DNA of 64,000 nt, taken from NCBI GenBank assembly GCA_903958395.1, contig CAJBSZ010000384.1:3156-67155 (forward strand). Direction: 5' to 3'. The stretch is from an uncultured bacterium. Its GTDB lineage: Bacteria > Verrucomicrobiota > Kiritimatiellia > CAIKKV01 > CAITUY01. Both the position numbers and the translations under genes were made by a program. Within the stretch, counting starts at the first letter, position 1. Each line of letters begins with the position of its first letter. Below, piece by piece: positions 1-64,000 of the stretch. The notes under the pieces were generated by a model. It made no database searches, had not been told where the DNA came from, and saw only the letters and a program-made list of their open reading frames with translations.

Positions 1-3
1 GCG

Positions 4-693
4 GTGCAACTTGATTTGTGGGGTGGCGCTGAAGATCAGTTCCTTGACCTGAACGAGGCCGAGGAAATACTCCGGCAGTTGCGCAAGGATGATCCCGCTG
101 AATTTGAACGGGTCGCGAATTTGCGGGATGGTATCAGGACCGCGCGCGGCGATATTGACCGTGGCATGTTTGTGTTCTGCCAGGCGGGCCGGTTCCAGCA
201 ACTGTTTCAGTTGAATGAAAAGGGCGAGATTATTTCAAGAGATGTGCCTAAGGTGCTGGGGCGGGTAAAGTGTTCGCCTGAAGCGAAGGCTGCACCGCTA
301 CCTGCCGATTACAATCATGCCGTGATGGCTGTTCAGAGTCAGTTTGCCGAGGAAGTTCGGCATCGGGAGGCGGAGCGGTCCCATGTGTTCAACCTGACCC
401 ACGGTCAACTCTATGTCATGCGGGAATTGAGACTTCTCTTTGATTTATCAAAGGACGAGGAGGTTAGGCGGCAGGTCAACATCCTGGAGAAGGCCTTCCG
501 CGGCAGTCTGACGGGGGCGGTCAAGAAGGAGCTGAACCAGTTGCGGCGGAACGGTGTCACCGGCGAATCCCTCCTGAAATCATTGATCCAGATTTATAAC
601 CAGCATGCCCTCAAGGATGCCGGAGGTCGGCGAACTCTGGATAGCGATGAATCAATCGTCCCCCGCATCATCTGTAGTGAGGGTTTTGTTTAA
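4..693 (+). CDS. C-terminal fragment of a larger protein (5' end outside window); function unknown, charged and helical, possibly a helicase-associated C-terminal domain
   Basis: ORF is open from the window edge with no start codon; no motif I can assign; ends convergent with the next gene. Confidence 0.35.
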   Translation: MQLDLWGGAEDQFLDLNEAEEILRQLRKDDPAEFERVANLRDGIRTARGDIDRGMFVFCQAGRFQQLFQLNEKGEIISRDVPKVLGRVKCSPEAKAAPLPADYNHAVMAVQSQFAEEVRHREAERSHVFNLTHGQLYVMRELRLLFDLSKDEEVRRQVNILEKAFRGSLTGAVKKELNQLRRNGVTGESLLKSLIQIYNQHALKDAGGRRTLDSDESIVPRIICSEGFV

Positions 694-1601
694 GGCGTCA
701 GCATAGCCGCGGCCAGGATGCCGGCTGCTTCGGTGGCCGGGCAATGAAGTTTGAGGGCGACGTTCCGGTCGTCGCGGGAGATTTCGCTTAAGCTGGCCAA
801 TTTGGCGAGGGGGCTGTCGCTGTCGCTCAGGTTTGCGGCGACGATGAGGCCGTTCAGAACCTGGTGAATCTGGAGGGCGGAATCGGATGAAATAGCCTTG
901 AGCAGGATCGTGCCGTCCACCATTCCCGACTTTTCGAAAAGCTGCAGGGTCGCGGTGTCGGTGCTTTTCAGGATCATGGCCTTGATGGGGTCTGTGTTGG
1001 AGCCTGCGTAACCCTTGGTTACGGCGGTGAAGAAGGCGCCATCCCGGACGGTTTGCATGGGGAGGACAACCGCCCGGCCTGTTGCGAGGCTCGGCTTGGC
1101 ACCACCGAGTGTGGCGGTGGCGTCGAGAATCGAGCTTTCGTCCGAGGCCAGGATCAGCAGGCGTGTGGTGTAAAAGCAGGCCCAGAGCGGGCGTCCTGTG
1201 GATTTATCCATCCAGGTTTGAAGGTTCAGTTTTCCGTAGGTTTTGGTCGCGTACTTCGGATAGGTGCTGAACTGCTGGGTGATGGTTTTGGAATTGAGCG
1301 ACCCGCTGATCAAGGCGGTTCCCCGGTTTCCTGTGACCTCACGACCATACAAGGTAATGGCGGTCAGATCTTTCAAAGGATCCACCCCCAGCAGGGTGCG
1401 ATAATGATTCAGCAGGGTTTGGAACGATTTGGCTCCGTTCCTGCCGTTCACCAGGAGCCGGCAGGTTTGTGACGGGGCAAACTGCTCCATGTCCAGGTGG
1501 ATTACCCATTTAGAATCCCCCGCAACCTGAGTCTTTGGCAGGGGAGCCGCCTGAAGGCTCAAGCCCGCTACCAGAATCAGGGTGATGAGGGCCGTTTTCA
1601 T
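690..1601 (-). CDS. secreted hypothetical protein (N-terminal signal peptide)
   Basis: 303 aa; N-terminus MKTALITLILVAGLSLQAAP is typical of a Sec signal peptide; no recognisable catalytic motif. Confidence 0.5.
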   Translation of the reverse strand: MKTALITLILVAGLSLQAAPLPKTQVAGDSKWVIHLDMEQFAPSQTCRLLVNGRNGAKSFQTLLNHYRTLLGVDPLKDLTAITLYGREVTGNRGTALISGSLNSKTITQQFSTYPKYATKTYGKLNLQTWMDKSTGRPLWACFYTTRLLILASDESSILDATATLGGAKPSLATGRAVVLPMQTVRDGAFFTAVTKGYAGSNTDPIKAMILKSTDTATLQLFEKSGMVDGTILLKAISSDSALQIHQVLNGLIVAANLSDSDSPLAKLASLSEISRDDRNVALKLHCPATEAAGILAAAMLTP

Positions 1602-1603
1602 GG

Positions 1604-4600
1604 TTACATCCCGGGATTCATAATGGGGAAATCGCCCATGGCTGATTTTTTTGCCGGGGGGACGAGTGCCTTGAAGGGCTCGGCCTCGCGCAGGGGCGCG
1701 AACCGGGGATCCTCGCGAAGCAGGCTTCGGGCGACTTCGCCTCCCACTTCAATGGCCCGTTTCATCGAGGCAAAAGCCTCCTGCGGCTTGTTGAGGATCA
1801 ATTGGGTGTAGGCAAGGTCAATCCAGCTTTTGAAGGCGTTGGGGTCGCGGGCCAGGTATTTTTGAAGAGCATACACGCGCAGATCCCATCGTTTGTTGGC
1901 CTCAAAAAACTTTGAGACAGCCAGGCAGGCTTCCGGCGGCAGGGTAGGGCTATCCACCAGGCTACGGGTCAGGCCCTGGAACTGTCCCTCCATTCCCAGC
2001 TTCAAGTAGACTCCAGCGAGTTCCATGGCGCGTCCGAAATCGAGTTTGCCCTTGCCCATTTCCACTTCGAGTTCCTTGCGGCGGGCATTGTCCTGGGTGG
2101 AGCCCCGGATGGCGGACAGGAAGTTTGCCGCATTCCGATTGTAGGGATCCAGAACCAGGTATTCCTCCATGACTTTTCCCGCCTCTTCAAAACGCTGCTG
2201 ACGCATGTAGAGATCGGAAAGGCGGAAGCAGGCCTCCGGACTTTCGGGGCAGAGTTCGCGCGATTGCTTGAACGCGTATTCGGCTTCGCCGATCATTCCC
2301 CGTGCGGCGTAAAGCCCGGCAATGGCTGAACGCATCTTGGAGAAAGATTTTTTGGCGTCCGAGTTACGGCGGAATTCCTCGCGAGCCAGGAATTCTTTGG
2401 TCAGCTTATCCCAGTAGGTGCGGTCGCGCGCCACAATCTCGTTCCAGAGTTTGGGGTTTTCCTGGGGCGAGGGAACGGGATCCTTCTCGATTTTCATGAT
2501 CACGCCGAAGGGGGTCAAGAAGCCGTACATCCAGGGGATGACATAGCTTTCCTCGATGTAGAACGAATGCTTGTCCTTGTTTTTGTCGAAAATCCAGCGG
2601 GCCAGGATGCCGTTGATGGTCATCACGCCACCGACGCCCTGGACGCTGACGCGTCCGTTCTCGATCTTGATGTCGGCGCTGGCGGGGATCTTGCCGGTCT
2701 GCACATCGCGCACGTATTCCTGGAATGCCCGGTTGTTGTCCTCGCCGCTGGGGATGTAGATCGGCTGGATCGGATAGGTGTGGTCGCGATGCAGCAGTTT
2801 CTGGAACGGGCCGTCATTTTTTGGCCGCGAATAGTCGTAATGATCGCGGATATAACTCATGTAGGTGTTGTCGGCCAACGCGTTCTGAGTGATGATATAC
2901 ACATCCGACCGGTCGAAATCCTTGTCGCGGAAGCGATCCTTGGGTGCCACGCGGCTTTCGCAGAAGATCATGTAGGTGGGCACAAAACGGCCCGGATCGG
3001 TGCCGCCATAGAGCACGGCGTCCTTCTCCATGTCGGGATACCCATTGCCCGGCTTGAACATCAGGTAGCCGAAGAGATAGCCGAAATCATGTCCGCGCAG
3101 ATTGCAGAGCGAGAGGTTTTGTTTCCAGGTGACCAGGGGGATGGCCAGAAGGGCGATGCAGGCGAGGCGGACAATCCAGCCGCCCAGGACTTTCTTTTTC
3201 CAGGCCAGGATGCTGAAGAGCACCGCGATGCCGTAGCTGATGAGCATGGCGTAGAATCCGTGGGCGGGGGCAAAGAACTTGATGTTGATCTCCTGGTCCT
3301 GCCGGTCCAATTTCGGGTTGATGATCGACAGGAGGCCCAGGCTGGAGATCAGGAAGGCGACCCAGACGAACATCATCCAGGAGCGTCCGCGGGGCTTGAC
3401 CCGTGTCCAGAAGTACAGGATGACGACCGGGGTGACCAGGCCCAGCAGAGTCAGGGGAAGAGAGTACTGGTTGACCAGCGCCTCGATGAAGAGTTTGATC
3501 TTGAGAAAGAATTCCTGGCTGAAAAAGTTAGCGGTATTGATTTTTTCGTACTGGCCGCGCGTCACGGCGTGGACAAAACCTTCTTTGGTTGCGGCATATC
3601 CCCAATTCATGGGCGGATTGGTCCAGGCGGCAAGGGGCATATAAATGTAGACCGAGACGCCGGCCATGAACATGCCTGCTGCCGTCATGGCACGGCGGGT
3701 TTCCCACCAGGTTGTCCGCGAGGCGATAATCAGTCCGGCGATGCCCAGCACTCCCGAGGCGATGCCCTGCCAGAAGGTGGCGCTGGCTGTCATGGCATTG
3801 GTATTGGGGGTGGTCAGCCAGGCCCAGATGATCAGTCCGACCATGATGCTCAGCAATCCGGCGATCCCCAGTTCCGCGAAACTCGACTGGGTTCGCATAA
3901 ACAGGCTGAACTTGTTCTGGGTGGAAGGTTTTCCCTTCAGGGTGGCCAGGAATTGATCGAGACCAACCAGGAAGACGCCGACGCCGAAGGGAATGGCCAT
4001 GACGGCGATGGTCTGGTGGTTGGAAAGGCTCAGGCCGAAAATGAGCAGCATGACATACAGGAATCCGCGGCGATGGGGTTGAACCATCCAGGCGAAGAAG
4101 ATGCAACTGGTGAGAATGAAGGAAAAGACGTTGAGCACACGCATTTCTGAAACACAGGCCCAGAGCCAGACGCCCCGGTTGAAGCCGAAGAGCAGGGCGC
4201 ATGCCGCGCCAATGAATAGGGCCATCCAGTGCTGGAGTTTTTCGTCAAGTGAATCGCTCCAGGGCAGGGAATGCAGGAGCAGTCGAAGGCTCCGGGTCAT
4301 GATGATGGTCATCACCCCGACGGTTAAGGCTCCGGTGACGACCGAGAGTAAGCCCATGCGCCAGGCGGGATTGCCGAAGGGGACGATGAAATGGCTCCAG
4401 AGATAGCCCATAAGCGCCCAGAGCGGGTAGCCGGGAGGATGGGGAACCCCGAAGGAGAAGGCGCCGGTCACCAGCTCACCGGAGTCCTGCAGGGTGACTT
4501 CAGGGGCCATGTAGTAGAAGAAGGCCAATCCCGAAACCAGGGTGGTGATCAGTGCCGCCAACCAGTCCTCTGGCTTGAAGAAATGCCGGAGGCTTTCGGT

Positions 4601-4675
4601 CGGTTCTGCCGAGCAATCCATGGACAAATCGACGGGACTAGTGTTTTTTAACGCGTCATTGGTATTCGATGCCAT
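1604..4675 (-). CDS. DUF2723-family polytopic membrane protein with C-terminal TPR repeats (PMT/GT39-like glycosyltransferase fold)
   Basis: 1023 aa; N-terminal ~600 aa has many TM helices and a YGGTDPGRF-type motif; C-terminal ~350 aa is TPR-like. Confidence 0.6.
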   Translation of the reverse strand: MASNTNDALKNTSPVDLSMDCSAEPTESLRHFFKPEDWLAALITTLVSGLAFFYYMAPEVTLQDSGELVTGAFSFGVPHPPGYPLWALMGYLWSHFIVPFGNPAWRMGLLSVVTGALTVGVMTIIMTRSLRLLLHSLPWSDSLDEKLQHWMALFIGAACALLFGFNRGVWLWACVSEMRVLNVFSFILTSCIFFAWMVQPHRRGFLYVMLLIFGLSLSNHQTIAVMAIPFGVGVFLVGLDQFLATLKGKPSTQNKFSLFMRTQSSFAELGIAGLLSIMVGLIIWAWLTTPNTNAMTASATFWQGIASGVLGIAGLIIASRTTWWETRRAMTAAGMFMAGVSVYIYMPLAAWTNPPMNWGYAATKEGFVHAVTRGQYEKINTANFFSQEFFLKIKLFIEALVNQYSLPLTLLGLVTPVVILYFWTRVKPRGRSWMMFVWVAFLISSLGLLSIINPKLDRQDQEINIKFFAPAHGFYAMLISYGIAVLFSILAWKKKVLGGWIVRLACIALLAIPLVTWKQNLSLCNLRGHDFGYLFGYLMFKPGNGYPDMEKDAVLYGGTDPGRFVPTYMIFCESRVAPKDRFRDKDFDRSDVYIITQNALADNTYMSYIRDHYDYSRPKNDGPFQKLLHRDHTYPIQPIYIPSGEDNNRAFQEYVRDVQTGKIPASADIKIENGRVSVQGVGGVMTINGILARWIFDKNKDKHSFYIEESYVIPWMYGFLTPFGVIMKIEKDPVPSPQENPKLWNEIVARDRTYWDKLTKEFLAREEFRRNSDAKKSFSKMRSAIAGLYAARGMIGEAEYAFKQSRELCPESPEACFRLSDLYMRQQRFEEAGKVMEEYLVLDPYNRNAANFLSAIRGSTQDNARRKELEVEMGKGKLDFGRAMELAGVYLKLGMEGQFQGLTRSLVDSPTLPPEACLAVSKFFEANKRWDLRVYALQKYLARDPNAFKSWIDLAYTQLILNKPQEAFASMKRAIEVGGEVARSLLREDPRFAPLREAEPFKALVPPAKKSAMGDFPIMNPGM

Positions 4676-4768
4676 CAGAATCCTCTTCCTTCAAATGGGT
4701 GACAATCAAACATGAACTTCCAAATCTAGCAGATGAGGTTGAATTTGACGATACTTTATGAAGGGGGC

Positions 4769-4805
4769 AAAAAAAATACGGAAACCAGTCTTTCGACTGA
4801 TTTCC
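4769..4805 (-). terminator. rho-independent terminator downstream of the RRM-protein gene
   Basis: On the minus strand, hairpin GGAAATCAGTC-GAAA-GACTGGTTTCC (10/11 bp) followed by TATTTTTTTT. Confidence 0.6.
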
Positions 4806-4831
4806 GCATCAGGAATTAACCTTGTGGAGGA

Positions 4832-5245
4832 CTACCGACGTCCACCGCCGCCGCCGCCGAAACCGCCACGGCTACCGCCGCCACGATCTCCGCCGGGGCC
4901 GCCGCGTCCGCCGCGATCACCGCCACGTCCGCCGCCGCCGAAGCCGCCACGGTCGCCGCCGCCGAAGCCGCCACCACCACCACCGCCAACACGCGGGGCC
5001 GGAGGACGCGCTTCGTTCACGGTCATGGCGCGACCTTCCAGGTCCTGGCCGTTCGTGGCCGCAATGGCCGCTGCTGCTTCCGCATCGGTGCTCATCTCGA
5101 CAAAGCCGAAGCCCTTGCCGCGACCGGTCATCCGGTCAATGATCACGTCCGCCGATTCCACCTTGCCGTACGCGGAAAACAACTGTGAAAGTGTTTCGCT
5201 CGTAACGCCGTAGCTCAGGTTGCCAACATACAGTTTCTTACCCAT
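4832..5245 (-). CDS. RNA-binding protein with one RRM domain and a glycine/arginine-rich (RGG) tail
   Basis: RNP1-like KGFGFVEM and RNP2-like LYVGNL motifs; C-terminal GGGFGGGDRGG repeats; GAGGAG RBS upstream. The overlapping + strand proline-rich ORF 4758..5213 is its mirror artefact. Confidence 0.85.
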   Translation of the reverse strand: MGKKLYVGNLSYGVTSETLSQLFSAYGKVESADVIIDRMTGRGKGFGFVEMSTDAEAAAAIAATNGQDLEGRAMTVNEARPPAPRVGGGGGGGFGGGDRGGFGGGGRGGDRGGRGGPGGDRGGGSRGGFGGGGGGRR

Positions 5246-5521
5246 CTTCGATCTCCTCTTTTTGAGGACTAACGGATCCGTTCTTTTGCTTTCTGGCTCC
5301 TATGGAAAGGGGTTCAACTCGAACCCATTTAAGGAGGATGATCGAAATATGTCGGGCTCCCTGATTGCTTTCGCAACACTGGCCGGCTCCTTCGACTACC
5401 AACTTACGCGGCTAGGATACTGTTTTCCTTGCGAAAAGTGCAATACTTATGATGTTTGAGTCACGCGAAGAATTCTCACCCCTGAATCGATTCAGATGGC
5501 GTTGTCTGGGTTCAGGCGGCC

Positions 5522-6661
5522 TTATCTTTTTATAGATTTCGTGATCTGATACCCGCGCCGGTGCAGGATTTCGGCATTTCCGAAAAGGGATTGCATCAAT
5601 TCGGCATTACGGGTGGCGTTTTTGGCCACAATATAGGCGCGGCCCCCGGGTTTCAGGGTTTGGAAGGCGGTGCGGATAAAGAAGTCTGATATTTTATCGT
5701 GTGAATAGTAGGGGGGATTGCCGACAAACAGGGTGAACCGGTTTTCATCGGAAAGTCCTTCGTCGCTTAAGATCACCCTAAACCGGGTCAACCCGTTGGC
5801 TTTGCAATTTTCCTCTGTTATGGCCGTGGCCCGGGAATGGGAGTCGATGAAGACCACTTCGGCGCTTGGCTGGTTGACCGCCAGCGAGATCCCGACGCTT
5901 CCGCACCCGCAGCCCAGGTCGAGGATGATGTCGCCCGGTAGTGTGGCGGCGGTCTCGGCGAGCGCCTGGGCACCTTCATCCACGCGGCGATGTGCAAACA
6001 CGCCCGGTCGAGTCGCCAGGAGTGCCCCCCGGCCATTCGGGATGGTCATGGTGAATTCAGCCCGGTAGTCGCGGGTTTTCTTCAAGTCCTGTTTCTTCCG
6101 GCTGATGAGCAGGGTGGAGGTCTGGTCGCTTCCGCGAAGGGAGCAGGTTCCAAAGGATTTTTTCATGTGTTCCATGAGCCAGGGAATTTTCTCTTCGGCC
6201 GTCACCAGACAGGCCCCGCCCCTTTTCAAGGCCTGGTGGGCTTGTTGAAGTTGATCCAGGATCAATTCGTCGGACAGGGATCCTTTCGAAATCTGGAGAC
6301 AGACCGCATCGAAGTGATCCCGTTCAGGGATGTCCGGCTCGCAGCGGGCGGTGACCGAGGTGAAGGGATTCCGGGCGAGGTTCCGTTCAATGGCGTGATG
6401 ATGATACAGATCCAGCGAGGAGGCGATCACCTTGAGTTCCGGGTGGACGCGGCTGGCGATCATGCCCAGGACCCCCGTTCGATTCCCGAGGACCAGTAGG
6501 GAGGCGGGCGCGGGGGAAAGCGGCAGCGCCTTGATGAGATGGGTCTCGGTGGGATGCAGTCCCGAGCGCGAAATAACATCGTACCGGCTTTCGAGAAAGG
6601 TCTCTGAAATCGAGGCGAAGGCATCCAATGGGTCGGTTATCCTGATAATCATGGCGCGCAT
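5522..6661 (-). CDS. class I SAM-dependent rRNA (guanine-N2) methyltransferase, RsmC/RlmG family
   Basis: Two-domain architecture; C-terminal MTase has LDLGCGCGSVG (SAM-binding GxGxG) and a GNPPYY (NPPY) motif. Confidence 0.65.
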   Translation of the reverse strand: MRAMIIRITDPLDAFASISETFLESRYDVISRSGLHPTETHLIKALPLSPAPASLLVLGNRTGVLGMIASRVHPELKVIASSLDLYHHHAIERNLARNPFTSVTARCEPDIPERDHFDAVCLQISKGSLSDELILDQLQQAHQALKRGGACLVTAEEKIPWLMEHMKKSFGTCSLRGSDQTSTLLISRKKQDLKKTRDYRAEFTMTIPNGRGALLATRPGVFAHRRVDEGAQALAETAATLPGDIILDLGCGCGSVGISLAVNQPSAEVVFIDSHSRATAITEENCKANGLTRFRVILSDEGLSDENRFTLFVGNPPYYSHDKISDFFIRTAFQTLKPGGRAYIVAKNATRNAELMQSLFGNAEILHRRGYQITKSIKR

Positions 6662-6724
6662 TATAATGCGGCCTCCGGTGGTGCGCTATTGTTTTCCGCC
6701 ACGCCTGTGTGTAGTCTAGCCGAC

Positions 6725-7486
6725 ATGACGAACGAACCAGAAATTGTCTATGGACGCCAGCCGGTCTGCGAGTTGCTCAAGGCGGGCCGGCGTGAGGTGA
6801 AGCGATTGTTGATGGCGAACAATGTGCGGCAGTCGGCTGCCGCCATTGTGCAATTCCTTAAATTAGCCGAAAAACGAGGACTGGCAGTCCAACCCGTGGC
6901 TCTATTTGAATTAGATCGGATGTGCCGGAGCGGCAATCACCAGGGAATCGCCGCCGTGGTGGCGGATTATCCCTATGCGGAGTTGTCCGACATTCTGGAG
7001 GGCGCGTTTGAGCGCAAATTGCCGCCTCTGCTTCTATTGGTGGATCATGTCCAGGATCCGCAAAACCTGGGCTCCATGCTCCGGTCGGCGGATGCCGCCG
7101 GCGTTAATGGGGTTGTGATTCCGCGTCATCGTGCCGCCTCGGTGACCCCGGCGGTGGTGCGAGCCTCGGCCGGGGCGGCCGAGCATGTTCAGGTGGCGCA
7201 GGTCGTAAACCTGCATCAGGCCATGCTGGCGCTGAAGGAGCAGGGGGTCCGGCTGGTCGGTCTGGAGGGTTCCAGCACCGCCACCCCTTACGAGGAGGCT
7301 GATTTGACCGGGCCCATCGGCGTGGTGGTGGGGAGCGAGGAGGAAGGGCTTGGCAAGCTGATCCGGGAGACCTGCGATGCCGTAATCCGGCTGCCCATGC
7401 GAGGGCGGGTGGGCTCGTTAAACGCCGCCGTCGCCGCCGCGATCGCCTTGTTTGAAGTCCGGCGGTGCCAGGTGGCCGGGGCCTGA
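6725..7486 (+). CDS. rlmB: 23S rRNA (guanosine-2'-O)-methyltransferase RlmB (SpoU/TrmH family)
   Basis: IVYGRQPVCELL N-terminal substrate-binding domain plus a SpoU MTase core (GSEEEGL, LPMRGRVGSLNAAVAAAIALFE); start moved to the second in-frame Met. Confidence 0.8.
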   Translation: MTNEPEIVYGRQPVCELLKAGRREVKRLLMANNVRQSAAAIVQFLKLAEKRGLAVQPVALFELDRMCRSGNHQGIAAVVADYPYAELSDILEGAFERKLPPLLLLVDHVQDPQNLGSMLRSADAAGVNGVVIPRHRAASVTPAVVRASAGAAEHVQVAQVVNLHQAMLALKEQGVRLVGLEGSSTATPYEEADLTGPIGVVVGSEEEGLGKLIRETCDAVIRLPMRGRVGSLNAAVAAAIALFEVRRCQVAGA

Positions 7487-7580
7487 GACCGGCCTGCGGT
7501 TGGCGCGAAGTCTTTTGTTGAGGAGGAGCCCGCGTGGTGGCATACTGCCCACCCATTTCAACCCGGAATAAGGATGTTTC

Positions 7581-8441
7581 ATGAATAAAATATTGGACAG
7601 GACACAGTTGTCTGACGACGTTTATATGATGCGCCTGGACGCCCCGTATATTGCCCGTGAGCGGTTGCCCGGACAGTTCGTCATTCTCCAGCTCGACAAT
7701 GAGTTCGGCGAGCGGATACCCCTGACCATCGCGGATGCCGATCCCCTTGAAGGCTCCATTACCATCATCTTTCAGGCGGTCGGAAAAACGACTCATAATC
7801 TGGCTGACAAGCAGGTCGGCGAATCCGTCCAGAGCGTTCTCGGCCCGCTCGGTCAGCCAACCCACATTGAGAAATTCGGGACGGTGGTTTGTGTCGGAGG
7901 CGGTATCGGGGTGGCCCCCCTGCATCCGATTGTCAAGGGGATGAAGGCCGCCGGGAACCGGATCATTGTGATCGTGGGTGCCCGGACGAAGGGCCTGGTG
8001 ATCATGGAGGAGCAGATGCGCGCCCTGGCCGATGAGTTCATCATTTGCACCGATGATGGATCCCTGGGGCGCAAGGCGCTGGTAACGGAACCCCTGAAGG
8101 AGGTTTGCGGCCGGATCCCGAAGCCCGACATGGTGGTGGCGATCGGGCCGCCAATCATGATGAAATTCTGTGCGGAGGCGACTCGTCCTTTTGGAGTCCA
8201 CACCCTGGTGTCGTTGAATACCATTATGATTGACGGTACCGGGATGTGCGGCGGTTGCCGGGTGACGGTCGGTGGGCAGACGAAATTTGTCTGTGTGGAT
8301 GGCCCTGAGTTCGATGGGCACCAGGTGGACTTTGACAACATGATGCAGCGTTTGAAGGCCTACCGGAAACATGAGGATCACGCCCATAAACAATGTCATT
8401 TGGATGCTGAACTTCGCTCCAAGGAGAGTATTACCCCATGA
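7581..8441 (+). CDS. nfnA: NfnA/SudB-like ferredoxin-NADP+ reductase small subunit (FAD-binding plus C-terminal 2Fe-2S)
   Basis: PyrK-like fold motifs (RLPGQF, GGGIGVAPL) and C-terminal GMCGGCRV cysteine cluster; translationally coupled to the next gene. Confidence 0.75.
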   Translation: MNKILDRTQLSDDVYMMRLDAPYIARERLPGQFVILQLDNEFGERIPLTIADADPLEGSITIIFQAVGKTTHNLADKQVGESVQSVLGPLGQPTHIEKFGTVVCVGGGIGVAPLHPIVKGMKAAGNRIIVIVGARTKGLVIMEEQMRALADEFIICTDDGSLGRKALVTEPLKEVCGRIPKPDMVVAIGPPIMMKFCAEATRPFGVHTLVSLNTIMIDGTGMCGGCRVTVGGQTKFVCVDGPEFDGHQVDFDNMMQRLKAYRKHEDHAHKQCHLDAELRSKESITP

Positions 8442-9925
8442 GCCACTCATCCCCTGAAGCCCTGGCGGCACAAGCCTGTCAGGAACTGGACGATTTGTTG
8501 AAGCGGACGACGCCCCTGACACCCAAGGAGCGTATTGCCATCACCGCCCAGGAGATGCCCACCCAGGATCCCGCCATCCGGCGGCGGAATGTCCAGGAAG
8601 TGGCTTTGGGGTACACGCCCGAGCAGGCGCGATTGGAGTCCCTGCGCTGTCTGCAATGCCGGAATGCCCCCTGTGTGCAGGGATGTCCGGTCCGGATTGA
8701 CATTCCCGGATTTCTAAAGGCGGCGGCGGACGGGGATTTTCAAGGTGCCTCCACGATTATCAGGAAGAACAGCCTGTTGCCGGCAGTATGCGGCCGGGTG
8801 TGTCCGCAGGAAACCCAGTGCCAGGAGCATTGTACTGTGGGGAAGGCCCTGAAAAGCGTGGATAAGGCGGTTTCCATCGGGCGGGTCGAGCGGTTTGTCG
8901 CTGACCTTGAGCGGGAGACGGGTGGAGCCGTGGCGCCGACGATCAAGCCGGCGACCGGAAAAAAGGTGGCGGTGATCGGTACCGGGCCGGCCAGCATTAC
9001 GGTGGCGGCGGATGTGCGGCGCGAGGGACATCAGGTGGTGATGTTTGAAGCCTTCCACAAGCCCGGAGGCGTCCTGGTGTACGGGATTCCTGAATTCCGG
9101 CTGCCCAAGGCGATTGTGCAGAAGGAAATTGATGCGTTGACAGGAATGGGTGTGGAGCTCAAAACAAACTTTGTCATCGGGCGCACTCGAAAGTTGAAGG
9201 CCCTGATCGAGGAGGATGGGTTTGACGCCGTGTTCATCGGAACCGGGGCCGGGCTGCCCAAGTTCATGAATATCGAGGGGGAAAACCTGGTCGGTGTTTT
9301 TTCAGCCAATGAGTACCTGACCCGGGCGAACCTGATGAAGGCCTATGACTTTGATCGGTCCGACACCCCGATTTCGCGGCCCGGTCGGGTGGCGGTGCTG
9401 GGCGGCGGCAATGTGGCCATGGACGCGGCGCGGACCGCGGTGCGCCTCGGGGCGGAGGAAGTGCATATCATCTACCGGCGTACGGAAGTTGAAATGCCGG
9501 CCCGAATCGAGGAACTTGCGCATGCCAAGGAGGAGGGGGTGATCTTCCACCTGCTTGAAAACGCCAAGCGCCTGATTGGGGATAAGGACGGCTGCGTCAC
9601 GGCGCTGGAATGTCTTCGGTACGAACTGGGCGAGCCGGATGCCTCCGGCAGGCGGCGGCCGGTGGAAGTCAAGGGAAGCGAATTTATCCGCGAGATCGAT
9701 GCGGTGATCGTGGCAATCGGAAATGATTCCAATCCGCTGATTCCCCGCACGACCGACGGGCTGCAGACGACTAAGTGGGGCAACATCATTGTGGATGAAA
9801 CCGGGAAGACGTCGATTGACCGGGTCTATGCCGGCGGGGATATTGTCCTGGGCGCGGCCACGGTTATCCTAGCGATGGGCGAGGGACGTCGCGCGGCGGC
9901 TTCCATTAATGAGCGCTTAAAATAA
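8438..9925 (+). CDS. nfnB: NfnB/GltD-like NADPH-dependent oxidoreductase (glutamate synthase small-subunit homolog)
   Basis: N-terminal CLQCRNAPC...CPVRIDIPGF and CGRVCPQETQCQEHC iron-sulfur motifs, then two Rossmann dinucleotide sites (KVAVIGTGPA, RVAVLGGGNVAMD). Confidence 0.75.
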   Translation: MSHSSPEALAAQACQELDDLLKRTTPLTPKERIAITAQEMPTQDPAIRRRNVQEVALGYTPEQARLESLRCLQCRNAPCVQGCPVRIDIPGFLKAAADGDFQGASTIIRKNSLLPAVCGRVCPQETQCQEHCTVGKALKSVDKAVSIGRVERFVADLERETGGAVAPTIKPATGKKVAVIGTGPASITVAADVRREGHQVVMFEAFHKPGGVLVYGIPEFRLPKAIVQKEIDALTGMGVELKTNFVIGRTRKLKALIEEDGFDAVFIGTGAGLPKFMNIEGENLVGVFSANEYLTRANLMKAYDFDRSDTPISRPGRVAVLGGGNVAMDAARTAVRLGAEEVHIIYRRTEVEMPARIEELAHAKEEGVIFHLLENAKRLIGDKDGCVTALECLRYELGEPDASGRRRPVEVKGSEFIREIDAVIVAIGNDSNPLIPRTTDGLQTTKWGNIIVDETGKTSIDRVYAGGDIVLGAATVILAMGEGRRAAASINERLK

Positions 9926-10572
9926 TGGAAATTCCCATGAAGCCGTCCTTGCAGCGTTTTTTGCGGAACAAACTGATATCCGGTCTGTTTTTTCTGGTTC
10001 CCGTCTGGGTCACCTATGTGGTTGTCAAGGCCGCGTTCAATGCCATGGCCTCGGTGTTGCAGCCGCTGGTTGTCCTGCTCCCGTGGGAACTTCCGAACTG
10101 GGTGACGGTGGTCATTTCCATTGTGGCCTTCTTGCTTCTCGTCCTGCTGGTGGGGATTGTGGCTGGCCGCGTGGTGGGGCAACGGTTGCTCGGGTACGGG
10201 GAGTCCCTCATTCTGCGTATTCCGGTTATTAAGACCATCTATTCGGCGGCCAAACAGGTGGTGGATGCGGTCTCACTTCCGAATCACAAGACGTTCAAGT
10301 CCGTTGTTGTGGTGGAGTATCCCATGCCGGGAATCAAGACCATCGGGTTTCTGACAGGAACCACGACGGATCAGGATGGAAAGAAATGGGGGCGTGTTTT
10401 CATCCCGATGTCACCGCTTCCCACCTCCGGGTTTCTGCATCTGGTCCCGATTGGCGATGTCCGCGTCACGGACATGGCGGTTGAGGATGCCTTTAAGATG
10501 CTGATTTCGGGCGGCTTTATTGCGCCGGAGACGCTGGTGACCCGTCCGTTTTCCGAGGAAAGCAGACTCTAG
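9925..10572 (+). CDS. DUF502-family membrane protein
   Basis: N-terminal FFLVPVWVTYVV and two TM helices characteristic of DUF502. Confidence 0.65.
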   Translation: MEIPMKPSLQRFLRNKLISGLFFLVPVWVTYVVVKAAFNAMASVLQPLVVLLPWELPNWVTVVISIVAFLLLVLLVGIVAGRVVGQRLLGYGESLILRIPVIKTIYSAAKQVVDAVSLPNHKTFKSVVVVEYPMPGIKTIGFLTGTTTDQDGKKWGRVFIPMSPLPTSGFLHLVPIGDVRVTDMAVEDAFKMLISGGFIAPETLVTRPFSEESRL

Positions 10573-11159
10573 AACTTCACTTTGGGTGCCTGGCCTTCGG
10601 CGGGCGACTCCAGTTCAAACAGGGTGGCTGCGGCAAACCCGAAGCTATTGGCGATCACGACATTGGGGAAGGTTTCCCGGGCCGTGTTGTACACCATCAC
10701 GGAGTCATTATAGGCCTGCCGGGCGAATGAGATCTTGTTTTCCGTAGAGGTTAATTCCTCGCTCAGTTGCATCATGTTCTGATTCGCCTTCAGATCCGGA
10801 TAGGCCTCGGCCACCATCATCAGCCGGCCCAGGACTCCAGCCATCTGGCCTTCTGCCTTCATCAGGCCCTGCATGGCCAGGGCATCTTCCGGGTTTGCGG
10901 CGGCTTTCTGGTTTGCGGCATACGCCTGGTTCCGGGCGGAGATCACGGCTTCAAGGGTTTCGCGCTCGTGTTTGATATAGCCCTTGGCGGTTTCCACGAG
11001 ATTTGGAATCAAGTCATACCGCCGCTTGAGTTGCACGTCAATTTGGGAAAACGCGTTTTTGAAGCGGTTGCGAAGGGCGACCAGCCGGTTATAGATGCTG
11101 ATCACCATCAAAACCACCACCACCAGCACCGCGACCACCACCAGCATAAATTTATTCAT
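10569..11159 (-). CDS. lemA: LemA-family protein
   Basis: TM anchor then YNRLVALRN...RRYDLIPNLVETAKGY LemA signature; start set at MNKFMLVVV, preceded by a GAGGGAG RBS. Confidence 0.75.
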   Translation of the reverse strand: MNKFMLVVVAVLVVVVLMVISIYNRLVALRNRFKNAFSQIDVQLKRRYDLIPNLVETAKGYIKHERETLEAVISARNQAYAANQKAAANPEDALAMQGLMKAEGQMAGVLGRLMMVAEAYPDLKANQNMMQLSEELTSTENKISFARQAYNDSVMVYNTARETFPNVVIANSFGFAAATLFELESPAEGQAPKVKF

Positions 11160-11384
11160 GTTGCTATTCTCCCTCAGGGTTAAAGGACCTAACCATTGGA
11201 CGTGTTTATAGCCGGTTTCGGGGAGGCGGGGCAATAGGTAAATAAGAAGCTTTTTTGCTTGCGCCGCAAGGGGTTATTCGAGACTATCCCCGATTCTTAG
11301 TCGGGGGGGGGGAGGTTTTTTCGGGGGTGTCCCTGAGCCTTTTCGCCCGTGTAACTGAGTCAATAACAACAAGATAAGTATTGT

Positions 11385-13145
11385 ATGGCTAAAAAGCACA
11401 AGAAGAGCACTGCGCCAGCGGTTGTCGAAGACGCCGAAAGAGCCCAGATGTCTCAGATGTACGAAGAAACCCTCAAAACGTTCGCTGAAGGCTCGATCAT
11501 TCCCGGCAAAGTTCTGGAAATCCGGGGTGACGGCGTCCTCGTGGATATTGGTTATAAATCCGAGGGTATGATCCACGCGAGTGAATTTCCGGATATTTCC
11601 GTTGTCAAACCCGGCGATATTTTCAATGTCCTGCTCGAGGGGATTGAGGATGATGAAGGCCTGGTGATGCTCAGCAAGAGTCGCGCCGAGCAGCAGGAGC
11701 GTTGGAATGTGGTCCTTGAAACCTACAAGGAAGGCTCCATCGTCAATGGCAATGTGCACAGCCGCGTCAAGGGTGGCTTCATTGTGGATGTGGGCGGCAT
11801 TGAATCGTTCCTTCCCGGCTCCCAGGTGGATGTCTCCCCCGTGCACGATCCCGATGCGCTGGTGGGCAAGACGCTTGAGTTCAAGATTATCAAGATCAAT
11901 GACGACCGCCGCAATATCGTGCTGTCGCGCCGCGAACTGATGGAAGACCGTCGCCGCGACCGCAAGCGCGAGTTGTTGACCGAGATCAAGGTGGGTCAGG
12001 TTCGCAAGGGTATGATCAAGAATATCACCGACTTCGGTGTGTTCGTGGATCTCGACGGAATGGACGGACTGTTGCATATCACCGATATGAGCTGGGGCCG
12101 CATCAACCACCCGACCGAGATGGTCAAGGTGGGCGAGGAGCTCGAGGTCGTCATCCTGGATGTCAATATGGATAAGGAGCGCGTTTCGCTTGGGCTCAAG
12201 CAGCGCAGCACCAATCCGTGGGACAACATCGGGGCCAAGTACCCGGTCGGCAGCCGTTTGCGGGGCAAGGTGGTCAACCTGGTTCCCTACGGCGCGTTCG
12301 TCGAAATCGAGCAGGGCGTCGAGGGCCTGGTGCATGTGTCGGAAATTTCCTGGACCAAGCGCATTGCCCGCGCCTCCGATGTCCTGGCCACCGGCCAGGA
12401 AGTGGATGTCGTGGTGCTCAATGTCAACAAGGAAGAGCAGAAGATCGCGCTGGGTATCCGCCAGACCGAGGAAAATCCCTGGGACGGCGTTCGCATGCGT
12501 TATCCGCTCGGAGCCCGCGTGTCCGGCAAGGTTCGCAACCTGACCTCGTACGGCGCCTTTGTGGAGCTGGAAGAGGGGATTGACGGCATGGTTCATGTGT
12601 CTGACATGTCCTGGACCCGCAAGGTCAACCATCCTTCCGAGATCATGAAGAAGGGTGATGAGGTTTCCGCCGTGGTCCTGGAAGTGGATCCCGACAACCA
12701 ACGCATCAGCCTCGGCATGAAGCAGGCTCAGGAGGATCCGTGGTCCACGATCGCGGCCCGTCTGAAGATTGGCCAGATGGTCAAGGGCAAGGTCACCAAG
12801 CTGGCGTCCTTCGGCGCCTTCGTGGAGATCGAGGAGGGCATTGACGGCCTGGTTCACATCTCACAGATCAGCGATGATCGCGTGGAGAAGGTGAAGGACG
12901 TGCTGAAGGTCGGCCAGGAAGTTCAGGCCCGCATTGTTCGTATTGATCAGATGGATCGCAAGATCGGTCTGAGCATCAAGGCGGCGAGCGTGTCGGATGA
13001 GGAATTTGTCGTGAAAGACGAGATGCTCGAAGGGCTGCGCCCGGGCGAGGATCTTGTGGATCTGGCCGGGGCCTTTGACGCCGCTTTCGGTGCCAAGGAT
13101 GAGGAATGGCATCCGGGCGACAAGTCCGGCGGCAGAGACAAGTAA
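11385..13145 (+). CDS. rpsA: 30S ribosomal protein S1
   Basis: Six consecutive S1 domains (repeated G.V..I...GAFV..EG..GL.H.S) over 586 aa. Confidence 0.95.
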   Translation: MAKKHKKSTAPAVVEDAERAQMSQMYEETLKTFAEGSIIPGKVLEIRGDGVLVDIGYKSEGMIHASEFPDISVVKPGDIFNVLLEGIEDDEGLVMLSKSRAEQQERWNVVLETYKEGSIVNGNVHSRVKGGFIVDVGGIESFLPGSQVDVSPVHDPDALVGKTLEFKIIKINDDRRNIVLSRRELMEDRRRDRKRELLTEIKVGQVRKGMIKNITDFGVFVDLDGMDGLLHITDMSWGRINHPTEMVKVGEELEVVILDVNMDKERVSLGLKQRSTNPWDNIGAKYPVGSRLRGKVVNLVPYGAFVEIEQGVEGLVHVSEISWTKRIARASDVLATGQEVDVVVLNVNKEEQKIALGIRQTEENPWDGVRMRYPLGARVSGKVRNLTSYGAFVELEEGIDGMVHVSDMSWTRKVNHPSEIMKKGDEVSAVVLEVDPDNQRISLGMKQAQEDPWSTIAARLKIGQMVKGKVTKLASFGAFVEIEEGIDGLVHISQISDDRVEKVKDVLKVGQEVQARIVRIDQMDRKIGLSIKAASVSDEEFVVKDEMLEGLRPGEDLVDLAGAFDAAFGAKDEEWHPGDKSGGRDK

Positions 13146-13166
13146 TCCCTGTCAGGCAATAACGGG

Positions 13167-13207
13167 ACGAGGCGCGCCGGATCACCAACGGAGCGCCTCG
13201 TTTTTTT
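13167..13207 (+). terminator. rho-independent terminator after rpsA
   Basis: CGAGGCGC stem, 17-nt loop, GCGCCTCG, then a T8 run. Confidence 0.6.
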
Positions 13208-13242
13208 TCGCCGCAGTGCGGCTAGGGAATGGGGAGTAATTT

Positions 13243-14511
13243 ATGGCCAATATCATTGAAACGCTCAAGGAGCGGGGGCTGTTCGACAATGTGACCAGCC
13301 CTGATCTGCTGAAACAGGTTGAATCGCCGACGACGGTCTATGCCGGCTTCGACCCGACCTCCAGCAGTCTGCAGGTGGGGAACTTTGTCACCATCATGGG
13401 GTTGGCCCACTTCCAGCGGGCCGGGCACCCGGTGATCGCCCTCGCGGGCGGCGCCACCGGTATGATCGGCGATCCGTCAGGAAAGTCCAGTGAACGGAAT
13501 CTTCAGTCGCACGAGGAGGTCGAGCGCAATCTGGTGGGCGTAAAGGAGAATCTGTCGCGCTTCCTGGATTTTGACTCTAAAACCGCACCGGCGAAGATCG
13601 TGAACAACCATGATTGGATGGGGCGGTTCAGCTACATCGAATTTCTCCGTGATGTCGGCAAGCACTTTCGCATGGGCACCATGCTGGGCAAGGAAAGCGT
13701 GCGGGCCCGTATGGAAAGTGAAGCCGGCATGAGCTATTGCGAATTCAGCTACCAGTTGATTCAGGCTTATGATTTCCTGCATCTGTGGGACAAGGAGGGT
13801 TGCAAACTCCAGATCGGGGGATCCGATCAGTGGGGGAACATCACGGCGGGGGTCGACCTGATCCGCAGGCTCCGGGGTGGCGAAGCCTTTGGTATGACCT
13901 TCCCCATCATCTGCGACAGTAGCGGTCAGAAGTTCGGCAAGACCGCCGGAAACGCAGTCTATTTGGATCACAACCGCACCTCGTATTATGATTTCTACCA
14001 GTTTTTCATCCGGACGGAGGACGCGGATGTGATCCGTTTCCTAAAGATCTTCACCTTCCTTCCGATGGCGCAGATCGAGGAGATGGCGCGGGAGATGGCT
14101 TCCGCGCCCGAGAAGCGGCTGGCCCAGAAAATTCTCGCTGAGGAGATGACCCGCACGATTCACGGTGCCCAGGGGGTGGCCATTGCCCAACGCGCCAGTG
14201 AGGTCCTGTTTGGAGGCTCCATGGAGGGAATGAAGGCCGATGACCTCATCAAGGTCTTTGCGAATGTGCCCTCCCGCGAAATGCCCCTGGATTCGGTCCG
14301 GGGCGCCGGGTTCCTGGATGTGGCCGTGGCGGCGGGTCTGTGCAAGAGCAAGGGCGAGGCCCGCCGGTTGGTGACCGAGGGTGGATTCTACATCAATAAT
14401 ATCCGCATCACGGATCACGCAGGAAAGATCTCAGGCGAGTTGCTGGTCGATGGCCGGATTTTGGTGATGCGGGCCGGAAAAAAGAATTACTGTCTGGTTA
14501 AGGTGACCTAA
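13243..14511 (+). CDS. tyrS: tyrosine--tRNA ligase
   Basis: Class I HIGH-like region (FDPTSSSLQVGN) and KMSKS-like KFGKT; C-terminal S4-like domain; 422 aa. Confidence 0.95.
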   Translation: MANIIETLKERGLFDNVTSPDLLKQVESPTTVYAGFDPTSSSLQVGNFVTIMGLAHFQRAGHPVIALAGGATGMIGDPSGKSSERNLQSHEEVERNLVGVKENLSRFLDFDSKTAPAKIVNNHDWMGRFSYIEFLRDVGKHFRMGTMLGKESVRARMESEAGMSYCEFSYQLIQAYDFLHLWDKEGCKLQIGGSDQWGNITAGVDLIRRLRGGEAFGMTFPIICDSSGQKFGKTAGNAVYLDHNRTSYYDFYQFFIRTEDADVIRFLKIFTFLPMAQIEEMAREMASAPEKRLAQKILAEEMTRTIHGAQGVAIAQRASEVLFGGSMEGMKADDLIKVFANVPSREMPLDSVRGAGFLDVAVAAGLCKSKGEARRLVTEGGFYINNIRITDHAGKISGELLVDGRILVMRAGKKNYCLVKVT

Positions 14512-14677
14512 CCCGCTTGTGGAGACGCAGTCGTCAAGCATAAAGCGCCCTTACAAGTCGCCTTCGCCCATGCCGAGGCCTTGGTACGCGCCAAATCACA
14601 CATGAAATAGCCTTTGTTGCCTATGTCGACATTTGGCCGGATATGGCAGTCTTCCGTTTTTGAAAGGGGAAGTTCAT

Positions 14678-15781
14678 ATGATGGCTTTGAACTTGAGGGA
14701 GAATCTTCTGAGCCTTTACCGGCGCCAGGGATATCTGCACGCTCCTGTTGGAATGCACTTGTGTCCTTCGCTGGAGGAGGAGTTCCGCCGCCGCTATCCC
14801 GGGTTTAAGGGGGATTATCTGGACTTCTTCCAGGCGCCCTATCGGATCATCTACGATCCGGGTTTTGCGTGGAACTTCGACGAGGTCTGGCGCATCCCGG
14901 GCCGGGATCACATGGACTGGCACCGGTTCTATCCGGATGGTTTTAAGTACAAGGTCAAGTTCGACGGGTGGGGGACGGCCCACGAGGATAATCCCGATTC
15001 CAAACACATGACCCGGATGCATCACCCGTTGCGAAATGCCACCAGCATCGCGGAGCTCGAGACCTATCCCTGGCCGGATTTCAAGGCGATGGATTTCAGT
15101 TACCTGAAAAGCAAGGTGGATGAAATTCAGACGCGCAACCTCGCTGTGTTTGTCTGGGCGGAGTGCACCGTTTGGGAAACATCCTGGTACCTGAGAGGGA
15201 TGGATAACCTTTTCGTGGACATGGCATCGGAGGATCCCATGGCCACCTATCTCCTGGACAAGGTGACGGAGTTGGCCTGCTTCCGGGCGGCCAGGTTCGC
15301 CGAGGCCGGGGTGGATATCCTCGGACTCGGGGATGATATCGGGATGCAAAGCACGATCATGATGTCGGAAGACATGTACAGGACCTGGCTCAAGCCGCGG
15401 CTGGCCAGGGTGATCGCCGCCGCAAAGTCGGTCAAACCCGATCTGCTCGTGAGCTATCATTCGTGCGGTTATGTGGCGCCGTACATCCCCGACCTGATTG
15501 AGGTCGGGGTGGATATTCTCAATCCGGTCCAGCCGGAATGCATGGACTTCGCCGACATCCATGCCCGTTTCGGCGACAGGCTTTCCTTCAATGGTACACT
15601 GGGCACGCAACAGCTCATGCCGTTCGGGACACCGGACCAGATCAAGGCCGAAGTGCGCCGGAATCTCGGGATTGCCGGGGCGAAGGGTGGGTTGTTCTGC
15701 TGTCCCACGCATATGCTTGAACCCGAGGTTCCGTGGGAGAACATCGAGGCCTATGTCCAGGCGTGCAAGGAGTATCAATAA
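14678..15781 (+). CDS. uroporphyrinogen decarboxylase (URO-D) family protein, MtaA/CmuA-like methyltransferase fold
   Basis: C-terminal half resembles the URO-D/MtaA TIM-barrel; GGGGAAG RBS before ATGATG at 14678. Called in preference to the antisense 404-aa ORF 14621..15835, which has no motifs. Confidence 0.55.
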   Translation: MMALNLRENLLSLYRRQGYLHAPVGMHLCPSLEEEFRRRYPGFKGDYLDFFQAPYRIIYDPGFAWNFDEVWRIPGRDHMDWHRFYPDGFKYKVKFDGWGTAHEDNPDSKHMTRMHHPLRNATSIAELETYPWPDFKAMDFSYLKSKVDEIQTRNLAVFVWAECTVWETSWYLRGMDNLFVDMASEDPMATYLLDKVTELACFRAARFAEAGVDILGLGDDIGMQSTIMMSEDMYRTWLKPRLARVIAAAKSVKPDLLVSYHSCGYVAPYIPDLIEVGVDILNPVQPECMDFADIHARFGDRLSFNGTLGTQQLMPFGTPDQIKAEVRRNLGIAGAKGGLFCCPTHMLEPEVPWENIEAYVQACKEYQ

Positions 15782-15884
15782 GGGAGGCAGGGGATATATC
15801 ACCCGCCTCGAAAGCACGGTTTCGATCCAGTACAAAATTTCGGGAGTGGTGAGCCTTGGGATGAATCCGTAGAGTTTAGCTTAT

Positions 15885-16748
15885 TCAGGGTGGCATCCGG
15901 GTGAGGAAACGGGTTCGGAAGGCGCGCGGGGAATAGCCGGTGATCTTCTTGAACATCCGTGAGAAGTGGAATTCATCGCAGATACCGAGCCGGTCGGCAA
16001 TTTCGGCATGCGTCAGGCGGGTGCCGCAGAGGAGTGTGCTGGCGCGATCGGCCAACAGGGTCTGGTGGTATTGCATGGGGGATTGACCGGCAAGTCTCGC
16101 GAAACGGCGTCGGAAGGTGTCGTAGGATACGCCAAGTATTCTGGCGATGGCTCGGAAATCGATGCGTCCGCCGTCATTTTTCGCGATCAACGCGTAGGCC
16201 CGTTCCCTCCATTCCACCTCGTCATCGCCGACGCGCAGACGAGATTGGTGGGCGAGGATATCGGCCAGCAGGAGTTGCAGGCGGCTGATATCGGAGAGGG
16301 AGCTCTGATGGGAAGGGACGGCGCGGATATCCACGACTTCCTGAAACCGTTTCAACCACAGGTAATCGGGTGCGAGTCTGAAGAACTCGCAATCCTTGTC
16401 GAGCAGGTGTGTTTTGCGCCACACATCGAAGACCGGCCCCTCGAAGACGATGTAGTATTCGTTCCAGCCTCCGCAGTTATGGCGCAGGGGGCCGTAATGA
16501 TGTGGAACCCCGGGGCGCAGCAGGAACGCGTCGCCGCCACCGAGTTCGCGCCGGTTGCCGCTGGCATCCCGTAACAGGCCCCGGCCCTTGAAGAGGTAGA
16601 CGAGTGCGTAGTACTTCAGTGTCCTCAGGGCGTGGATGGGTGGTGTCTGTTTTCCGTGTGATTCGCCCACCATGACGATTCGCCCCAGCGGACAGCCATG
16701 CCTGAAGCTGAAGACGAAATCCATGTTGGTTGTGGGAGACTCCTTCAT
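15885..16748 (-). CDS. AraC-family transcriptional regulator
   Basis: N-terminal cupin-like effector domain and C-terminal double HTH (ARILGVSYDTFRRRF...FHFSRMFKKITGYSPRAFR); convergent with the URO-D-family gene. Confidence 0.75.
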   Translation of the reverse strand: MKESPTTNMDFVFSFRHGCPLGRIVMVGESHGKQTPPIHALRTLKYYALVYLFKGRGLLRDASGNRRELGGGDAFLLRPGVPHHYGPLRHNCGGWNEYYIVFEGPVFDVWRKTHLLDKDCEFFRLAPDYLWLKRFQEVVDIRAVPSHQSSLSDISRLQLLLADILAHQSRLRVGDDEVEWRERAYALIAKNDGGRIDFRAIARILGVSYDTFRRRFARLAGQSPMQYHQTLLADRASTLLCGTRLTHAEIADRLGICDEFHFSRMFKKITGYSPRAFRTRFLTRMPP

Positions 16749-16894
16749 TGATTCGGCATTTAGTGCTGTATTGTTCCAGTTTGGTCAAGGGCAAAGCTCC
16801 AGTCCCTGGCCTGCATTAAGATGCGGTTGTTCTGGATTTGGGGTATTCCGGACTCGACGCATGTTGCGGAAATGCGTATCCTGATTGCCCTTAT

Positions 16895-19735
16895 ATGAGC
16901 CACGATCACATCATCATAGCCGGAGCCCGTGAGCATAACCTCCAGAACATCACGGTAAAAATTCCCCGCAACAGTCTGACGGTTATTACCGGATTGAGCG
17001 GTTCAGGAAAGTCCTCGCTGGCGTTTGACACCCTTTTTGCCGAGGGGCAGCGCCGCTATGTGGAGAGCTTGTCGGCCTATGTGCGACAGTTCCTGAACCA
17101 GATGCAGAAACCCGATGTGGACTATGTGGAGGGGCTTTCCCCCGCCATTTCAATCGAACAGCGTACGGCGGGATCCAATCCCCGGTCCATCGTCGCCACC
17201 ACAACAGAGATTCACGACTACCTCCGGCTGTTGTATGCCAATGTCGGGCATCCGCATTGCCCGCATTGCGGAAAGCCCGTGTCGGGCCAGTCCGCAGAGG
17301 GTATTGTCGGGCAGATCCTTCAGCATCCGGCCCGAACGAAGGTCGCGGTGCTGGCGCCTCTGCTTCGGAGCAAGAAGGGGCTGCATGAGGCCGTTTTTGA
17401 GAAGGTCCGCAAGCAGGGTTTTGTCCGGGTCCGGGTGGATGGGGATCTGGTTGAGTTGGACAAGATTCCCGCCCTGAACAAAAAAACCGCGCACAATGTT
17501 GATGTGGTGGTGGATCGCCTGGTGATCACCGACAAGATCCGGTCGAGGTTGACCGATTCGGTGGAGCTGGCCCTGAAAGAGGGCGGTGGGGTTCTGATTG
17601 TTTTATTTCAGGCGGATACGGAAACGGCGTGGACGGAAAAACTGTATTCCGAGAAGCATGCGTGTCCGGATTGCGGGGTGAGTTTTGAAAAGCTTACCGC
17701 GCGGCATTTCTCGTTCAATAGTCCCTATGGTGCCTGTCCCGACTGCTCCGGACTGGGTAGTAAACTGGTGTTCGATGAGAGCCTCGTCGTGCCCAATCCG
17801 GAACTCTCGATCGAGGACGGAGCCATTCCTCCCTGGCGGCGCGGGGGGCGCCGGTTGATCCTGTATTACAAGGCACTGCTTCGGGCCGTTGCCAAACAGT
17901 GTGAATTCAGCCTGGAGACGCCCTTCAAGGATCTTCCGGCGGATATGCGCCGTCTTCTCCTGCATGGCTCGGGCGACAAGGACATGACCTTCGGGTACTG
18001 GCGGGGCGGGGCGTTCCGGAAGTACGAAAAACCATTTGAGGGAGTGCTTCCGAATCTGGCCCGGCGCTACACGGAGACCGATAGTGACTTCACCCGGCAA
18101 CGGTTGCGTGATTATATGAGCAAGCAATCCTGCCCGACCTGCAAAGGGGCCCGGTTGCGTCCGGAAATTCTCTCCTGCACGGTTTCTGGGCAGTCCATTG
18201 TGGATCTGACACGCCTGTCGGTCCGCAATGCGCTGTCCTTTCTCCGGACCCTGGTTCTCTCGGAACAGGAAGGGAAGATTGCCGGCGAGGTCATCAAGGA
18301 GATCCGGGAGCGGCTCCAATTCCTGGCGGATGTAGGTCTGGATTATCTGACGCTGGATCGGGAAAGCGGGTCATTGTCGGGCGGCGAGGCCCAGCGGATC
18401 CGGTTGGCGACCCAGATCGGGTCACGACTGGTCGGCGTCCTGTATGTGCTGGATGAACCCAGTATCGGGCTTCATTACCGGGATAACGAGCGGCTGATCA
18501 ACACCCTGAAGCAGCTTCGCGATCTGGGCAACACGGTGGTGGTGGTGGAGCATGATGAGGAGACGATCCGGGCGGCGGACTGCGTCATTGATCTCGGGCC
18601 GGGGGCGGGGCGTCATGGAGGACAGGTGATCCACCAGGGAACGGTGCCGCAATTGCTGGTGAACCGGCAGTCGCTCACGGCCAAGTATCTGAACGGAGAA
18701 CTGGTCATTCAAGTGCCGCCAACCCGCAAGGCGCCGGGTTCGGACTGGCTCCAGTTGGTCGGGTGCACCGAAAACAATCTGAAGAACCTGAATGCCAAAA
18801 TTCCCCTGGGTCTTTTTGTGTGCGTGACGGGGGTATCCGGGAGCGGGAAGAGCACGCTGGTGGATGATATCCTGCGCCGTGCCCTGTTCCGGAAAATCTA
18901 CGGATCGCGTGACCTTCCCGGCGCCCATCGGAAGTTGCTGGGCGCGGACAAGCTGGACAAGGTGATTGTGATCGATCAATCCCCGATCGGGCGGACGCCC
19001 CGCAGCAATCCCTCCACCTACACCGGGGCCTTTGCTCCGATCCGGGATTTGTTCGCCGCCCTCCCGGTATCGAAGGTCCGGGGTTACGGGCCGGGTCGAT
19101 TCAGCTTTAATGTAAAAGGCGGACGGTGCGAGGCGTGCAAGGGCGATGGAATCATACGCCTGGAAATGCATTTTCTCCCGGATGTCTATGTGACCTGCGA
19201 GCAGTGCGGCGGCTTGCGCTACAACAAGGAGACGCTGGAAGTTCATTACGCGGGCAGGAGTATTGCCGAGGTGCTGAACCTGACCATCGATGAGGCGCTG
19301 GACTGCTTTAAAAATATTCCCGCGATCGAGCGGAAACTGCGCACCTTGTCGGAAGTCGGTCTCGGCTACATTCAGCTGGGCCAGTCGGCCACGACGCTGT
19401 CGGGCGGCGAGGCCCAGCGTATGAAGCTGGCTTCGGAGCTCAGTCGACAGGCGACGGGGAAGACCCTTTATCTTCTGGATGAGCCCACGACCGGGCTTCA
19501 TTTTGCCGATATTGAGCGGCTTTTGAATGTCATTGAACGGCTGAGGGATGCCGGGAATTCCGTTTTAGTGATCGAGCATAACCTGGATGTCATCAAGCGG
19601 TGCGATTACATGATTGATCTGGGGCCGGAAGGCGGGGATGATGGGGGACGGATTATCGCCGTGGGCACTCCGGAAGAAGTGATCCGGTGCGAGGCGTCCC
19701 ATACCGGACAGGCTTTGCGGAAACATATGGAATGA
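16895..19735 (+). CDS. uvrA: excinuclease ABC subunit A
   Basis: N-terminus [57 protein letters not shown] is near-identical to the UvrA consensus; two ABC ATPase modules and zinc-finger Cys pairs; 946 aa. Confidence 0.95.
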
Positions 19736-22230
19736 AAGACATAAGACTCATTTTGATCCTGGGGTGGTTGGCGGCCGGGACCGGTCTGGCGGGAGAGCCT
19801 GCCGTGGATCCCTTGACGGTGGCCCGGGTTGCGCTGGAAGACGGGTTATATGATCTGGCTCAGCGCCAGGCCGAAACCATTTTGAAGGAGAACAAGGGGT
19901 CCGCCCCGAACCGGGGCGAGGCCATGGTTCTTCTGGCGCGGGCGCTTCACGGTCAGCACCGGTTCAAAGACATGATCCAGAGCCTTGATGAGATGGGGGT
20001 GAGGACGCCCACGGTCCAGCCCGGTGCCCTGGTGTACTGGCATGCCGTGGCGCAGTATGAGGCGGGAAACGTGGGGGCGGCTTTTTCTGAAATACGCGGA
20101 TTCCCTTCCCGATTTCCCGGTAGCGACCTCATTCCCCCGGCCGCCCGGCTGGAAGCCTGGTGCAATCTCAAGGAGGGGCGGAGTGAAGCGGCCCTGGCTG
20201 TCTTTGAACACTATGACCGCCAGTTCGGGAATACCGGGGAGGGGGCCGCGAACCTTCTGGATTGGGGACAAGCCCTGCTTGCGGCCGGCAATGCCGCCGG
20301 GGCGCGGGAAGTTTTGGATCGGCTGGTCAAGCGAACGCCTGCAACATCCACTGTTCAGGACGGGAGGCTGTGGCTGGCCAAGGCGCTGGTGGCCGACGGG
20401 AAGTGGGAGGCGGCCTGGAACCTCCTGAACCTGATGGCCAATGATCCCGCGATGCGACAGGATCGTCGTGCGCTGGCCTGGATGAATTTGAGCGAGGTGA
20501 ACGCGATTCAAAGCAATCTTGAAGCGGCCGTGACCTCCGCGGCCCGAAGCGTGGAGCTCGCCCCCACTCAATATTTGAAGAATCGTGGCCAGGCCTTGTG
20601 GGGGCGTTGGTTGTTGAGGCAGGGTAAACTCGCCGCAGGCGAGGCGATGCTCCGTCCGGTGATTGCCCAGTTGACGGATGACCCTCTTTCAAGCGTCCTG
20701 CAGTTGGAGCTGGCCGGGACCTGCCATGCCATGAACCAACCTCAAAAGGCGGCGGAAGAATACCAATATTACCTTGAGACCTTCACGGATCCGGCGGGTC
20801 GGCTTCAGGCCTTTCGCGGACGGGGTCTTGCCCTGTGGGCCCTGCAGCGGTACGCCGAGGCTTCCGTGATGTTCGATAAGGCGGCAGGACTGGTTTCCGA
20901 TCCGGCGAGCCGTGAATCGCTCCTGGTCAAATCTGCTGATGCGCTGTTTGCCAATTCCCAGTACAAGCTTGCCGGGGCCGCCTATGAGCGCATTCTGGCC
21001 GCGTTTCCCGCCGGGATACTGACCACGCAGGTGTTGTTTCAATACGGGGAAAGCCTGGCCCGTCAATCGCAATGGGGCCCTGCCGAGGAACGATTCAGGG
21101 AGTTGATTCGTCGTTATCCCGACAGTCCGCTGGCCGAACGGGCGTTGCTGCGGATTGCGGAACTCAAGGAGGAGCAGGGGCCCTCCTCGATGCGGGCGGC
21201 CTTGGCGGCCTATTCGGATGTGATGTCCATCTACCCCGCCGGTGCCTTGTTTCCGGAAGCCCTTCACCGTCATGGCCTGGTGGCTTATCAGATTGGTGAG
21301 ATTGACACCGCGCTCAAGGATTTTACCCGGGTCGTCACTGATTTTCCGACCAATCGCGTGGCGCCACAGGCTTATTTTATGCGAGGGTGGGCGCTTTATA
21401 TGCGCGGCCAGGAGGCGGAGTCGCTGAAGGTCTGTAAGGCGTTTGTCGAGAGTTATCCGGACAGCGAATGGACGCCCGGCGTGATATTCTGGATCGGGGA
21501 ATACGCCTATAATCACGGACACTATGCCGAGGCCGAAACTCAGTTCATTAAACTTGCAGAAAAGGCACCCAAGGATGCCTTGGCGGAAAAAGCGTTGATC
21601 TGGGCAGGGCGCTCCGCCATGAAGCAGAAGGAGTATCTGCGGGCCGTCGATATTTTCTCCCGGATGGCCCGCGCCTATCCCGGCAGTGAGCACATGGCCG
21701 AGGCCCGCTTCCTTCAGGGGGATTCCTTGAGCGAACTGGGCGAGTTCTCGCGGGCGATCCTGGTGTTTGACGACCTGATCGCCAGGTTTCCCAACAGCAC
21801 CCTGGTCAGCGCCGCCTGGGGGCGACGGGGCGATTGCCAGTTTACGCTGGGCGCCACGGATGCCCGGCGATATGACGAGGCGGTGTCCTCCTACCGTTCT
21901 GTGGCGCGGAGCCCGGGAACGACGTTTGATCTGGAGCTTCAGGCGGAGTATAAGATCGGGCGATGCTATGATAAGTTGGGTCGACGGGCCGAGGCCCTGG
22001 AGCAGTATTATACCCGGGTGGTGGTCCGGTATCTGGCTGGAAAAGGGTCAGTCCCGGAGGCGCTCTGGTTCACCAAGGCGGCTTTTTCAGCAGCGGATAT
22101 TTTGGAATTGGAAAAAAATTGGAAGCGCGCCGTCAAGGTGCTGGAGCGCGTGGTGGATGCGCGGGTTCCGGCCAGCGGTGACGCCCGCAAGCGGATTGAA
22201 CAGATCCGGGCCGAGCATTGGGTCTGGTGA
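19732..22230 (+). CDS. secreted TPR-repeat protein, first gene of a TPR-exbB-exbD-tonB cluster
   Basis: Signal peptide [21 protein letters not shown]; ~830 aa of TPR-like repeats; ATGA overlap with the uvrA stop codon. Confidence 0.65.
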   Translation: MKDIRLILILGWLAAGTGLAGEPAVDPLTVARVALEDGLYDLAQRQAETILKENKGSAPNRGEAMVLLARALHGQHRFKDMIQSLDEMGVRTPTVQPGALVYWHAVAQYEAGNVGAAFSEIRGFPSRFPGSDLIPPAARLEAWCNLKEGRSEAALAVFEHYDRQFGNTGEGAANLLDWGQALLAAGNAAGAREVLDRLVKRTPATSTVQDGRLWLAKALVADGKWEAAWNLLNLMANDPAMRQDRRALAWMNLSEVNAIQSNLEAAVTSAARSVELAPTQYLKNRGQALWGRWLLRQGKLAAGEAMLRPVIAQLTDDPLSSVLQLELAGTCHAMNQPQKAAEEYQYYLETFTDPAGRLQAFRGRGLALWALQRYAEASVMFDKAAGLVSDPASRESLLVKSADALFANSQYKLAGAAYERILAAFPAGILTTQVLFQYGESLARQSQWGPAEERFRELIRRYPDSPLAERALLRIAELKEEQGPSSMRAALAAYSDVMSIYPAGALFPEALHRHGLVAYQIGEIDTALKDFTRVVTDFPTNRVAPQAYFMRGWALYMRGQEAESLKVCKAFVESYPDSEWTPGVIFWIGEYAYNHGHYAEAETQFIKLAEKAPKDALAEKALIWAGRSAMKQKEYLRAVDIFSRMARAYPGSEHMAEARFLQGDSLSELGEFSRAILVFDDLIARFPNSTLVSAAWGRRGDCQFTLGATDARRYDEAVSSYRSVARSPGTTFDLELQAEYKIGRCYDKLGRRAEALEQYYTRVVVRYLAGKGSVPEALWFTKAAFSAADILELEKNWKRAVKVLERVVDARVPASGDARKRIEQIRAEHWVW

Positions 22231-22240
22231 GAGGTGGCTT

Positions 22241-22885
22241 ATGTTTGAACTGTTACGACAAGGGGGATTGATTGCATGGATCATCATGGGATGCGGCCTG
22301 GCCGCCCTGATCCTTTTTTTGGAACGGCTCCTGAGCCTGCACCGGGCCCGGATCAAGTCGGAGGACTTCATCGCTGGAATTTGCAACAATCTTCGGCGCG
22401 GTAATGTGACTGAGGCCCTCGCCATCTGTGATGACACCCCCGGTCCGGTGGCGGTCATTGTGCGGGCCGCCATCCTGAACCGGCAGGCGGACAAGGAATC
22501 CATTCGTACGGCCATTGAGAATGCCGGCCGGACGGAAATTTCCCGAATGGAGCGACGCTTGTCCCTCCTGGCGACCGTGGCGCAGGTGGCGCCGATCTTC
22601 GGGCTGCTGGGAACCGTTCTGGGGCTGATCAAGTCCCTTCAGGCGATGAAGCTGGCCGCACCCCTGGTTCAGCCGGTGGATGTGATGTCCGGCCTGATGC
22701 AGGCGCTGGTGACGACGGCGGTCGGGTTGGCGGTGGCGGCTCCCTGTTACATCGCCTTCAGTTTCCTGGTCGGGAAAGTGGAGAAGATTGTGATTGATAT
22801 GGAGCGATCGGCGTCCGACCTCATCGCCTTTATGGCGGGAACCCCGATTGTTCGCGATGAACCGGTTCCGGAGAAGGACGAATGA
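22241..22885 (+). CDS. exbB: MotA/TolQ/ExbB proton-channel family protein
   Basis: Three TM helices and the signature VAQVAPIFGLLGTVLGLI; GAGGTGG RBS. Confidence 0.8.
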   Translation: MFELLRQGGLIAWIIMGCGLAALILFLERLLSLHRARIKSEDFIAGICNNLRRGNVTEALAICDDTPGPVAVIVRAAILNRQADKESIRTAIENAGRTEISRMERRLSLLATVAQVAPIFGLLGTVLGLIKSLQAMKLAAPLVQPVDVMSGLMQALVTTAVGLAVAAPCYIAFSFLVGKVEKIVIDMERSASDLIAFMAGTPIVRDEPVPEKDE

Positions 22886-23382
22886 TCAAGCGCGAAACGC
22901 CCAAGACGATCGGATGGACGGTGCAGGGCTTCCGGCATTACCGGCCCGTGAGCCGCCTGGATCAGGGGCTTGTGACGGCGGTGCCCTGGGTAAGTTTTGT
23001 CCTGCTGGTCTCGGCTTACCTGTATTTTCTCGCCCCGAACGTGCTGCAGCCCGGGGTGGTGATTCAGCTTCCCGAATTATCCTTCACCGACGGTCGCCAT
23101 TATGGCCATACCCTGGCGGTGCTGTCTTTGCCGATGGCGGGACGATCCGACCGGGACGAGATCTTTTTCTTTGATGATCAACGCTATCTGGGCCGGGAAG
23201 CGTCCGAAATGGATGCCCTGCGTTCGGCCCTGGCCACGGCGTGGAGCCAGAAGGCGAATCTGCCGCTGATGATCGAGGCGGATCGCCTGGTGCGGCACGA
23301 CACGATTGTAAAACTGTTTGATATGGCCTCGGAAGCCGGGTTCCGCGAAGTGAACCTGGCAACGCGCCCCCCGGAAAGGTGA
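22882..23382 (+). CDS. exbD: ExbD/TolR biopolymer transport protein
   Basis: Single N-terminal TM plus periplasmic ExbD domain; translationally coupled to exbB. Confidence 0.8.
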   Translation: MIKRETPKTIGWTVQGFRHYRPVSRLDQGLVTAVPWVSFVLLVSAYLYFLAPNVLQPGVVIQLPELSFTDGRHYGHTLAVLSLPMAGRSDRDEIFFFDDQRYLGREASEMDALRSALATAWSQKANLPLMIEADRLVRHDTIVKLFDMASEAGFREVNLATRPPER

Positions 23383-24137
23383 TGGTTGTGCCCAATCCCT
23401 ATGTCATTCCGATGCCGTGGAAAAACCTGATGCTGGTGTTTGTGGGCGGACTGGCGTTGTGGATCCTTCCCTGGCTGGCATGGCCGAGAGGGGCGATGTC
23501 GTCCGGGCGCGATCCCCTGCGCAAGCCGCCGGTGTTCCGGTATCTCAGGACGATTCAGGGGGTGGATGGCTCTGCCTGGTCACCCGTATTGATGCCATTG
23601 CCGACGGCGGATGGATTTAGTAAAAAGGCAGCTGTTGATGTGATGGCGCAGAAGAGCCCGGGATTGGTATTGAAGCCACGGGAACGGGAGCCTCTGTATT
23701 TGGAGATGAAGGCGGCGGCCGCGCCCTCCTTGACCGGAGCCGGAATGGCGTCCCTGGAGTCCCCCGGGTTTGAGCCGGATCGCCTTCAGCCTGTTGTTTT
23801 TTCAGGTGGGTCGGCAGCGAAGCGACCGGGCTTCCAAATCGAGATCGGGAACGGGTTGAAGGCCCGGAATTTTGAAGCGCCGGGAGTGCGCGGGATGACG
23901 ATTCCCGAGGATGGGTTGACCGAAATTTCCGCAATGGCATCGGTGGGGATTGATCGGAAGGGCGTCGTGGTGCATGTATTGCTGGAGCAGCCCAGCGGCA
24001 TCGCGGCCTTGGATTCCGCCTTCGTGAGGGGGTTGCGGGCCGGGCGGGGGAATTGGGGTGAGGGTCCGGGCGAGGGGCATGTCAGGATCGTTTTTTGGAA
24101 ACATGACCAAGGAGAGGAAGAGCAACATGGAGATTAA
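23379..24137 (+). CDS. TonB-family energy transducer-like protein (membrane-anchored, TonB-like C-terminal domain)
   Basis: N-terminal TM (MLVFVGGLALWILPWLAW), Pro-containing linker, C-terminal GVVVHVLLEQPSGIAALDSAFVRGLRAG...HVRIVFWK resembling the TonB C-terminal domain. Confidence 0.5.
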   Translation: MMVVPNPYVIPMPWKNLMLVFVGGLALWILPWLAWPRGAMSSGRDPLRKPPVFRYLRTIQGVDGSAWSPVLMPLPTADGFSKKAAVDVMAQKSPGLVLKPREREPLYLEMKAAAAPSLTGAGMASLESPGFEPDRLQPVVFSGGSAAKRPGFQIEIGNGLKARNFEAPGVRGMTIPEDGLTEISAMASVGIDRKGVVVHVLLEQPSGIAALDSAFVRGLRAGRGNWGEGPGEGHVRIVFWKHDQGEEEQHGD

Positions 24138-25425
24138 AATTGAAAAATGGGCTCCAGATAAGCCGAACAGCGTTGTCGCTTCATTCCTCAAGAGGCCTGC
24201 GTTCGATCCCGTCGCCGAAACGACTGCCCGTGAAACCCTGGAGACGATCCGGCTCAATGGCGATATCGCCGTTCTGAAGTACATCGAAGACTATGACGGA
24301 GTATCACTTAAGGTGTCCGATCTTCGGGTTACCCAGGCGGAACTGGCGGAAGCGCGCGATACGGTGGATCCCCAGTTCCGCAACGCCGCCCGTGAAGTCT
24401 ATAAGCGGGTGATGACCTTTTCCCGGGCCGGCATGAAAAAAGACTGGAAGATTTTCAGTCCCAAGGGCGGCGAACTGGGCGAACAGTTTGTCCCGTTCGA
24501 CCGGGTGGGGGTGTATATCCCCGGTGGACAGGCTCCGCTCGTGTCATCAGTTTTTATGACCGTAACCCTGGCCAAGGTGGCAGGTGTTCAGGAAATCGTG
24601 GTGTGTACCCCCTCGGACAGCACCGGGCGGGTGAATCCCTACATTCTCTTTGCGCTGGAGATGGCGGGCGCCACGGAAATCTACCGGGTGGGTGGCATTC
24701 AGGCGATCGGCATGATGGCCTACGGCACCAAAACGGTGCGCAAGGTTCAGAAGATTGTGGGACCCGGCGGCGCCTATGTCACGGCGGCCAAGAAACTGGT
24801 CTATGGGGATGTGGCCCTGGATCTGGTGGCCGGGCCGAGTGAAATAGCGATCCTGGCGGATGAAACCGCGCCGGCCGAGTGTGTGGCCGCAGATTTGTTG
24901 TCACAGGCCGAGCATGGGACCGGTCACGAGAAGGCCCTTCTGGTAACCAACTCGGCCGTACTGGCCAACAAAGTGTGTGATCAGCTCCTGAAACAGGCCG
25001 GGACCCTCGGGCGCAGGCAGGCGATTCTCAAGGTGTTGGAGAAGGGGACTCTGATGGTCGTGGTGAACACGATCGGAGATGGAATGGAACTGTGCAACCA
25101 GTTTGCCCCCGAGCATCTTGAGATCATGGTGCGTGAGCCGCGAAACTGGCTGCGGAAGGTGCGTGCCGCAGGAGCCGTGTTTGTCGGGGTCTGGACACCC
25201 GAGTCGGCCGGCGATTTTGTGGCCGGGCCCAGTCATGTCCTGCCCACGGGGGGGACGGCGGCGATGTATTCCGGGCTGACGGTGGATGATTTCCGGAGGC
25301 GGACCAGTTTCATGGCCTTTACCCGCGCCGACCTGCAGGAGACCCTGCCGGTGATTGAGGCGTTTGGACGGGTGGAGGGGTTGGATGCCCACGCGCGAGC
25401 CGCCCGGATGAGGTTTGAAGTGTGA
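24127..25425 (+). CDS. hisD: histidinol dehydrogenase
   Basis: HisD-wide similarity (GGIQAIGMMAYGT, SQAEHG, FAPEHLEI); AAGGAG RBS 12 nt upstream of ATG 24127. Confidence 0.9.
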   Translation: MEIKIEKWAPDKPNSVVASFLKRPAFDPVAETTARETLETIRLNGDIAVLKYIEDYDGVSLKVSDLRVTQAELAEARDTVDPQFRNAAREVYKRVMTFSRAGMKKDWKIFSPKGGELGEQFVPFDRVGVYIPGGQAPLVSSVFMTVTLAKVAGVQEIVVCTPSDSTGRVNPYILFALEMAGATEIYRVGGIQAIGMMAYGTKTVRKVQKIVGPGGAYVTAAKKLVYGDVALDLVAGPSEIAILADETAPAECVAADLLSQAEHGTGHEKALLVTNSAVLANKVCDQLLKQAGTLGRRQAILKVLEKGTLMVVVNTIGDGMELCNQFAPEHLEIMVREPRNWLRKVRAAGAVFVGVWTPESAGDFVAGPSHVLPTGGTAAMYSGLTVDDFRRRTSFMAFTRADLQETLPVIEAFGRVEGLDAHARAARMRFEV

Positions 25426-26468
25426 TGAATAATCTATTGATCAGGAAATCAGTCCGGACCCTGGAGGCCTATACGCCGGGCGAACAGCTCCGGCGGCCGG
25501 GGTTGATCAAGTTGAATACAAACGAAAATCCCTATCCGCCCTCGCCCTGGGTGGCGGAGGCCCTGACCGCGTTGCCGGCTGAGACGTTGCGGCTTTATCC
25601 CGATCCCGCAAGCACCGGGTTGAGGCAGGTGATTGCCGACCTTCATGAGGTGGGACTGGATCAGGTTTTTGCCGGAAACGGTTCGGATGAAATTCTGGCG
25701 CTGTGTACCCGGGCCTTTGTGGAGGATGACGGAACCATCGGCTATTTCATGCCGTCCTACTCGCTGTACCCGGTGTTGGCGGCGATCCGTGCGGTGCCGG
25801 GCGTGGCGTGCCCACTGACGGATTCTTTCGAGTGGCCCGCCCGTGATCCGGAGCCGGCTTCCCTGTTTTTTCTGGCGAACCCGAATGCGCCAACCAGTAT
25901 GCTGTTCCCCAAAGCCAAAGTCAGCGCCTTCTGCAGGCGTTTTTCAGGCGTGGTATTGGTGGATGAGGCGTATGTGGATTTCGCCCGGGAGAGTTGCCTG
26001 GATCTGGCGAAAACCATGCCGAATGTGCTGGTTATGCGCACGCTGTCAAAATCCTATTCGCTGGCCGGGATCCGCTGCGGGTATGTGGTGGGGCCTGAAC
26101 CGCTGATTTCCGCCCTGTTCAAGATCAAGGATTCCTACAACCTGAACCGGCTGACCCAGGTTGCCGCCACAGCGGCACTCAAGGACCAGACTACCATGCG
26201 CGACAATGCGGAGCGGATCAAGGCGACCCGGGACCGGCTCGCTTCAGAATTAGAACGGCTTGGATTCACGGTTTGCCCCTCGGCGGCGAATTTTCTTTGG
26301 GCAAAACCCGCCCGCAAAACCGCCCGCGTTCTGTTTGAGGCGTTGAAGGCTGAGGGAATCCTGATCCGGCATTTCCCCGGCGAGCGGACGGGTGACCATG
26401 TGCGCATCACGGTGGGAACGGATGAGGATGTGGATCGGTTGTTACAGGTTCTGGGAGGATTGATATGA
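25422..26468 (+). CDS. hisC: histidinol-phosphate aminotransferase
   Basis: Class II aminotransferase fold with PLP-lysine region TLSKSYSLAGIRCGY. Confidence 0.9.
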   Translation: MMNNLLIRKSVRTLEAYTPGEQLRRPGLIKLNTNENPYPPSPWVAEALTALPAETLRLYPDPASTGLRQVIADLHEVGLDQVFAGNGSDEILALCTRAFVEDDGTIGYFMPSYSLYPVLAAIRAVPGVACPLTDSFEWPARDPEPASLFFLANPNAPTSMLFPKAKVSAFCRRFSGVVLVDEAYVDFARESCLDLAKTMPNVLVMRTLSKSYSLAGIRCGYVVGPEPLISALFKIKDSYNLNRLTQVAATAALKDQTTMRDNAERIKATRDRLASELERLGFTVCPSAANFLWAKPARKTARVLFEALKAEGILIRHFPGERTGDHVRITVGTDEDVDRLLQVLGGLI

Positions 26469-27055
26469 AAAAACGGACGGCAACGGTGGCGCGCAAGACG
26501 CGTGAGACGGATATCAAGGTGGCCTTGACGATTGACGGGACAGGCGTCAGCAGCGTGGAAACAGGAATGCCCTTTCTGAACCACATGCTGGAGCTTTTTT
26601 CAAAGCATTCCCTGATGGACCTGACGGTAAAGGCAACGGGCGACCTGGAGGTGGATTATCACCACACGGTCGAGGATCTCGGCCTTGTGCTGGGAGATGC
26701 CCTTGACCAGGCGCTGGGAGATCGGAAAGGGATTGTCCGGTACGGATGGTCCTACATTCCGATGGATGACGCGCTCAGCCGGGCCGTGGTGGATCTGGGT
26801 GGCCGGCCCTACTTGGTCTATGAGGTGGCCAACCGAACCCGGAAGATCCGGGATTTCAACCTGATCCTGATTCGGGAATTCTTTCAGGCCTTTACCGTGA
26901 AAGCCCGTCTGAATCTTCATATTGCCCAACTTTACGGCCAGGAACCCCATCACGCCTACGAGGCTATTTTCAAGGCCGTGGCGCGGGCACTGGGCGAAGC
27001 CTGTCGCAAGGATTCCCGTGTTCAAGGCGTGCCGTCAAGTAAAGGGGCCATTTGA
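26465..27055 (+). CDS. hisB: imidazoleglycerol-phosphate dehydratase
   Basis: IGPD signature RKTRETDI...HHTVEDLGLVLGDAL...HHAYEAIFKAVARAL. Confidence 0.9.
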   Translation: MKKRTATVARKTRETDIKVALTIDGTGVSSVETGMPFLNHMLELFSKHSLMDLTVKATGDLEVDYHHTVEDLGLVLGDALDQALGDRKGIVRYGWSYIPMDDALSRAVVDLGGRPYLVYEVANRTRKIRDFNLILIREFFQAFTVKARLNLHIAQLYGQEPHHAYEAIFKAVARALGEACRKDSRVQGVPSSKGAI

Positions 27056-27071
27056 GGTATCGGGTCAGACC

Positions 27072-27797
27072 ATGATGAAACTCTATCCGGCGATTGATTT
27101 AAAGGGCGGCCAGTGCGTCCGGTTGCGGCAGGGCCGCGCTGACGCCGTGACCGTGTATTCGAATGATCCCGTGGCGATGGCCCGGCACTGGGCGGATGCC
27201 GGTGGGGATTGGCTTCATGTGGTGGACTTGGACGGCGCTTTTGCCGGACATCCCGTCCATCATGATGTGGTGCGGGAGATCGTTGCCGCCATCCCGATAC
27301 CGGTTGAGTTCGGCGGAGGGCTCCGTACCGATGAGGATATCCAACTCATGTTGGAGACGGGGGTGCGGCGCGTGGTGCTGGGGACGCGGGCCTGTGCCGA
27401 CCCTGATGCCCTCGCGGCCTTGGTGAAGCAGTTCGGGGATCGCCTGGCCGTCGGAATTGATGCGCGTAACGGCCGGGTTCAGGTCAAAGGCTGGGTCGAG
27501 ACGACGGATACCCTTGCCGTGGATCTGGCCCGGCGGGTCTCGGATCTGGGAGTGAGCACAATTATCTACACGGATACCGCCACGGATGGGATGCTGACCG
27601 GGCCCAATATCGAGGGCGTTCGTGTGCTCTGCAACGCGGTCAAGGCGAAGGTTATCGCCTCCGGCGGAATTTCAACCTGCCGGGATATTGCCGCATTGGC
27701 CGCATTGAATCTTCCTAATCTGGATGGAGTCATTGTGGGGAAGGCGCTGTATGAGGGCGCGGTCACCATTCCCGGTATGAAGGCGGCCCTGGCATAA
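27072..27797 (+). CDS. hisA: ProFAR isomerase HisA
   Basis: LYPAIDLKGGQCVRL...VVDLDGA...GGGLRT...VVLGT HisA TIM-barrel motifs. Confidence 0.85.
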   Translation: MMKLYPAIDLKGGQCVRLRQGRADAVTVYSNDPVAMARHWADAGGDWLHVVDLDGAFAGHPVHHDVVREIVAAIPIPVEFGGGLRTDEDIQLMLETGVRRVVLGTRACADPDALAALVKQFGDRLAVGIDARNGRVQVKGWVETTDTLAVDLARRVSDLGVSTIIYTDTATDGMLTGPNIEGVRVLCNAVKAKVIASGGISTCRDIAALAALNLPNLDGVIVGKALYEGAVTIPGMKAALA

Positions 27798-27807
27798 AGG
27801 AGACAGC

Positions 27808-28542
27808 ATGAATCTTCGGGGAAAGACGGCATTGGTCACGGGCGGGGCGGTTCGGATCGGGAAAGCGGTCTGTGAAGCCCTTGCCGCAGAAGGTTGCCAT
27901 GTAGTTATCCATTGCAGTCGTTCTGTCCAGGCGGCCGAACAGCTTGCCCGGAGGCTGCGAGGGCTTGAGGTCAAGGCCTGGGTGGTGAAGGAGGCGATCG
28001 ACTCCGAGTCGGATTGCCGGTCGTTGATGGCCGATGCGTTGAAGCAGGCAGGGTCACTGGATATTCTGGTGAACAATGCGGCTGTATTTCATAAAACCCG
28101 GCTGAAAGCCGTGACGGAACAAAAACTCAAGATGGAGTTCGGGATCAATCTGTTTGCCCCCATCCTGTTGACGCGGTTGTTTGCCGAGCAGGCCGAAAAG
28201 GGAGCGGTGGTCAATCTTCTGGATCGCCGGATCAAAGCCAATGATGTGGACTGCCTTCCCTATTCGCTGTCAAAAAAAGCCCTGGCGTCCTTCACGGAGG
28301 AGGCGGCACTGGCGCTGGCCCCTGACATCACCATGAATGCGGTGGCGCCGGGTCCGGTTCTTCCGCCTCCGGGAAAAGGCGCGCCGTATCTTCATGAGCG
28401 TGCCGGTCTGATTCCCCTCAAGTGCCGTATTACCCCGCACGATATTGCCGCAGGCGTTGTCCAGCTTCTCAAACTCGAGGGCGTGACCGGGCAGACCTTG
28501 TTTATGGACGGGGGTCAGCATCTGCTGGGTAACGGAGTTTGA
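27808..28542 (+). CDS. SDR-family short-chain dehydrogenase/reductase
   Basis: TGGAVRIG Rossmann motif, NNAA and Yx3K-type active-site region. Confidence 0.75.
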   Translation: MNLRGKTALVTGGAVRIGKAVCEALAAEGCHVVIHCSRSVQAAEQLARRLRGLEVKAWVVKEAIDSESDCRSLMADALKQAGSLDILVNNAAVFHKTRLKAVTEQKLKMEFGINLFAPILLTRLFAEQAEKGAVVNLLDRRIKANDVDCLPYSLSKKALASFTEEAALALAPDITMNAVAPGPVLPPPGKGAPYLHERAGLIPLKCRITPHDIAAGVVQLLKLEGVTGQTLFMDGGQHLLGNGV

Positions 28543-28587
28543 CAAGAGGCTGTCCGGGTGCGAAAATACTGGCTTTAAGGAATAAGT

Positions 28588-29952
28588 GTGGAACCTGTCA
28601 TTGTTCAACGATCTGATCATACCCTGAGTCGCCAGAATATCAGTCCGGAGGCATTAAAAGTGCTTTATGGGCTCAAGGAAGCGGACTACGTTGCCTATAT
28701 TGCCGGGGGAGGGGTGCGGGATCTTCTTCTGGGTCGAACGCCCAAGGATTTCGATGTGGTTACCGATGCGACCCCCAATGAGCTGAGGCGCATTTTCCGT
28801 AATTGCCGTCTGATCGGCCGCCGGTTCCGGCTCGCCCATGTTTTTTTCGGACGCGACAAGATTATCGAGGTGGCCACATTCCGGGCCAATATGCCGCCCG
28901 AACCCTCTGATCCGTCTGATTTCCCGGAATCGTCGGACACGTCCGATTCGTCCGATGAGCCTGCCCAGCCGGGTCAGTTTGAAAGCCACCACCATGTGCG
29001 CCGTGATGATGGCATGATTGTGCGCGACAATCTTTTCGGCACCCCCGAGGAGGATGCGCTCCGCCGGGATTTCACCATCAATGCGCTGTTCTACAATATC
29101 CGGGATTACTCCGTGATCGACTACGTGGGCGGGCTTGAGGATCTCCAGAAGCGGGTGATCCGGTTTATCGGGGATCCCGGGGTTCGATGCGTGGAAGATC
29201 CGGTTCGTATGATCCGGGCTGTCCGTTTTGCCGCGATGCTGGATTTTGACTTTGAGCCCGCCACGTCGGCGGCGATCCGGGAGCACCACGCGAACCTGGC
29301 GCTGGCAAACCGGTCACGGCTGTACGAGGAAGTTCAGAAGCTGTTTTTCTGCAAGGCCGCCCAGCAGGCCTATGAGCTGCTTCGTGAATTCGGTCTCTTT
29401 GGCATGCTGTTTCCGGAACTCGGTTCCTGGTTGGGGCCCAGCACGGGGACCCCCGAGTGTCTGCGGATCAGTCAGGCTCTCAAGCAGGTTGATGAATGGC
29501 GGCAGGCGGGCCGTGAGGTGTCGCCGGCTCTTTTGTTTGCGCTCATGTTCGGCGGCATGCACGAGGCCAGGGCCGGTGAATTGACCGAACAGGGTCAGCA
29601 CAAGGGCTTGGCGTTGCATTCGGTGACGATGGAGCATTTTGGCGGGCTTACCGAACGGGTTCAGGTTCCCAAGACTGTGCGGTACCGGACGGCTGAAATC
29701 CTGGCTTCCCAGCCGCGGTTGACGGCCGATGGCGGCCGGCGTGCCCGTCCTCTCGCCACGCGAGATTTTTTCCCCGAAGCGGTGGCGTATCTTGAATTTA
29801 TGGTGCGCCTGACCGGTGACCATCGCGCAGCGCTTGAACAGGCCCAGGCTATTGAATGGGATCCCCGCCAGTCCCGTTACGGTGACGATGGCGATCAGCG
29901 GCGTCGCCCACGCCGCCGCAGAAGAGGTCCCCCGGCTTCCGGACAGTCCTGA
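28588..29952 (+). CDS. pcnB: poly(A) polymerase I (tRNA nucleotidyltransferase/PAP family), GTG start
   Basis: GGGVRDLLLGRTPKDFDVVTDATPNELRRIFRNCRLIGRRFRLAHVFFG closely matches the PcnB head domain; has an acidic Ser/Asp-rich insertion. Confidence 0.88.
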   Translation: MEPVIVQRSDHTLSRQNISPEALKVLYGLKEADYVAYIAGGGVRDLLLGRTPKDFDVVTDATPNELRRIFRNCRLIGRRFRLAHVFFGRDKIIEVATFRANMPPEPSDPSDFPESSDTSDSSDEPAQPGQFESHHHVRRDDGMIVRDNLFGTPEEDALRRDFTINALFYNIRDYSVIDYVGGLEDLQKRVIRFIGDPGVRCVEDPVRMIRAVRFAAMLDFDFEPATSAAIREHHANLALANRSRLYEEVQKLFFCKAAQQAYELLREFGLFGMLFPELGSWLGPSTGTPECLRISQALKQVDEWRQAGREVSPALLFALMFGGMHEARAGELTEQGQHKGLALHSVTMEHFGGLTERVQVPKTVRYRTAEILASQPRLTADGGRRARPLATRDFFPEAVAYLEFMVRLTGDHRAALEQAQAIEWDPRQSRYGDDGDQRRRPRRRRRGPPASGQS

Positions 29953-29956
29953 GGGT

Positions 29957-30820
29957 TTACCCGTAAAGGGCTTTTTTCAGGGCGTCCCGCATTACCTCGA
30001 CCGCAGCTGGTTTCCCAGTCCAGATGGTGAAGGCCTCAGCGCCCTGGTGAAGCAACATCCCCAGTCCATTGGATGTTCGGGCACCGCCTGAAGCGGCGGC
30101 CTGGGTGAAGCAGGTGACCGGCCGGTTGTACACGAGATCAAAGGCCAATTGTCCGCTCCGGAAGGCGGACGGGGGAAGGGGACAGATATCCTCGGGTTTC
30201 ATGCCCACGGGGGAGGCTTGGATAATGAGATCGGCCTCAGGCGTGCGGTTGGCCCATTCGCCCGCTGTGGCGCCCGCCCACTCGACCTTGACCGAAGGCG
30301 ACAGGGTGGCGATATCACGGCTGACGGCTCTGCAGCGGGCTTCATCAATATCGGCGAGGAGTAGCCTTGAGGCGCCTTCGCTGGCGGCTGTAATCGCCAC
30401 CGCACGGCCGGCCCCGCCGCATCCCATTACGAACAGGGTTTTTCCGGTGACGGAGAAATCAAAAGCTTCATTCACGGCGGTCAAAAACCCTTTTCCATCA
30501 GTGTTGTGTCCGCGCAAGCCTGTGGCGGTGAACTCAACGGTATTCACGGCGCCAAGCCTGCTGGCAGACGGGGCGAGGTCGCTCAACCCCTTGAAGGCGG
30601 TTTCTTTCAGGGGCACGGTGAGGTTGACGCCGCGGAACCCCATGGTTTTCATGCTGGCCAGAACGGTTAGTAGTGCTTCGGGAGCCACATCGAACGCCAG
30701 GTAAAGGGCGTCCAGCCCCAGGGATTGGAATGCGGCATTGTGCATGACCGGCGAAAGGGTATGACCGATGGGGTGCCCCAGCACGGCGAAGGGAAGGGTA
30801 TGTCCGCTCAGCGCTTTCAT
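29957..30820 (-). CDS. aroE: shikimate dehydrogenase
   Basis: VLGHPIGHTLSPVMHNAAF...GVNLTVPLKE and GCGGAGRA NADP-binding motif. Confidence 0.9.
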   Translation of the reverse strand: MKALSGHTLPFAVLGHPIGHTLSPVMHNAAFQSLGLDALYLAFDVAPEALLTVLASMKTMGFRGVNLTVPLKETAFKGLSDLAPSASRLGAVNTVEFTATGLRGHNTDGKGFLTAVNEAFDFSVTGKTLFVMGCGGAGRAVAITAASEGASRLLLADIDEARCRAVSRDIATLSPSVKVEWAGATAGEWANRTPEADLIIQASPVGMKPEDICPLPPSAFRSGQLAFDLVYNRPVTCFTQAAASGGARTSNGLGMLLHQGAEAFTIWTGKPAAVEVMRDALKKALYG

Positions 30821-32385
30821 AAGGCTGGCCCCGGGTCACGTTTTGTTTTCTCGTGGGCGGCCCGGTTGAAGAGGAACCGGTTTACGCAGGACAGGTAAGC
30901 CCGGGTTCCGGCCTCGACGATATCGGTGCTGGCGGCCTTGGCGCTGATGATGTCATCGCCGAAGGCAACGCGCAGGGTGACTTCCCCCATGGCGTCCTTG
31001 CCGACGGAAATAGCCTGCAGCGAGAAGTCAATCAGCTGGCCCTTGACCTGGGTGATGCGGTCAATGGTTTTGAGCGCCGCATCCACAGGCCCATCGCCGC
31101 ACCCCGCGTCCTGGAAGACCTCGGTTCCGCGTTTCAGGCGGAGGGTGGCGGTGGGAACGGTTTCAGTGCCTGCCGAGACATGCAGGTAATCCAGGATAAA
31201 GGCGTTTTCAATCACATCCATCTGGTCGCGCACGATGGCCAGCAGGTCATCCTCGTAGATGTTCTTTTTCTTGTCGGCCAGTTCGATGAACCGGTTATAC
31301 GCGTTCTCGATTTCGGAATCCGTCAGCTTCATGCCCATTTTGGCGAGTTTGTCGCGGAAAGCGTGGCGGCCGGAGTGCTTGCCGAGAACGAGATCGGTTC
31401 CCTCAATTCCAATGTCTTCGGGACGCATGATTTCATAGGTCGTCCGTTCCTTGAGGATGCCGTCCTGATGAACGCCGGACTCATGGGCGAAGGCGTTGGC
31501 GCCCACGATGGCCTTGTTGCGTTGCACGATCATGCCCGTCATGCGGCTGACCATGCGGCTGACGCGGAAGATTTCGCGTGTTTCCACATTCGTACGGAGG
31601 GTGAAGTAGTCCTGGCGCGTGCGGATGGCCATGACGATTTCCTCCAGCGAGGTGTTGCCGGCGCGCTCGCCAAGTCCATTGATGGTGCATTCAACCTGGC
31701 GTGCCCCGGCCCGGACGGCGGCCAGTGAGTTGGCCACCGCCATGCCGAGATCGTTGTGGCAGTGGACCGAAATGATGACGCCTGGAACCCGGGCTTTCAC
31801 GCGTTCGGCGATAGTGCCGATCATGATGCCGTACTCGGCCGGGATGGCGTACCCGACGGTGTCCGGAATGTTGAGGGTAGTCGCGCCTGCTTCCGCCACG
31901 GCGGTGTAGAGTTCAATGAGATAGCCGAGGTCGGAGCGGGTGGTGTCCTGGGCGGAATACTCGACATCATCCGTGAAGGTGCGTGCAAATTTCACCGCAT
32001 GAACCGAGCGCTCAAGATTCTGGGCGCGGGTCATCTTCAGGATTTTATCCAGATGGATATCGCTGCCCGAGCTGAAGGTGTGGATTCGTCTTTTGGCGGC
32101 CGGAGCAATGGCCTTGCCCGCCCTCTCGATGTCCTTTTCAATGGTACGGGCGAGGGCGGCAATGGTCGGGCCCTTGATGCTTTCGGCAATCGCGTGTACG
32201 GCATCGAAGTCATCGGGCGAGGCGATGGGGAACCCGGCCTCAATCACATCCACTTTGAGGGCCGCAAGGGCGTGGGCGATTTCCAGTTTTTCCCGGCGGT
32301 TCAGGCTGCAGCCCGGAGCCTGCTCGCCGTCTCGGAGCGTGGTGTCGAAGATGATGACGCGATCCTGGTCTTTTTTTGGTGTCAT
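30817..32385 (-). CDS. leuA: 2-isopropylmalate synthase
   Basis: DTTLRDGEQAPG...HCHNDLGMAVAN HMGL-like motifs plus C-terminal LeuA dimerisation/regulatory domain; start trimmed to MTPKK. Confidence 0.88.
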   Translation of the reverse strand: MTPKKDQDRVIIFDTTLRDGEQAPGCSLNRREKLEIAHALAALKVDVIEAGFPIASPDDFDAVHAIAESIKGPTIAALARTIEKDIERAGKAIAPAAKRRIHTFSSGSDIHLDKILKMTRAQNLERSVHAVKFARTFTDDVEYSAQDTTRSDLGYLIELYTAVAEAGATTLNIPDTVGYAIPAEYGIMIGTIAERVKARVPGVIISVHCHNDLGMAVANSLAAVRAGARQVECTINGLGERAGNTSLEEIVMAIRTRQDYFTLRTNVETREIFRVSRMVSRMTGMIVQRNKAIVGANAFAHESGVHQDGILKERTTYEIMRPEDIGIEGTDLVLGKHSGRHAFRDKLAKMGMKLTDSEIENAYNRFIELADKKKNIYEDDLLAIVRDQMDVIENAFILDYLHVSAGTETVPTATLRLKRGTEVFQDAGCGDGPVDAALKTIDRITQVKGQLIDFSLQAISVGKDAMGEVTLRVAFGDDIISAKAASTDIVEAGTRAYLSCVNRFLFNRAAHEKTKRDPGPAL

Positions 32386-32392
32386 GACGTCC

Positions 32393-32887
32393 TCACTCTT
32401 TTCCCATGGCGATGACTCCTGACCGGGAGACATCCAGAATCTTGAAGGGGGCCACCAGTTTCAGGAAATCGGCGACATGCTGCTGTTCCCCGACCAGTTG
32501 GATGACCATGGAGTCGTTCTGGACGGACACGACCTTGCCTCCGAACACATCGGCCAGCTCAATGATTTCAGAGCGGTTTTTCCGGGTGGCGGCGATCTTG
32601 ACCAGGATGCATTCCCGGTTCAGGAAGGACTCCCGGGTCAGATCCGTTACCGAGATGACGTCCACCTGCTTGTTGAGCTGTTTGGTGACCTGCTCCAGGA
32701 CGCGGTCATCACCCGGAACCTGCATGGTCATACGGGAGATGGTCGGGTCCTGGGTGGGGCCGACATTGAGGCTTTCAATGTTGTAGCCGCGGCCCGAGAT
32801 CAGGCCGACCACGCGCGACAGCACGCCGGGTTCATTGTCCACAAGAGCGGTTATGGTATGTCGTCGTATTGAAGTGTTGTTGCTCAT
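32393..32887 (-). CDS. ilvN: acetolactate synthase small (regulatory) subunit
   Basis: ACT domain (HTITALVDNEPGVLSRVVGLISGRGYNIESL) plus C-terminal domain; start at MSNNTSI. Confidence 0.9.
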   Translation of the reverse strand: MSNNTSIRRHTITALVDNEPGVLSRVVGLISGRGYNIESLNVGPTQDPTISRMTMQVPGDDRVLEQVTKQLNKQVDVISVTDLTRESFLNRECILVKIAATRKNRSEIIELADVFGGKVVSVQNDSMVIQLVGEQQHVADFLKLVAPFKILDVSRSGVIAMGKE

Positions 32888-32901
32888 CGTCATCCTTTCT
32901 T

Positions 32902-34620
32902 TCACGCCAGGCCTTGGACCATTTCAGACAGGGAGGCGCCCGGGGGCACCATTGGATACACATTATCATCCGGCTTGGTGATGCATTCAATCACCACCGG
33001 CCGTTTCATGGCCAGTGCCTTACGGAGGGCGGGGGCCACCTCGCGTTTTTCGGCTACGCGCAGACCGGCGGCGCCATGGGCTTCCGCCATTTTCACAAAA
33101 TCCGGCAGATACCCCGGGGGTTTATCCCTGAGTTTTTCGTTCCGGGCGCGGAGGTTCTGGTCCAGCCGGACGGCGGAATATTCCTTTTTGTAGAACATCT
33201 CCTGCCATTGCCGGACCATGCCCAGATAGCCGTTGTTCATGATGACCACCACGATGGGCAGGTCATGTTCGACCGCGACCACGAGTTCCTGGAAGTTCAT
33301 CTGGATGCTACCGTCGCCGGAAATGGCGATGACATTGCGGTCGCGGCAACCCGCCTTGGCGCCGATGGCGGCGGGCAGGCCGAAGCCCATGGTGCCCAGG
33401 CCGCCGGACGAGATGAACGAGCGCGGCTGGGTGTACTTGAAGAAGTGGGCCGCCCACATCTGGTGTTGTCCGACATCGGTGGTGATGATGGCGTCGCCCT
33501 TGGTCACCTCGTAGATTTGCTCAATGGCGTACTGGGCCAGAATGCGAGGCTCCCTGGTGTCGTAGATGAATGGCGCTTCTTTTTGCCAGCCGTGAACCTG
33601 TGTCAGCCATTCTTTTCTCGCCTGGGTCTCAATCTGGGGAATGAGTTCCTTGAGAATGGACTTGGCGTGTCCCACGACCGGGATATCGACGCGAACGCTT
33701 TTGGCGATGGCCGAGGGATCGATATCGATATGGGCGATGATGGCATTCGGTGCGAATTCCGAGACTTTCCCGGTCACGCGGTCGTCAAACCGGGCGCCGA
33801 CGGAAATCAGGAGATCGCAAGTGCTGATGGCCCGGTTTGCGGCCACGCTACCATGCATGCCCGGCATGCGGAGCGCCAGGGGATCGGTATCCGGGAATCC
33901 ACCCAGTCCGAGCAGGGTTGTGGTGACGGGGATTTTAGCCTTGCGCGCGAGGGTGGCGAGTTCAGCCGACGCGCCTGCGGCAATGACGCCGGCGCCAGCG
34001 AGAATCACCGGCTTGCGGGACGCATTGATGGCTGCGGCCAACTTGGCGATCTGCCTGGAATTGCCCTCATAGACCGGTTTGTAGCCCCTGCGTTCAGGCT
34101 TTCCGGAGAACGTGGCGCTGGTCGTCTGGCGTTGAATATCCTTGGGGATATCCACGAGTACGGGGCCGGGTCGCCCGGTTGTGGCGATTTCAAAGGCTTC
34201 GGCAATGATGCGGGGCAGATCGTCCACATTCTTCACCAGATAGTTATGTTTGGTAACCGCCCGGGTGATGCCGACGGTATCGGCTTCCTGGAAGGCGTCG
34301 TTCCCGATCATGTGGGAGGGGACCTGCCCGGCAATGCAGACGACAGGAATTCCGTCCATATTGGCGGTGGCCAGGCCTGTGACGGCGTTGGTGGCGCCCG
34401 GGCCGGAGGTCACGATACAGCAGCCGGGTTTGCCTGTGGCGCGGGCGTAACCGTCGGCCATATGGGTGGCGCCCTGCTCGTGGCGGACCAGGAAAAATTC
34501 AAGGGGGGCGCGCGCCAGTTCGTCGAAAAGATCCAGGACGGTTCCGCCAGGAAGACCGAACAGGGTTTTCACTCCCGCATCCTTCAGGGCATCAATTGTA
34601 CATTTCGCACCGCTTCTCAT
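32902..34620 (-). CDS. ilvB: acetolactate synthase large (catalytic) subunit
   Basis: ThDP enzyme with GGxxxDLFD, FAD-binding region and GDGSIQMNFQEL ThDP motif; 572 aa. Confidence 0.92.
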   Translation of the reverse strand: MRSGAKCTIDALKDAGVKTLFGLPGGTVLDLFDELARAPLEFFLVRHEQGATHMADGYARATGKPGCCIVTSGPGATNAVTGLATANMDGIPVVCIAGQVPSHMIGNDAFQEADTVGITRAVTKHNYLVKNVDDLPRIIAEAFEIATTGRPGPVLVDIPKDIQRQTTSATFSGKPERRGYKPVYEGNSRQIAKLAAAINASRKPVILAGAGVIAAGASAELATLARKAKIPVTTTLLGLGGFPDTDPLALRMPGMHGSVAANRAISTCDLLISVGARFDDRVTGKVSEFAPNAIIAHIDIDPSAIAKSVRVDIPVVGHAKSILKELIPQIETQARKEWLTQVHGWQKEAPFIYDTREPRILAQYAIEQIYEVTKGDAIITTDVGQHQMWAAHFFKYTQPRSFISSGGLGTMGFGLPAAIGAKAGCRDRNVIAISGDGSIQMNFQELVVAVEHDLPIVVVIMNNGYLGMVRQWQEMFYKKEYSAVRLDQNLRARNEKLRDKPPGYLPDFVKMAEAHGAAGLRVAEKREVAPALRKALAMKRPVVIECITKPDDNVYPMVPPGASLSEMVQGLA

Positions 34621-34663
34621 GGTTCACTCTCCTCTTCTGAATCGTGGCATTATAGTTATATAA

Positions 34664-34806
34664 ACGAAAAAACCCACCGCTTTTTGCGGTGGGTATTCTT
34701 TGCGTCGGTTATGTATCCTGTCAGATACAAACCTCCCACCGCAAGGCGCCTACCAATACCAAGCTGAGGGTATTCCGACTGAATGCGATGGGACTAATTG
34801 TTTTCA
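34664..34806 (-). promoter_or_regulatory. candidate leader-peptide transcription attenuator upstream of ilvB
   Basis: 28-codon minus-strand ORF MKTISPIAFSRNTLSLVLVGALRWEVCI (34806..34720) with an LSLVLV run. Three-segment RNA switch: A GCGGTGGG inside the ORF, B CCCACCGC, C GCGGTGGG followed by TTTTTT, 45 nt upstream of the ilvB ATG. Confidence 0.5.
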
Positions 34807-34955
34807 TCTGTCAATACAGTGCCAGAACGAGGGGTATCCCGTCAATCCTGTTTTTGGCAGGGGACGCGGCCTGAGTGAAACGGTTCTTCGTCATTTTCAG
34901 TACCATTGTGCAACAGGGGTTGTGTGACCGTGGCAACCTGATGTACTGTCCAGCA

Positions 34956-36617
34956 ATGAATGGCGACAAATACCTTGTGATCGGGCACCGGAATCCTGAT
35001 ACGGACTCCGTCTGTGCGGCCTATGCGTACGCGCAACTCAAGAACGAGCTGGCCGGGAAAGAAGTTGCCATTCCCTTGCGGTGCGGTCCGCTGACGCAGC
35101 AGGCCGAATATGTGTTTAATCGGGCCGGTGTGGAGCCGCCGGTATTTGTTAAAGACGTGTATCCGCTGGTGGCCGACGTTATGACCTCCCATTGCGAGAC
35201 GGCGTCTCTCGATTCCCCTCTGGCGGACGTCATTCATATCCTGGATGAGCGTCATGTGCATAATATGCCCGTCGTTTCGGAGGGGGGGCGATATGAGGGA
35301 ATCATCAGTGAGCACGAACTCGTGAAGCTGCTCGCGGGCTCCGGGCAGGGCCGTACACGGATGTTCTTTTCGGTGGAGAACGTCGTGAAGGTAATGGGTG
35401 GACGTCTCCTGTACCGGGGTCAGAAAAATTCACAAGAAGTCTCGGTGATGATTGGGGCCATGCCGCTGGAGGGATTCTCCCGGCGTGTGGCCAAGCTGGA
35501 TCCCGCGTCCACTTTGCTCATCGTGGGTAACCGGCCCGATCTGATTGCGCATGCCATCGAACGGAGGGTGGAAGTCCTGATCGTTACCGGCATGGGGGAG
35601 AACGACAGCCCCGCCCTGTCTGCGGGATCGCTTCCGGGCTGGATCATCTGCTCTCCCCATGACACCTTGGAGACCTATCGCCGGCTGATGCTTAGCACGC
35701 CGGTACGGAAGGTGATGAGTTCCCTGGCGAAAACCCTGTCTCCTGAGGCGCATCTCGGCGAAGCCAAAGCGATTTTTCGTTCGTCGAGCCAGCGCGGAAT
35801 TCCCGTACTTGAGGGGGATCGACTGATCGGCATTCTAACCCGGTCCGACCTTCTGAAAACGATTCGGAAGCGCTTGATTCTCGTTGATCACAATGAACTG
35901 GATCAGGCGGTGGAGGGGGCCGAGGAGGCGGAATTGTGCGAAATCATTGATCATCACCGGTTCGGAGGGATTGTCACAACGCATCCCATTCACGTCTATG
36001 CCCGCCCGGTGGGAAGTTCTTGCACGCTGATTCAGCAGTTATTTGAGCGCGCCGGGAAGAGCCCCGCGCCGGAGACCGCTTTTCTGATGATGTGCTCGAT
36101 TGTTTGTGACACGGTTGCGCTTAAGTCACCGACCGCCACGGCGGAGGATGAGGTGGCCCTTGAGGCGTTGTCGCGGCTGGCGGGATTCGACTGGCGATCG
36201 GTCGCCAAAGATATTTTCTCAAAAACCTGCGCGCTTAATTCGCGTTCCGCAGCGGAGCTGGTTTCCGTGGATCTCAAACTCTACAACGAATTCGGGGTGA
36301 GCTTCGGGATTGGCCAGATTGAGACCACTGACTTGAGCGAAGTAAACGAGAGTCTTGCCTCCTTGCGCGAAGAACTGCAGCGCGTGCGGATCGAAAAGGG
36401 GTTGATGTGGCTGATGCTGATGGTGTCGGATATTATCCACTCGGAGAGCGTACTGGTTTCAAGTGGCTTTGGACGAGCCGAAGAGGCCCTCATTTACCAC
36501 CGGACCCCCGAAGGGATGTTCCGACTCCCCGGCGTGTTATCACGAAAAAAGCAACTCCTGCCTGAAGTTCTGCGCGTGTTGAGCGAAACCACCTCCTCCG
36601 CCCGGCGTCAGCCCTGA
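34956..36617 (+). CDS. CBS-domain family II (DHH/DHHA2) inorganic pyrophosphatase
   Basis: N-terminal DHH motif (VIGHRNPDTDSVCAA), inserted CBS pair/DRTGG region, VDHHR DHHA2-type motifs; start at the third in-frame Met. Confidence 0.72.
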   Translation: MNGDKYLVIGHRNPDTDSVCAAYAYAQLKNELAGKEVAIPLRCGPLTQQAEYVFNRAGVEPPVFVKDVYPLVADVMTSHCETASLDSPLADVIHILDERHVHNMPVVSEGGRYEGIISEHELVKLLAGSGQGRTRMFFSVENVVKVMGGRLLYRGQKNSQEVSVMIGAMPLEGFSRRVAKLDPASTLLIVGNRPDLIAHAIERRVEVLIVTGMGENDSPALSAGSLPGWIICSPHDTLETYRRLMLSTPVRKVMSSLAKTLSPEAHLGEAKAIFRSSSQRGIPVLEGDRLIGILTRSDLLKTIRKRLILVDHNELDQAVEGAEEAELCEIIDHHRFGGIVTTHPIHVYARPVGSSCTLIQQLFERAGKSPAPETAFLMMCSIVCDTVALKSPTATAEDEVALEALSRLAGFDWRSVAKDIFSKTCALNSRSAAELVSVDLKLYNEFGVSFGIGQIETTDLSEVNESLASLREELQRVRIEKGLMWLMLMVSDIIHSESVLVSSGFGRAEEALIYHRTPEGMFRLPGVLSRKKQLLPEVLRVLSETTSSARRQP

Positions 36618-36626
36618 GCTGCTGAA

Positions 36627-38795
36627 TTACCGGTACAGCGCGGTCTGGGGGCGATCGGTGAGGATGTTATAATGGCGCATGGCGAGCTTCCACCAGGGGG
36701 AGAGCTGGGCCTCGGGAAGTTGCCAGATTCGGTTATGGAGTTCGGCTACGGCCTGGGCGTTGAGCAGCAGCGCCATTTGTTCGCGGCGGGTGAGGTCGTC
36801 CGGCCCCTTGGTCAGAAGCCGGTCGGCCAGATCGCGAAGATACCGGTTGAGGGGGCGCGGGGTTCTGCGGTGCCGGATTAATGAGCCGTGGGCGGCATTG
36901 AGGTAGGGATCCAGAAGCACTTGCATCAGCCCGTAGTGGGGCGCGATCCATGCCTGTGGCGCCAGATGCCGGTGGGTGGCTTCAAGATTTTTTTCAAGAT
37001 GGGTGACCACGGAAGGGGGGTGGCTTTCAGCGGGTATGATGAAAATTTTCATGCGCCGGAGTCGCTTTCCAACGGAGGGCATGCTGAGCAGCGCCGAGAT
37101 GGGGATGGAGCCCATCAGGCCGAAGGTTACCGGGCTCAGCCACCAGAAAAAGGCGGGATTGATTCTCAGCGCAATCATGGCCCAGACCACGCCGACGGCT
37201 GTCTGCCCGGCATGGGCCCGGATCACGCCGCCCCAGTCGACCGTGCTGCCGGCATCCCGCGACTGGGGATTCCAGGGCACGTCACTCCCGGCCATGATTT
37301 CCGTGACGAAGCGGGTGTTGAAACACATCTGAACCGGCGCCAGCAGGATGGAGAAAAGATGTTCAAGGCAAAATCCGATCATTAATCGAACTGCTCCCCC
37401 GAAGGCCTTGCGCCGTTCCCGGTTAAAAACCGCCAGTAGCACGGCCAGGATTTTTGGCAGGGTCAGCATGACGATGGTGATCAGGAATAGGAGCAAAGCC
37501 AGGCGCCCGCCCCCAATGTCCAGGAACGAGGACAGGCCGATGTCGGAATCGAACCGCGGCGGCGCTCCTGCAGCCCAGTAGAGTTGACATTGGATGGTGC
37601 CGAGGATCATGAAGATGAACCAGAGGGGGGAGGCAAGGTAAGACAGGACGCCGAGGGCGAGGTGGAGCCGGTTGATGGGGCGGAAGCCCTTGGCTGAGAG
37701 CAGCCAGCTGTGCTGCAGATTGCCGCGGCACCAGCGCCGGTCTCGGCAGGCATGATCCACCAGGGTGGGCGGGAGATTTTCGTAGCTGCCGCCCAGTTCG
37801 TAGGCCATCCATACTTCATAATTTGCACGGCGCATCAGGGCCGCTTCGACATAGTCGTGGCTCATAAATCGGCTACCCCCGCCACCGGACGAGGCCCGCA
37901 GGGTCGGCAGTGCGCAGTGATCAATGAAAGGCGCCACCCGGATGATGGCGTTGTGGCCCCAGAAGTTTCCGCTTCCCGCCTGCCAGTAATTCAGGCCCGC
38001 CTGGAAGACCGGGCCGTAGAGAACTCCTGAGAATTGCATCAGCCGGGCAAAGAAAGTCTGTCCCTGTATGGGGGACGGCACGGTCTGAATAATGCCGGCC
38101 GTGGGGTTCGCCTCCATCATCTGGACCATGCGTGCCAGGGTGTTGCCCTCCATCAGGCTGTCGGCATCAAGGACCACCATATAGCGGTACTTGCGGCCCC
38201 AGCGGCGCAGGAAATCGCTGATGTTTCCGCTTTTCCGGTTCAGGGCGATATTGCGCTTGCGGTAGAAGATCCGGCCGAATCCCTTGACCTGCTTGCACAG
38301 GTCGATCCAGGCGACTTCCTCCTCGATCCATTTGTTGGGATTATTGGAGTCGCTGAGGATGAAGATATCGAACCGCTCGATGTAGCCGGTGCGTACGAGA
38401 TCCAGGTAAATGGTCCGGATTCCCTCGTAGACCCGGCTTACATCCTCGTTGTAAATCGGGATGGCGATGGCCGTGGCGGGGAGTGTGGCCATTTCGGGAA
38501 GGGTGGCGGGCAGCGTGCGCGAGATGCTGCAGGGGTTTTTTCGCCGTAACAGAATGAAGAATCCGAAGACAGCCTGCGTGAATCCCAGTGTCACCATGCC
38601 GAAGAGGGGGACGAAGAGGATCAGCATGGCGATTTCAATGCCATCAAGGCCGCCGCGCCAGAGAATGTCAGCCATGACCCAGGTGGCTAGACCGGTCAGG
38701 GTCAGCACCACGGTAAAGAAGAAGGCCTGGCGGGTGCCCGAGTGCCGGAGGCGACCCAGTTTGACGACGTTTGGGGGTTGGCCTGAATTTGTCAT
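36627..38795 (-). CDS. opgH: osmoregulated periplasmic glucan glucosyltransferase OpgH/MdoH (GT2)
   Basis: Multi-TM GT2 with VVLDADS, QTVP and RWCRGNLQH motifs typical of MdoH; 722 aa. Confidence 0.85.
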   Translation of the reverse strand: MTNSGQPPNVVKLGRLRHSGTRQAFFFTVVLTLTGLATWVMADILWRGGLDGIEIAMLILFVPLFGMVTLGFTQAVFGFFILLRRKNPCSISRTLPATLPEMATLPATAIAIPIYNEDVSRVYEGIRTIYLDLVRTGYIERFDIFILSDSNNPNKWIEEEVAWIDLCKQVKGFGRIFYRKRNIALNRKSGNISDFLRRWGRKYRYMVVLDADSLMEGNTLARMVQMMEANPTAGIIQTVPSPIQGQTFFARLMQFSGVLYGPVFQAGLNYWQAGSGNFWGHNAIIRVAPFIDHCALPTLRASSGGGGSRFMSHDYVEAALMRRANYEVWMAYELGGSYENLPPTLVDHACRDRRWCRGNLQHSWLLSAKGFRPINRLHLALGVLSYLASPLWFIFMILGTIQCQLYWAAGAPPRFDSDIGLSSFLDIGGGRLALLLFLITIVMLTLPKILAVLLAVFNRERRKAFGGAVRLMIGFCLEHLFSILLAPVQMCFNTRFVTEIMAGSDVPWNPQSRDAGSTVDWGGVIRAHAGQTAVGVVWAMIALRINPAFFWWLSPVTFGLMGSIPISALLSMPSVGKRLRRMKIFIIPAESHPPSVVTHLEKNLEATHRHLAPQAWIAPHYGLMQVLLDPYLNAAHGSLIRHRRTPRPLNRYLRDLADRLLTKGPDDLTRREQMALLLNAQAVAELHNRIWQLPEAQLSPWWKLAMRHYNILTDRPQTALYR

Positions 38796-39394
38796 CGGCG
38801 TGTGTACCAGAAAAGAAAAACAAGTCCGGCGCTGATTAAGAGCCAGAGAAACAGGGTTCGCAGGATGGGAAACCGGTCGAACGTCTCCCGGGCCGAATCC
38901 GCCAGATCAGGAATCAAGCCCCGATCCAGGGGGCGGGGGACCATGCTGCTGACTTCCAGTTCCGGACCGGTTTTGACAAGCCGGGCATGCAGGGTTTCGG
39001 AAAAGCCGGGAGGCGACAGCTGGGGGTTGAGAAAGGCATTTGGCCAGCGCATAGGCGCATCGCACAGGTAGAGTGCCAGATACCCCTCGGGCAAGGTGTA
39101 AGGACGTTCGTCGGAGCGTGGCGGAAGCAGGCCGCTCATCCATTGCGTGATCAGGCGTCTCGCTTCGTCAATGGCAAGTGTAGCCAGATGAACGGACGGG
39201 CTGCCTTCCGATGTGGCATTGCGTTTTTCGATGGCGCGCTGAAGGATCACGGCGGCCAGCCGGGCACGATGGAGGCGACTGGCCACCCGGCAGGCGCGGA
39301 GATAGTTTTCGACCTTTTCAAAGGCCTCATCCCATTCCGCGGCCATGACCGGATCCCATGCCGGTAATGTTATGGCATCCAGAGGTAAGTCCAT
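38792..39394 (-). CDS. hypothetical tail-anchored membrane protein between opgG and opgH
   Basis: 200 aa; soluble N-terminal domain plus C-terminal TM (LFLWLLISAGLVFLFW); overlaps opgG by 25 nt and opgH by 4 nt. Confidence 0.45.
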   Translation of the reverse strand: MDLPLDAITLPAWDPVMAAEWDEAFEKVENYLRACRVASRLHRARLAAVILQRAIEKRNATSEGSPSVHLATLAIDEARRLITQWMSGLLPPRSDERPYTLPEGYLALYLCDAPMRWPNAFLNPQLSPPGFSETLHARLVKTGPELEVSSMVPRPLDRGLIPDLADSARETFDRFPILRTLFLWLLISAGLVFLFWYTRR

Positions 39395-40899
39395 GTTTCT
39401 GTCGCGGTCACGCCGTTTTTGTTGAGCAGGGCACGAAGATCTACGCTGGCTTCATTTTCATTGGCAATTACATCAAAGGCAATGCGCCAGGTGCGGGTAT
39501 CGGGGCTGTATTCAGAGGATAACGAGAGGGGGATGATTTTGCCCCGTGTCACGGTGACCTGGGGTTCGATTTTGACGCCGGAAGCGACCTCCTGGGCCAG
39601 GGACGCCCAGGCATAATCGATCACAAACTTGCGGGCCCTATGCATATTGATGGAACCCGTGCGCATCCCGACGGTGCGGCCGAGGTCGGGGAGCGAGGGA
39701 TGCTCTCCGAGCCATCGGATCTGGTAGGCAAAATCGGCCACAGCCCCGACGGTGAGGACGCGCTCCGGCTCCCAGAAGACGACAATGTTATCCTGAAATT
39801 CCGTCCCGGTGGGGAGTTCCAGAAGTTTGACCCGGCCTTTTCCCCAGTCGCCCTGCGGGCAGATCCAGGCGGAGGGGCGTCGGTGATAGTTCGCCTCGAG
39901 ATCCTGATAGGCCGTGTAGGTGCGTTCGCGCTGGAACAGGCCAAATCCCTTCGGATTGATATCCTCGTATGAGTTCAGGCGAACTCGCCCGTCATTTTCA
40001 AGGGGGCGCCAGAGCCACTCGTTTTTTCCGTTTTGCATGAGCAGGCCATCGGAATCATGAACCTCGGGCCGGTAGTCGTCGAACCGGCGGGTCCCGTTTT
40101 TGCCGAACCAGAACATGCTGGTCAGCGGGGCAAAGCCATAGTGGGTCAGGTTGGTCCGGGCGATGACGGCCACGCGTGCCTCCATGACCGTTTCCTTGCC
40201 GGGCTTGATAACGAACGATGACACCCCTGTAAGGCTGGGGCTGTCAAACAGGCCGATCACCTGGATCTGGTTGCCCTGGATGCCCGGCCTGAAAATCCAC
40301 ATATCCTTGAAAATGGGGAATTCTTCCGGGCTTTCCCCGCCGCAATTGATGGTGATGGCGCGTGCGGAGAGGCCATAGAGCAGGCTGGCGGGCAGGGCTC
40401 GGAAATAGGTTGAGCCAAGGAATACAGCGAGTTCATCAAGATATTCAGGAGTGTTTAGCGGATAGTGGATCCGGAGTCCTGAAAATTTGAGATGCCGCAA
40501 ATCCATCCATCCCAATTTGTTGGCCCCAAAATCATAGAGATCCGAGTCATAGGGGAACTCCTTAACATCGTCGCCATCGACAAGATAGTATCCGATCTGA
40601 TCTCGATTCAGGCCGCCCGGGTGGAAAAACTGGAGTTGAAAGGGGAGTCGCTCCCGACGCCAGACCGATTCCTTCGGGTTATAACGGATATCCCGGAGCT
40701 GGTCGTAATTCAACTCACTGAGCCTGGCGGGGAGGGGGCGCCGGTCATCGACAAAAGGTTTGGCCGCCATTTCCCGGGCAAGGCCAAGAATGGTATCGAA
40801 ATTAGGGGCAGGCGTATTGTTTCTAGCGGGAGCGAGGCGGGGAAGGATAATCAAGGTCAGGAGACAGACGATCAGAACCTTTGAAATATCACGCTTCAA
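39370..40899 (-). CDS. opgG: periplasmic glucan biosynthesis protein OpgG/MdoG (or OpgD)
   Basis: Signal peptide plus the MdoG fold over 509 aa (FFHPGG, FWF, HDSDGL). Confidence 0.82.
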   Translation of the reverse strand: MKRDISKVLIVCLLTLIILPRLAPARNNTPAPNFDTILGLAREMAAKPFVDDRRPLPARLSELNYDQLRDIRYNPKESVWRRERLPFQLQFFHPGGLNRDQIGYYLVDGDDVKEFPYDSDLYDFGANKLGWMDLRHLKFSGLRIHYPLNTPEYLDELAVFLGSTYFRALPASLLYGLSARAITINCGGESPEEFPIFKDMWIFRPGIQGNQIQVIGLFDSPSLTGVSSFVIKPGKETVMEARVAVIARTNLTHYGFAPLTSMFWFGKNGTRRFDDYRPEVHDSDGLLMQNGKNEWLWRPLENDGRVRLNSYEDINPKGFGLFQRERTYTAYQDLEANYHRRPSAWICPQGDWGKGRVKLLELPTGTEFQDNIVVFWEPERVLTVGAVADFAYQIRWLGEHPSLPDLGRTVGMRTGSINMHRARKFVIDYAWASLAQEVASGVKIEPQVTVTRGKIIPLSLSSEYSPDTRTWRIAFDVIANENEASVDLRALLNKNGVTATETWTYLWMP

Positions 40900-41064
40900 G
40901 TTAAGCCTCCGTGAGTGCTTCAGTTATAAAATCAAACCATGCTGCCGTAAACCATACAGTCATGTGTCTTTTTGTATATCGCATCGAAGGGTGCTGTACA
41001 AGGAGGAATGATTTTTGGAGCAACCAGTGCTTGTGTGAAGAGGGTGGGCATGGTAGTTTCCGCC

Positions 41065-41141
41065 TCTTTCCTATACGGGGTGTAGCGCAGCCTGGTAGCG
41101 CGCCAGCCTTGGGCGTTGGAAGTCGTGGGTTCAAATCCCAC
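41065..41141 (+). tRNA. tRNA-Pro (anticodon UGG)
   Basis: Hand-folded cloverleaf: acceptor CGGGGTG/CGCCCCG, D-arm GCGC-AGCCTGGTA-GCGC, anticodon stem CCAGC/GTTGG with loop CTTGGGC (U33, TGG at 34-36), T-arm GTGGG-TTCAAAT-CCCAC, encoded CCA. Confidence 0.9.
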
Positions 41142-41198
41142 CGCCCCGACCAACTTAAAGCCCGGAGTCTGAAACCTTTAAATGAAAGGAGTTTGATC

Positions 41199-41546
41199 AT
41201 GCCTCTTGTTAAGATCTCGTCCTCGGTTGAATTACCCGCCGACAAGCGGACCCTTTTCCTGGCCGCCGTTTCCTCGGCGGTGTCGGACGTGACCGGCAAG
41301 CCCGAACGCTATATGATGGTGACCTGCGAGTCCAGTTCGTTCCTGCTGGACGGCAAGGGCGGCCCGGCCGCGTATGTCGATGTCCGGGCCATCGGCGGCC
41401 TAACCCCCCCGATCAATGCGAAACTCTCCGCCCGGTTGTGTGACCTGCTGCTGACGTGGATGACTATCCCCGGCGACCGGGTCTACCTGACCTTTACCGA
41501 CCTGCCCGCCACGCATTGGGGACACAAGGGAGCCACCTTCGGGTGA
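41199..41546 (+). CDS. MIF-family (macrophage migration inhibitory factor-like) tautomerase
   Basis: 115 aa beginning MPLVKI (catalytic Pro-1 after Met removal); size and N-terminus match MIF/4-OT-like tautomerases; AAAGGA RBS. Confidence 0.55.
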   Translation: MPLVKISSSVELPADKRTLFLAAVSSAVSDVTGKPERYMMVTCESSSFLLDGKGGPAAYVDVRAIGGLTPPINAKLSARLCDLLLTWMTIPGDRVYLTFTDLPATHWGHKGATFG

Positions 41547-41557
41547 GGCCTGATATC

Positions 41558-42427
41558 ATGCAAAAAACACTCCGGAATTTTGTTCTATCGGTGACCGTCA
41601 AACAGCACGGGGCGGAATTGTGCGGACTCAAGGCCGCCGATGGCACGGAATACATGTGGCAGGCAGATCCCGCTGTCTGGCCACGCCATGCCCCGCTTCT
41701 GTTTCCCATCGTGGGGAAGCTGGTTCAGGGGTGGTATTTGTATGACGGGAAAAAGTATGAGATCACGACGCCGCACGGGTTTGCCCGGGATACGGACTTC
41801 GAACTCGTGGCCGCCACCGAGTCCACTCTGTCGTACCGCCTTCAGGCGACGAAGGAAACCCGGAAGCAGTACCCGTTTGATTTTACGCTGCTCCGCCACT
41901 ACCGCCTGTTGGAGGCCGGGGTAGAGGTCACCACCGAGGTGACCAATTCCGGTGCTGTGGTGATGCCGTTTTCGATCGGGGAGCATCCTGCGTTTTCCCT
42001 GAAATGGGGCGCGGGTGACAAGGTGGAGGACTACGCCCTGCAGTTTGAAAAGCCGGAACGGCTGGTTGCCCATTTGCTCGATGCCAACGGGTTGTTATCT
42101 GATCAATCCGAGCGCCTTCTCTCGAACCAGCGTGTACTTCCGCTACGCAGTAATATGTTTGACCGGGATGCCCTGATATTTCTCAAGTTGAATTCGCGCA
42201 GCATCAGCCTGTGTTCCCGCCGCCATGCGCGTCGGGTGACTGTAGAATTCTCGGGCTATCCGAGTCTCGGTATTTGGGCCAAGCCCGTCGCTCCGTTTGT
42301 GTGTATTGAGCCGTGGTACGGCTATGCCGACCCCGCCACCCATAACGGTGAACTGCTCCAAAAACCCGGCATCATCCTGTTGGAGCCTGGGAAAACCTTC
42401 ACCTGCACCTGGCGCATCGAAATCTGA
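41558..42427 (+). CDS. aldose 1-epimerase (galactose mutarotase-like) family protein
   Basis: 290 aa beta-sandwich mutarotase-like pattern (PLLFPIVG, conserved His/Glu positions); start set to MQKTL. Confidence 0.6.
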   Translation: MQKTLRNFVLSVTVKQHGAELCGLKAADGTEYMWQADPAVWPRHAPLLFPIVGKLVQGWYLYDGKKYEITTPHGFARDTDFELVAATESTLSYRLQATKETRKQYPFDFTLLRHYRLLEAGVEVTTEVTNSGAVVMPFSIGEHPAFSLKWGAGDKVEDYALQFEKPERLVAHLLDANGLLSDQSERLLSNQRVLPLRSNMFDRDALIFLKLNSRSISLCSRRHARRVTVEFSGYPSLGIWAKPVAPFVCIEPWYGYADPATHNGELLQKPGIILLEPGKTFTCTWRIEI

Positions 42428-43261
42428 TTATCTCTGGAATTCGCGGGGATCGAGGGGTTGGATCGTAAAATCGGGTTTCCAGTGGGGTGAGTGGCTGTAG
42501 AAAGTCATCGCGTTGTCGAAGGTCAGTCTCTGGATATCGGCCTCGGGAACGTTGTCCTGCCGGAGTTGCGCTACAACCTTGATCAGGCTGAGTGGGTCGG
42601 AAACACCCCAGTCGGCGGAACCATTGACGATCATGCGCTCGCTGCCGTATTGGCGGATGATGGCGGAGACCCGCTCCGGATTGAGTTTGGAGATCGGGTA
42701 GACCGTCATGCCGCAATAACAGCCGCTCGCCCGCGACAGGGCAATGGTCTCCTCCGTGTTGTGGTCAATCACCACGAGGTCAGGGCTGATTCCCTCCGCC
42801 TTCACGATGTCCAGGGTGCGGTGCGTCCCTCGCAGTTTGTCCCCATGGGGCAGGTGAACGATCACTGGCATCCGGCGTTCATGGGCGATGTGGAGTTGCC
42901 GGGTAAAGGCCTTCTCCTCATTGACCGTGATGGCGTTGAATCCGATTTCGCCGAGCGCGACGCAGCGGGGGTGGTCGAGGTAGGGGGCCAGGCCGTCAAT
43001 GACTTCCTTCGCCAGGGCAAGGTCTTCCGTCTCCTTCGGGTTCAGCGAAACGGCACTGAAATGATCAATGCCGAACCGGCGGGCCCGGACGGTCTCGAAT
43101 TCAAGGATCAGGTTGAAATAATCAAAGAAGGTTCCGGCGTACCGGCGGTTGCAGCCCATCCAGAATGAGGGTTCTACGCAAGCCCGGATCCCCGCCTTGT
43201 ACAAGGCCACATAGTCATCCGTTGTCCGCGAATACATATGTATATGAGGTTCAATGATCAT
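42428..43261 (-). CDS. TatD-related metal-dependent hydrolase (amidohydrolase superfamily)
   Basis: EPHIH N-terminus, GEIGFN, HLPH and IDH metal-ligand motifs of TatD-like TIM-barrel hydrolases. Confidence 0.6.
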   Translation of the reverse strand: MIIEPHIHMYSRTTDDYVALYKAGIRACVEPSFWMGCNRRYAGTFFDYFNLILEFETVRARRFGIDHFSAVSLNPKETEDLALAKEVIDGLAPYLDHPRCVALGEIGFNAITVNEEKAFTRQLHIAHERRMPVIVHLPHGDKLRGTHRTLDIVKAEGISPDLVVIDHNTEETIALSRASGCYCGMTVYPISKLNPERVSAIIRQYGSERMIVNGSADWGVSDPLSLIKVVAQLRQDNVPEADIQRLTFDNAMTFYSHSPHWKPDFTIQPLDPREFQR

Positions 43262-43270
43262 GGGAGGCTC

Positions 43271-44311
43271 CTATTTGTGAAAGTTGATCCGTGGATCGAT
43301 GAGAATATAGCAGAAATCGGAAATCAGGTTACCGAGAAGACCGAGAATGGACGTGAGGGCGAGGATGCCCATGAAAACGGGGTAGTCGCGACCGACAATC
43401 GCTTCCAGGCTGAGTCGACCCATCCCGGGAATTTCAAAGATCTGTTCGATAATCACCGACCCTGCGAACATGACGCTGAGGATCCCCCCGATCCCGGTGG
43501 CGATGGGAATCAGGGCGTTGCGCAAAGCATGGCCCCAGATGGCACGCCGGGCGGAGCCGCCCTTGGCCAGCACGGTGCGCAGATAGTCCTTGCCGATCTG
43601 CTCCAAAAGGGAATTCTTCATCAGGAGCGTCAGCACCGCAAAGTCGCCGATGACGTAACATAGCACCGGTAGCGCCATGTGCGAGGCAATATCGCCCATC
43701 TGGCCCCAGGCCGAGAGGGTGGCATAGTTTTCGGAATGGAATCCGGATAGGGGCAGAACATCCCACAGGCTGTCGACTGTCCCGCAAAACAGCATCTTAA
43801 GCACCATGCCCAGCGCCAGGGCCGGAATGGCGTAGCCGGTCAGGATGACCACGCTTGAGGCCATGTCGAACTTGCCCCCGTTTCGCAACGCCTTGGTGAT
43901 GCCCAGCGGAATGCAGATGAGGTAACTTAGCACAATTCCGGTGAGTCCGAAAATGAGGGAGACAGGGAACCGTTCCCGGATGAGTTGCCAGGCGGTTTTG
44001 TTGGGATATTTGAAGGAGTCCTGGCGCATGCCGAGCCGGTCGTGGGCGAGCCATTTCCAGTATCGCGTGAGGAATGGCTTGTCGAACCCGAAATGCTTTT
44101 CCAGTGCCTTCCGCTGCTCTGTAGAAATGGTGCCCGAGGCGCCGCCGGTCAGTTTTCCTTCGCCGCCGCCCATCCCCTTCATCTGCATGATGGCCTGTTC
44201 CACCGGACCGCCCGGAACGACCTGGACCAGGCCATAGCACACCAGGGTGATCCCGATAAAGGTCGGAATCACCAGGAGCAGGCGCCGGATAAAGTAGGTG
44301 AGTCGATCCAT
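43271..44311 (-). CDS. ABC transporter permease, OppB/DppB/YejB family
   Basis: Six TM helices and the EAA-like loop ...DYLRTVLAKGGSARRAIWGHALRNALIP...; no partner SBP/ATPase genes adjacent. Confidence 0.8.
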   Translation of the reverse strand: MDRLTYFIRRLLLVIPTFIGITLVCYGLVQVVPGGPVEQAIMQMKGMGGGEGKLTGGASGTISTEQRKALEKHFGFDKPFLTRYWKWLAHDRLGMRQDSFKYPNKTAWQLIRERFPVSLIFGLTGIVLSYLICIPLGITKALRNGGKFDMASSVVILTGYAIPALALGMVLKMLFCGTVDSLWDVLPLSGFHSENYATLSAWGQMGDIASHMALPVLCYVIGDFAVLTLLMKNSLLEQIGKDYLRTVLAKGGSARRAIWGHALRNALIPIATGIGGILSVMFAGSVIIEQIFEIPGMGRLSLEAIVGRDYPVFMGILALTSILGLLGNLISDFCYILIDPRINFHK

Positions 44312-44436
44312 GATAACTCGCAAAAGAGAGTATTAACTATCATGTCCGTGTTGCGCGCGGCAACGACATTCACGCCGTCTTCGTTCTTGAATTCGCTTCA
44401 GGCTTCAGGCATTGTCCGGCTAAACAGAAAGGACTA

Positions 44437-45519
44437 ATGGATATGAATAAGTTTCTTCCCGGCCTGGCTGCCTTACTTCTTCTCCTCTCGAATGCCACAG
44501 TGCTTGCAGGGCCGAAACTGGAGATTTCAAACGACAGCTACCTGCAGGTTGGAGCCCTTGGCCAGTTTCAGGCCACCTATACTGACGGCGCTGCCGACCA
44601 AACCGACTTCTTCCTCCGCCGCGCCCGCGTCATTCTTTCCGGTCAGATGATGGATGGCGTCCAGTTCTTCCTCGAAACCGACAGTCCGAACGCCGGTAAG
44701 GCGGGGGCCCCGGATGCAGAAGTGGATATCCAGGATGCGTTTATCGACCTGCGCCTGCCCGGTTGCAGCAACCACTGGTTTAAAGCGGGGCTTATCCTGT
44801 TGCCTTTCTCGCTTGAAAACCGCTCGGGCGCGAGTTCGCTTCTCGGGAATGACTACAATTCCGAAGTCATCAAGCTGCCCAACACCTTTGTCTGGCGCGA
44901 TTACGGCGCGGAGTTTCATGGCAGCCTGGCCAATAAGAAATTCGGTTACGTCGCCGGGGTCTATGACGGCTACGATACCGAAGGCAGCACTAAGAATCCT
45001 GAAGCGGATTTTCGCTACACCGCCCATGTGTGCGCCGGGATCATCGGTGAGGTTGAAACCGGGTGGTTCTACAACCAGAACCGCATCGGCAAGAAACTCA
45101 CCTATCTCACTCTCGGAGCCGGCATGGACCGGCAGGATGAGGCCTCCGTGCTTGCCATTAAGGCGACTCCCACCGTTCCCGCCTCCTCGAGGATTGTCGA
45201 CTCGGAAGCCTTTGTGCTGGACCTGCAGTCCGGTTATGAGGTGGATGACTGGGGCGTTATCCTGAACGCCGCCTGGTATACCTGGGATAACATTGTCTTC
45301 GAAGGCGACACGATGTTTGCCGAGAGCGGTGTCTGGATCGGCAAGACCATGCTGACGGGCAAATATTCGTTCCAGGATCCCGATGCCGGCGCCACGACCG
45401 AGGACTATACCCTTGGCCTGCACCATTTCCTCAAGGGCCACACTGTCCGGGGCGGTGTGGAATACCGGTGGGGCGATAGCGCCGACCAGATCCTGGCCAG
45501 CCTGCAATTCCTGTTGTAA
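44437..45519 (+). CDS. putative outer-membrane beta-barrel porin
   Basis: Signal peptide (LAALLLLLSNATVLAG), alternating amphipathic beta-strand pattern, aromatic-rich C-terminus. Confidence 0.45.
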   Translation: MDMNKFLPGLAALLLLLSNATVLAGPKLEISNDSYLQVGALGQFQATYTDGAADQTDFFLRRARVILSGQMMDGVQFFLETDSPNAGKAGAPDAEVDIQDAFIDLRLPGCSNHWFKAGLILLPFSLENRSGASSLLGNDYNSEVIKLPNTFVWRDYGAEFHGSLANKKFGYVAGVYDGYDTEGSTKNPEADFRYTAHVCAGIIGEVETGWFYNQNRIGKKLTYLTLGAGMDRQDEASVLAIKATPTVPASSRIVDSEAFVLDLQSGYEVDDWGVILNAAWYTWDNIVFEGDTMFAESGVWIGKTMLTGKYSFQDPDAGATTEDYTLGLHHFLKGHTVRGGVEYRWGDSADQILASLQFLL

Positions 45520-45560
45520 CACCCCCTCGTGTCATATATCTGGACTATTGCGAGACTATC

Positions 45561-46331
45561 CTAAAAACTGGGATTGGGGATGCTGCTGATGACCCCGGTC
45601 CCGGTATCCCACAGAAGCAAGTCCGGCGCCGACAGGGTGTCGGCGCAAAGAAAACGGGTTTTTTTCACCATCCGGTCATGCCGGATATGGAAGTGGCCAA
45701 ATACCCAGAGAGCGGGCCGGGTCTCCAGATGGTGCCATAGCCGGGAAAGCTCCATATCCCCGCAGTCATGCTCAGGGCCCGGATCGAACCCCGCGCCATG
45801 GACATGTACGGCCAGGTCGGCGGCAAACTCAGGATTCCCCCGGATCCCCACTCCGATATCCGCAGGACACGAGTGTGTGACGATCATCACGGGGTGTTCG
45901 TGATTGAACAGTTTTGTGGCGCGGGCGCGTTCGTGAACCATGATGAAATTGGCGATATTGCGGAACCAGTGCCGGTATTGAGCCCGATCCACATGCAGTG
46001 CGCCCCCGAGAAATCCCACCATCACGCCGTCCAACTGTATGATTGACGCCCGCGGTTGGAAATGAAGACTATACTGCTCCCGCCATCGTTCAGGCTCGCC
46101 GGCCTTCTCCATCTGGTGAAGCCACGCGTGGTCGTCGTGGTTACCGTCGATGGCATACACCGGAACCGGAAGGCGTCCCCCTGAAAACCCGCCGGCGAAC
46201 AAGGAGGAAAAAAATCCAAAATCGCCCGCCTGGATCACGGCGCCGATGCCATGCTGGTCCCGGATAAGGGCAAGCCTTGCCGCCATCTCCGCGTGAGCGC
46301 CATGGACATCACCTAAGAGGAGGACTTTCAT
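45561..46331 (-). CDS. calcineurin-like metallophosphoesterase
   Basis: GDVHG...GDFG...GNHD...HFH metal-binding motif series; overlaps the upstream sensor gene stop by 4 nt. Confidence 0.72.
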   Translation of the reverse strand: MKVLLLGDVHGAHAEMAARLALIRDQHGIGAVIQAGDFGFFSSLFAGGFSGGRLPVPVYAIDGNHDDHAWLHQMEKAGEPERWREQYSLHFQPRASIIQLDGVMVGFLGGALHVDRAQYRHWFRNIANFIMVHERARATKLFNHEHPVMIVTHSCPADIGVGIRGNPEFAADLAVHVHGAGFDPGPEHDCGDMELSRLWHHLETRPALWVFGHFHIRHDRMVKKTRFLCADTLSAPDLLLWDTGTGVISSIPNPSF

Positions 46332-48508
46332 AGGCTCCGGGTGAAATCAAGGCGGATCCGGGATTGGAAGACGCCGATCTGCTCGAAAATCTTCCGCAAG
46401 GCCGCCTGCTCGATCTCCGTGAGTTCTGCGGGATTCACATGATTGTCCGGGTGCTGACCCGCGGCCAGTTGGACGGCCTGATGGCGCAGCCGCCACACGG
46501 ACAGCATCTCAAATGCGGTCACCAGTTCCGCCGCGCTGGCCGGTTGCAACACTCCGGCTGCGGACAGGAGCCCGATGCGATCCAGCGTTCCAATTGCCGG
46601 AACGGCATGGCGCAAGGCATACACCCGGGCGAAATTGACGATCGGAACCAGGCCGCTTTTGATGTCGAAGGTTTCCGGATGGCTCCCGCCGGACTCCACC
46701 ACGATCTTGCCGAAGAACCCGATGGGCGGCTTGAATTCCAGGGTGCTGCGGGCCAGGTTGAAGAAAAAGGTCTCATGGGATCCGATATCGCGGAGAACAT
46801 GAAGCCTTAATTCCTCTGAAAGCGACTCATCGCCCGCGACATGCCTGAAGTCGAATACGATGTTCACGGCCTGAAGCGCCTCCGCCGTGCTGTTTTCGAC
46901 CCAGTCGTCAAACAGACGCCGCCACTGGCTGAGTGGGCGGCACCATTTTGGATTCCGGGCCATGACATCGCCCCGGCAATAGGCATAGCCTGCGGCCTGA
47001 AGTCCGTCGCAGATCCGTGTGGCCAGGGCTTTGAAATAGGCCTCGCAGGCTGCTTTGGTTTCCGGGGCAGGATCAGCATAGACCAGGGCGTTGTCCTGGT
47101 CGGTGGCGAGCGTCTGCTCCCGCCGACCGGTGCTTCCCAGTGCAAGAATTGCGTACGGCGTCGGAGCCGGACCGAGGTCCCGCCCGGCCATGGCGATCAG
47201 CCGGATCGTGACCGCATCGCACAGGGCTGAGAGAAAACCGGTGATATGACCCGCCCTGGCGCCGGCCACCAGAAGCAGGCGGACTGAGGCGGAGGCCTTG
47301 GCGCACAGCCGTTGAATATCCTCCAGCGTCCCGGCTTCCCGGACCTGCCCGATCAGGAGCGGCAGGTTTCGGCCTTCGTCCTTTAAGAGCTCCTCAGTCC
47401 CGGAAGCGTCAATCAAGGCGAGTAAGGTTCCGAATGTTGGAGCCGCCTCAAAACCTGCCACTTTGAGATATTCGCGGATACTGACCAGCAAGCCGGTTTT
47501 TCCGCCCACGGATACGGCAGACACCGCCAGAGCCACGGGCAAGGTTTTGTTGTCTTTTCCAAGCATCAAGGCATCGAAACGGGCCACGCCCCGGCCTTTT
47601 TCCAGCCATTCAATCAGCGAGGCTGAGCCGGGATGCCCGCGGACCAGTAACTCCAGGACAGGCCGCTCCCGGCAGGAGGCCTCATCCAGGCCCAACAGCG
47701 CCAGGGCAGGCTTGTTGCAGAACAGAACGCGCTGGTCAGCCACCAGCAGAATTCCTTCCGATGCGGACTCCACCAGCAACCGGTACCGGGCCTCGGATTC
47801 CCGCAGGTCCTGCTCCGCCTGACGCCGCCGTCGTTCGATGTCGTAACTCTGGCGGCCGATGACGAACAGGAGCACAGCCAGTGCGGCGGCGATGGCCAGG
47901 GACAGCCGGGTCAGCCGTCCGGTCAAACGCCGGGTTTCTGCCCGCACATCGTCCAGATAGACGCCCGTTCCGATAATCCAGCCCCATGGCGCGTACAGCT
48001 TCACAAACGAGAGCTTGGGTTCGATCCGCTCCGGATCATCCTTCCATTGCCATTGGTAGGAGGCGTAGCCTTCCCCCCGGGTCCGGGCGATGTTGACAAA
48101 CTTCACAAACACCGGGTCGCCAGCCGCATCGCGATATCCGGAGACATCCTTTCCATTCAGTTCCGCCCGGTAGGGGTGCATGACCATGACCGGGCGCAGA
48201 TCGGTTATCCAGAAGTAGTCCTTGCCCTCGCTGCCATAGCGGAGGTGACGGATTTCCGTCAGGGCAAGTTGCTGGGCCTGTTCGCGGGACAGCGTGCCGG
48301 ACTGTTCCTGGCGTCCACATTCCGAAAGGATGCCCCATGCCGCGACCGTGAGTTCCCGGATCATTTCCTTCTTCCGGTCGGTGATTGAAGTTTCAACCGT
48401 TGGTGTGACAATTCCGAAGATTGCCAGGACAAAAAGAAGCAGCACCAGGATGGCGGGAGAGACAATGCCCAGTCCGAACTGACGCCAGCTGTAATGTGGG
48501 TGAGCCAT
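46328..48508 (-). CDS. membrane sensor: sCache_2 periplasmic domain - TM - PAS - GlnD-like nucleotidyltransferase (DUF294 + DUF294_C)
   Basis: TM1, sCache_2 signature (DYFWITD...HPY...GYASYQWQWK...KLSFVKLYAPWGWIIGTGVYLDD), TM2, PAS (EARYRLLVESASEGILLVADQ), pol-beta NTase motif GSTGRREQTLATDQDNAL and helical substrate-binding tail. Confidence 0.65.
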   Translation of the reverse strand: MAHPHYSWRQFGLGIVSPAILVLLLFVLAIFGIVTPTVETSITDRKKEMIRELTVAAWGILSECGRQEQSGTLSREQAQQLALTEIRHLRYGSEGKDYFWITDLRPVMVMHPYRAELNGKDVSGYRDAAGDPVFVKFVNIARTRGEGYASYQWQWKDDPERIEPKLSFVKLYAPWGWIIGTGVYLDDVRAETRRLTGRLTRLSLAIAAALAVLLFVIGRQSYDIERRRRQAEQDLRESEARYRLLVESASEGILLVADQRVLFCNKPALALLGLDEASCRERPVLELLVRGHPGSASLIEWLEKGRGVARFDALMLGKDNKTLPVALAVSAVSVGGKTGLLVSIREYLKVAGFEAAPTFGTLLALIDASGTEELLKDEGRNLPLLIGQVREAGTLEDIQRLCAKASASVRLLLVAGARAGHITGFLSALCDAVTIRLIAMAGRDLGPAPTPYAILALGSTGRREQTLATDQDNALVYADPAPETKAACEAYFKALATRICDGLQAAGYAYCRGDVMARNPKWCRPLSQWRRLFDDWVENSTAEALQAVNIVFDFRHVAGDESLSEELRLHVLRDIGSHETFFFNLARSTLEFKPPIGFFGKIVVESGGSHPETFDIKSGLVPIVNFARVYALRHAVPAIGTLDRIGLLSAAGVLQPASAAELVTAFEMLSVWRLRHQAVQLAAGQHPDNHVNPAELTEIEQAALRKIFEQIGVFQSRIRLDFTRSL

Positions 48509-48538
48509 GCTTCGGCTTATAGCACCCGAATCCCCCGC

Positions 48539-48568
48539 TTGACAAGTCTCCCCTCCTTATTGATAAGG
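48539..48568 (+). promoter_or_regulatory. candidate sigma70-like promoter (TTGACA-N17-GATAAG) overlapping a 6-2-6 inverted repeat CCTTATtgATAAGG in the sensor/actP divergent intergenic region
   Basis: Read directly; the inverted repeat lies at 48555..48568 over the putative -10 region. Confidence 0.3.
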
Positions 48569-48606
48569 TATGGCCCTTAAATTTAGTAACAACCCAGGAG
48601 AAGACT

Positions 48607-48855
48607 ATGAGCGACCCGGACATTTCCTCAGCCCCACCGCCACTTACGGGCATGCGACGAAAGGTGCTGGTCAACTTTGGCCTTTTTGCCCTCTTTTTCT
48701 TCTTCTATCTTGGCGCGGCCGTAGTGCAGACGCCCTCCTGCAAGGACATTGCCGCCCGGCAGGTGTTTGGAATGCCGTTCGGGTTGCTTCTCTCGCTGAT
48801 GATTTTCCCGGTGTCGTGGCTGTTGATTGTAATCTGGTTCAAAAAGGCGCGGTGA
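48607..48855 (+). CDS. DUF485-family small membrane protein (YjcH-like ActP partner)
   Basis: 82 aa, two TM helices, immediately upstream of actP as in E. coli yjcH-actP. Confidence 0.75.
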   Translation: MSDPDISSAPPPLTGMRRKVLVNFGLFALFFFFYLGAAVVQTPSCKDIAARQVFGMPFGLLLSLMIFPVSWLLIVIWFKKAR

Positions 48856-48860
48856 TCCCC

Positions 48861-50564
48861 ATGTTTAATACACTCCCTGCATTTCTTGCTTCACCTGTTT
48901 TCGCCGTGGCCGCCCCGGATGCCCTCAAGGGCAGCACCCTCGACACGGGTATTGTCATCGGTTTTATCATGTTCTTTGTGGTGGCGAGTATTGTCATCAC
49001 GTGGTGGACCAGTCGCTCCACCAAGTCCGCCAGTGATTTTTACGTGGCCGGGAAAGGGGTTCCCTGGGTCCAGGTGGGCATTGCCATGGTGGGAAGCTAT
49101 CTTTCCGCTGCAAGTTTCCTGGGCTGTGCAGGCGACATCGGGGTGTTCGGGATCGACTCGATCTGGCTCTCCATCGGCTTCTTCGGCGGGTACATGGCCG
49201 TGTTGCTGCTGATTGCCGGTCCCTTGCGCAATGTGGGTTCCTATACGGTGGCGGGAGCCCTGTACCGCCGCTTTCCCGATGACCGTGTCAAGCTGGCGGT
49301 GATGGTCTGTACCATCGTGATTTCCACCTTCTACCTGGTGCCCCAGATGCTGGGTGCCGGATTGTTGTTCGAAATGCTGCTGGGCTGGAATTTTGTCTGG
49401 GTGACTGTCGGGCTCGGCGTCTTGATGAGTGTCTACATCATCTTTGGCGGCATGAAGTCTACCCTTTACAACCAGGTCATCCAGGCGGTGTTTCTCTGGA
49501 TTGCCATGGTGGTGCTGACGGTGATGGCCTATTTCGTCGTGGGTCATGGCTCATTTTCGGGGATTCTGCAGAGCGCCTATGAGACGGTGCCCCCCATGCT
49601 TGCTGGCAAGAATCCGGAAGCGGTGAAAGCGATTGCCGGGTTGTCTGCGGAGCAGGCCATTACGGCCGTTCGTCAGGTAATGCCCGCGGCGGATAGCGTC
49701 ATGTCCATTGGCGTCAAGACCGACAGTACGCTGGCCATGATCAGCACTGTCATCGCGCTGGTATTTGGAACGGCGGGACTGCCGCATATCCTGATCATGT
49801 TCTTTACCGTCCCCAGCGCGCGGGCGGCGAAGAAGAGCGTGACGCTCTGCATCGTGGCGTTGGGCATCTTCTACTTGTGCGCAATAATTCTCGGCTTCCT
49901 GCTTTTCCCCGCCATCTATCCCAAGCTGGTGGGTTGGATTGCGCAGGGAGCGACCGGGGTCGGATTGGCCAAGAATATGGCCGTTCTCGAGATCAGTCAG
50001 ATGGTTGGCGGTCCCTGGTTGATGGCCATCGGCGCGGCCGGTGCCGTTGCGGCGATTTTGTCCACCGCCGCCGGGCTGATGATCACTGTGGCCTCTTCCA
50101 TCAGTCATGACCTCTATAAGGTCTACATCAATCGGAATGCCACCGAGAAACAGGAACTCGGGATTGCCAAGGTCACCACCCTGGTGATGTCTGCCGTTGC
50201 GGTTTCTTTGGCGGTCCTCCTGAAAAACGAAAATATTGCCTGGCTGGTGATGCTGGCCTTTGGCATTGCCGCCAGCGCCATCTTCCCGGCTATGCTGGCC
50301 ACCCTGTGGTGGAAGCGGACGACCCGGCAGGCCGTGATTGGCAGTATCCTGACTGGACTGGCCGTGTCCGTGTTATTCATCGTCCTGTTGTTCATCAAGG
50401 GAGTCAAATACAAGTTTCTCGGGTTGCCGGTGGCGGGCGGGCCGGGCCTCTTCGGGGTCAGCGCCTCATTTATCGTGCTCTTCGTTGTCAGTCTTGTGAC
50501 GAAGGATACCGGCAAGGATCCGGATCAGTTCCTGGCATTGGCTCACAAGCCCGACGTAGATTGA
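48861..50564 (+). CDS. actP: cation/acetate (monocarboxylate) symporter, SSS family
   Basis: About 13 TM; SSS signatures (DFYVAGKGVPW, GGMKST); start at MFNTLP, 6 nt after the DUF485 stop. Confidence 0.82.
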   Translation: MFNTLPAFLASPVFAVAAPDALKGSTLDTGIVIGFIMFFVVASIVITWWTSRSTKSASDFYVAGKGVPWVQVGIAMVGSYLSAASFLGCAGDIGVFGIDSIWLSIGFFGGYMAVLLLIAGPLRNVGSYTVAGALYRRFPDDRVKLAVMVCTIVISTFYLVPQMLGAGLLFEMLLGWNFVWVTVGLGVLMSVYIIFGGMKSTLYNQVIQAVFLWIAMVVLTVMAYFVVGHGSFSGILQSAYETVPPMLAGKNPEAVKAIAGLSAEQAITAVRQVMPAADSVMSIGVKTDSTLAMISTVIALVFGTAGLPHILIMFFTVPSARAAKKSVTLCIVALGIFYLCAIILGFLLFPAIYPKLVGWIAQGATGVGLAKNMAVLEISQMVGGPWLMAIGAAGAVAAILSTAAGLMITVASSISHDLYKVYINRNATEKQELGIAKVTTLVMSAVAVSLAVLLKNENIAWLVMLAFGIAASAIFPAMLATLWWKRTTRQAVIGSILTGLAVSVLFIVLLFIKGVKYKFLGLPVAGGPGLFGVSASFIVLFVVSLVTKDTGKDPDQFLALAHKPDVD

Positions 50565-50566
50565 AT

Positions 50567-51868
50567 TTAATGGCTCAGCCCGTTCTGAAGCAGAAAGACG
50601 GCAATACCGGAAAAATATCCGAGTGCGGCCAGGCCGCCGATTTTTTTCGCATACCAGAAGAAGTGAATTTTCTCCAGTCCCATGGCGGCCACGCCTGCGG
50701 CTGAGCCGATAATGAGAATCGATCCGCCGGTGCCGGCGCAGTAGGACATGAAGCCCCAGAGAAAACTGTCAGGCGGGTAGGTTGCCAGGTCGTACATTCC
50801 CATGGAGGCGGCAACCAGAGGAACGTTATCGACCACCGCGCTGGCAAGGCCGATCAAGGTGACGATGATGTCCTGGCGACCGACCGTCCGGTCGAGCCAC
50901 CCGGCGAGGGAGGCGAGAATGTGCGTATGTTCCAGAGTGGCCACGGCCAGAAGGATGCCCACAAAGAAGACGATGCAACTCATGTCGATGCGTTTCAGCG
51001 CCGCCGTCAGGGTGAGGTGCAGCTTGAATTCGTCCTTTTTGTTGCGGTGAAGCAACTCTCCCACCAGCCAGAGAATGCCCAGGCCAAAGAGGATTCCCAT
51101 AAACGGGGGCAGATGAGTCACCGACTTGAACAGGGGCACCGCGACCAGGGTCCCGATGCCCAGGCAGAAGATAAAGGTTCGCTCAAAGGGGGTTGTCTGC
51201 ATGAGGCTGTCACTGGCGCTGCTTTTCGGGGGTACGACCAGTTTGCCGCGGAGGGTGAAGGTCAACAGGATCAACGGCACCACAAGGCAGGCCAGGGAGG
51301 GGAGGAAAACGCCTTTCATGATATTGAGTGTGGTGATCTGGCCGCCGATCCACAGCATGGTTGTGGTGACATCGCCAATGGGGGTCCAGGCTCCGCCGGC
51401 ATTGGCGGCAATGACAATGATGCCGGCAAAAAAGAGGCGGTCATCATGCCGGTCGAGCAGTCGTTTCATGAGGGAGATCATGACGATGGTGGTCGTCAGG
51501 TTATCGAGAATCGAACTCAGGAAAAAGCTGACAAATCCCACCAGCCAGAGCAATGAGGTGAGTTTAGCGGTCTTGATTCGCGAGGTGATGACATAAAAAC
51601 CGTTATGGGCATCGATCACCTCGACAATCGTCATGGCTCCCATCAGGAAGAAGACGATCTGGGCCGTGGCCGCCACGGATTCATTCAAATTGTGCTTTAC
51701 GGCCTCGTGATCACCGGTCATCAGGGCATAGAGTGTCCAGAGGAGCCCGGCGCCGATAAGTGCGGAAGCCGTTTTATTAACCTTGAGTGGGTGCTCAAGC
51801 GCAATGGCGGTATAGGCCAGAATAAATACGATAATCAGTGCTGTAATCATCCGGTCACGATATCGCAC
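50567..51868 (-). CDS. nhaD: NhaD/ArsB-superfamily Na+/H+ antiporter
   Basis: 433 aa, ~11 TM, NhaD-like repeat architecture. Confidence 0.7.
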   Translation of the reverse strand: MRYRDRMITALIIVFILAYTAIALEHPLKVNKTASALIGAGLLWTLYALMTGDHEAVKHNLNESVAATAQIVFFLMGAMTIVEVIDAHNGFYVITSRIKTAKLTSLLWLVGFVSFFLSSILDNLTTTIVMISLMKRLLDRHDDRLFFAGIIVIAANAGGAWTPIGDVTTTMLWIGGQITTLNIMKGVFLPSLACLVVPLILLTFTLRGKLVVPPKSSASDSLMQTTPFERTFIFCLGIGTLVAVPLFKSVTHLPPFMGILFGLGILWLVGELLHRNKKDEFKLHLTLTAALKRIDMSCIVFFVGILLAVATLEHTHILASLAGWLDRTVGRQDIIVTLIGLASAVVDNVPLVAASMGMYDLATYPPDSFLWGFMSYCAGTGGSILIIGSAAGVAAMGLEKIHFFWYAKKIGGLAALGYFSGIAVFLLQNGLSH

Positions 51869-51909
51869 TTCGTCTTGAGAAGGAAATAGTAATTATTGGG
51901 GCGCATTAT

Positions 51910-51941
51910 TCTGGATTCTGTACTCTGGATTCTGTATTCTG
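51910..51941 (+). repeat. 2.3-copy 14-bp tandem direct repeat (TCTGGATTCTGTAY) abutting the PSP1 start codon
   Basis: Read directly: TCTGGATTCTGTAC TCTGGATTCTGTAT TCTG then ATG. Confidence 0.6.
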
Positions 51942-52790
51942 ATGGGCGTGTACCGTTCTCTAACCATTCATCTTGAAGATGATTCGCTGATTCAGGCTGT
52001 GAGTCCGGCTGAATTAGCCATTCATCGGGGTGATTTTTGCGTGGTGGAGTGTCAGCGGGTGCCTGAATTCGGGCAGGTGGTTCAGTTGGCGGATCAGGAG
52101 GGAGCCCTCCCGCAGCGTGGCGCGGCACCGGTTGTCCTGCGCCGGGCGACCTTGCAGGATCAGGCCCGGGCGCGGGAAAACTCGTTGACCGGGCGCATGG
52201 CCTCCAAGACGGTTCATAAACGGGTTGATGAACAGAAACTTCCCCTTCGCCTGCTTCATGTGCGCTACAGTTTTGACCGGTCTATTCTCCACGTGACGTT
52301 CACGGCGGAGGAGCGTATCGAGTATACCGAATTTGTCAGATCATTGGCCGGTGAATTACAGGCGCGTATCGAGATGAAATTCCTTGGCGTCCGGGATGTC
52401 GCCCGGTTGGTGGGCGGCATGGGAGTCTGCGGTCGGTCGATCTGCTGCAAGTCATGGCTCAAGGATTTCGAGGGGGTGAGCGTTAAAATGGCCAAGACCC
52501 AGCGGCTGACACTCAATCCGACCACGATCAGCGGAATGTGCGGACGGTTGAAGTGCTGTCTGAAATACGAGTTCGACAGCTATCGCCAGATGGGGGAATC
52601 CCTTCCCCGTGACGGTGCGCCCGTACGGTGCGGGGATGGGTGTGGGTGTGTTTGGGACAAGGATATCATGGGGCAGCGGGTGAAGGTGCGTCTGGAGGAT
52701 GGGCGGATACTGGATTATCCCGCTGACGAGGTTCAGTCGATTCCTGAGTCCTTTCCCAGGAATGGAAGAAAACAGGAGATACAGGAATGA
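51942..52790 (+). CDS. PSP1 C-terminal domain protein (RicT/YaaT-like)
   Basis: Conserved PSP1 core LHVTFTAEERIEYTEFVRSLAGELQARIEMKFLGVRDVARLVGGMGVCGRSICCKSWL...GMCGRLKCCLKYE. Confidence 0.72.
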   Translation: MGVYRSLTIHLEDDSLIQAVSPAELAIHRGDFCVVECQRVPEFGQVVQLADQEGALPQRGAAPVVLRRATLQDQARARENSLTGRMASKTVHKRVDEQKLPLRLLHVRYSFDRSILHVTFTAEERIEYTEFVRSLAGELQARIEMKFLGVRDVARLVGGMGVCGRSICCKSWLKDFEGVSVKMAKTQRLTLNPTTISGMCGRLKCCLKYEFDSYRQMGESLPRDGAPVRCGDGCGCVWDKDIMGQRVKVRLEDGRILDYPADEVQSIPESFPRNGRKQEIQE

Positions 52791-53698
52791 AGCCGGTTCA
52801 ATTAGTCGTGGTCGGGTCGATCGGGTTGGATACCATTGAAACTCCGCATGCCCGGAAGTCAGAGATTCTCGGGGGCTCGGTCAGCTATGCCTGCGCCGGT
52901 GCCTCGTTTTTCGCCACTACCGGAATGGTGGGGGTGGTCGGCGCGGATTTTCCGGAACCCTGCGTGGACGTCTACCGTCAGTTCGGGATTGATCTGAAGG
53001 GGCTACAGAAGGCGCCGGGTAAAACCTTCCGCTGGTCCGGCGTCTATGAACAGGACATGAATAACCGCCGGACCCTTGCCACGGATCTCAATGTCCTGGG
53101 GACATTCATGCCTGAACTTCCGGATGACTACACCCGGGCACCGTTTCTATTCCTGGCCAACATTTCGCCCGAATTGCAGCTTCATGTCCTGTCCCAGGTC
53201 AAGTCACCCAAGTTCGTTGTGGCCGACACGATGGATCTCTGGATCAATATTGCCCGCAAGCCCCTGATGGAGGTCATCAGCGCGGTCGATCTGCTGACGC
53301 TCAACGAATCCGAGGCGCGACTGTTGTCCGGTGAGAACAACCTGATCAAGGCGGCCCGGATGATTCTGGGCTGCGGACCCAAGTATGTCATCATCAAGAA
53401 GGGCGAACACGGGGCGATGCTGTTCTCGAAATCAGGGATGTTCATCGTGCACGCCTATCCGCTGGAAGTGGTCCATGATCCCACTGGCGCCGGGGACACC
53501 TTTGCCGGCGGATTCATGGGTGCCTTGAGCGAGCGCGGGGATGTAAATGAGGCGGCTATCCGCAAGGCCATGAGTTACGGCAGCGTCGTGGCGTCCTTCG
53601 GCGTGGAGGATTTCAGTCTGGCCCGCCTTCAGAATTTGTCGCGAAGCGATATTGAACAGCGGCATGAGGCATTCCGGGCATTGACCCATCTGGGCTAG
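52787..53698 (+). CDS. PfkB-family carbohydrate/nucleoside kinase
   Basis: Ribokinase-like fold with the C-terminal DPTGAGDTFAGGF anion-hole motif. Confidence 0.75.
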   Translation: MKPVQLVVVGSIGLDTIETPHARKSEILGGSVSYACAGASFFATTGMVGVVGADFPEPCVDVYRQFGIDLKGLQKAPGKTFRWSGVYEQDMNNRRTLATDLNVLGTFMPELPDDYTRAPFLFLANISPELQLHVLSQVKSPKFVVADTMDLWINIARKPLMEVISAVDLLTLNESEARLLSGENNLIKAARMILGCGPKYVIIKKGEHGAMLFSKSGMFIVHAYPLEVVHDPTGAGDTFAGGFMGALSERGDVNEAAIRKAMSYGSVVASFGVEDFSLARLQNLSRSDIEQRHEAFRALTHLG

Positions 53699-53767
53699 AA
53701 AGTCCCGGCGCCTCCGGATTTTTCATGGACAATAACTATCGGGAGGACTATAAATATTTGCTCATAC

Positions 53768-53783
53768 CGTTAATTTCTTAACG
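53768..53783 (+). promoter_or_regulatory. candidate Rex operator upstream of the first hydrogenase operon
   Basis: Perfect 6-4-6 palindrome CGTTAAtttcTTAACG, 20 nt upstream of the hydC1 ATG; resembles the TTGTTAA-N4-TTAACAA Rex box class. Confidence 0.5.
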
Positions 53784-53803
53784 AAATATCGAGGAGCACG
53801 ACG

Positions 53804-54352
53804 ATGGCAGAATCTAAACATCTGTGTGACTGTCAACAGCAGGTTGATGAAGTCAAATGTCTTAAACGCCTGGATGTCGTCATCAAGGAATATCGGGAAA
53901 AGCCCGGGGCATTGATTCCTGTGCTCCAGATCGCCCAGGGGCTGTTCGGCTATCTTCCGGAAGTGGCGCTCAAGCGGATCAGTCTCGGCCTGGACAAATC
54001 CTACAGTGAAGTGGCCGGGGTGGTCGGGTTCTACTCGTTTTTTTCCACCGTTCCACGGGGCCGCAATCTGATCCGGGTCTGCCTGGGGACGGCGTGCTAT
54101 GTTCGTGGGGGCAAACAGGTGCTTGAGGCCATCAAGAAGCATCTGGGCATTGATGTGGGGCAGACCACGCCCGACAAACTTTTTTCGCTCGAGGTGGCCC
54201 GGTGTTTCGGCGCCTGTGGACTGGCCCCCGCCATCACCGTGAATGACGATGTCCATCAGCGGGTCAAGTCCGCGAAGGTGCATGAGATCATTAATTCCTA
54301 CAGGAAAGTTCCAAAAGGCAAGGCGGCCAGGCAGAAGAGGGTGAAGTCATGA
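53804..54352 (+). CDS. hydC: NuoE-like [2Fe-2S] thioredoxin-fold subunit (HydC/HndA type)
   Basis: IPVLQIAQ...CLGTACYVRGG...CFGACGLAP NuoE cysteine pattern; GAGGAG RBS. Confidence 0.85.
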   Translation: MAESKHLCDCQQQVDEVKCLKRLDVVIKEYREKPGALIPVLQIAQGLFGYLPEVALKRISLGLDKSYSEVAGVVGFYSFFSTVPRGRNLIRVCLGTACYVRGGKQVLEAIKKHLGIDVGQTTPDKLFSLEVARCFGACGLAPAITVNDDVHQRVKSAKVHEIINSYRKVPKGKAARQKRVKS

Positions 54353-57300
54353 CAGCACACAGGAAGATCGCAACCCCGGCCGCCCTGAAGGCTTTGGCGG
54401 CTGAATACAAAATCAAAGTTGAAGGCCGGATCCAGACCGGCGGTAAGGCACCCTCCGGAAAGATCAAGCATCATGTCCTCGTCTGTACCGGCGGCGGATG
54501 CATTGCATCGGGTGCGCTCGATGTCAAGGCCGCGCTGGAACAGGAAATCAAGCGGCTTGGCCTGGCTTCCCAGGTGAAGGTGTTTGCTACCGGGTGCCTG
54601 GGTCCCTGTGCGGTTGGTCCCGTGGTCGTGGTCTATCCCGAAGGGACATTCTACGAGAATCTCACGCCGAAGCGCGCGGTCCGGATTGCCCGGGAACACC
54701 TGAAGAAAGGGAAGATTGTGGAGGAGTTTGTCCACAAGAAGGAGCCCTTCCAAACCCCCGTGCCGGCCATGAAGGACATCGAGTTCCTGAACAAGCAGAC
54801 CAAGATCGTCCTGCGCAATTGCGGCATCATCGATCCCCTCAGTATTGAGGAGTATATCGGGCGCGACGGGTATCTGGCGTTGGCCAAAGTCCTGACCACG
54901 ATGAAGCCCGACGAGGTCATTGAGACCATTAAACAATCCGGCCTGCGCGGGCGGGGCGGGGCGGGGTTCCCAACATGGATGAAGTGGAGCCTGACCCGTA
55001 AGGCGGCGGGCGGTGAGAAGTACATGCTCTGCAACGCCGATGAGGGCGATCCCGGAGCGTTCATGGATCGTAGCGTGCTGGAGGGCGACCCCCACAGCGT
55101 GATCGAGGCCATGGTTATCGGCGCCTATGCGGTGGGCGCGTCAAAGGGGTTTGTGTATTGCCGTGCGGAATATCCGTTGGCGGTGGAACGGTTGACCAAA
55201 GCCATTGAAAGCGCCCGGGAGTCCGGCTTTCTGGGGAACGCCATTTTCGGATCGGATTTTAATTTTGACCTTGAAATCCGAATGGGAGCAGGCGCTTTTG
55301 TCTGCGGCGAGGAAACCGCGCTCATGACCTCCATCGAGGGGCAGCGCGGCGAGCCGCGCCCGCGTCCCCCCTTCCCGGCGAACAAGGGACTCTGGGGCAA
55401 GCCCAGCGTTTTAAATAATGTGGAAACCTATGCCTCCATCCCTGCCATTATCAATCGGGGGGCGGACTGGTTTGCCTCGTACGGAACCGGGAAGAGCAAG
55501 GGGACCAAGGTGTTCGCGCTGGCTGGTGCCGTGACCATGACGGGGCTGGTGGAAGTGCCGGTCGGAACCCCGCTCGGCGAGATCATCTATGATATCGGGG
55601 GCGGCATCCCCAACGGGAAGAAGTTCAAGGCGGCCCAGATTGGCGGGCCCTCAGGCGGGTGTATTCCGCGCCAGCACCTTAATGTGCCGGTGGACTATGA
55701 ATCCCTGGCGGAGCTCGGCGCGATCATGGGATCCGGCGGCTTGATCGTCATGGATGAGGACACCTGCATGGTGGATGTGGCCCGTTATTTCCTGGATTTT
55801 GTTCAGGATGAGTCGTGTGGAAAGTGCGTGCCCTGCCGCGTGGGCACCAAGCGAATGCTCGAGATTCTTGACCGGATTTGCGAGGGCCATGGCGAGATGG
55901 AGGATATCGATCGCCTGATCTCGCTGGGACACCAGATCCGCGACACGGCTCTGTGCGGACTCGGTCAGACGGCCGCCAATCCGGTTCTTTCGACGATCCG
56001 GCATTTCCGGAACGAGTACGAGGCGCATATCCGGCAGAAGCATTGCGAAGCCGGGATTTGCCCCGGGCTGGTTCGGGCTCCCTGCCAGAGCGCCTGTCCC
56101 GCCCATGTGGATGTTCCGGGATTTGTATCGCTGGTTGGCGAGAAACGGTATTCCGAAGCGTTAAAACTGCATCGTGAGCGCAATCCGTTTGCCTCGGTTT
56201 GTGCCCGGGTCTGTTTCCATACCTGTGAGGATAAGTGCCGCCGGGCCTCGCTCGATGATTCCGTTTCGATCCGGGGCATCAAGCGCTACATGGTGGATCA
56301 GGAGCTCAAGCCCCTGATTCCCGCCGTCCGGGAGAACAAGGAAAATGCGAAGCGCAAGGTGGCGATCATCGGTGCCGGTCCGGCAGGCTTGTCCTGCGCC
56401 TATTTTCTGGCCCGGCTGGGGTATCAGCCGAAGGTCTTCGAGGCGGAACCGCGGCCCGGGGGCATGCTGGTGCAGACCATTCCGGCCTACCGGTTACCGC
56501 GTGAGTTGCTGGCCCGGGAAATCCGGATGATTGAGCGGATGGGGGTGGAGATCAAGACGGGTAAGAAACTCGGTCGCGACTTTACCCTGGAGTCCCTCAA
56601 GAATCAGGGCTATGACGCCGTCTTTGTGGGCGTTGGTGCACCGGATGGAGTTCGTGTGGAGATGCCGGGCAGTGACGCCCGGGGCGTGGTTGAATCCATT
56701 GCCTTCCTGCGCGAATATAATCTCCGGGGGTCCGTCAAGGTGGGCAAGAAGGTGATCGTGGTCGGTGGCGGTAATGCGGCGATTGACGCCGCCCGGACCG
56801 CGCTGCGCCTGGGCGCGGCGGTGACGGTGGTGTACCGGCGCACCGAAGCAGAAATGCCGGCTTATGCCGAGGAAATCGAGCAGGCCCGCCAGGAGGGGGT
56901 TATTCTGCAGACGCTGACTGCGCCCGAGGAAATCATCGTCAAGAACGGTTCCGTGGCTGGGATGCGCTGCCGCCGGATGAAGCTGGGCGAGTTTGACCGG
57001 TCCGGCCGTCGCCGCCCGGAAGGGAGCGGGGAGGAACTGGTGCTGGATGCCGACCAGGTCATTTTGGCCATCGGCCAGACACTGGATGCCAAAAAGGTGA
57101 TTGGCGATCTTCCTGTTGAATTGATCGGGAAGAGCCAGATCATGGCGGAGGCCCTGACGGGAAAAACGAGCGTTCCCTGGCTCTTTGCCGGTGGCGATGC
57201 CGCCGTGGGCCCGTCGTCCGTCGTGGAGGCCGTGGCGTCCGGCGAGCGCGCGGCGGTCGGGATGGATGCGTACCTGACGGGTGAATCGCACGCCTTCTGG

Positions 57301-57522
57301 CGGGTCGAGGCGGTCGTGGAGACCGGGTTTGATCCCGATGCCGATCCCCGGATGGATCCCCGTGGCACGCTGGTGCTGTTGCCGGCGGAACGGCGGACAA
57401 ATAACTTTGATGAAGTGGAGCAATCCTGGTCGGAGACTGAGGCCGTGCGACAGGCCCGCCGGTGTCTCCGGTGTGATTACAGGGCGAAGGAAGAAAGCGA
57501 GAGTGTGCCATGCCGAAAGTGA
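54349..57522 (+). CDS. fusion protein: N-terminal [2Fe-2S] thioredoxin-like domain + NuoF-like FMN/NADH-binding core + C-terminal GltD/NfnB-like NADPH:FAD oxidoreductase module
   Basis: Residues 1-120 HndB-like 2Fe-2S (VCTGGGC...CLGPC); 130-560 NuoF (GLRGRGGAGFPT FMN site, ESCGKCVPCRVG 4Fe-4S); 560-1057 GltD (CEAGICPG...CQSACPAHVD, CARVCFHTCEDKC, VAIIGAGPAGLSCAYF, VIVVGGGNAAIDAA). Continuous 1057-aa ORF. Confidence 0.85.
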   Translation: MTAHRKIATPAALKALAAEYKIKVEGRIQTGGKAPSGKIKHHVLVCTGGGCIASGALDVKAALEQEIKRLGLASQVKVFATGCLGPCAVGPVVVVYPEGTFYENLTPKRAVRIAREHLKKGKIVEEFVHKKEPFQTPVPAMKDIEFLNKQTKIVLRNCGIIDPLSIEEYIGRDGYLALAKVLTTMKPDEVIETIKQSGLRGRGGAGFPTWMKWSLTRKAAGGEKYMLCNADEGDPGAFMDRSVLEGDPHSVIEAMVIGAYAVGASKGFVYCRAEYPLAVERLTKAIESARESGFLGNAIFGSDFNFDLEIRMGAGAFVCGEETALMTSIEGQRGEPRPRPPFPANKGLWGKPSVLNNVETYASIPAIINRGADWFASYGTGKSKGTKVFALAGAVTMTGLVEVPVGTPLGEIIYDIGGGIPNGKKFKAAQIGGPSGGCIPRQHLNVPVDYESLAELGAIMGSGGLIVMDEDTCMVDVARYFLDFVQDESCGKCVPCRVGTKRMLEILDRICEGHGEMEDIDRLISLGHQIRDTALCGLGQTAANPVLSTIRHFRNEYEAHIRQKHCEAGICPGLVRAPCQSACPAHVDVPGFVSLVGEKRYSEALKLHRERNPFASVCARVCFHTCEDKCRRASLDDSVSIRGIKRYMVDQELKPLIPAVRENKENAKRKVAIIGAGPAGLSCAYFLARLGYQPKVFEAEPRPGGMLVQTIPAYRLPRELLAREIRMIERMGVEIKTGKKLGRDFTLESLKNQGYDAVFVGVGAPDGVRVEMPGSDARGVVESIAFLREYNLRGSVKVGKKVIVVGGGNAAIDAARTALRLGAAVTVVYRRTEAEMPAYAEEIEQARQEGVILQTLTAPEEIIVKNGSVAGMRCRRMKLGEFDRSGRRRPEGSGEELVLDADQVILAIGQTLDAKKVIGDLPVELIGKSQIMAEALTGKTSVPWLFAGGDAAVGPSSVVEAVASGERAAVGMDAYLTGESHAFWRVEAVVETGFDPDADPRMDPRGTLVLLPAERRTNNFDEVEQSWSETEAVRQARRCLRCDYRAKEESESVPCRK

Positions 57523-59282
57523 CCATAGATGGGACTTCAGTGGAGGTTCCCGAGGGGACCTCGATTCTCAATGCGGCAAAATTGGTTGGGGTCAGGATTC
57601 CGACGTTATGTCACATGGAGGACATTCATGCCATCGGGGCCTGCCGCGTTTGCGTGGTGGAAGTGGAGGGGGCCAAAACCCTCGCCGCCTCTTGTGTCAT
57701 GCCGGTGTTCGACGGAATGAAAATCTCGACCCACACCAAACGGGTTCGTGAGGCGCGGCGGACGGTGGTGGAGTTATTGTTGTCCGAGCATAATGGCGAT
57801 TGCCAGGTGTGTGACCGCAATAACGACTGTGAACTTCAGGCTCTGGCCCATGAACTCGACATCAAGTCGATCCGGTTCGAAGGCGTCAAAACCGCAGCGG
57901 GTTTGGATACGAGCACGCCGGGTGTGGTTCGTGACAACGGCAAGTGCATCAAATGCCGGCGGTGTGTGGCGGTATGCGGGCAGATCCAGTCGGTGGGGGC
58001 ACTTTTCCCGCAGTTCCGTGGCTTTAAAACCGTGATCGGTCCCGCGTTCGGCGCGGATCTCGAGACGGTGGCCTGTGTCCAGTGCGGACAATGCGCGGCG
58101 GTGTGCCCCGTGGGGGCCATTTCCGAAAAAAGCCATATCTCGGAGGTGTGGAAGGCGCTGGACGACAAATCCAAGACCGTGGTGGTTCAGGTGGCACCGG
58201 CGGTGCGCGCTTCATTGGGTGAATGTTTCGGGATGGAACCCGGTACCCTGGTGACGGGCAAAATGGTGGCGGCCTTGCGGCGGCTCGGTTTTTCAGCGGT
58301 GTTCGACACCAATTTCACCGCCGATCTGACCATCATCGAGGAAGGACACGAGCTGTTGCATCGCCTGACGCTGGCGGTCAAGGATAAGAAGCCCGTGGCC
58401 CTGCCTCAGTTCACCAGTTGTTCGCCCGGCTGGATCCGCTACATGGAGTATTTCTATCCCGAAATGCTGCCGTACCTTTCCTCCTGCAAATCGCCCCAGC
58501 AGATGTTTGGCGCGCTGGCGAAGACCTATTGGGCCGGGAAAGTCGGAAAGAAGGCGGAGGACATCGTTGTGGTTTCCGTGATGCCGTGCCATGCCAAGAA
58601 ATCCGAATCCGAGCGGCCGGAGATGAATGACAGCGGTGTGCGGGATGTGGATGTGGCACTGACCACCCGTGAGTTGGGCCGGATGATCAAGGAGGCGGGA
58701 ATCGACTTCACTATGCTTCCGGAAGAGGGAATGGATTCCCTCATGGGAGCCTCAACCGGTGCGGCGGATATTTTCGCCAATAGCGGCGGGGTGATGGAAG
58801 CGGCGCTTCGGACCGTGTGGGAAGTGGTTACCGGACGGGAGTTGCCGTTCCTAAATCTCCATGTGCCGCCCCTGATGGGATTGAGCGGGATCAAACAAGC
58901 GGAAGCGACACTCACCGGTACGCTTCCGGCGTGGTCCTTCCTGGAGGGAGTCACCGTCAAGGTGGCGGTGGCGTCCAGCCTCAGCAATGCCAAGGTGCTG
59001 GTGGACAAGATCAAGACGGGCGAAGTGTCGTATCACTTCGTGGAAATCATGACGTGCCCCGGCGGCTGCATCGGCGGGGGCGGCCAGCCTCGCAAGACGA
59101 CCAACGAAATCCGGCAGAAGCGAATCAACGCCATCTACCGGGAGGATGAGGGGAAGAAACTCCGGAAATCGCACGAGAACCCGGAGGTTCTTAAGATCTA
59201 CGCGGAGTTTCTGGGTGAACCCCTCGGCAAAGTCTCCCATCACCTCCTTCATACGGAATATGGTGCCCGGCAACGGGTCTAA
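57510..59282 (+). CDS. hydA: [FeFe]-hydrogenase catalytic subunit (M3-type, group A bifurcating-like) with atypical L1 motif
   Basis: N-terminal 2Fe-2S plus 2x CxxCxxCxxxCP; H-cluster motifs L2 VMPCHAKKSE and L3 EIMTCPGGCIGGGGQP present; L1 is FTSCSPGW (Ser codon TCG at 58422-58424). Confidence 0.9.
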   Translation: MPKVTIDGTSVEVPEGTSILNAAKLVGVRIPTLCHMEDIHAIGACRVCVVEVEGAKTLAASCVMPVFDGMKISTHTKRVREARRTVVELLLSEHNGDCQVCDRNNDCELQALAHELDIKSIRFEGVKTAAGLDTSTPGVVRDNGKCIKCRRCVAVCGQIQSVGALFPQFRGFKTVIGPAFGADLETVACVQCGQCAAVCPVGAISEKSHISEVWKALDDKSKTVVVQVAPAVRASLGECFGMEPGTLVTGKMVAALRRLGFSAVFDTNFTADLTIIEEGHELLHRLTLAVKDKKPVALPQFTSCSPGWIRYMEYFYPEMLPYLSSCKSPQQMFGALAKTYWAGKVGKKAEDIVVVSVMPCHAKKSESERPEMNDSGVRDVDVALTTRELGRMIKEAGIDFTMLPEEGMDSLMGASTGAADIFANSGGVMEAALRTVWEVVTGRELPFLNLHVPPLMGLSGIKQAEATLTGTLPAWSFLEGVTVKVAVASSLSNAKVLVDKIKTGEVSYHFVEIMTCPGGCIGGGGQPRKTTNEIRQKRINAIYREDEGKKLRKSHENPEVLKIYAEFLGEPLGKVSHHLLHTEYGARQRV

Positions 59283-59296
59283 TCCCATGAGGGTGG

Positions 59297-59337
59297 GGAC
59301 GGCTCTCCGAGCCGTCCGGGGCGGCCTCGGAGAGGCC
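59297..59337 (+). terminator. two GC-rich hairpins after hydA (terminator-like; weak T-tract)
   Basis: GGACGGCTC-tcc-GAGCCGTCC (9 bp) and GGCCTC-gga-GAGGCC (6 bp); no strong U-run follows. Confidence 0.35.
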
Positions 59338-59398
59338 TCCCTGCCCTGAAGGAGGAATCAAAGTCGGATAATTCTCTACATCAGAATTTTGTCTAAAA

Positions 59399-59414
59399 TG
59401 TTAAAACTTTAACG
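59399..59414 (+). promoter_or_regulatory. candidate Rex operator upstream of rex (autoregulation)
   Basis: TGTTAAaactTTAACG, a 6-4-6 inverted repeat with one mismatch to the palindrome, 64 nt upstream of the rex ATG. Confidence 0.5.
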
Positions 59415-59477
59415 TTAAACATTTGACAGAGCTTGGGGCGATGGTGTAAACGTCTTTCCTTTCAAAAAAGGCCCCTT

Positions 59478-60125
59478 ATGAACACTGAAGACATGACCCG
59501 CTTAAAAATTCCGGTGGCGGTGGTTCGGCGGATGCCGAAATACCTGACCCAGGCCCAATACTTGCGTCAGGAAGGGGTGCAGTGGGTATCGTCGTTGTCC
59601 CTGGCCGAGGCGTTGGGCCTGACAAGTTCCACCGTGCGGCAGGATCTTTCACACATTGATTTTCAAGGGGTTTCCAAGCGCGGGTATTCAACCGTGGGCC
59701 TTGAGGCTGCTCTCGCCCGGACCCTCGGGGTTGACCATGACATCACCTGCATCCTGGTCGGTGCCGGAAACCTGGGCCGGGCCCTTGCCCTGCATGAGGG
59801 ATTCGGGCGGCAGGGCTTCAAGATTGTTGGCGTGTTTGACAGTTCTCCCGCCGTTGTGGGGAAAAAGGTCGGGCATTTTATTGTCCGGCCCATGGCGGAT
59901 CTGGTCGCCGTGGTGGCGCAGCAGAAAGTGGAGATCGGCATCCTGTCCGTTCCGCACGAGGCGGCACAGGCCGTGGCCGACCAGTTGATTTTGTCGCGAG
60001 TGCGCGGGTTGTTGAACCTGACCACCGCGCATCTCCGGACGCCGGCGGCGGTACCGGTGGTGGATACCCGCGTTTTGTCGAGTTTAAGGGAATTGGCCTA
60101 TTCGGTGAGGAGCCGGCAGGTATAG
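59478..60125 (+). CDS. rex: redox-sensing transcriptional repressor Rex
   Basis: N-terminal winged helix (RRMPKYL...LGLTSSTVRQDLSHI) and C-terminal Rossmann NADH-binding domain (ILVGAGNLGRAL). Confidence 0.85.
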   Translation: MNTEDMTRLKIPVAVVRRMPKYLTQAQYLRQEGVQWVSSLSLAEALGLTSSTVRQDLSHIDFQGVSKRGYSTVGLEAALARTLGVDHDITCILVGAGNLGRALALHEGFGRQGFKIVGVFDSSPAVVGKKVGHFIVRPMADLVAVVAQQKVEIGILSVPHEAAQAVADQLILSRVRGLLNLTTAHLRTPAAVPVVDTRVLSSLRELAYSVRSRQV

Positions 60126-60175
60126 GATTGAAAAGGGGTTCAGGGTTCGGGGTTGTAGTGCTTTAGAAAGGAATC

Positions 60176-62095
60176 ATGATGAGTAATCCAATGGAGCAGT
60201 TGCTTGAACGGCGCGAAAATGCCGAAAAACGACTTCGCCGGGAGAAATTTAACGCCAAGGTTCGTATCACGGTGGGATCCGCCACCTGTGAGAATGCGGC
60301 CGGGGCGCCTGACGTTTTCAAGAAGATTGAGGAATTGATCAGGAAGCACGGCTTGAAGGATGTTACCCTGAGCCGCGTGGGTTGTACCGGCCGGTGCGAC
60401 ATGGAGCCGGTGGTGACGGTGTTCAGCCAGCGAACCACTCCTGTGAAATACATCGCCATGACGCCCGACAAGGTGGAGAAGGTGTTCGACTCGCATGTCC
60501 TGAAGGCGATTCCGCTCAAGGCTCTGGCGATGCCCGTCGGGGTCGTTCAGGATACGGATTTCACCGAGGAGAAGCTCTGGGCGGATGCGAGACTCACGGA
60601 CCGGTTTTCGTCCGTTTTCGGTGATGTTCACTTTTTTGGCAAGCAGATGCGCATGACGCTGCGCAACTGCGGCGTGATTGACCCCGAGGACATGGATGAA
60701 TATCTCATGGTTCGCGGCTACCAGGCGGCGGTGAAGGTCCTCACCGAGATGACGCCCAATGATGTGGTCAATACCGTCATTAAGTCGGGCCTGCGTGGTC
60801 GCGGCGGCGGCGGGTTTTCAACGGGGGTTAAATGGAATTTCGCCCTCGCCCAGAAGAACGAGGAGAAGTACATCGTCTGCAATGCAGACGAGGGGGATCC
60901 CGGTGCGTTCATGGATCGCAGCACCATCGAGGGTGATCCCCACACCGTGATTGAGGGCATGATCATCGGAGGCTATGCGATTGGCGCCCGGGTGGGTTAT
61001 GTGTACATTCGGGCCGAGTATCCCCTCGCCATCAAGCGGCTGGAGCTCGCTATTGCGGCGGCCCGCCAGGCGGGGTTCCTCGGAACCGGAATTTTTGGAA
61101 CGAACTGGGATTTTGACATCGAGATCCGGCTCGGCGCAGGCGCATTTGTGTGCGGCGAGGAAACCGCCCTGATCCGGTCGATCGAAGGGGAACGCGGCAT
61201 GCCGCGGCCCCGTCCGCCGTATCCCGCCGCGTCGGGGTTGTGGGGCAAGCCCACGGTGATCAACAATGTTGAAACCTTTGCCAACATCCCCGTGGTGATT
61301 CTGGATGGGCCCGAATGGTTTTCGTCCATCGGTACGGCCAAGAGCAAGGGAACCAAGGTCTTCGCCCTGGCCGGAAAAGTCTGCAACACAGGCCTGGTTG
61401 AAGTGCCCATGGGCACAACGCTGCGGGATGTGGTGTACGGAGTCGGCGGCGGCATTCGCGACGGAAAGAAATTCAAGGCGGTCCAGACGGGCGGCCCCGC
61501 GGGCGGCTGCCTGCCCGAATCGTACCTCGACACCCCGGTGGACTATGAGTCGTTGACGGCGGCCGGCTCGATGATGGGCAGCGGTGGCATGATCGTGATC
61601 GACGAGGATTCCTGCATGGTGGACGTGGCCCGGTTCTTCCTGGATTTCACCCAGGACGAGTCCTGCGGAAAATGTACCCCGTGCCGGGAGGGGACCAAGC
61701 GCATGCTGGAAATCCTGCAGCGCATCACCTCGGGGCGTGGGGTTGAAGGCGATATCGAGAAGTTGCTGCGTCTGGGCGACACGATCAAGCGAACGTCGTT
61801 GTGCGGCCTGGGTCAGGCATCGCCGAATCCGGTGATCAGCACGATCAAGCATTTCCGTGACGAATATGAGGCGCATATCCGCGAGAAGCGGTGCCCGGCG
61901 GGTGTCTGCGCGGGGCTCCTCACCTTTTCGATCATTGCGGAGAAGTGCATCGGGTGCGGGGCCTGCAAGCGCAAGTGTCCCGTTCCCTGTATCGCGGGGA
62001 AGCCGAAGGAAGTTCATGAAATTGATCAGGCCCGCTGTATCAAGTGCGGGCAGTGTTTTGAGGCATGCAAGTTTGACGCAGTGAAGAGGAGCTAG
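60176..62095 (+). CDS. hydB: bifurcating [FeFe]-hydrogenase NuoF-like subunit HydB (2Fe-2S Trx-like + FMN/NADH core + C-terminal 2x[4Fe-4S])
   Basis: GLRGRGGGGFSTGVKW FMN motif, ESCGKCTPCREG, C-terminal CIGCGACKRKCP and CIKCGQCFEAC ferredoxin motifs. Confidence 0.9.
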   Translation: MMSNPMEQLLERRENAEKRLRREKFNAKVRITVGSATCENAAGAPDVFKKIEELIRKHGLKDVTLSRVGCTGRCDMEPVVTVFSQRTTPVKYIAMTPDKVEKVFDSHVLKAIPLKALAMPVGVVQDTDFTEEKLWADARLTDRFSSVFGDVHFFGKQMRMTLRNCGVIDPEDMDEYLMVRGYQAAVKVLTEMTPNDVVNTVIKSGLRGRGGGGFSTGVKWNFALAQKNEEKYIVCNADEGDPGAFMDRSTIEGDPHTVIEGMIIGGYAIGARVGYVYIRAEYPLAIKRLELAIAAARQAGFLGTGIFGTNWDFDIEIRLGAGAFVCGEETALIRSIEGERGMPRPRPPYPAASGLWGKPTVINNVETFANIPVVILDGPEWFSSIGTAKSKGTKVFALAGKVCNTGLVEVPMGTTLRDVVYGVGGGIRDGKKFKAVQTGGPAGGCLPESYLDTPVDYESLTAAGSMMGSGGMIVIDEDSCMVDVARFFLDFTQDESCGKCTPCREGTKRMLEILQRITSGRGVEGDIEKLLRLGDTIKRTSLCGLGQASPNPVISTIKHFRDEYEAHIREKRCPAGVCAGLLTFSIIAEKCIGCGACKRKCPVPCIAGKPKEVHEIDQARCIKCGQCFEACKFDAVKRS

Positions 62096-62097
62096 TC

Positions 62098-63858
62098 ATG
62101 ACAACAGAAAAAAAAGTAACGCTGTGGATTGACGGCGTCAAGGTGACGGTGCCTGAAAAGACCACCATTCTCCAGGCGGCCGACTCAATCAATATCAATG
62201 TTCCCAGCCTGTGCTATCACCCCGACCTGAGCGTGATTGGCGCCTGCCGGGTTTGCGTGGTGGAGGTCGACGGGCAACGCAATCCGGTGGCTTCCTGCTC
62301 GTATCCGGTGGCCGAGGGAATGAAGGTCAAGACCTCCTCGCCCCTGCTGCGGCGCCTCCGTCGTGATGTCGTTGAGCTGATCCTGGACAATCATCCCCAG
62401 GATTGCCAGTCGTGCGTGCGGAACGGAACCTGCGAGTTGCAGAAGCTGGCCTACGATCTGGGGGTCCGGGAACGCCTGTTCGAGGGCGAACGCAAGCGCT
62501 TTCCCGTGGACACTTCGTCCCCGGTGCACCGCAATCCCGAGAAGTGCATCTTGTGCGGCCGCTGTGTGCGGGTTTGTGATGAGGTGCAGGGCGTTCATAA
62601 TCTGAGCGTCCAGCACCGCGGTTTCCATAATGTCGTGGCTCCGGCGCATGACTGCAAGATGATTGATTCCGTTTGTATTCATTGCGGGCAGTGCGTCAAC
62701 GTCTGCCCCACAGCCGCCTTCACGGAGCAGGATGCCACGGAGTCGGTGTTCGAGGCCTTGTCGAACCCGGATCTTCATGTCGTGGTTCACACCGCGCCGG
62801 CGATCCGGGCTACGATCGGCGAGGGGTTCGGGTTCCGGCCGGGCACGCCGGTGACTGGAAAGCTGGTCACGGCACTGCGTATGGCCGGCTTTCACAAGGT
62901 GTTCGACACGAATTTCGGAGCCGACCTCACGATCATCGAGGAGTCCACGGAGTTTCTGAGCCGGGTCCAGAAAAAAGAACGGCTCCCGTTGATCACATCC
63001 TGTTCGCCCGGGTGGGTGAATTTCATGGAGCGCTTTTATCCGGAGCTGATTCCCCTGACCTCTACCTGCAAGTCGCCGATGAGCATGCTATCGACGCTTC
63101 TGAAAACCTACTACGCCCAGCAGATGGGAGTGGATCCCGAGAAAATCTTTGTGGTGGCGGTGATGCCCTGTACGGCCAAGAAGTTCGAGGCGAAACGCTC
63201 CGAGCACATGGCGCCGTGGGGCAAACCCTATACGGATGCGGTGCTGACCACCCGGGAACTGGTCTGGATGCTGAAGTGTCTCGGTGTGGATTTTCATAAT
63301 CTTGAGGACAGTGCCTTTGACTCCCCGCTCGGAGTCTCCTCGGGTGCGGCGGATATCTTCGGCGCGACAGGCGGCGTCATGGAGGCGGCTTTGCGTACGG
63401 CCTACGAGAAGATTACCGGGCAGGAGCTGGAAGCCCTTGATTTCGAGACGGTTCGCGGGGTGGAGGGCGTCAAGGAGACGTCGATCCAGATCAATGGCCT
63501 GACCATCAATATCGGCGTGGCCAATGGTCTCCAGAACGCCAAGAACCTGCTGGACCGCGTCGCCAGCGGCGAGAAGCAATACCACATCATCGAGATTATG
63601 GCGTGTCCGGGCGGTTGCGTGGCCGGTGGCGGGCAACCCTATCCGCCCCGCGGTATGCATGTGCTGGACCCGGAGTTGGGTCGATTGCGGGCCAAGGCGC
63701 TCTACTCGATTGACGGCAGCAAGTCGCTGCGGAAATCGCATGAGAATCCCGCCATCGAACTGTTGTATGAGAATTTCCTGGGCGCGCCGAACAGTCATCT
63801 GTGCCATGAGTTGCTGCATACCCATTATGAACCCAAGACCCCGCGAGGTGTGAAATGA
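62098..63858 (+). CDS. hydA: [FeFe]-hydrogenase catalytic subunit, second paralog, same atypical L1
   Basis: Same architecture as the first hydA; L1 ITSCSPGW (Ser TCG at 63004-63006), L2 VMPCTAKKFE, L3 EIMACPGGCVAGGGQP. Confidence 0.9.
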   Translation: MTTEKKVTLWIDGVKVTVPEKTTILQAADSININVPSLCYHPDLSVIGACRVCVVEVDGQRNPVASCSYPVAEGMKVKTSSPLLRRLRRDVVELILDNHPQDCQSCVRNGTCELQKLAYDLGVRERLFEGERKRFPVDTSSPVHRNPEKCILCGRCVRVCDEVQGVHNLSVQHRGFHNVVAPAHDCKMIDSVCIHCGQCVNVCPTAAFTEQDATESVFEALSNPDLHVVVHTAPAIRATIGEGFGFRPGTPVTGKLVTALRMAGFHKVFDTNFGADLTIIEESTEFLSRVQKKERLPLITSCSPGWVNFMERFYPELIPLTSTCKSPMSMLSTLLKTYYAQQMGVDPEKIFVVAVMPCTAKKFEAKRSEHMAPWGKPYTDAVLTTRELVWMLKCLGVDFHNLEDSAFDSPLGVSSGAADIFGATGGVMEAALRTAYEKITGQELEALDFETVRGVEGVKETSIQINGLTINIGVANGLQNAKNLLDRVASGEKQYHIIEIMACPGGCVAGGGQPYPPRGMHVLDPELGRLRAKALYSIDGSKSLRKSHENPAIELLYENFLGAPNSHLCHELLHTHYEPKTPRGVK

Positions 63859-64000
63859 AGAACGAACTGCTTCAAAAGGAAATAGACAAGGCGATGGCTC
63901 TCCTGCCCGAGCCGGTGGTGCGCTACATTCAGGACTGTGCGAAGAAAAAAAACCCGAACAGCCATCTGATTTCGGTGCTTCACAAGGTTCAGGAACACTT
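63855..64000 (+). CDS. hydC: NuoE-like subunit HydC, 5' fragment (runs off window end)
   Basis: ATGA overlap with the hydA stop; translation MKNELLQKEIDKAMALLPEPVVRYIQDCAKKKNPNSHLISVLHKVQEH matches the NuoE N-terminus. Confidence 0.7.
   Translation, partial: MKNELLQKEIDKAMALLPEPVVRYIQDCAKKKNPNSHLISVLHKVQEH

Follow-up and report, generated by a model that had tools for sequence, protein, structure and literature searches.

A Cache- and PAS-bearing DUF294 membrane protein with phosphoesterase and symporter neighbours: a possible carboxylate-sensing module with a non-kinase output

Described systems closest to the locus

DUF294 (COG2905) is a large, long-annotated protein family for which, to our knowledge, no activity has been demonstrated. 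In Pseudomonas and Vibrio, regulons tie the family to the metabolism of acetate and pyruvate, a connection that has reportedly puzzled its few investigators. The closest studied relative of the locus described here is the PP_0354/PP_0353 pair of Pseudomonas putida, which is of the PA3233/PA3232 type and consists of a COG2905 protein and an RNase T-like exonuclease. This pair resembles the present locus in its DUF294 + DUF294_C core, in being encoded together with a phosphoesterase or nuclease in an operon of two genes, and in its link to actP-yjcH. PP_0354 is, however, a soluble protein with cNMP-binding and CBS sensors in place of the TM-Cache-TM-PAS arrangement, and PP_0353 is a DnaQ/RNase_T exonuclease rather than a calcineurin-like metallophosphoesterase or a PHP domain. 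The pair is a direct target of the acetate regulator ErdR and belongs to the MxtR/ErdR acetate/pyruvate regulon, and in P. aeruginosa a pair of this type adjoins actP-yjcH (PMC9927547). A pyruvate growth defect is common to PP_0353 and actP-I mutants, and deletion of PP_0354 in P. putida results in no acetate phenotype (PMC9927547). A whole-word literature search on DUF294 returned nothing functional, and no published description of a Cache-DUF294 architecture was found.

GlnE, GlnD, and DrrA/SidM share with the DUF294 module of this locus a G-X11-D-X-D motif and a helical, substrate-binding C-terminal domain that falls in the same Pfam clan. They differ in that the identity is 13-16%, in that they have no membrane anchor or extracellular sensor, and in that their targets (GS, PII, and Rab1) are unrelated to this locus. 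GlnD, in which a nucleotidyltransferase is combined with an HD domain, and DrrA with SidD in Legionella follow a writer/eraser logic that uses a metal-dependent hydrolase. The eraser in the GlnE, GlnD, and DrrA-SidD systems is an HD domain, a PPM fold, or a second nucleotidyltransferase domain, whereas the locus and its relatives have a metallophosphoesterase or PHP domain as the candidate.

The sensor part has its counterparts elsewhere. The chemoreceptors PscD, McpP, and Adeh_3718 feature the same type of Cache domain with an identical seven-residue carboxylate pocket, and the kinase MctS governs a monocarboxylate permease of the SSF family. The output in these chemoreceptors and in MctS-MctR-MctP is an MCP signalling domain or a histidine kinase, whereas here it is a nucleotidyltransferase. 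In the acs-yjcH-actP operon of E. coli, as in this locus, the gene of a small membrane protein (DUF485 in E. coli, putatively DUF485-like here) is coupled in translation to that of an SSF symporter of the ActP/MctC group. The operon differs in its acs gene, none being present in the neighbourhood of this symporter, and in that the present symporter scores below the ActP cutoffs.

The four genes and their domains

The locus is located in a window of 64,000 nucleotides, the whole stretch of DNA that was analysed, and consists of two divergent gene pairs (Table 1). The open reading frames, the domains, the 98-bp intergenic region, and the 4-nt overlap between the 726-aa sensor gene and the phosphoesterase gene all lie where the initial annotation had placed them, and the overlap (ATGA) is read directly in the sequence. 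The locus was compared with 76 related loci from approximately 20 phyla, of which a subset of 43 has flanks of 5 kb or more on either side.

Table 1. Features of the Cache-DUF294 locus (positions are those of the window).
Feature	Position	Strand	Description
Metallophosphoesterase gene	45561..46331	-	256 aa, calcineurin-like, cytoplasmic
Membrane sensor gene	46328..48508	-	726 aa: TM, sCache_2, TM, PAS, DUF294, DUF294_C
DUF294 + DUF294_C catalytic module	46343..47293	-	residues 406-722; GlnE/DrrA-type nucleotidyltransferase by fold
PAS domain, cytoplasmic	47474..47791	-	residues 240-345; linker/transmitter, TM2 to enzyme
sCache_2 domain, periplasmic	47933..48382	-	residues 43-192; predicted C2/C3 carboxylate pocket
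Divergent intergenic region	48509..48606	.	98 bp
Inverted repeat CCTTATtgATAAGG	48555-48568		intergenic region
RBS AGGAGAAG	48596-48603		intergenic region
Small protein gene, putatively DUF485/YjcH-like	48607..48855	+	82 aa, two TM, translationally coupled to symporter gene
SSF symporter gene, ActP/MctC-like	48852..50564	+	likelier start ATG 48861 = 567 aa

The four domains that had been called in the 726-aa protein, sCache_2, PAS, DUF294, and DUF294_C, all score above the Pfam gathering scores. The sCache_2 match has an E-value of 3e-38 (131.6 bits, GA 25), and the PAS domain is matched by PAS_8 at 1.8e-8 and by PAS at 4.5e-5. Hydropathy analysis places two TM segments at approximately residues 8-43 and 197-222, which enclose the Cache domain. 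The claim that the protein has no conventional output also held, as Pfam finds no histidine kinase, GGDEF, or HTH domain in it. Pfam finds no cNMP-binding or CBS domain either, and the protein departs from the classical COG2905 sensor architecture. A CBS pair replaces or supplements the PAS domain in most relatives, and many retain this pair behind the Cache domain.

A search of the PDB revealed that the Cache domain is nearest to acetate-bound Adeh_3718 and propionate-bound PscD, with E-values of 1e-36 to 1e-38 (4k08 at 9e-38 and 5g4y at 8e-37), and the top NCBIfam match for this region is MctS (4e-22). The residues that contact the ligand in PscD, Y90, W92, H103, F126, Y143, W145, and K156, correspond to Y98, W100, H111, F134, Y151, W153, and K165 in the 726-aa protein, so that 7/7 are identical, and the family alignment (A1) shows no variation at these seven positions. 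The identical pocket and the nearest ligand-bound structures strengthen the earlier carboxylate-sensing reading, and on these sequence comparisons we strongly infer that the ligand of the Cache domain is a monocarboxylate of the C2/C3 class, for example acetate, glycolate, propionate, or pyruvate.

The C-terminus of the protein is matched, in order, by the two profiles that make up the COG2905 core, DUF294 (PF03445) at residues 406-541 with an E-value of 7e-46 (155.9 bits, GA 21) and DUF294_C (PF10335) at residues 580-722 with an E-value of 3e-43 (147.6 bits, GA 22.5). The motif G458-X11-D470-X-D472 and a third acidic residue, D553, are invariant in the same alignment. DUF294_C is terminal in 76/76 loci, with a tail of at most 12 aa and no C-terminal fusion. 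Neither phmmer nor a profile search found a PDB chain for the nucleotidyltransferase part, which was modelled with a pLDDT of 91.9. The only significant PDB folds found for this model by Foldseek are GlnE (3k7d and 1v4a, both halves) and DrrA (6yx5), with E-values of 1e-8 to 2e-8 and TM scores of 0.66-0.68, and the next matches are aminoglycoside nucleotidyltransferases with E>1e-2 and TM scores of ~0.3. Anantharaman et al. likewise grouped DUF294_C with GlnD, GlnE, and DrrA in 2013 (PMC3710099). In its predicted fold and its catalytic motif the DUF294 module matches the protein adenylyltransferases GlnE and DrrA, from which we infer its activity.

The 256-aa protein scores 34.9 bits with Metallophos (GA 21.5) and 39.9 bits with Metallophos_2 (GA 27) in Pfam, and 27.9 bits with the YfcE family model (NCBIfam TIGR00040), which is under the cutoff of 56.25. 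No hydrophobic segment or signal peptide was found in it. The motifs DxH, GD, GNH[DE], H, and GHxH are present, and their residues D8, H10, D37, N64, H65, H153, H213, and H215 do not vary among 38 homologs. The model of the protein (pLDDT 90.6) has Dbr1, aq_1956, GpdQ, Rv0805, and SbcD/Mre11 as its top PDB folds.

The symporter matches Pfam SSF with an E-value of 2e-68 (231.5 bits) and has approximately 12 hydrophobic segments. Comparison of the N-terminus with that of the homolog in locus L082 makes ATG 48861 a likelier start than GTG 48852. The best NCBIfam matches are the ActP subfamily (9e-101) and MctC (2e-100), all below the cutoffs: the ActP models compared (TIGR02711 / PRK09395) give 281 against 1099 and 338 against 750, and MctC gives 337 against 670. 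The 82-aa protein has two hydrophobic segments and matches DUF485 at 3e-4 with 21.2 bits, under the Pfam threshold of 28. The putative DUF485 assignment gains support from a match to an HMM built from the small proteins among the neighbours (E-value 1e-22), from the two TM segments, and from the position of the gene, and the counterpart in locus L014 is a clear DUF485 protein (1.4e-11). The pair had been annotated as DUF485-ActP; an ActP/MctC-like SSF symporter and a small two-TM partner are indeed present, but both proteins score below the cutoffs for those names. A regulatory tail that would distinguish nucleotidyltransferase-linked symporters was considered and rejected. The symporters differ in nothing but a loop insertion of ~120-130 aa, which is present in Verrucomicrobia-type transporters and not in the clade of the window, and which is uninformative on the target.

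The intergenic region had been described as containing a promoter and an inverted repeat. The sequences are present, however a consensus scan of the region called no sigma-70 promoter and the repeat is not conserved. By eye, TTGACA is located at 48539-48544 and is followed after 17 nt by a weak candidate -10 element, GATAAG, at 48562-48567, and the repeat, CCTTATTGATAAGG, spans 48555-48568. The repeat CCTTATtgATAAGG has no exact copy in any of the 86 related loci, and among relatives of 67-70% identity the intergenic region is not alignable. With up to 2 mismatches the repeat has 2 matches in the window against 0.85 expected. An operator role for it was dropped as unsupported. An Rfam scan of the window found no riboswitch near the module; its sole match is a tRNA at 41076-41149.

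Conservation of the module

The four genes form one real module that occurs in many bacterial phyla. Among GTDB species representatives, at least 591 have the architecture, and 906 protein clusters match it at E<=1e-10. Desulfobacter latus is one of the carriers. The initial annotation had called a Cache/PAS-gated DUF294 protein unusual; with at least 591 species-level genomes carrying it, the architecture is not rare. The flanking genes vary even between relatives of 67-81% identity, and a sCache_2 histidine kinase adjoins the module in seven related loci. No response regulator or DNA-binding partner was found in the window.

The linkage to a transporter, which had been proposed as a check, holds across the approximately 20 phyla. 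In 53/76 loci, and in 33/43 of those with full flanks, there is a nearby ActP-like SSF symporter, whose small subunit is of the DUF485 or DUF4212 type. No SSF gene is nearby in the other 23/76. In these SSF-less loci, 87 neighbouring proteins were searched with Pfam for a further recurrent partner, for example another transporter or a DnaQ exonuclease, and every family found was limited to at most three loci. The SSF symporter with its small subunit is the single conserved neighbour and is the prime candidate for the target of the enzyme.

A phosphoesterase is attached to the nucleotidyltransferase in 54/76 loci and none is recognised in 22/76. An adjacent calcineurin-like gene is present in 28/76 loci, a PHP domain takes its place in 26/76, and the two never occur together (0/76). 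The PHP domain lies N-terminally, not C-terminally or internally, and in locus L085 a PHP-Cache-PAS protein is encoded by a separate gene that adjoins the Cache-PAS-nucleotidyltransferase gene. The metal motifs of the PHP domains are intact and their catalytic residues are invariant across phyla. Loci L006-L023 have an N-terminal module of 148 aa, which may be a third hydrolase. In a reverse look-up, 3/3 phosphoesterase homologs retrieved by a search of their own sit in the same module. The earlier suggestion that the phosphoesterase may reverse the modification gains support from this pattern of one or the other and never both, and the 256-aa protein is the dedicated partner of the nucleotidyltransferase and its candidate eraser.

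Proposed mechanism, alternatives, and meaning

The best explanation of the module is that a carboxylate-gated protein nucleotidylyltransferase and an erasing phosphoesterase tune monocarboxylate uptake post-translationally. We hold this reading tentatively, at a little under an even chance, and the target is its least certain part. An extracellular C2/C3 monocarboxylate would be bound by the periplasmic sCache_2 domain, and the signal would pass through TM2 and the PAS domain to the cytoplasmic DUF294 enzyme. The enzyme would most likely modify a target protein on a Tyr, Ser, or Thr residue, with one NMP or a short chain of them, and the co-translated metallophosphoesterase would hydrolyse the resulting phosphodiester, in parallel to the HD domain of GlnD and to SidD acting with DrrA. 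Judged from the gene neighbourhood, the target would most likely be the symporter complex of SSF and DUF485 proteins, or else one of its binding partners. In that case, uptake of the sensed acid would be tuned post-translationally by its external level. The lack of a DNA-binding output makes such control of actP likelier than control of its expression. The explanation draws on the PscD-type pocket, the GlnE/DrrA fold and motif, the phosphoesterase pairing, the SSF linkage, and the Pseudomonas biology. Against it are the 23/76 loci with no nearby SSF gene, the 22/76 with no recognised phosphoesterase, the PP_0354 deletion that has no acetate phenotype, the nucleic-acid phosphodiesterases among the folds nearest to the phosphoesterase, and the exonuclease that partners the soluble homologs.

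An unlikely alternative is the tailing and trimming of nucleic acids, in which DUF294 would add untemplated 3' nucleotides and the phosphoesterase would trim them; the stability of mRNAs for transport or metabolism, or their translation, would then respond to carboxylate. DnaQ, PHP, and Mre11-type domains are known 3'-5' exonucleases, so that an oligonucleotide or RNA substrate is conceivable, and the metallophosphoesterase, PHP, and DnaQ-like families each include such enzymes. The fold closest to the phosphoesterase model is Dbr1, and its nearest folds (Dbr1, Mre11/SbcD) are nucleic-acid phosphodiesterases. PP_0353 matches RNase_T, and its authors speculated on mRNA degradation (PMC9927547). 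The nucleotidyltransferase itself argues otherwise: the RNA-specific folds, TUTase and poly(A) polymerase (mitochondrial PAP), match the DUF294 module in Foldseek only with E>0.29 and TM scores of ~0.2, against 1e-8 and 0.67 for GlnE/DrrA, no RNA-binding domain is found by Pfam, and the enzyme is tethered to the membrane beside a transporter.

It is quite improbable that the pair handles a second messenger, the nucleotidyltransferase answering the carboxylate signal with a free nucleotide, linear or cyclic, and the phosphoesterase degrading this product. We know of no release of a nucleotide messenger by GlnE/DrrA-type enzymes, cGAS/DncV/OAS-type enzymes are absent from the top 50 fold matches to the DUF294 module, and the neighbourhoods show no recurrent gene that would be a candidate for a receptor or effector. 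These points stand against the pairing logic of a synthase with a phosphodiesterase, as in cyclases and phosphodiesterases, the resemblance of the phosphoesterase to Rv0805 and GpdQ-type phosphodiesterases, and the nucleotide-binding CBS pairs of many relatives. That the linkage is coincidental or the enzyme domains degenerate, leaving a non-catalytic ligand-binding or scaffold partner of the transporter, would fit the weak phenotypes of the Pseudomonas homologs and the want of any demonstrated DUF294 activity, but it is very improbable given that the catalytic residues of the nucleotidyltransferase, metallophosphoesterase, and PHP domains are invariant across phyla and that the module is kept in approximately 20 phyla despite changing flanks.

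The preferred reading, protein nucleotidylylation with an eraser, gives four handles on DUF294, a predictable ligand class, an enzyme fold, an eraser candidate, and a candidate target, which together make a directly testable hypothesis. The eraser candidate would come in interchangeable forms, a metallophosphoesterase or PHP domain here and a DnaQ-like protein in the soluble pair. A wider proposal, which is possible though doubtful, is that Cache-DUF294 proteins with a metallophosphoesterase or PHP domain are an unrecognised class of one-component transmembrane signalling, in which an extracellular metabolite directly gates reversible protein AMPylation or UMPylation and in which the first substrate is the adjacent symporter complex, an "acetate valve" in approximately 20 phyla. 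If this is true, nucleotidylylation would take the place of phosphorylation, methylation, and c-di-GMP turnover as the output of sensing in this class. Confirmation would add AMPylation-type chemistry to the outputs of bacterial extracellular sensing, and would reveal a post-translational control of short-chain fatty acid uptake that is relevant to microbes of the gut, sediment, and wastewater.

Gene content of the module

The NT protein, a 726-aa membrane-bound nucleotidyltransferase, features sCache_2, PAS, DUF294 and DUF294_C domains, all above Pfam gathering scores, and Pfam detected no kinase, GGDEF or DNA-binding domain on it, in agreement with the initial annotation. The Cache domain is flanked by two hydrophobic segments, which places it in the periplasm and the remainder of the protein in the cytoplasm. 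The partner is, as described, a calcineurin-like metallophosphoesterase (Pfam) with neither a signal peptide nor a TM segment, and its start codon shares ATGA with the NT stop codon in a 4-nt overlap. The symporter is ActP/MctC-like at 1e-100, yet it falls below the NCBIfam equivalog cutoffs, and the small protein, which has two TM segments, is sub-threshold for Pfam DUF485 (21.2 vs 28 bits) but matches an HMM of small proteins adjoining related transporters (E 1e-22). Two starts are possible for the symporter ORF: GTG 48852, which gives a 4-nt overlap with the TGA stop of the small ORF, and ATG 48861. Comparison of the N-terminus with that of an 81%-identity relative (MSITLPSFLASP vs MFNTLPAFLASP) indicates that ATG 48861 is probably the true start.

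The 98-bp divergent intergenic region holds the TTGACA and the inverted repeat reported for it. A consensus scan called no promoter there, and the repeat was found in none of the related loci. Between close relatives, these intergenic sequences do not align. The NhaD gene is convergent with the symporter gene, and its 3' end contains a terminator-like hairpin, GCGGCCAGGCCGC, and then a T-run, ~60 nt past the symporter stop codon. The window genes on one side of the module (porin, ABC permease, TatD) and on the other (NhaD, PSP1, PfkB, NuoE/F-like) are unrelated to it. The sole Rfam match across the 64-kb window is a tRNA gene.

Features of the window and of related loci (L numbers)
Feature	Position	Strand	Source or loci
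Metallophosphoesterase, 256 aa	45561-46331	-	ORF map, Pfam
NT protein, 726 aa	46328-48508	-	ORF map, Pfam
sCache_2	NT residues 43-192		Pfam
PAS	NT residues 240-345		Pfam
DUF294	NT residues 406-541		Pfam
DUF294_C	NT residues 580-722		Pfam
DUF485-like small protein, 82 aa	48607-48855	+	ORF map
SSF symporter gene	end at 50564	+	ORF map
Terminator-like hairpin	50625-50647	+	
NhaD gene	50567-51868	-	
tRNA gene	41076-41149	+	Rfam
PHP-Cache-PAS gene, 610 aa	L085:406-2238	-	
~148-aa extension	e.g. L007:3479-3922		L006, L007, L008, L016, L017, L018, L021, L023
AP_endonuc_2 gene	e.g. L025:7665-8711	-	L025, L041, L047, L060
AP_endonuc_2 gene, further case	L089:9560-10750		
Verrucomicrobia-type NT-linked symporters	L087:5869-7830, L088:5961-7880, L089:5838-7763		
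sCache_2 histidine kinase	e.g. L029:7124-8665		L027, L029, L030, L038, L039, L073, L078

Sensor and enzyme structures

The closest relatives of the Cache domain (E 1e-36 to 1e-38) are Adeh_3718, which has a crystal structure with acetate, and PscD, which is propionate-bound and also binds acetate, glycolate and pyruvate. The seven residues listed as PscD ligand contacts (PMC5062169) are all identical in the HMMER alignment with the NT protein (Y98, W100, H111, F134, Y151, W153 and K165), and they are invariant among 16 aligned family members. Below E 1e-3, an AlphaFold model of the enzyme part (residues 385-726, pLDDT 91.9) matches four PDB chains only: two of the GlnE adenylylation domain, one of the GlnE deadenylylation domain, and DrrA bound to Rab8a (TM 0.66-0.68). 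Aminoglycoside nucleotidyltransferases come next (E>1e-2) and RNA nucleotidyltransferases give E>0.29. This fold match agrees with the earlier grouping of DUF294_C with GlnD/GlnE/DrrA by sequence (PMC3710099). The G458-X11-D470-X-D472 motif and D553 are invariant in the family alignment. The metallophosphoesterase model has a canonical fold (pLDDT 90.6) with all metal ligands invariant among homologs, and is nearest to the phosphodiesterases Dbr1, aq_1956, GpdQ, Rv0805 and SbcD/Mre11 (TM about 0.5-0.63). Domain identities, topology, and intact catalytic and ligand residues are established for the module.

Distribution and gene neighbourhoods

A Cache-gated DUF294 protein had been considered unusual, but a protein search brought up 906 clusters (E<=1e-10), almost all of them Cache-(PAS)-(CBS pair)-DUF294-DUF294_C. 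In a GTDB scan of one genome per species, at least 591 relatives were confirmed out of the 600 pattern matches listed; hosts among these matches include Lentisphaerae, Planctomycetota, Verrucomicrobiota, Spirochaetes, Desulfobacterota, Krumholzibacteria, Bacteroidota, Chloroflexota, Armatimonadota, Acidobacteriota, NC10 and others. NCBIfam has no family covering the whole protein, and a literature search found no paper on the Cache-DUF294 architecture.

Neighbourhoods were surveyed with HMMs built from the loci themselves and run against six-frame translations; 80 loci were fetched, and the NT C-terminus is complete in 76. The CBS-less form found in the window (about 680-770 aa) is a minority (24/76). 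An ActP-like SSF gene flanks 53 of the 76 loci, and 33 of the 43 whose flanks both reach at least 5 kb; a small subunit, DUF485 or DUF4212, nearly always accompanies it (Pfam check). The SSF gene lies on the same strand as the NT gene upstream in 22 loci and downstream in 6, and on the opposite strand upstream and divergent in 12, which is the window's arrangement, and downstream and convergent in 13. Relatives of 67-81% identity retain the four genes while their flanks differ, and no other family recurs in loci lacking the SSF gene. Verrucomicrobia-type symporters linked to NT genes are about 640-650 aa and feature a ~120-130 aa loop insertion missing from the window's 567-aa clade. In seven loci a sCache_2 histidine kinase (HisKA + HATPase_c) adjoins the module, so a single transporter locus can hold two carboxylate sensors of the Cache type whose outputs differ.

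A metallophosphoesterase homolog is directly adjacent to the NT gene on the same strand in 28/76 loci (Pfam check; 22 downstream, 6 upstream). In its place, 26/76 carry a PHP domain at the NT protein N-terminus, preceding TM1 (confirmed in the related proteins P0096, P0103 and P0119) and with invariant canonical His/Asp metal motifs; no locus of the 76 has both. Reciprocally, three of three metallophosphoesterase homologs picked from that protein's own search have a Cache-CBS-DUF294 gene on one side and a convergent SSF-DUF485 pair on the other. Both the conserved linkage of the genes and the complementary occurrence of the two types of phosphoesterase are established. In L085, a PHP-Cache-PAS gene without a nucleotidyltransferase is separate and divergent from a DUF4212-SSF-(Cache-PAS-DUF294) operon; the arrangement resembles a PHP-fused protein that has been split, with a Cache sensor for the writer and another for the eraser. 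Neither partner is found in 22 loci, and eight of these feature a conserved N-terminal extension of ~148 aa directly upstream of the Cache TM1, where PHP is found elsewhere; it is rich in His, Asp and Cys (MRISEHADHS...HRKYRHC...ECHIKDDYDGYLP...), its sole Pfam match is a sub-threshold DUF6915, and it may act as a third kind of partner. In four other loci with neither partner an AP_endonuc_2 (xylose-isomerase-like TIM barrel) gene adjoins the NT gene; this family includes endonuclease IV-type phosphodiesterases and many sugar isomerases.

Proposed mechanism and alternatives

An external C2/C3 carboxylate would gate a GlnE/DrrA-like protein nucleotidyltransferase, and the modification would be removed by the metallophosphoesterase or, elsewhere, by the PHP domain. 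For a writer/eraser pair there are precedents in GlnD, whose NT domain comes together with an HD hydrolase, and in DrrA, which is paired with the metal-dependent deAMPylase SidD. The transporter complex is the only gene product consistently co-located with the module, which makes it the best candidate for the target or functional endpoint; this is the weakest step. The NT/phosphoesterase pair could possibly instead tail and trim RNA or oligonucleotides, since the known 3'-5' exonuclease families include the DnaQ, PHP and Mre11 types of domain and the metallophosphoesterase model resembles Dbr1, but the NT fold speaks against this. If the modification were oligo-AMPylation of a protein, as carried out by the nucleotidyltransferase MntA, an exonuclease-like eraser and a protein target would be compatible. 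A synthase/phosphodiesterase pair for a second messenger is improbable, having neither fold support nor a conserved receptor gene, and degenerate enzymes or coincidental linkage are contradicted by invariant active sites and conservation across phyla.

The module has a monocarboxylate theme in common with the soluble Pseudomonas putida DUF294 protein PP_0354 and its RNase T-like partner PP_0353. Both are direct ErdR targets, their counterparts adjoin actP-yjcH in P. aeruginosa, and growth on pyruvate is impaired in PP_0353 mutants and in actP-I mutants alike (PMC9927547).

The finding is real, and the initial reading survives its own refutation tests, namely domain searches, which support sCache_2 and DUF294, and the association of homologs with actP. 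The NT protein belongs to a membrane-bound DUF294 branch, widespread and undescribed, that has a phosphoesterase dedicated to it and a conserved link to monocarboxylate symporters. The module offers a direct experimental route to DUF294 function.

Follow-up and report, generated by a model that had tools for sequence, protein, structure and literature searches.

Candidate Rex operators at two unlike [FeFe]-hydrogenase operons flanking rex in an uncultured Kiritimatiellia/Verrucomicrobiota-type bacterium

Described systems and the present locus

In Caldicellulosiruptor bescii and C. saccharolyticus, Rex represses the [FeFe]-hydrogenase structural genes as well as its own gene, a regulon supported by EMSA in C. 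bescii; the operator, found in promoter regions, is palindromic, spans 18-20 bp, and has the consensus TTGTGAA-N4-TTCACAA (PMC6391272). For T. saccharolyticum, a site of the TTGTTAA type (TTGTTAATAAATTAACTA) in front of hfsABCD has been predicted (PMC5886521). Sub-type I and sub-type III BfuABC [FeFe]-hydrogenase clusters were described in silico in 2024, the former being reported in Verrucomicrobiota/Kiritimatiellota, in a paper in which Rex has 0 occurrences (Zheng & Huang, PMC11406978). StnABC of Sporomusa ovata (PMC7483475) and NfnABC (PDB 9n5u) carry a GltD module fused to a NuoG-like BfuA that has no H-cluster.

We analyzed a 64-kb stretch of DNA (the window) from an uncultured Kiritimatiellia/Verrucomicrobiota-type bacterium, in which two unlike multi-subunit [FeFe]-hydrogenase operons flank rex, the gene for a predicted NADH-sensing repressor (Table 1). 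The order hydC1 / nuoF::gltD / hydA1 / rex / hydB2 / hydA2 / hydC2 (5' end only), first proposed in a sequence-only reading of this DNA, was borne out by Pfam and by translation. Elsewhere the window holds housekeeping genes, no hydE/F/G maturase genes were found in it, and close relatives differ from the present locus by insertion/deletion of operon 1.

As in Caldicellulosiruptor (PMC6391272), hydrogenase genes and rex are the Rex targets, here predicted ones, and the palindromes are found at promoters, here inferred ones; unlike that Gram-positive thermophile, the present bacterium belongs to the PVC group, its half-sites are (C/T)GTTAA, two sites abut over a likely -35 element, and two Bfu sub-types are involved. 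The boxes share a GTTAA-N4-TTAAC core and a hydrogenase target with the clostridial/Thermoanaerobacterales-type boxes, TTGTTAA-N4-TTAACAA (PMC5886521), but the outer TT/AA is not conserved here and position 2 is C in 4 of 6 half-sites. The earlier assignment to this class was thus right for the core and wrong for the outer positions, which are C/G in 4 of 6 half-sites and include no outer TT/AA. Operon 1 resembles sub-type I (PMC11406978) in that DPD_II and a FAD/NAD(P) domain replace B3/B4 of BfuB and BfuD is missing, and operon 2 resembles sub-type III in its 'BAC' gene order; beyond that description, both sub-types stand side by side around rex. Operon 1 shares with Stn and Nfn-Bfu a NuoE/NuoF-type BfuBC core and a GltD/NfnB-like FAD-NADP(H) module (that of HydB1 matches StnC and NfnA); unlike in those complexes, the fusion partner of GltD is BfuB, and BfuA is a complete hydrogenase.

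Table 1. Genes and predicted regulatory features of the rex-hydrogenase locus, in window coordinates.
Feature	Position	Strand	Basis or description
Inferred sigma-70-type promoter of operon 1	53726..53754	+	Read from sequence; -35 TGGACA (53726-31), 17-nt spacer, -10 TATAAA (53749-54)
Rex box of operon 1 (predicted)	53768..53783	.	CGTTAA-TTTC-TTAACG, perfect 16-bp palindrome
hydC1, BfuC/NuoE-like [2Fe-2S] subunit, 182 aa	53804..54352	+	PF01257, E 1.7e-47
hydB1::gltD fusion, 1057 aa	54349..57522	+	Pfam, PDB, motifs
hydA1, [FeFe]-hydrogenase catalytic subunit, 590 aa	57510..59282	+	PF02906 and PF02256
GC-rich stem-loop after hydA1	59285..59352	+	Inverted repeat, no T-run
Rex box O1 (distal, predicted)	59399..59414	.	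TGTTAA-AACT-TTAACG
Rex box O2 (proximal, predicted)	59413..59428	.	CGTTAA-ACAT-TTGACA; first two bases common with O1
Inferred -10 of rex promoter	59447..59452	+	TAAACG, 18 nt after TTGACA; sequence reading and alignment, weak consensus match
rex, 215 aa	59478..60125	+	From ATG 59478; start in ORF list TTG 59433
hydB2, 639 aa	60176..62095	+	Pfam; canonical BfuB/HydB
hydA2, [FeFe]-hydrogenase catalytic subunit, 586 aa	62098..63858	+	Complete H-cluster motifs
hydC2 5' end, NuoE-like	63855..64000	+	Translation; ATG overlaps hydA2 stop (ATGA), cut by window end

Rex and its candidate operators

Judged by its sequence, the rex product is a bona fide Rex-family protein. Pfam finds a winged helix (PF06971, E 5.6e-16) and a Rossmann NAD(H)-binding domain (PF02629, E 1.7e-14), it matches the Rex structures of T. 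maritima (5zz5, E 5e-34), T. ethanolicus (3wg9) and T-Rex (1xcb) over its full length, and its nucleotide-binding motifs GAGNLGRA and VGVFDS align with those of the PDB Rex proteins (GxGxxG, FD). By homology, its affinity for DNA probably depends on the NADH/NAD+ ratio. Because PVC Rex proteins of 48-95% identity all have the same recognition helix (LTSSTVRQDLSHIDF), pooling their sites is justified; the Gln of this helix (VRQDL) is shared with T. ethanolicus Rex (IRQDL), where that of T. maritima (IRKDL) has Lys.

Allowing at most 1 mismatch, GTTAANNNNTTAAC has three matches in the 64-kb window as compared to 0.23 +/- 0.47 expected, a number reached by 0 of 100 shuffles, and beyond these sites no 16-mer in the window lies within 2 mismatches of TGTTAANNNNTTAACA. 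All three have a GTTAA-N4-TTAAC-type core, with the outer TTG/CAA positions only partly matched. A weight-matrix scan, which the sequence-only reading had suggested for the genome, was run on the window; the matrix was derived from 16 sites found upstream of rex in other loci, the hydC1 site being untrained. The three sites took ranks 1-3 (O1, 24.75 bits; O2, 23.77; hydC1 site, 17.97), the next best match scoring 9.58. In block shuffles, 17.97 bits was reached anywhere in 23 of 1000 and 23.77 in 0 of 1000, and the hydC1 site by itself is only moderately significant on score. Across ∼160 kb of related PVC loci (L numbers), the sole match of at least 13 bits that was not directly upstream of rex or hydC1 was a weak one of 13.5 bits in L008. 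Half-sites are invariant among the PVC-group relatives while flanks and 4-nt spacers (TTTC, AGAA, AAAT, TTAT, ATAT) drift, the exceptions being L105 (hydC1) and L007 and L106 (rex). The analysis shows that the sites are there, that they are not random, and that evolution has conserved them.

Exactly 20 nt (53784-53803) separate the operon 1 box, CGTTAATTTCTTAACG, from the hydC1 ATG, as the earlier reading had it, and 13 nt lie between the inferred -10 and the box. Related loci, when aligned, all keep the GAC of the -35 and the TA of the -10; the promoter went unflagged by a consensus scanner because its -10 lacks the final T. The half-sites are kept, with varying spacers, in L001, L023, L024, L025, L103, and L104, and the invariant columns of the hydC1-upstream alignments are GTTAA...TT.ACGA together with the -35/-10 bases. 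Among hydC1 homologues of at most 75% identity from other phyla, most lie close behind another ORF and carry no Rex box, and they are uninformative on the hydC1 site.

Upstream of rex, O1 (TGTTAAAACTTTAACG) was found at the coordinates already reported for it and is conserved in eight loci (L001, L002, L003, L005, L011, L023, L104, and L105). The earlier reading had overlooked a second site, O2 (CGTTAAACATTTGACA), which abuts the first and thus gives rex a predicted tandem double operator. O1 and O2 are only 14 bp apart from centre to centre and have 2 bp in common, a point against the operator model in so far as two Rex dimers may not occupy both at once. The right half of O2, TTGACA (59423-28), is likely the -35 of the rex promoter; TTGAC is invariant across 8 aligned loci, and single-box relatives (L010, L012, L013, and L030) have exactly this hybrid of box and -35, with a TAnnnn -10 17-18 nt further on. 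The rex sites are probably over and upstream of the -35 and not, as had been claimed, in the leader. Invariant columns in the rex-upstream alignments are GT.AAA...TAACGTTAA...TTTGAC, with varying spacers and flanks (mean identity 57%). In L030, whose Rex is 50% identical, rex immediately precedes a sub-type I operon; a first box stands in front of rex, and a second (GTTAAATAATTAAC) lies in the rex-hydC1 interval. Because L105 has no hydC1 box and L007 and L106 have none directly before rex, the wiring is not universal.

All three sites overlap or abut conserved -35/-10-like elements, and both promoters are read from conservation only, their -10 hexamers being imperfect and unflagged by the scanner. 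Consensus scans for promoters and terminators returned nothing useful at either promoter, nor did Rfam return a known RNA element at E <= 1 in either leader or in the neighborhood of the hairpin that follows hydA1. This hairpin (MFE -56.6 kcal/mol, z -3.05; 0 of 200 shuffles fold as well) is possibly a terminator or a transcript-stabilizing element that parts operon 1 from the rex promoter. It has no second copy in the window, and we rejected a repeated REP-like element for that reason.

Two Bfu sub-types

The locus had been described as holding two paralogous operons. There are indeed two [FeFe]-hydrogenase operons, but they are not recent paralogues and belong to different Bfu sub-types, with 48% identity between HydA1 and HydA2. 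HydB1 has a NuoF/HydB core (2Fe-2S, FMN, SLBB, 4Fe-4S), then a GltD/NfnB-like module of Fer4_20 and FAD/NAD(P)H domains (PF14691, residues 563-653; PF07992, residues 670-965; both after PF10589), which stands where a C-terminal 2x[4Fe-4S] domain is usual. PDB matches are to HydB/NfnB for residues 40-577 and to the GltD modules of StnC/NfnA for 573-1046, and GxGxxA and YRR, an NADPH-type motif, are present. HydB1 is nearer to proteins of other phyla (∼70%) than to HydB2 (56%), and the HydB1::GltD family is widespread. HydA1 has the H-cluster motifs TSCSPGW, MPCHAKKSE, and EIMTCPGGCIGGGGQP, and its best PDB matches are the bifurcating HydA proteins of T. kivui (8a6t) and A. woodii (7q4v), at E ∼1e-181. 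With Fer4_20 (DPD_II) and a C-terminal FAD/NAD(P) domain on BfuB, next to BfuC and an H-cluster BfuA, operon 1 fits the definition of sub-type I BfuABC.

Other assignments of operon 1 were considered and discarded. A Stn-type transhydrogenase with an H-cluster-less, StnC-like HydA1 was rejected because all three H-cluster motifs are present and GltD is on HydB, and HydDB of [FeFe] group A2, in which the HydA neighbor has GltD and no NuoF, does not apply as the neighbor here has both. Nor does TSCSPGW, with Ser for the second Cys of TSCCP, disqualify the two HydA proteins, since the motif also occurs in A. woodii HydA1 (7q4v), which is biochemically active.

HydB2 consists of N-terminal 2Fe-2S, FMN, 4Fe-4S, and C-terminal 2x[4Fe-4S] domains, the first occurring once here and twice in some relatives (L004-L007, L106). 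A full-length HydC2 homologue follows hydA2 in L001 and L003-L006. The domain composition of operon 2 is that of a Bfu-type (group A3) HydABC, with bifurcation predicted.

It is doubtful that operon 1 encodes a catalytically new hydrogenase coupling H2 to NADH and NADPH jointly rather than to NADH and ferredoxin, with Rex switching between routes. The GltD-like FAD/NADP(H) module would then replace the ferredoxin-side B3/B4 clusters, making the enzyme NADH/NADPH-confurcating or an H2-linked transhydrogenase. If this were true, one site after a -10 as compared to two on a -35 would provide a switch between ferredoxin-linked and NADPH-linked H2 routes as NADH rises. What the sequence offers for this reading is confined to the domain architecture, the NADPH-type GxGxxA/YRR motif, and the Rex boxes. 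Such NADH/NADPH-coupled enzymology of sub-type I has already been put forward as a hypothesis (Zheng & Huang 2024, PMC11406978).

The proposed circuit and its alternatives

We consider it likely, with a probability of about 0.8, that Rex, encoded between the hydrogenase operons, has its operators in the three GTTAA-N4-TTAAC-type palindromes, and that they act as follows. At a low NADH/NAD+ ratio, Rex dimers would occupy DNA at two places: on the lone perfect palindrome that closely follows the -10 of hydC1-hydB1::gltD-hydA1, blocking initiation or clearance, and on the tandem O1/O2, whose proximal half-site would be the -35 of rex, occluding RNA polymerase. The latter would repress rex along with the co-transcribed hydB2-hydA2-hydC2. 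As NADH builds up, Rex would leave the DNA, both NADH-linked hydrogenases would be made, and surplus reducing equivalents would be vented as H2. We infer the promoter positions, the joint transcription of rex with hydB2-hydA2-hydC2, Rex binding, the NADH response, and repression as its direction. The earlier prediction of Rex operators before operon 1 and rex is supported by their non-chance occurrence, the conserved footprints, a genuine Rex protein, and published precedent, and NADH/NAD+-responsive control of both hydrogenases, which it also suggested, appears supported by everything testable in silico. Differential control of the two operons is suggested by their unlike operator architecture.

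How far this control reaches operon 2 depends on the rex-hydB2 junction. Rex may autoregulate its own gene only, with hydB2-hydA2-hydC2 transcribed mainly from a Rex-independent promoter inside or after rex, leaving just operon 1 and rex NADH-responsive. The gap, 50 nt here and up to ∼90 nt in relatives, speaks for such a promoter, but rex is followed directly by hydB2 in L001-L007 and L104-L106, and this adjacency and orientation are kept in every relative examined (Rex identity 65-95%). Moreover, the 50 nt from the rex stop (60125) to the hydB2 ATG (60176) contain no box, as had been claimed, no promoter-like or terminator-like site, and no significant structure (z -0.27), and L106 has rex behind other genes, with no box of its own, implying long transcription units. 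A separate hydB2 promoter is therefore unlikely; the observations are consistent with co-transcription of rex and hydB2-hydA2-hydC2 and support the read-through proposed earlier.

The palindromes themselves could bind a different protein, such as one of the LacI type at the O1/O2 junction, or could be AT-rich promoter architecture with no regulator. The junction sequence TTTAACGTTAAA (59408-59419), invariant in relatives, forms a perfect palindrome of 12 bp centered on CG, and the outer box bases depart from the Rex consensus. However, the hydC1 site and the single-box rex promoters (L008, L010, L012, L013, and L030) are N4-spaced and have no junction palindrome, the motif always co-occurs with a rex gene, its core is that of the published clostridial/Thermoanaerobacterales-type Rex half-sites, and the locus has no further conserved regulator gene, making this reading very improbable. 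Least probable of all is that the hydC1 box is a chance palindrome and the rex promoter sites alone are real. Its score is lower, with an equal or better match in 2.3% of shuffled windows, and L105 has no box before hydC1; against this, its distance from the conserved -10 is constant across six loci with diverged spacers and flanks, the box scores higher in L024 (19.4 bits) and L025 (26.3 bits), and independent boxes precede hydC1 in L030, L041 (GTTAAGAAATTCAC, ∼110 nt upstream), and L106 (a double box).

The predicted control of both operons by Rex is a well-supported but ordinary example of a circuit known from other anaerobes, and by itself raises no new question. It would carry the Rex-hydrogenase circuit beyond Gram-positive thermophiles and clostridia into uncultured PVC-group anaerobes (Kiritimatiellia/Verrucomicrobiota), which are abundant polysaccharide fermenters of lakes and sediments. 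The clade-specific predicted operator, (C/T)GTTAA-N4-TT(A/G)AC(G/A), is usable for predicting redox regulons from MAGs. For the biochemically uncharacterized sub-type I Bfu hydrogenase with its FAD/NADP(H) module, the circuit offers a first physiological hint, namely that the enzyme may be switched on by NADH excess, which helps in choosing conditions or hosts in which to characterize it.

Predicted Rex operators in the window

Our analysis supports Rex control of both hydrogenase operons as predicted from sequence, with corrections to the number of sites, their position relative to the promoter, their fit to the consensus, and the paralogy of the operons. The two palindromes reported earlier, before hydC1 and before rex, were both recovered at the stated coordinates (see table), and GTTAANNNNTTAAC with at most one mismatch occurred three times across the 64 kb, where dinucleotide-preserving shuffles predict 0.23; 0 of 100 shuffles gave three matches. 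The extra match (59414-59427) adjoins the site before rex, which was rightly placed but is one half of a tandem double site, its two 16-mers (O1, distal, and O2, proximal) lying 14 bp apart with 2 bases in common. The fit of the sites to the Rex consensus was corrected in part, and the window held no 16-mer within two mismatches of TGTTAANNNNTTAACA beyond the three sites.

Because the Rex recognition helix LTSSTVRQDLSHIDF (residues 48-64) is invariant among PVC Rex proteins of 48-95% overall identity (window, L001-L013, L023, L030), pooling sites across homologous loci (L-numbered, from genome and metagenome collections) was justified, and a symmetrised weight matrix was trained on 16 sites lying upstream of rex in other loci, with the window and all hydC1 sites left out. 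The window's three sites took ranks 1-3 (24.75, 23.77, and 17.97 bits; next position 9.58). In 1000 shuffles of the 64 kb preserving local composition, 17.97 bits was reached anywhere in 23 and 23.77 bits in none, and ~160 kb of related loci contained, away from the stretches immediately 5' of rex and hydC1, a single match of ≥13 bits (L008, weak, 13.5 bits). In less closely related Rex proteins the helix position reads (I/V)R(K/R/Q)D, and where LTSSTVRQDLSHIDF has Gln, Lys or Arg is found in T. maritima Rex and in the majority of other Rex proteins of the loci. The half-sites are GTGAA...TTCAC in L092, whose Rex is the only Lys-type one with a clear box; this hints, in a sample too small for a rule, that Gln may specify GTTAA.

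Gene products, hydrogenase sub-types and putative transcription units

Features of the hydrogenase-rex region, in window coordinates
Feature	Coordinates	Description
Predicted hydC1 box	53768-53783	CGTTAATTTCTTAACG; 20 nt short of ATG 53804
hydC1	53804-54352	NuoE-like, PF01257
hydB1::gltD	54349-57522	1057-aa fusion: HydB/NuoF core, then Fer4_20 + Pyr_redox_2
hydA1	57510-59282	[FeFe]-hydrogenase catalytic subunit
Hairpin	59285-59352	-56.6 kcal/mol, z -3.05
Predicted box O1	59399-59414	TGTTAAAACTTTAACG
Predicted box O2	59413-59428	CGTTAAACATTTGACA
rex	59478-60125	PF06971 + PF02629
hydB2	60176-62095	canonical HydB, C-terminal 2x[4Fe-4S]
hydA2	62098-63858	[FeFe]-hydrogenase catalytic subunit
hydC2	from 63855	start only within window; ATG overlaps hydA2 stop

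Pfam and translation bore out the gene order of the sequence-only reading. The C-terminal part of HydB1::GltD is, by Pfam, a GltD/NfnB-like FAD/NAD(P)H module, and rex, listed as an ORF from TTG 59433, has an in-frame ATG at 59478 that aligns with relatives; its product aligns full-length with the T. maritima, T. ethanolicus, and T. aquaticus Rex structures, GxGxxG and FD nucleotide-binding motifs included. Three H-cluster motifs are present in HydA1 and HydA2. The textbook form of the first is TSCCPxW, and both proteins have TSCSPGW (residues 302-308 and 300-306, respectively), with Ser at what we take to be the second-Cys position, a [4Fe-4S]H ligand by CpI numbering. We do not take this variant to be disqualifying, because it also occurs in A. 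woodii HydA1 (7q4v), a characterised and active enzyme; T. kivui HydA1 has TSCCPSW.

Both hydrogenase types have been described in silico (Zheng & Huang 2024, PMC11406978). Operon 1 matches their sub-type I, reported from Verrucomicrobiota and Kiritimatiellota, in which BfuB (the HydB-type subunit) carries DPD_II and an FAD/NAD(P) domain in place of the B3/B4 domain; operon 2 matches sub-type III by its 'BAC' gene order. Assignment of operon 1 to the Stn/Nfn-Bfu transhydrogenases, in which GltD is on BfuA (HydA-type) and the H-cluster is absent, was rejected, as was HydDB group A2. The operons, earlier called paralogous, are homologous but not recent paralogues: HydA1 and HydA2 are 48% identical, and HydB1 is nearer to proteins of other phyla (~70%) than to HydB2 (56%). 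The fusion family is large, with at least 120 cluster representatives sharing at least 67% full-length identity; they come from Lentisphaerae, Planctomycetota, Elusimicrobia, and Hydrogenedentes. The BAC-type HydB of L004 (10676-12838), L005, L006, L007, and L106 (12131-14296) reaches ~720 aa because its N-terminal 2Fe-2S thioredoxin-like domain is present twice, in agreement with the 'double B5' described for sub-type III (PMC11406978); HydB2 of the window (639 aa) has it once. Elsewhere in the window, a stand-alone GltA/NfnB-type NADPH-dependent FAD/Fe-S oxidoreductase gene (8438-9925, +; TIGR01316, 608 bits) encodes a second GltD-like module and is followed by an unannotated 215-aa ORF (9925-10572, +); no Rex box was found near this pair.

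The GC-rich hairpin directly 3' of hydA1 is unusually stable, and because it has no T-run its role as a terminator is one that we only infer. Its motif has no second copy in the window, a related GGCCTCGGAGAGGCCTCC motif occupies the equivalent place in L002, and no Rfam family matched in the region. As stated earlier, the 50-nt rex-hydB2 spacer contains no box; nor did it contain a promoter- or terminator-like site or significant structure. Rex-hydB adjacency is conserved throughout the relatives, and the simplest reading would be co-transcription of rex-hydB2-hydA2-hydC2.

Promoter footprints among related loci

A genome-collection scan with Rex gave 13 PVC-group loci (MAGs named Verrucomicrobiota, Kiritimatiellia, or Victivallales; Rex 48-92% identical); a metagenome scan with HydC1 and four contig look-ups via the fusion protein added L023-L025 and L103-L106 of the same clade, along with numerous less closely related sub-type I operons belonging to other phyla. 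The rex-hydB-hydA-hydC order is kept in L001-L007, and operon 1 was found in L001, L002, and L007. In L003 (2827-4491) and L011 (2357-3784), compared with window 52787-59478, operon 1 is missing and the rex promoter comes straight after pfkB; operon 1 with its own predicted Rex box (5.7 kb) has thus been cleanly inserted or deleted at the pfkB-rex boundary.

The double site before rex is present in the window, L001, L002, L003, L005, L011, L023, and L105, degenerate in L004, L006, and L104, and single in the more distant L008, L010, L012, L013, and L030. In an eight-sequence rex-upstream alignment (mean identity 57%), GT.AAA, TAACGTTAA, and TTTGAC make up essentially all of the invariant columns, and both 4-nt spacers and the flanks vary. 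Because the proximal site reads TTGAC(A/G) in its right half, with a TAnnnn hexamer 17-18 nt on in every lineage (e.g., TTGACA-18-CATAAT in L030), we read TTGACA as the putative -35 of the rex promoter. The predicted sites probably lie over and upstream of this element rather than, as placed earlier, in the rex leader. In L007 (4163-4729), a response-regulator-like gene ends just before rex, with no box.

The predicted box before hydC1 is likewise conserved, with differing spacers: TTTC in the window, L001, and L023, AGAA in L024, AAAT in L025, ATAT in L104, and TTAT with right half TTCAC in L103. It lies at a fixed distance 3' of a conserved promoter-like element (T.GAC.-N17-TA.AA.) and 15 to 51 nt from the ATG. 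L106 has a tandem double box (5307-5336) ~125 nt upstream of hydC1; in its 11011-12049 region a response-regulator gene (PF00072) stands between hydA1 and rex at a spacing of 1 nt, no box lying upstream of the response-regulator-rex pair, and this placement suggests one long transcription unit. Judging from L106 and L007, the operator module seems to relocate to the front of the unit that includes rex, whichever that is. In two independent lineages, rex lies immediately upstream of hydC1 with one box ahead of each gene (L030), or GTTAAGAAATTCAC lies ~110 nt before hydC1 (L041).

A genuine counter-example is L105 (fusion protein 83% identical), which has no Rex box before hydC1 (5392-5456); its pfkB-hydC1 gap is only 63 nt and the double box before rex is kept, so that operon 1 may be Rex-independent there or transcribed by read-through from pfkB. 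Among the distant sub-type I operons of L026-L102, many (e.g., L054, L070, L072-L074, L084, L099) have another ORF very close upstream (~10-130 nt from hydC1), with a seemingly conserved ...GLAALRIKE-type C-terminus in the relevant frame, and no Rex box; these lineages seem to use another upstream gene or regulator.

Proposed circuit and known systems

We propose classical Rex logic for both operons of the window. At low NADH/NAD+, Rex would sit on the operon 1 site that follows the putative -10 and on the O1/O2 pair that overlaps the putative -35 of the rex-hydB2A2C2 unit; on binding NADH it would leave the DNA, and both NADH-linked hydrogenases would be expressed. Differences between the two units in operator number, position, and score could set different thresholds. 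In Caldicellulosiruptor bescii, EMSA results support Rex as a repressor of [FeFe]-hydrogenase structural genes, hydG, and its own gene (PMC6391272), and in T. saccharolyticum predictions place TTGTTAA-type sites ahead of hfsABCD, ech, and hydG (PMC5886521); Rex is not mentioned by Zheng & Huang (PMC11406978). We found no biochemical characterisation of the HydB1::GltD fusion family. The circuit would be of a well-known kind, here in an under-studied phylum, and what is most novel in the neighbourhood is not the regulation but the uncharacterised hydrogenase that bears the FAD/NADP(H) module.

Follow-up and report, generated by a model that had tools for sequence, protein, structure and literature searches.

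To our knowledge, ferredoxin is the low-potential partner of all Bfu enzymes characterised so far. The minimal bifurcation site has been defined as the flavobicluster B1-FMN-C1 (PMC11829005), and those bifurcating [FeFe] hydrogenases that have been characterised all conserve the B3/B4 domain of HydB (PMC9499530). In Stn, a HydC-type [2Fe-2S] cluster passes electrons on to the B subunit's C-terminal domain (PMC10482914). The HydABC of Syntrophomonas wolfei has no B3/B4, and is ferredoxin-independent and NADH-dependent (PMC11406978, PMC9499530). Sub-type I BfuABC, a group A3 [FeFe] hydrogenase described in mSystems on purely bioinformatic grounds (PMC11406978), has a BfuB in which B3/B4 is replaced by DPD_II (2x[4Fe-4S]) and an FAD/NAD(P)-binding domain; homologues lacking BfuD were reported in Verrucomicrobiota and Kiritimatiellota (PMC11406978).

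We analysed a hydrogenase locus in a 64,000-nt stretch of DNA from an uncultured bacterium (the window). Three genes, all on the forward strand like their protein domains, the hairpin, rex and the second operon described below, form a single operon in which neighbouring genes overlap at stop and start codon: hydC/bfuC (53804..54352, 182 aa), a NuoE-like subunit with the C1 [2Fe-2S] cluster; a hydB/bfuB fusion (54349..57522, 1057 aa) that joins a BfuB core to an NADPH/FAD module; and hydA/bfuA (57510..59282, 590 aa), a catalytic [FeFe] hydrogenase of M3 type. These are exactly the reading frames from which the initial annotation started. The hydC stop and fusion start overlap as ATGA, and the 3' end of the fusion overlaps the start of hydA by 13 nt. 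Directly 3' of the hydA stop, a long GC-rich hairpin (59288..59348; RNA fold of -47.3 kcal/mol and z = -4.3, a stability reached by 0 of 200 shuffles) is the probable operon boundary; it has no U-tract, and a terminator scan made no call there. The genes 5' of the operon (36.6-53.7 kb: MdoH, an ABC permease, an acetate-type symporter, NhaD, RicT and a PfkB kinase) showed no functional link to it. The order hydC-fusion-hydA recurs in about 50 loci in a synteny comparison.

The fusion belongs to a large family. More than 120 protein clusters, 67-97% identical to it, are full length, and species-representative genomes contain at least 599 related stretches; the fusion noticed in the initial annotation is real and widely conserved. 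Full-length homologues occur in many phyla at 45-97% identity, a relative is present in the cultured Pelotomaculum terephthalicicum JT (L035), and the fusion-type family is spread over PVC bacteria, Bacteroidota, Spirochaetota, Actinomycetota and syntrophs. We counted ligand conservation over 53 full-length fusions extracted from genomes of many phyla, down to 45% identity. In a neighbour-joining tree of the N-terminal halves the fusions are intermixed with canonical Firmicutes HydB, a topology that leaves a single origin undecided; three entries labelled canonical in this tree (L070-L072) are really fusions cut by contig ends. The same fused subunit also partners formate dehydrogenases.

Judged from its sequence, the fusion retains the whole bifurcating BfuB/HydB core. 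Pfam finds 2Fe-2S_thioredx (residues 40-115), Complex1_51K (194-365, E 1e-45) and SLBB (389-437) in the N-terminal half, followed by NADH_4Fe-4S (476-560, 1e-35), Fer4_20 (563-653, 1e-21) and Pyr_redox_2 (670-965, 1e-29); NCBIfam assigns residues 162-561 to nuoF_fam (509 bits) and about 530-1050 to GltD-like families. Pfam, NCBIfam and solved relatives all uphold the reading first proposed, in which one chain carries both an NADH/FMN site and an NADPH/FAD site. The N-terminal thioredoxin-like [2Fe-2S] domain B5 (54466..54693) has its ligands C46, C51, C83 and C87 present in 47-53 of the 53 fusions. In the FMN/NADH-binding domain (54928..55443), the motifs GRGGAGFPT, CNADEGDPGAfMDRS and GAFVCGEETAL are conserved at 90% or more over the fusion family. 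The B1 [4Fe-4S] ligands C490, C493, C496 and C536, in a four-helix bundle (55774..56028), are kept in 53/53. The B2/Zn "hinge" (56026..56061), whose ligands H560, C566 and C571, with C473 upstream, we assigned by motif alone, is likewise invariant; its EAH...C-x4-C motif is common to the fusion and the canonical HydB2 of the same window, and the Zn site of T. maritima is made up by three Cys plus a single His (PMC9499530). The best solved match to the N-terminal half is 7t2r_B (801 bits), with 7q4v_B, 8oh5_B, 9n5u_B, 8a6t_B and 7p5h_B also found; bifurcating BfuB chains score 600-800 bits, against 360-420 bits for non-bifurcating NuoF/FdsB.

After this core the protein departs from a canonical HydB. 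Pfam found no Fer4-type dicluster (B3/B4) domain after residue 571, whereas HydB2 has one; in its place stand Fer4_20 and Pyr_redox_2. An NADPH/FAD module with two [4Fe-4S] clusters starts at residue 573, and the Pfam borders put the junction, earlier placed near codon 560, at about 560-573. C571, the last Cys of the Zn motif, precedes C579, the first of the distal cluster, by 8 residues, and the equivalent gap in HydB2, from Zn motif to first B3/B4 Cys, is 13 residues; the module thus sits topologically at the B3/B4 position. Since HydB2 keeps the canonical tail at the same position, "replaced", the wording of the initial annotation for the exchange of a 2x[4Fe-4S] ferredoxin domain for a GltD/NfnB-like module, is accurate. 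The junction is kept to the residue across the 53 fusions.

The module (56065..57477), with FAD and NADPH Rossmann folds, is of Stn/NfnABC type. Its best matches are residues 98-567 of 9bov_A (E 6e-117) and 98-569 of 8oh5_C (E 9e-108), which bears out the initial description of a hybrid between a bifurcating hydrogenase and an Nfn/Stn transhydrogenase; NfnB (E 3e-85) is farther off, and GltD (E 7e-52) is the most distant solved relative. Foldseek superimposed the modelled module on that of Stn/NfnABC with an rmsd of 3.8-3.9 A over about 475 columns and 40-44% identity in the structural alignment, matching the two halves of the fusion separately and finding no solved chain spanning both. The AlphaFold2 monomer has a pTM of 0.54 and pLDDT below 50 at residues 380-465, and its inter-domain geometry is unreliable. 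Predicted ligands are C579, C630, C1039 and C1042 for the distal [4Fe-4S] cluster and C583, C622, C626 and K645 for the FAD-proximal one, all invariant in 53 fusions. The last two distal Cys would come from a C-terminal returning strand (57391..57477, ..NF.EVE....A..eA.RCLRCD; helix 1029-1042 modelled with pLDDT of about 80) that aligns with the end of the NfnA/StnC module (E 4e-4 and 1e-3), and weakly with the N-termini of classical NfnB, DPD and GltD (E 0.04-6.6). K645, found in 53/53, aligns with K170 of both 9bov_A and 8oh5_C; this Lys is strictly conserved in StnC, which has a non-bifurcating FAD, and its counterpart in bifurcating NfnB is Glu (PMC10482914). NADPH is bound in the solved structure of the StnC module (PMC10482914), and the motif GGGN.AiDaARtA.Rlga.V...YRRt..eMPA is conserved over the fusions; from homology and motif, the module here presumably uses NADPH.

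Both partners of the fusion resemble those of bifurcating enzymes, and Pfam, NCBIfam and solved relatives agree with the earlier assignment of HydC and a catalytic HydA beside it. HydC (Pfam 2Fe-2S_thioredx, E 2e-47) has bifurcating Bfu C subunits as its best solved relatives (7t2r_C, 8a6t_C, 9n5u_C, 7q4v_C and 8oh5_A). HydA scores 870 bits to NCBIfam FeFe_hydrog_A6 (cut-off 765), and its Pfam domains (Fer2_4, NADH-G_4Fe-4S_3, two Fer4, Fe_hyd_lg_C and Fe_hyd_SSU) include a complete N-terminal chain of [2Fe-2S], His-[4Fe-4S] and 2x[4Fe-4S] clusters; among solved structures it comes closest to the bifurcating HydA1 of T. kivui and A. woodii. The H-cluster motifs P1-P3 are TSCSPGW, MPCHAKK and EIMTCPGGCIGGGGQP; TSCSPGW also occurs in A. 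woodii, and TSCSPGW, MPCHAKK and TCPGGCIGGGGQP line up with HydA1 of A. woodii and T. kivui. All parts of the flavobicluster B1-FMN-C1 are present, the FMN/NADH site and B1 in the HydB fusion and C1 in HydC.

A second operon, hydB2-hydA2-hydC2 (60176..64000), is canonical by Pfam and NCBIfam. It begins 894 nt 3' of hydA1, close to the 1 kb first estimated, with rex in the gap: hydB2 (60176-62095) carries the canonical 2x[4Fe-4S] tail, hydA2 occupies 62098-63858, and hydC2, from 63855, runs off the window end. The complete B-A-C arrangement is visible in a related locus, L001, and the fusion system is parallel to the canonical one, as had been suggested, and no replacement for it. The rex gene (59433..60125), encoding a redox-sensing (NADH/NAD+) repressor (NCBIfam 191 bits, cut-off 126; Pfam Put_DNA-bind_N and CoA_binding), is listed from TTG 59433, although ATG 59478 is the more likely start. 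A candidate Rex operator, GTTAATTTCTTAAC (53769..53782), lies 22-35 nt 5' of the hydC start codon, and two more, GTTAAAACTTTAAC abutted by GTTAAACATTTGAC (one mismatch), lie upstream of rex (59400..59427). Exact GTTAA-N4-TTAAC palindromes, a pattern defined post hoc, occur twice in the 64 kb, before hydC and before rex, against 0 in 100 shuffles. The classical Rex box TTGTGAA-N4-TTCACAA, allowing up to 3 mismatches, was not found near the operons, with hit numbers at chance level; a TTGTTAA-type core does occur at the candidate sites, and we take TTGTTAANNNNTTAACAA to be the clostridial Rex consensus. In L001 the candidate before hydC is conserved at the equal position, and the candidate half-sites upstream of rex are retained with a different spacer. 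Elsewhere a few good Rex-like boxes lie 5' of hydC (L003, L031 and L036), a count that carries no proper statistic. Together with the rex gene, the two palindromes of this rare, Rex-like kind suggest control that responds to NADH.

From the architecture, cofactor ligands, conservation and synteny observed at this locus, we infer its substrates, coupling and direction. HydA would make or split H2, and its FeS chain would carry electrons to B1 and FMN of HydB, at the NAD(H) site. In canonical enzymes, low-potential electrons run via C1 of HydC to the C-terminal B3/B4 of HydB and on to ferredoxin; in the fusion this arm is swapped for the Stn/NfnABC-type module with its distal [4Fe-4S] cluster, the Lys-ligated proximal [4Fe-4S] cluster, FAD and the NADPH site. 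Because an NADPH module replaces the ferredoxin arm, NADP(H) likely substitutes for ferredoxin in the reaction, which would be 2 H2 + NAD+ + NADP+ <-> NADH + NADPH + 2 H+. Bifurcation or confurcation would take place at B1-FMN-C1 and the FAD would merely convert between two-electron and one-electron transfer; the invariant K645, the Stn-type Lys as opposed to the Glu of NfnB, is why we read this FAD as non-bifurcating. We favour such an H2:NAD(H)/NADP(H) enzyme, with NADP(H) for ferredoxin, bifurcation at B1-FMN-C1 and a non-bifurcating FAD, and give it nearly an even chance of being right.

NAD+ and NADP+ have identical standard potentials, and NADP(H) could therefore be "low-potential" only via in vivo concentration ratios. 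The reported E' values are -280 mV for NADH and -380 mV for NADPH (PMC9304861, Table 1), and this in vivo gap of about 100 mV between the pyridine-nucleotide pools would replace ferredoxin. With these values, H2 at 10-100 Pa sits between the NADH and NADPH couples (E' from PMC9304861); the computed equilibrium H2 is about 145 Pa for NADH plus NADPH, about 3 Pa for NADH alone and 15 kPa for NADH plus ferredoxin. In a fermenter under Rex control, disposal of NADH and NADPH as H2 would be expected at low H2 pressure.

The most serious alternative, which we consider possible but doubtful, is an uncoupled dual-nucleotide hydrogenase, in which NADH at FMN and NADPH at FAD would exchange independently with the H-cluster and nothing would be bifurcated. 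HydB without B3/B4 is non-bifurcating in S. wolfei and Syntrophus aciditrophicus (PMC11406978, PMC9499530), in Stn the module does no more than convert between 2e and 1e transfer (PMC10482914), and electron transfer from H2 to either nucleotide is exergonic at standard conditions (PMC9304861). The fusion system, however, keeps all other marks of a bifurcating BfuB (B5, the Zn hinge and a BfuC-type HydC), its N-terminal half scores higher to bifurcating BfuB than to NuoF/FdsB, and NADH alone would sustain merely 3 Pa or so of H2, all of which tell against this reading.

Ferredoxin may instead still be a substrate, either through a second bifurcation site of NfnSL kind at the FAD or through a distal cluster that serves as a ferredoxin dock; each version would link H2, NAD, NADP and ferredoxin in a hydrogenase with Nfn built in, and we regard the pair as unlikely. 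Zheng & Huang suggested a second "FAD" bifurcating centre (PMC11406978), the module has homology to NfnB/NfnL, in which ferredoxin is reduced by the distal cluster, and in an archaeal HydB a low-potential acceptor has been placed at the GltA-like domain (PMC11216029); by analogy with NfnL, ferredoxin might dock on the distal cluster. Against this, the proximal ligand is the Stn-type Lys in all 53 fusions and not the NfnB Glu, which makes the FAD less likely as a second bifurcation centre, and the operon has no NfnS-like [2Fe-2S]/FAD partner for the high-potential electron.

A C-terminal module that does not use NADPH, being specific for NADH or another partner or a redox-inert structural remnant, is improbable. 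Remnant domains exist in the family, the FdhF-like domain of StnC being inactive (PMC10482914), but both Rossmann motifs, the YRR motif and the module's cluster ligands are conserved across phyla at 45-97% identity, which indicates a working module, and the closest solved homologues bind NADPH (PMC10482914). That an assembly or frameshift artefact joined separate nuoF-like and gltD-like genes, a reading for which we found no evidence, can be dismissed with near certainty, as the ORF is single and uninterrupted, the clusters come from independent assemblies, the junction does not shift by a residue across phyla, and ligands, NADPH motif and gene order (about 50 loci) are conserved.

We tentatively propose, as a distinctly possible but less than probable outcome, that the H2:NAD(H)/NADP(H) enzyme represents a new reaction class: a ferredoxin-independent bifurcating or confurcating hydrogenase whose flavobicluster would split H2 electrons between NAD+ and NADP+ or merge those of NADH and NADPH. 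If the enzyme couples H2 solely to the NAD(H) and NADP(H) pools, Bfu-type bifurcation can do without ferredoxin, anaerobes would have a direct route from H2 to NADPH and a second redox valve at about 100 Pa H2, and predicted H2 thresholds would shift for many uncultured fermenters and syntrophs. Because the members of this large family carry no annotation but "NuoF", metabolic reconstructions may be wrong where they count them as a standard NADH/ferredoxin hydrogenase. For the disputed mechanism of Bfu enzymes the fusions also provide a natural experiment, with the core unchanged and the exit arm different.

Among known systems, canonical HydABC (T. maritima 7P5H, A. woodii 7Q4V/8A5E and T. 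kivui 8A6T) is homologous in HydA, HydC and HydB residues 40-577 (HydB match 600-770 bits), sharing FMN, B1, B5 and the Zn motif; it has the ferredoxin-reducing B3/B4 where the fusion has an NADPH/FAD module. Stn/NfnABC (8OH5, 9BOV and 9N5U), a Bfu-type NADPH:NAD+/ferredoxin transhydrogenase, has the same BC core and the same type of module, including the Lys ligand of the proximal cluster and the RCLxC strand at the C-terminus. The two differ in where the module sits. Stn has it as an insertion in its NuoG/FdhF-like A subunit, where it feeds the mid-potential entry path; that subunit lacks an H-cluster, and BfuB keeps B3/B4 for ferredoxin. Here BfuB bears the module, at the low-potential exit, and lacks B3/B4, and a true hydrogenase forms the A subunit.

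Three other assignments were rejected. The HydDB group A2, "glutamate synthase-linked (putative)", also ties a GltD-like NAD(P)H module to an [FeFe] hydrogenase, and the initial annotation had borrowed its label; that label does not hold, as A2 is defined by a GltD/GltA-domain protein without NuoF immediately downstream of hydA (HydDB), and here the next gene after hydA is rex and the module forms one protein with NuoF, encoded upstream of hydA. The system is not NfnSL (NfnAB), as neither the operon nor the genes beside it include an NfnS-like one and the proximal ligand is Lys, not Glu; nor is it GltD, as the operon has no GltB gene and RCLxC is C-terminal, where classical GltD has it at the N-terminus.

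Grafts of an NfnB/GltA-like module onto the ferredoxin-interacting part of a bifurcating flavoprotein are known elsewhere: in HydB of the archaeal group F hybrid hydrogenase (Cell 2024, PMC11216029) and in the HdrA-NfnB insertions of ANME-1 (PMC9012536), with different partners, a [NiFe]/[FeFe] hybrid and a heterodisulfide reductase respectively. The initial annotation presented a little-known enzyme, and this stands for its biochemistry, as we found no biochemical study of a NuoF-GltD hydrogenase in the literature searched, which covers few subscription journals; it does not stand for the architecture, which is already known, having been named "sub-type I BfuABC" from sequence by Zheng & Huang (2024; PMC11406978). 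Both systems have an identical BfuB architecture, an M3-type BfuA and an adjoining bfuC, and BfuD is lacking here as in the homologues from Verrucomicrobiota and Kiritimatiellota. Their account allows the FAD as a possible second bifurcation site; the Stn-type Lys found here speaks against it.

The hydC (53804-54352), fusion (54349-57522, 1057 residues) and hydA (57510-59282) ORFs lie where the initial annotation placed them. The hydC stop overlaps the fusion start (ATGA), and the last 13 nt of the fusion ORF are shared with the start of hydA, an arrangement that fits a translationally coupled operon. In Pfam the fusion comprises a thioredoxin-like [2Fe-2S] domain (residues 40-115), Complex1_51K (194-365), SLBB (389-437), NADH_4Fe-4S (476-560), Fer4_20 (563-653) and Pyr_redox_2 (670-965), an order with which NCBIfam agrees. 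In HydB2 (60176-62095), the B subunit of the second, canonical operon in the window, a 2x[4Fe-4S] ferredoxin domain occupies the equivalent position, so the ferredoxin tail is truly replaced in the fusion, as had been proposed. HydA1, the hydA product, is a full M3-type catalytic subunit scoring above the NCBIfam A6 cut-off, and the closest relatives of HydC1 are BfuC subunits. A GC-rich hairpin without a U-tract (59288-59348; -47.3 kcal/mol, z = -4.3) directly 3' of the hydA1 stop may be a terminator or mRNA-stabilising element at the operon end.

The fusion is not an assembly or frameshift artefact: full-length homologues of 1012-1060 residues form more than 120 protein clusters at 67-97% identity, annotated at source only as "NuoF" or "hydrogenase", a genome scan found at least 599 relatives in species-representative genomes, and 53 uninterrupted fusions (45-96% identity) came from the 80 loci retained out of these. 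Their hosts are Verrucomicrobiota/Kiritimatiellia, Lentisphaerae, Planctomycetota, Bacteroidota, Spirochaetota, Actinomycetota, Acidobacteriota, Atribacterota, Bacillota (including the cultured Pelotomaculum terephthalicicum JT), Chloroflexota and Desulfobacterota. The closest locus, L001 from an uncultured Verrucomicrobiota MAG, encodes a fusion 96% identical to ours in the same two-operon layout, so the source of the window is probably closely related to it.

Residues 40-577 match best the B subunits of Bfu enzymes for which bifurcation is proven: A. mobile NiFe-HydB (801 bits), A. woodii HydB (773), StnB (666), NfnB (663 and 659, two matches), T. kivui HydB (650) and T. maritima HydB (601), against 360-420 bits for non-bifurcating FdsB and NuoF. 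FMN/NADH motifs are conserved among the 53 fusions, and the B1 ligands C490, C493, C496 and C536, like the candidate Zn-hinge residues C473, H560, C566 and C571, are invariant in all of them.

The second half, residues 573-1046, best matches the NADPH module within the A subunit of Bfu-type transhydrogenases: C. saccharolyticus NfnA (residues 98-567, E 6e-117), S. ovata StnC (98-569, 9e-108) and T. sibiricus NfnA (2e-107), followed by NfnB/NfnL (about 1e-85), DPD (about 1e-56) and GltD (about 1e-52). Foldseek with an AlphaFold2 model of the fusion returned the same two sets of matches, none of them a solved chain spanning both halves. In this model pLDDT falls below 50 over the highly conserved SLBB region (residues 380-465, window 55486-55743), which probably reflects how shallow the alignment was (40 sequences, every one at least 67% identical) rather than disorder. 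Over its final 30 residues (..NF.EVE....A..eA.RCLRCD) the module aligns with the NfnA/StnC insert at its end and, more weakly, with classical NfnB, DPD and GltD at their N-termini; judged by this alignment, it has the GltD fold in the "insertable" form, where the strand that bears the first two cluster cysteines is placed last. Following the ligand schemes of DPD and Stn, we assign C1039, C1042, C579 and C630 to the distal cluster and C583, C622, C626 and K645 to the FAD-proximal cluster, all invariant in 53 of 53 fusions. The FAD GxGxxG motif and the NADPH-type GGGN...YRRt..eMPA motif are likewise conserved among these fusions. Only 8 residues separate C571 of the Zn motif from C579, against 13 from the HydB2 equivalent to its first B3/B4 cysteine, which places the graft exactly where the ferredoxin arm begins, right after the kept Zn hinge. 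The matches of both halves and the conserved ligands bear out, in essence, the initial interpretation of a hybrid between a bifurcating hydrogenase and an Nfn/Stn-type transhydrogenase.

In Stn the FAD of the NADPH module is non-bifurcating and the proximal cluster is Lys-ligated; this Lys is strictly conserved in StnC, whereas bifurcating NfnB has Glu (PMC10482914). The fusions share the Lys of StnC without exception (53/53), in contrast to NfnB. Zheng and Huang (PMC11406978) speculated on a second, FAD-based bifurcation centre; a Stn/NfnABC-type module with a predicted Lys ligand argues against a second bifurcating flavin.

In Bfu enzymes bifurcation occurs at B1-FMN-C1 with NAD(H) bound at FMN (PMC11829005, PMC9499530, PMC10482914), and low-potential electrons pass from C1 through B3/B4 to ferredoxin (PMC9499530, PMC10482914). 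On the simplest reading, C1 would instead pass electrons to the module's distal cluster, from which they would leave as NADPH, for an overall reaction 2 H2 + NAD+ + NADP+ <-> NADH + NADPH + 2 H+. From physiological potentials of -280 mV (NADH), -380 mV (NADPH) and -500 mV (ferredoxin; Schut et al., PMC9304861) we calculate equilibrium H2 pressures of about 145 Pa for NADH plus NADPH, about 3 Pa for NADH alone and about 15 kPa for NADH plus ferredoxin. At 10-100 Pa, H2 has a potential (-296 to -325 mV) intermediate between those of the two nucleotide couples, as a bifurcating enzyme requires of its mid-potential substrate; the coupling step and reaction direction we infer. Coupling of H2 to both NAD(H) and NADP(H) is a tentative proposal, which we rate just short of an even chance. 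Its rivals, each rated lower, are an uncoupled dual-nucleotide enzyme, a complex still using ferredoxin and a module of different specificity.

About 50 loci share the gene order hydC-fusion-hydA. In L030 (Atribacteria-type; 259-8717) hydC and the fusion are separated by two genes, one for a HATPase_c protein and one for a small [2Fe-2S] protein that is probably Zheng and Huang's "BfuD". After the fusion, as in L033 and L042, come another hydC, a pared-down hydB and hydA; this 546-residue HydB is without the N-terminal [2Fe-2S] and C-terminal ferredoxin domains, giving one HydA with two BC modules. More distant Dehalococcoidia and Desulfobacterota relatives have a formate-dehydrogenase-type molybdopterin subunit after the fusion, in HydA's place (L048 11004-13724, L054 11107-14034, L044 11474-12520); in L044, L034 and L069 this ORF ends ...NVDHCARL*, the in-frame stop being at the usual selenocysteine position. 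In Desulfobacteraceae and Phycisphaerae relatives a NuoG-like FeS protein (224 residues) and a Glu_synthase (GltB FMN) domain protein (551 residues) follow (L060 11156-13457), which may constitute a different Bfu-type complex. Judging from these varied gene partners, the fused B subunit is a building block of general use in Bfu complexes, serving formate dehydrogenases and other partners besides hydrogenases. Five proteins of about 580-660 residues (P0134, P0145, P0156, P0181, P0204) correspond to its C-terminal 580 residues without the FMN domain (NADH_4Fe-4S B1 four-helix bundle, Fer4_20, Pyr_redox_2); P0204 combines Fer4_20 and Pyr_redox_2 with 4Fe-4S dicluster and MCP signalling domains, and some of the five may be truncated gene calls.

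A canonical hyd operon also adjoins the fusion operon in L001, L015, L043 and L061. HydB2 shares no more than 57% identity with the fusion core and is distant from it in a neighbour-joining tree, so the two operons are, by this comparison, parallel systems, as initially suggested, and not recent duplicates. The second operon (60176-64000) has the order hydB-hydA-hydC, a "BAC" order unreported before sub-type III according to Zheng and Huang (PMC11406978); its hydC2, whose start at 63855 overlaps the stop of hydA2 (ATGA), runs off the end of the window.

Between the two operons sits a Rex repressor gene. The palindrome GTTAA-N4-TTAAC, a candidate Rex operator whose pattern was picked after the sites were seen, occurs exactly twice in the 64 kb and never in 100 shuffles: at 53769-53782, 22-35 nt upstream of the start codon of hydC, and a short way 5' of rex (59400-59427), where a one-mismatch copy abuts the exact one. 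Both sites are retained in L001, one with an altered spacer; elsewhere in 1.08 Mb of fetched loci the pattern is absent. Its core matches the TTGTTAA...TTAACAA Rex consensus of Clostridia, a string that occurs in the literature. Because of this choice of pattern, Rex control of the hydC-fusion-hydA operon is a lead, not a result; were the sites real, they would point to induction at high NADH/NAD+ and hence to an H2-evolving redox valve.

The fusion differs from the putative "glutamate synthase-linked" group A2 of HydDB, whose rule explicitly excludes NuoF-containing neighbours, and the Bfu survey of Schut et al. (PMC9304861) contains none of the terms GltD, glutamate synthase, NfnB, fused or fusion. 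Exactly this BfuB was described by Zheng and Huang in 2024 as "sub-type I", an enzyme they state was never reported before, with homologues without BfuD in Verrucomicrobiota and Kiritimatiellota (PMC11406978). Related designs are the GltA-like domain on HydB of archaeal hybrid hydrogenases (Cell 2024, PMC11216029) and the NfnB-like insertions in the ferredoxin domain of ANME-1 HdrA (PMC9012536); our literature search turned up no biochemical study of these architectures. The architecture is thus already on record from sequence and common, and this locus is a further member of a biochemically uncharacterised type. To that record we add that the module is of Stn/NfnABC type with the Lys ligand, that it replaces B3/B4 directly after the kept Zn hinge, that the fused subunit also serves formate dehydrogenases and others, and that the operon is a candidate for Rex control.
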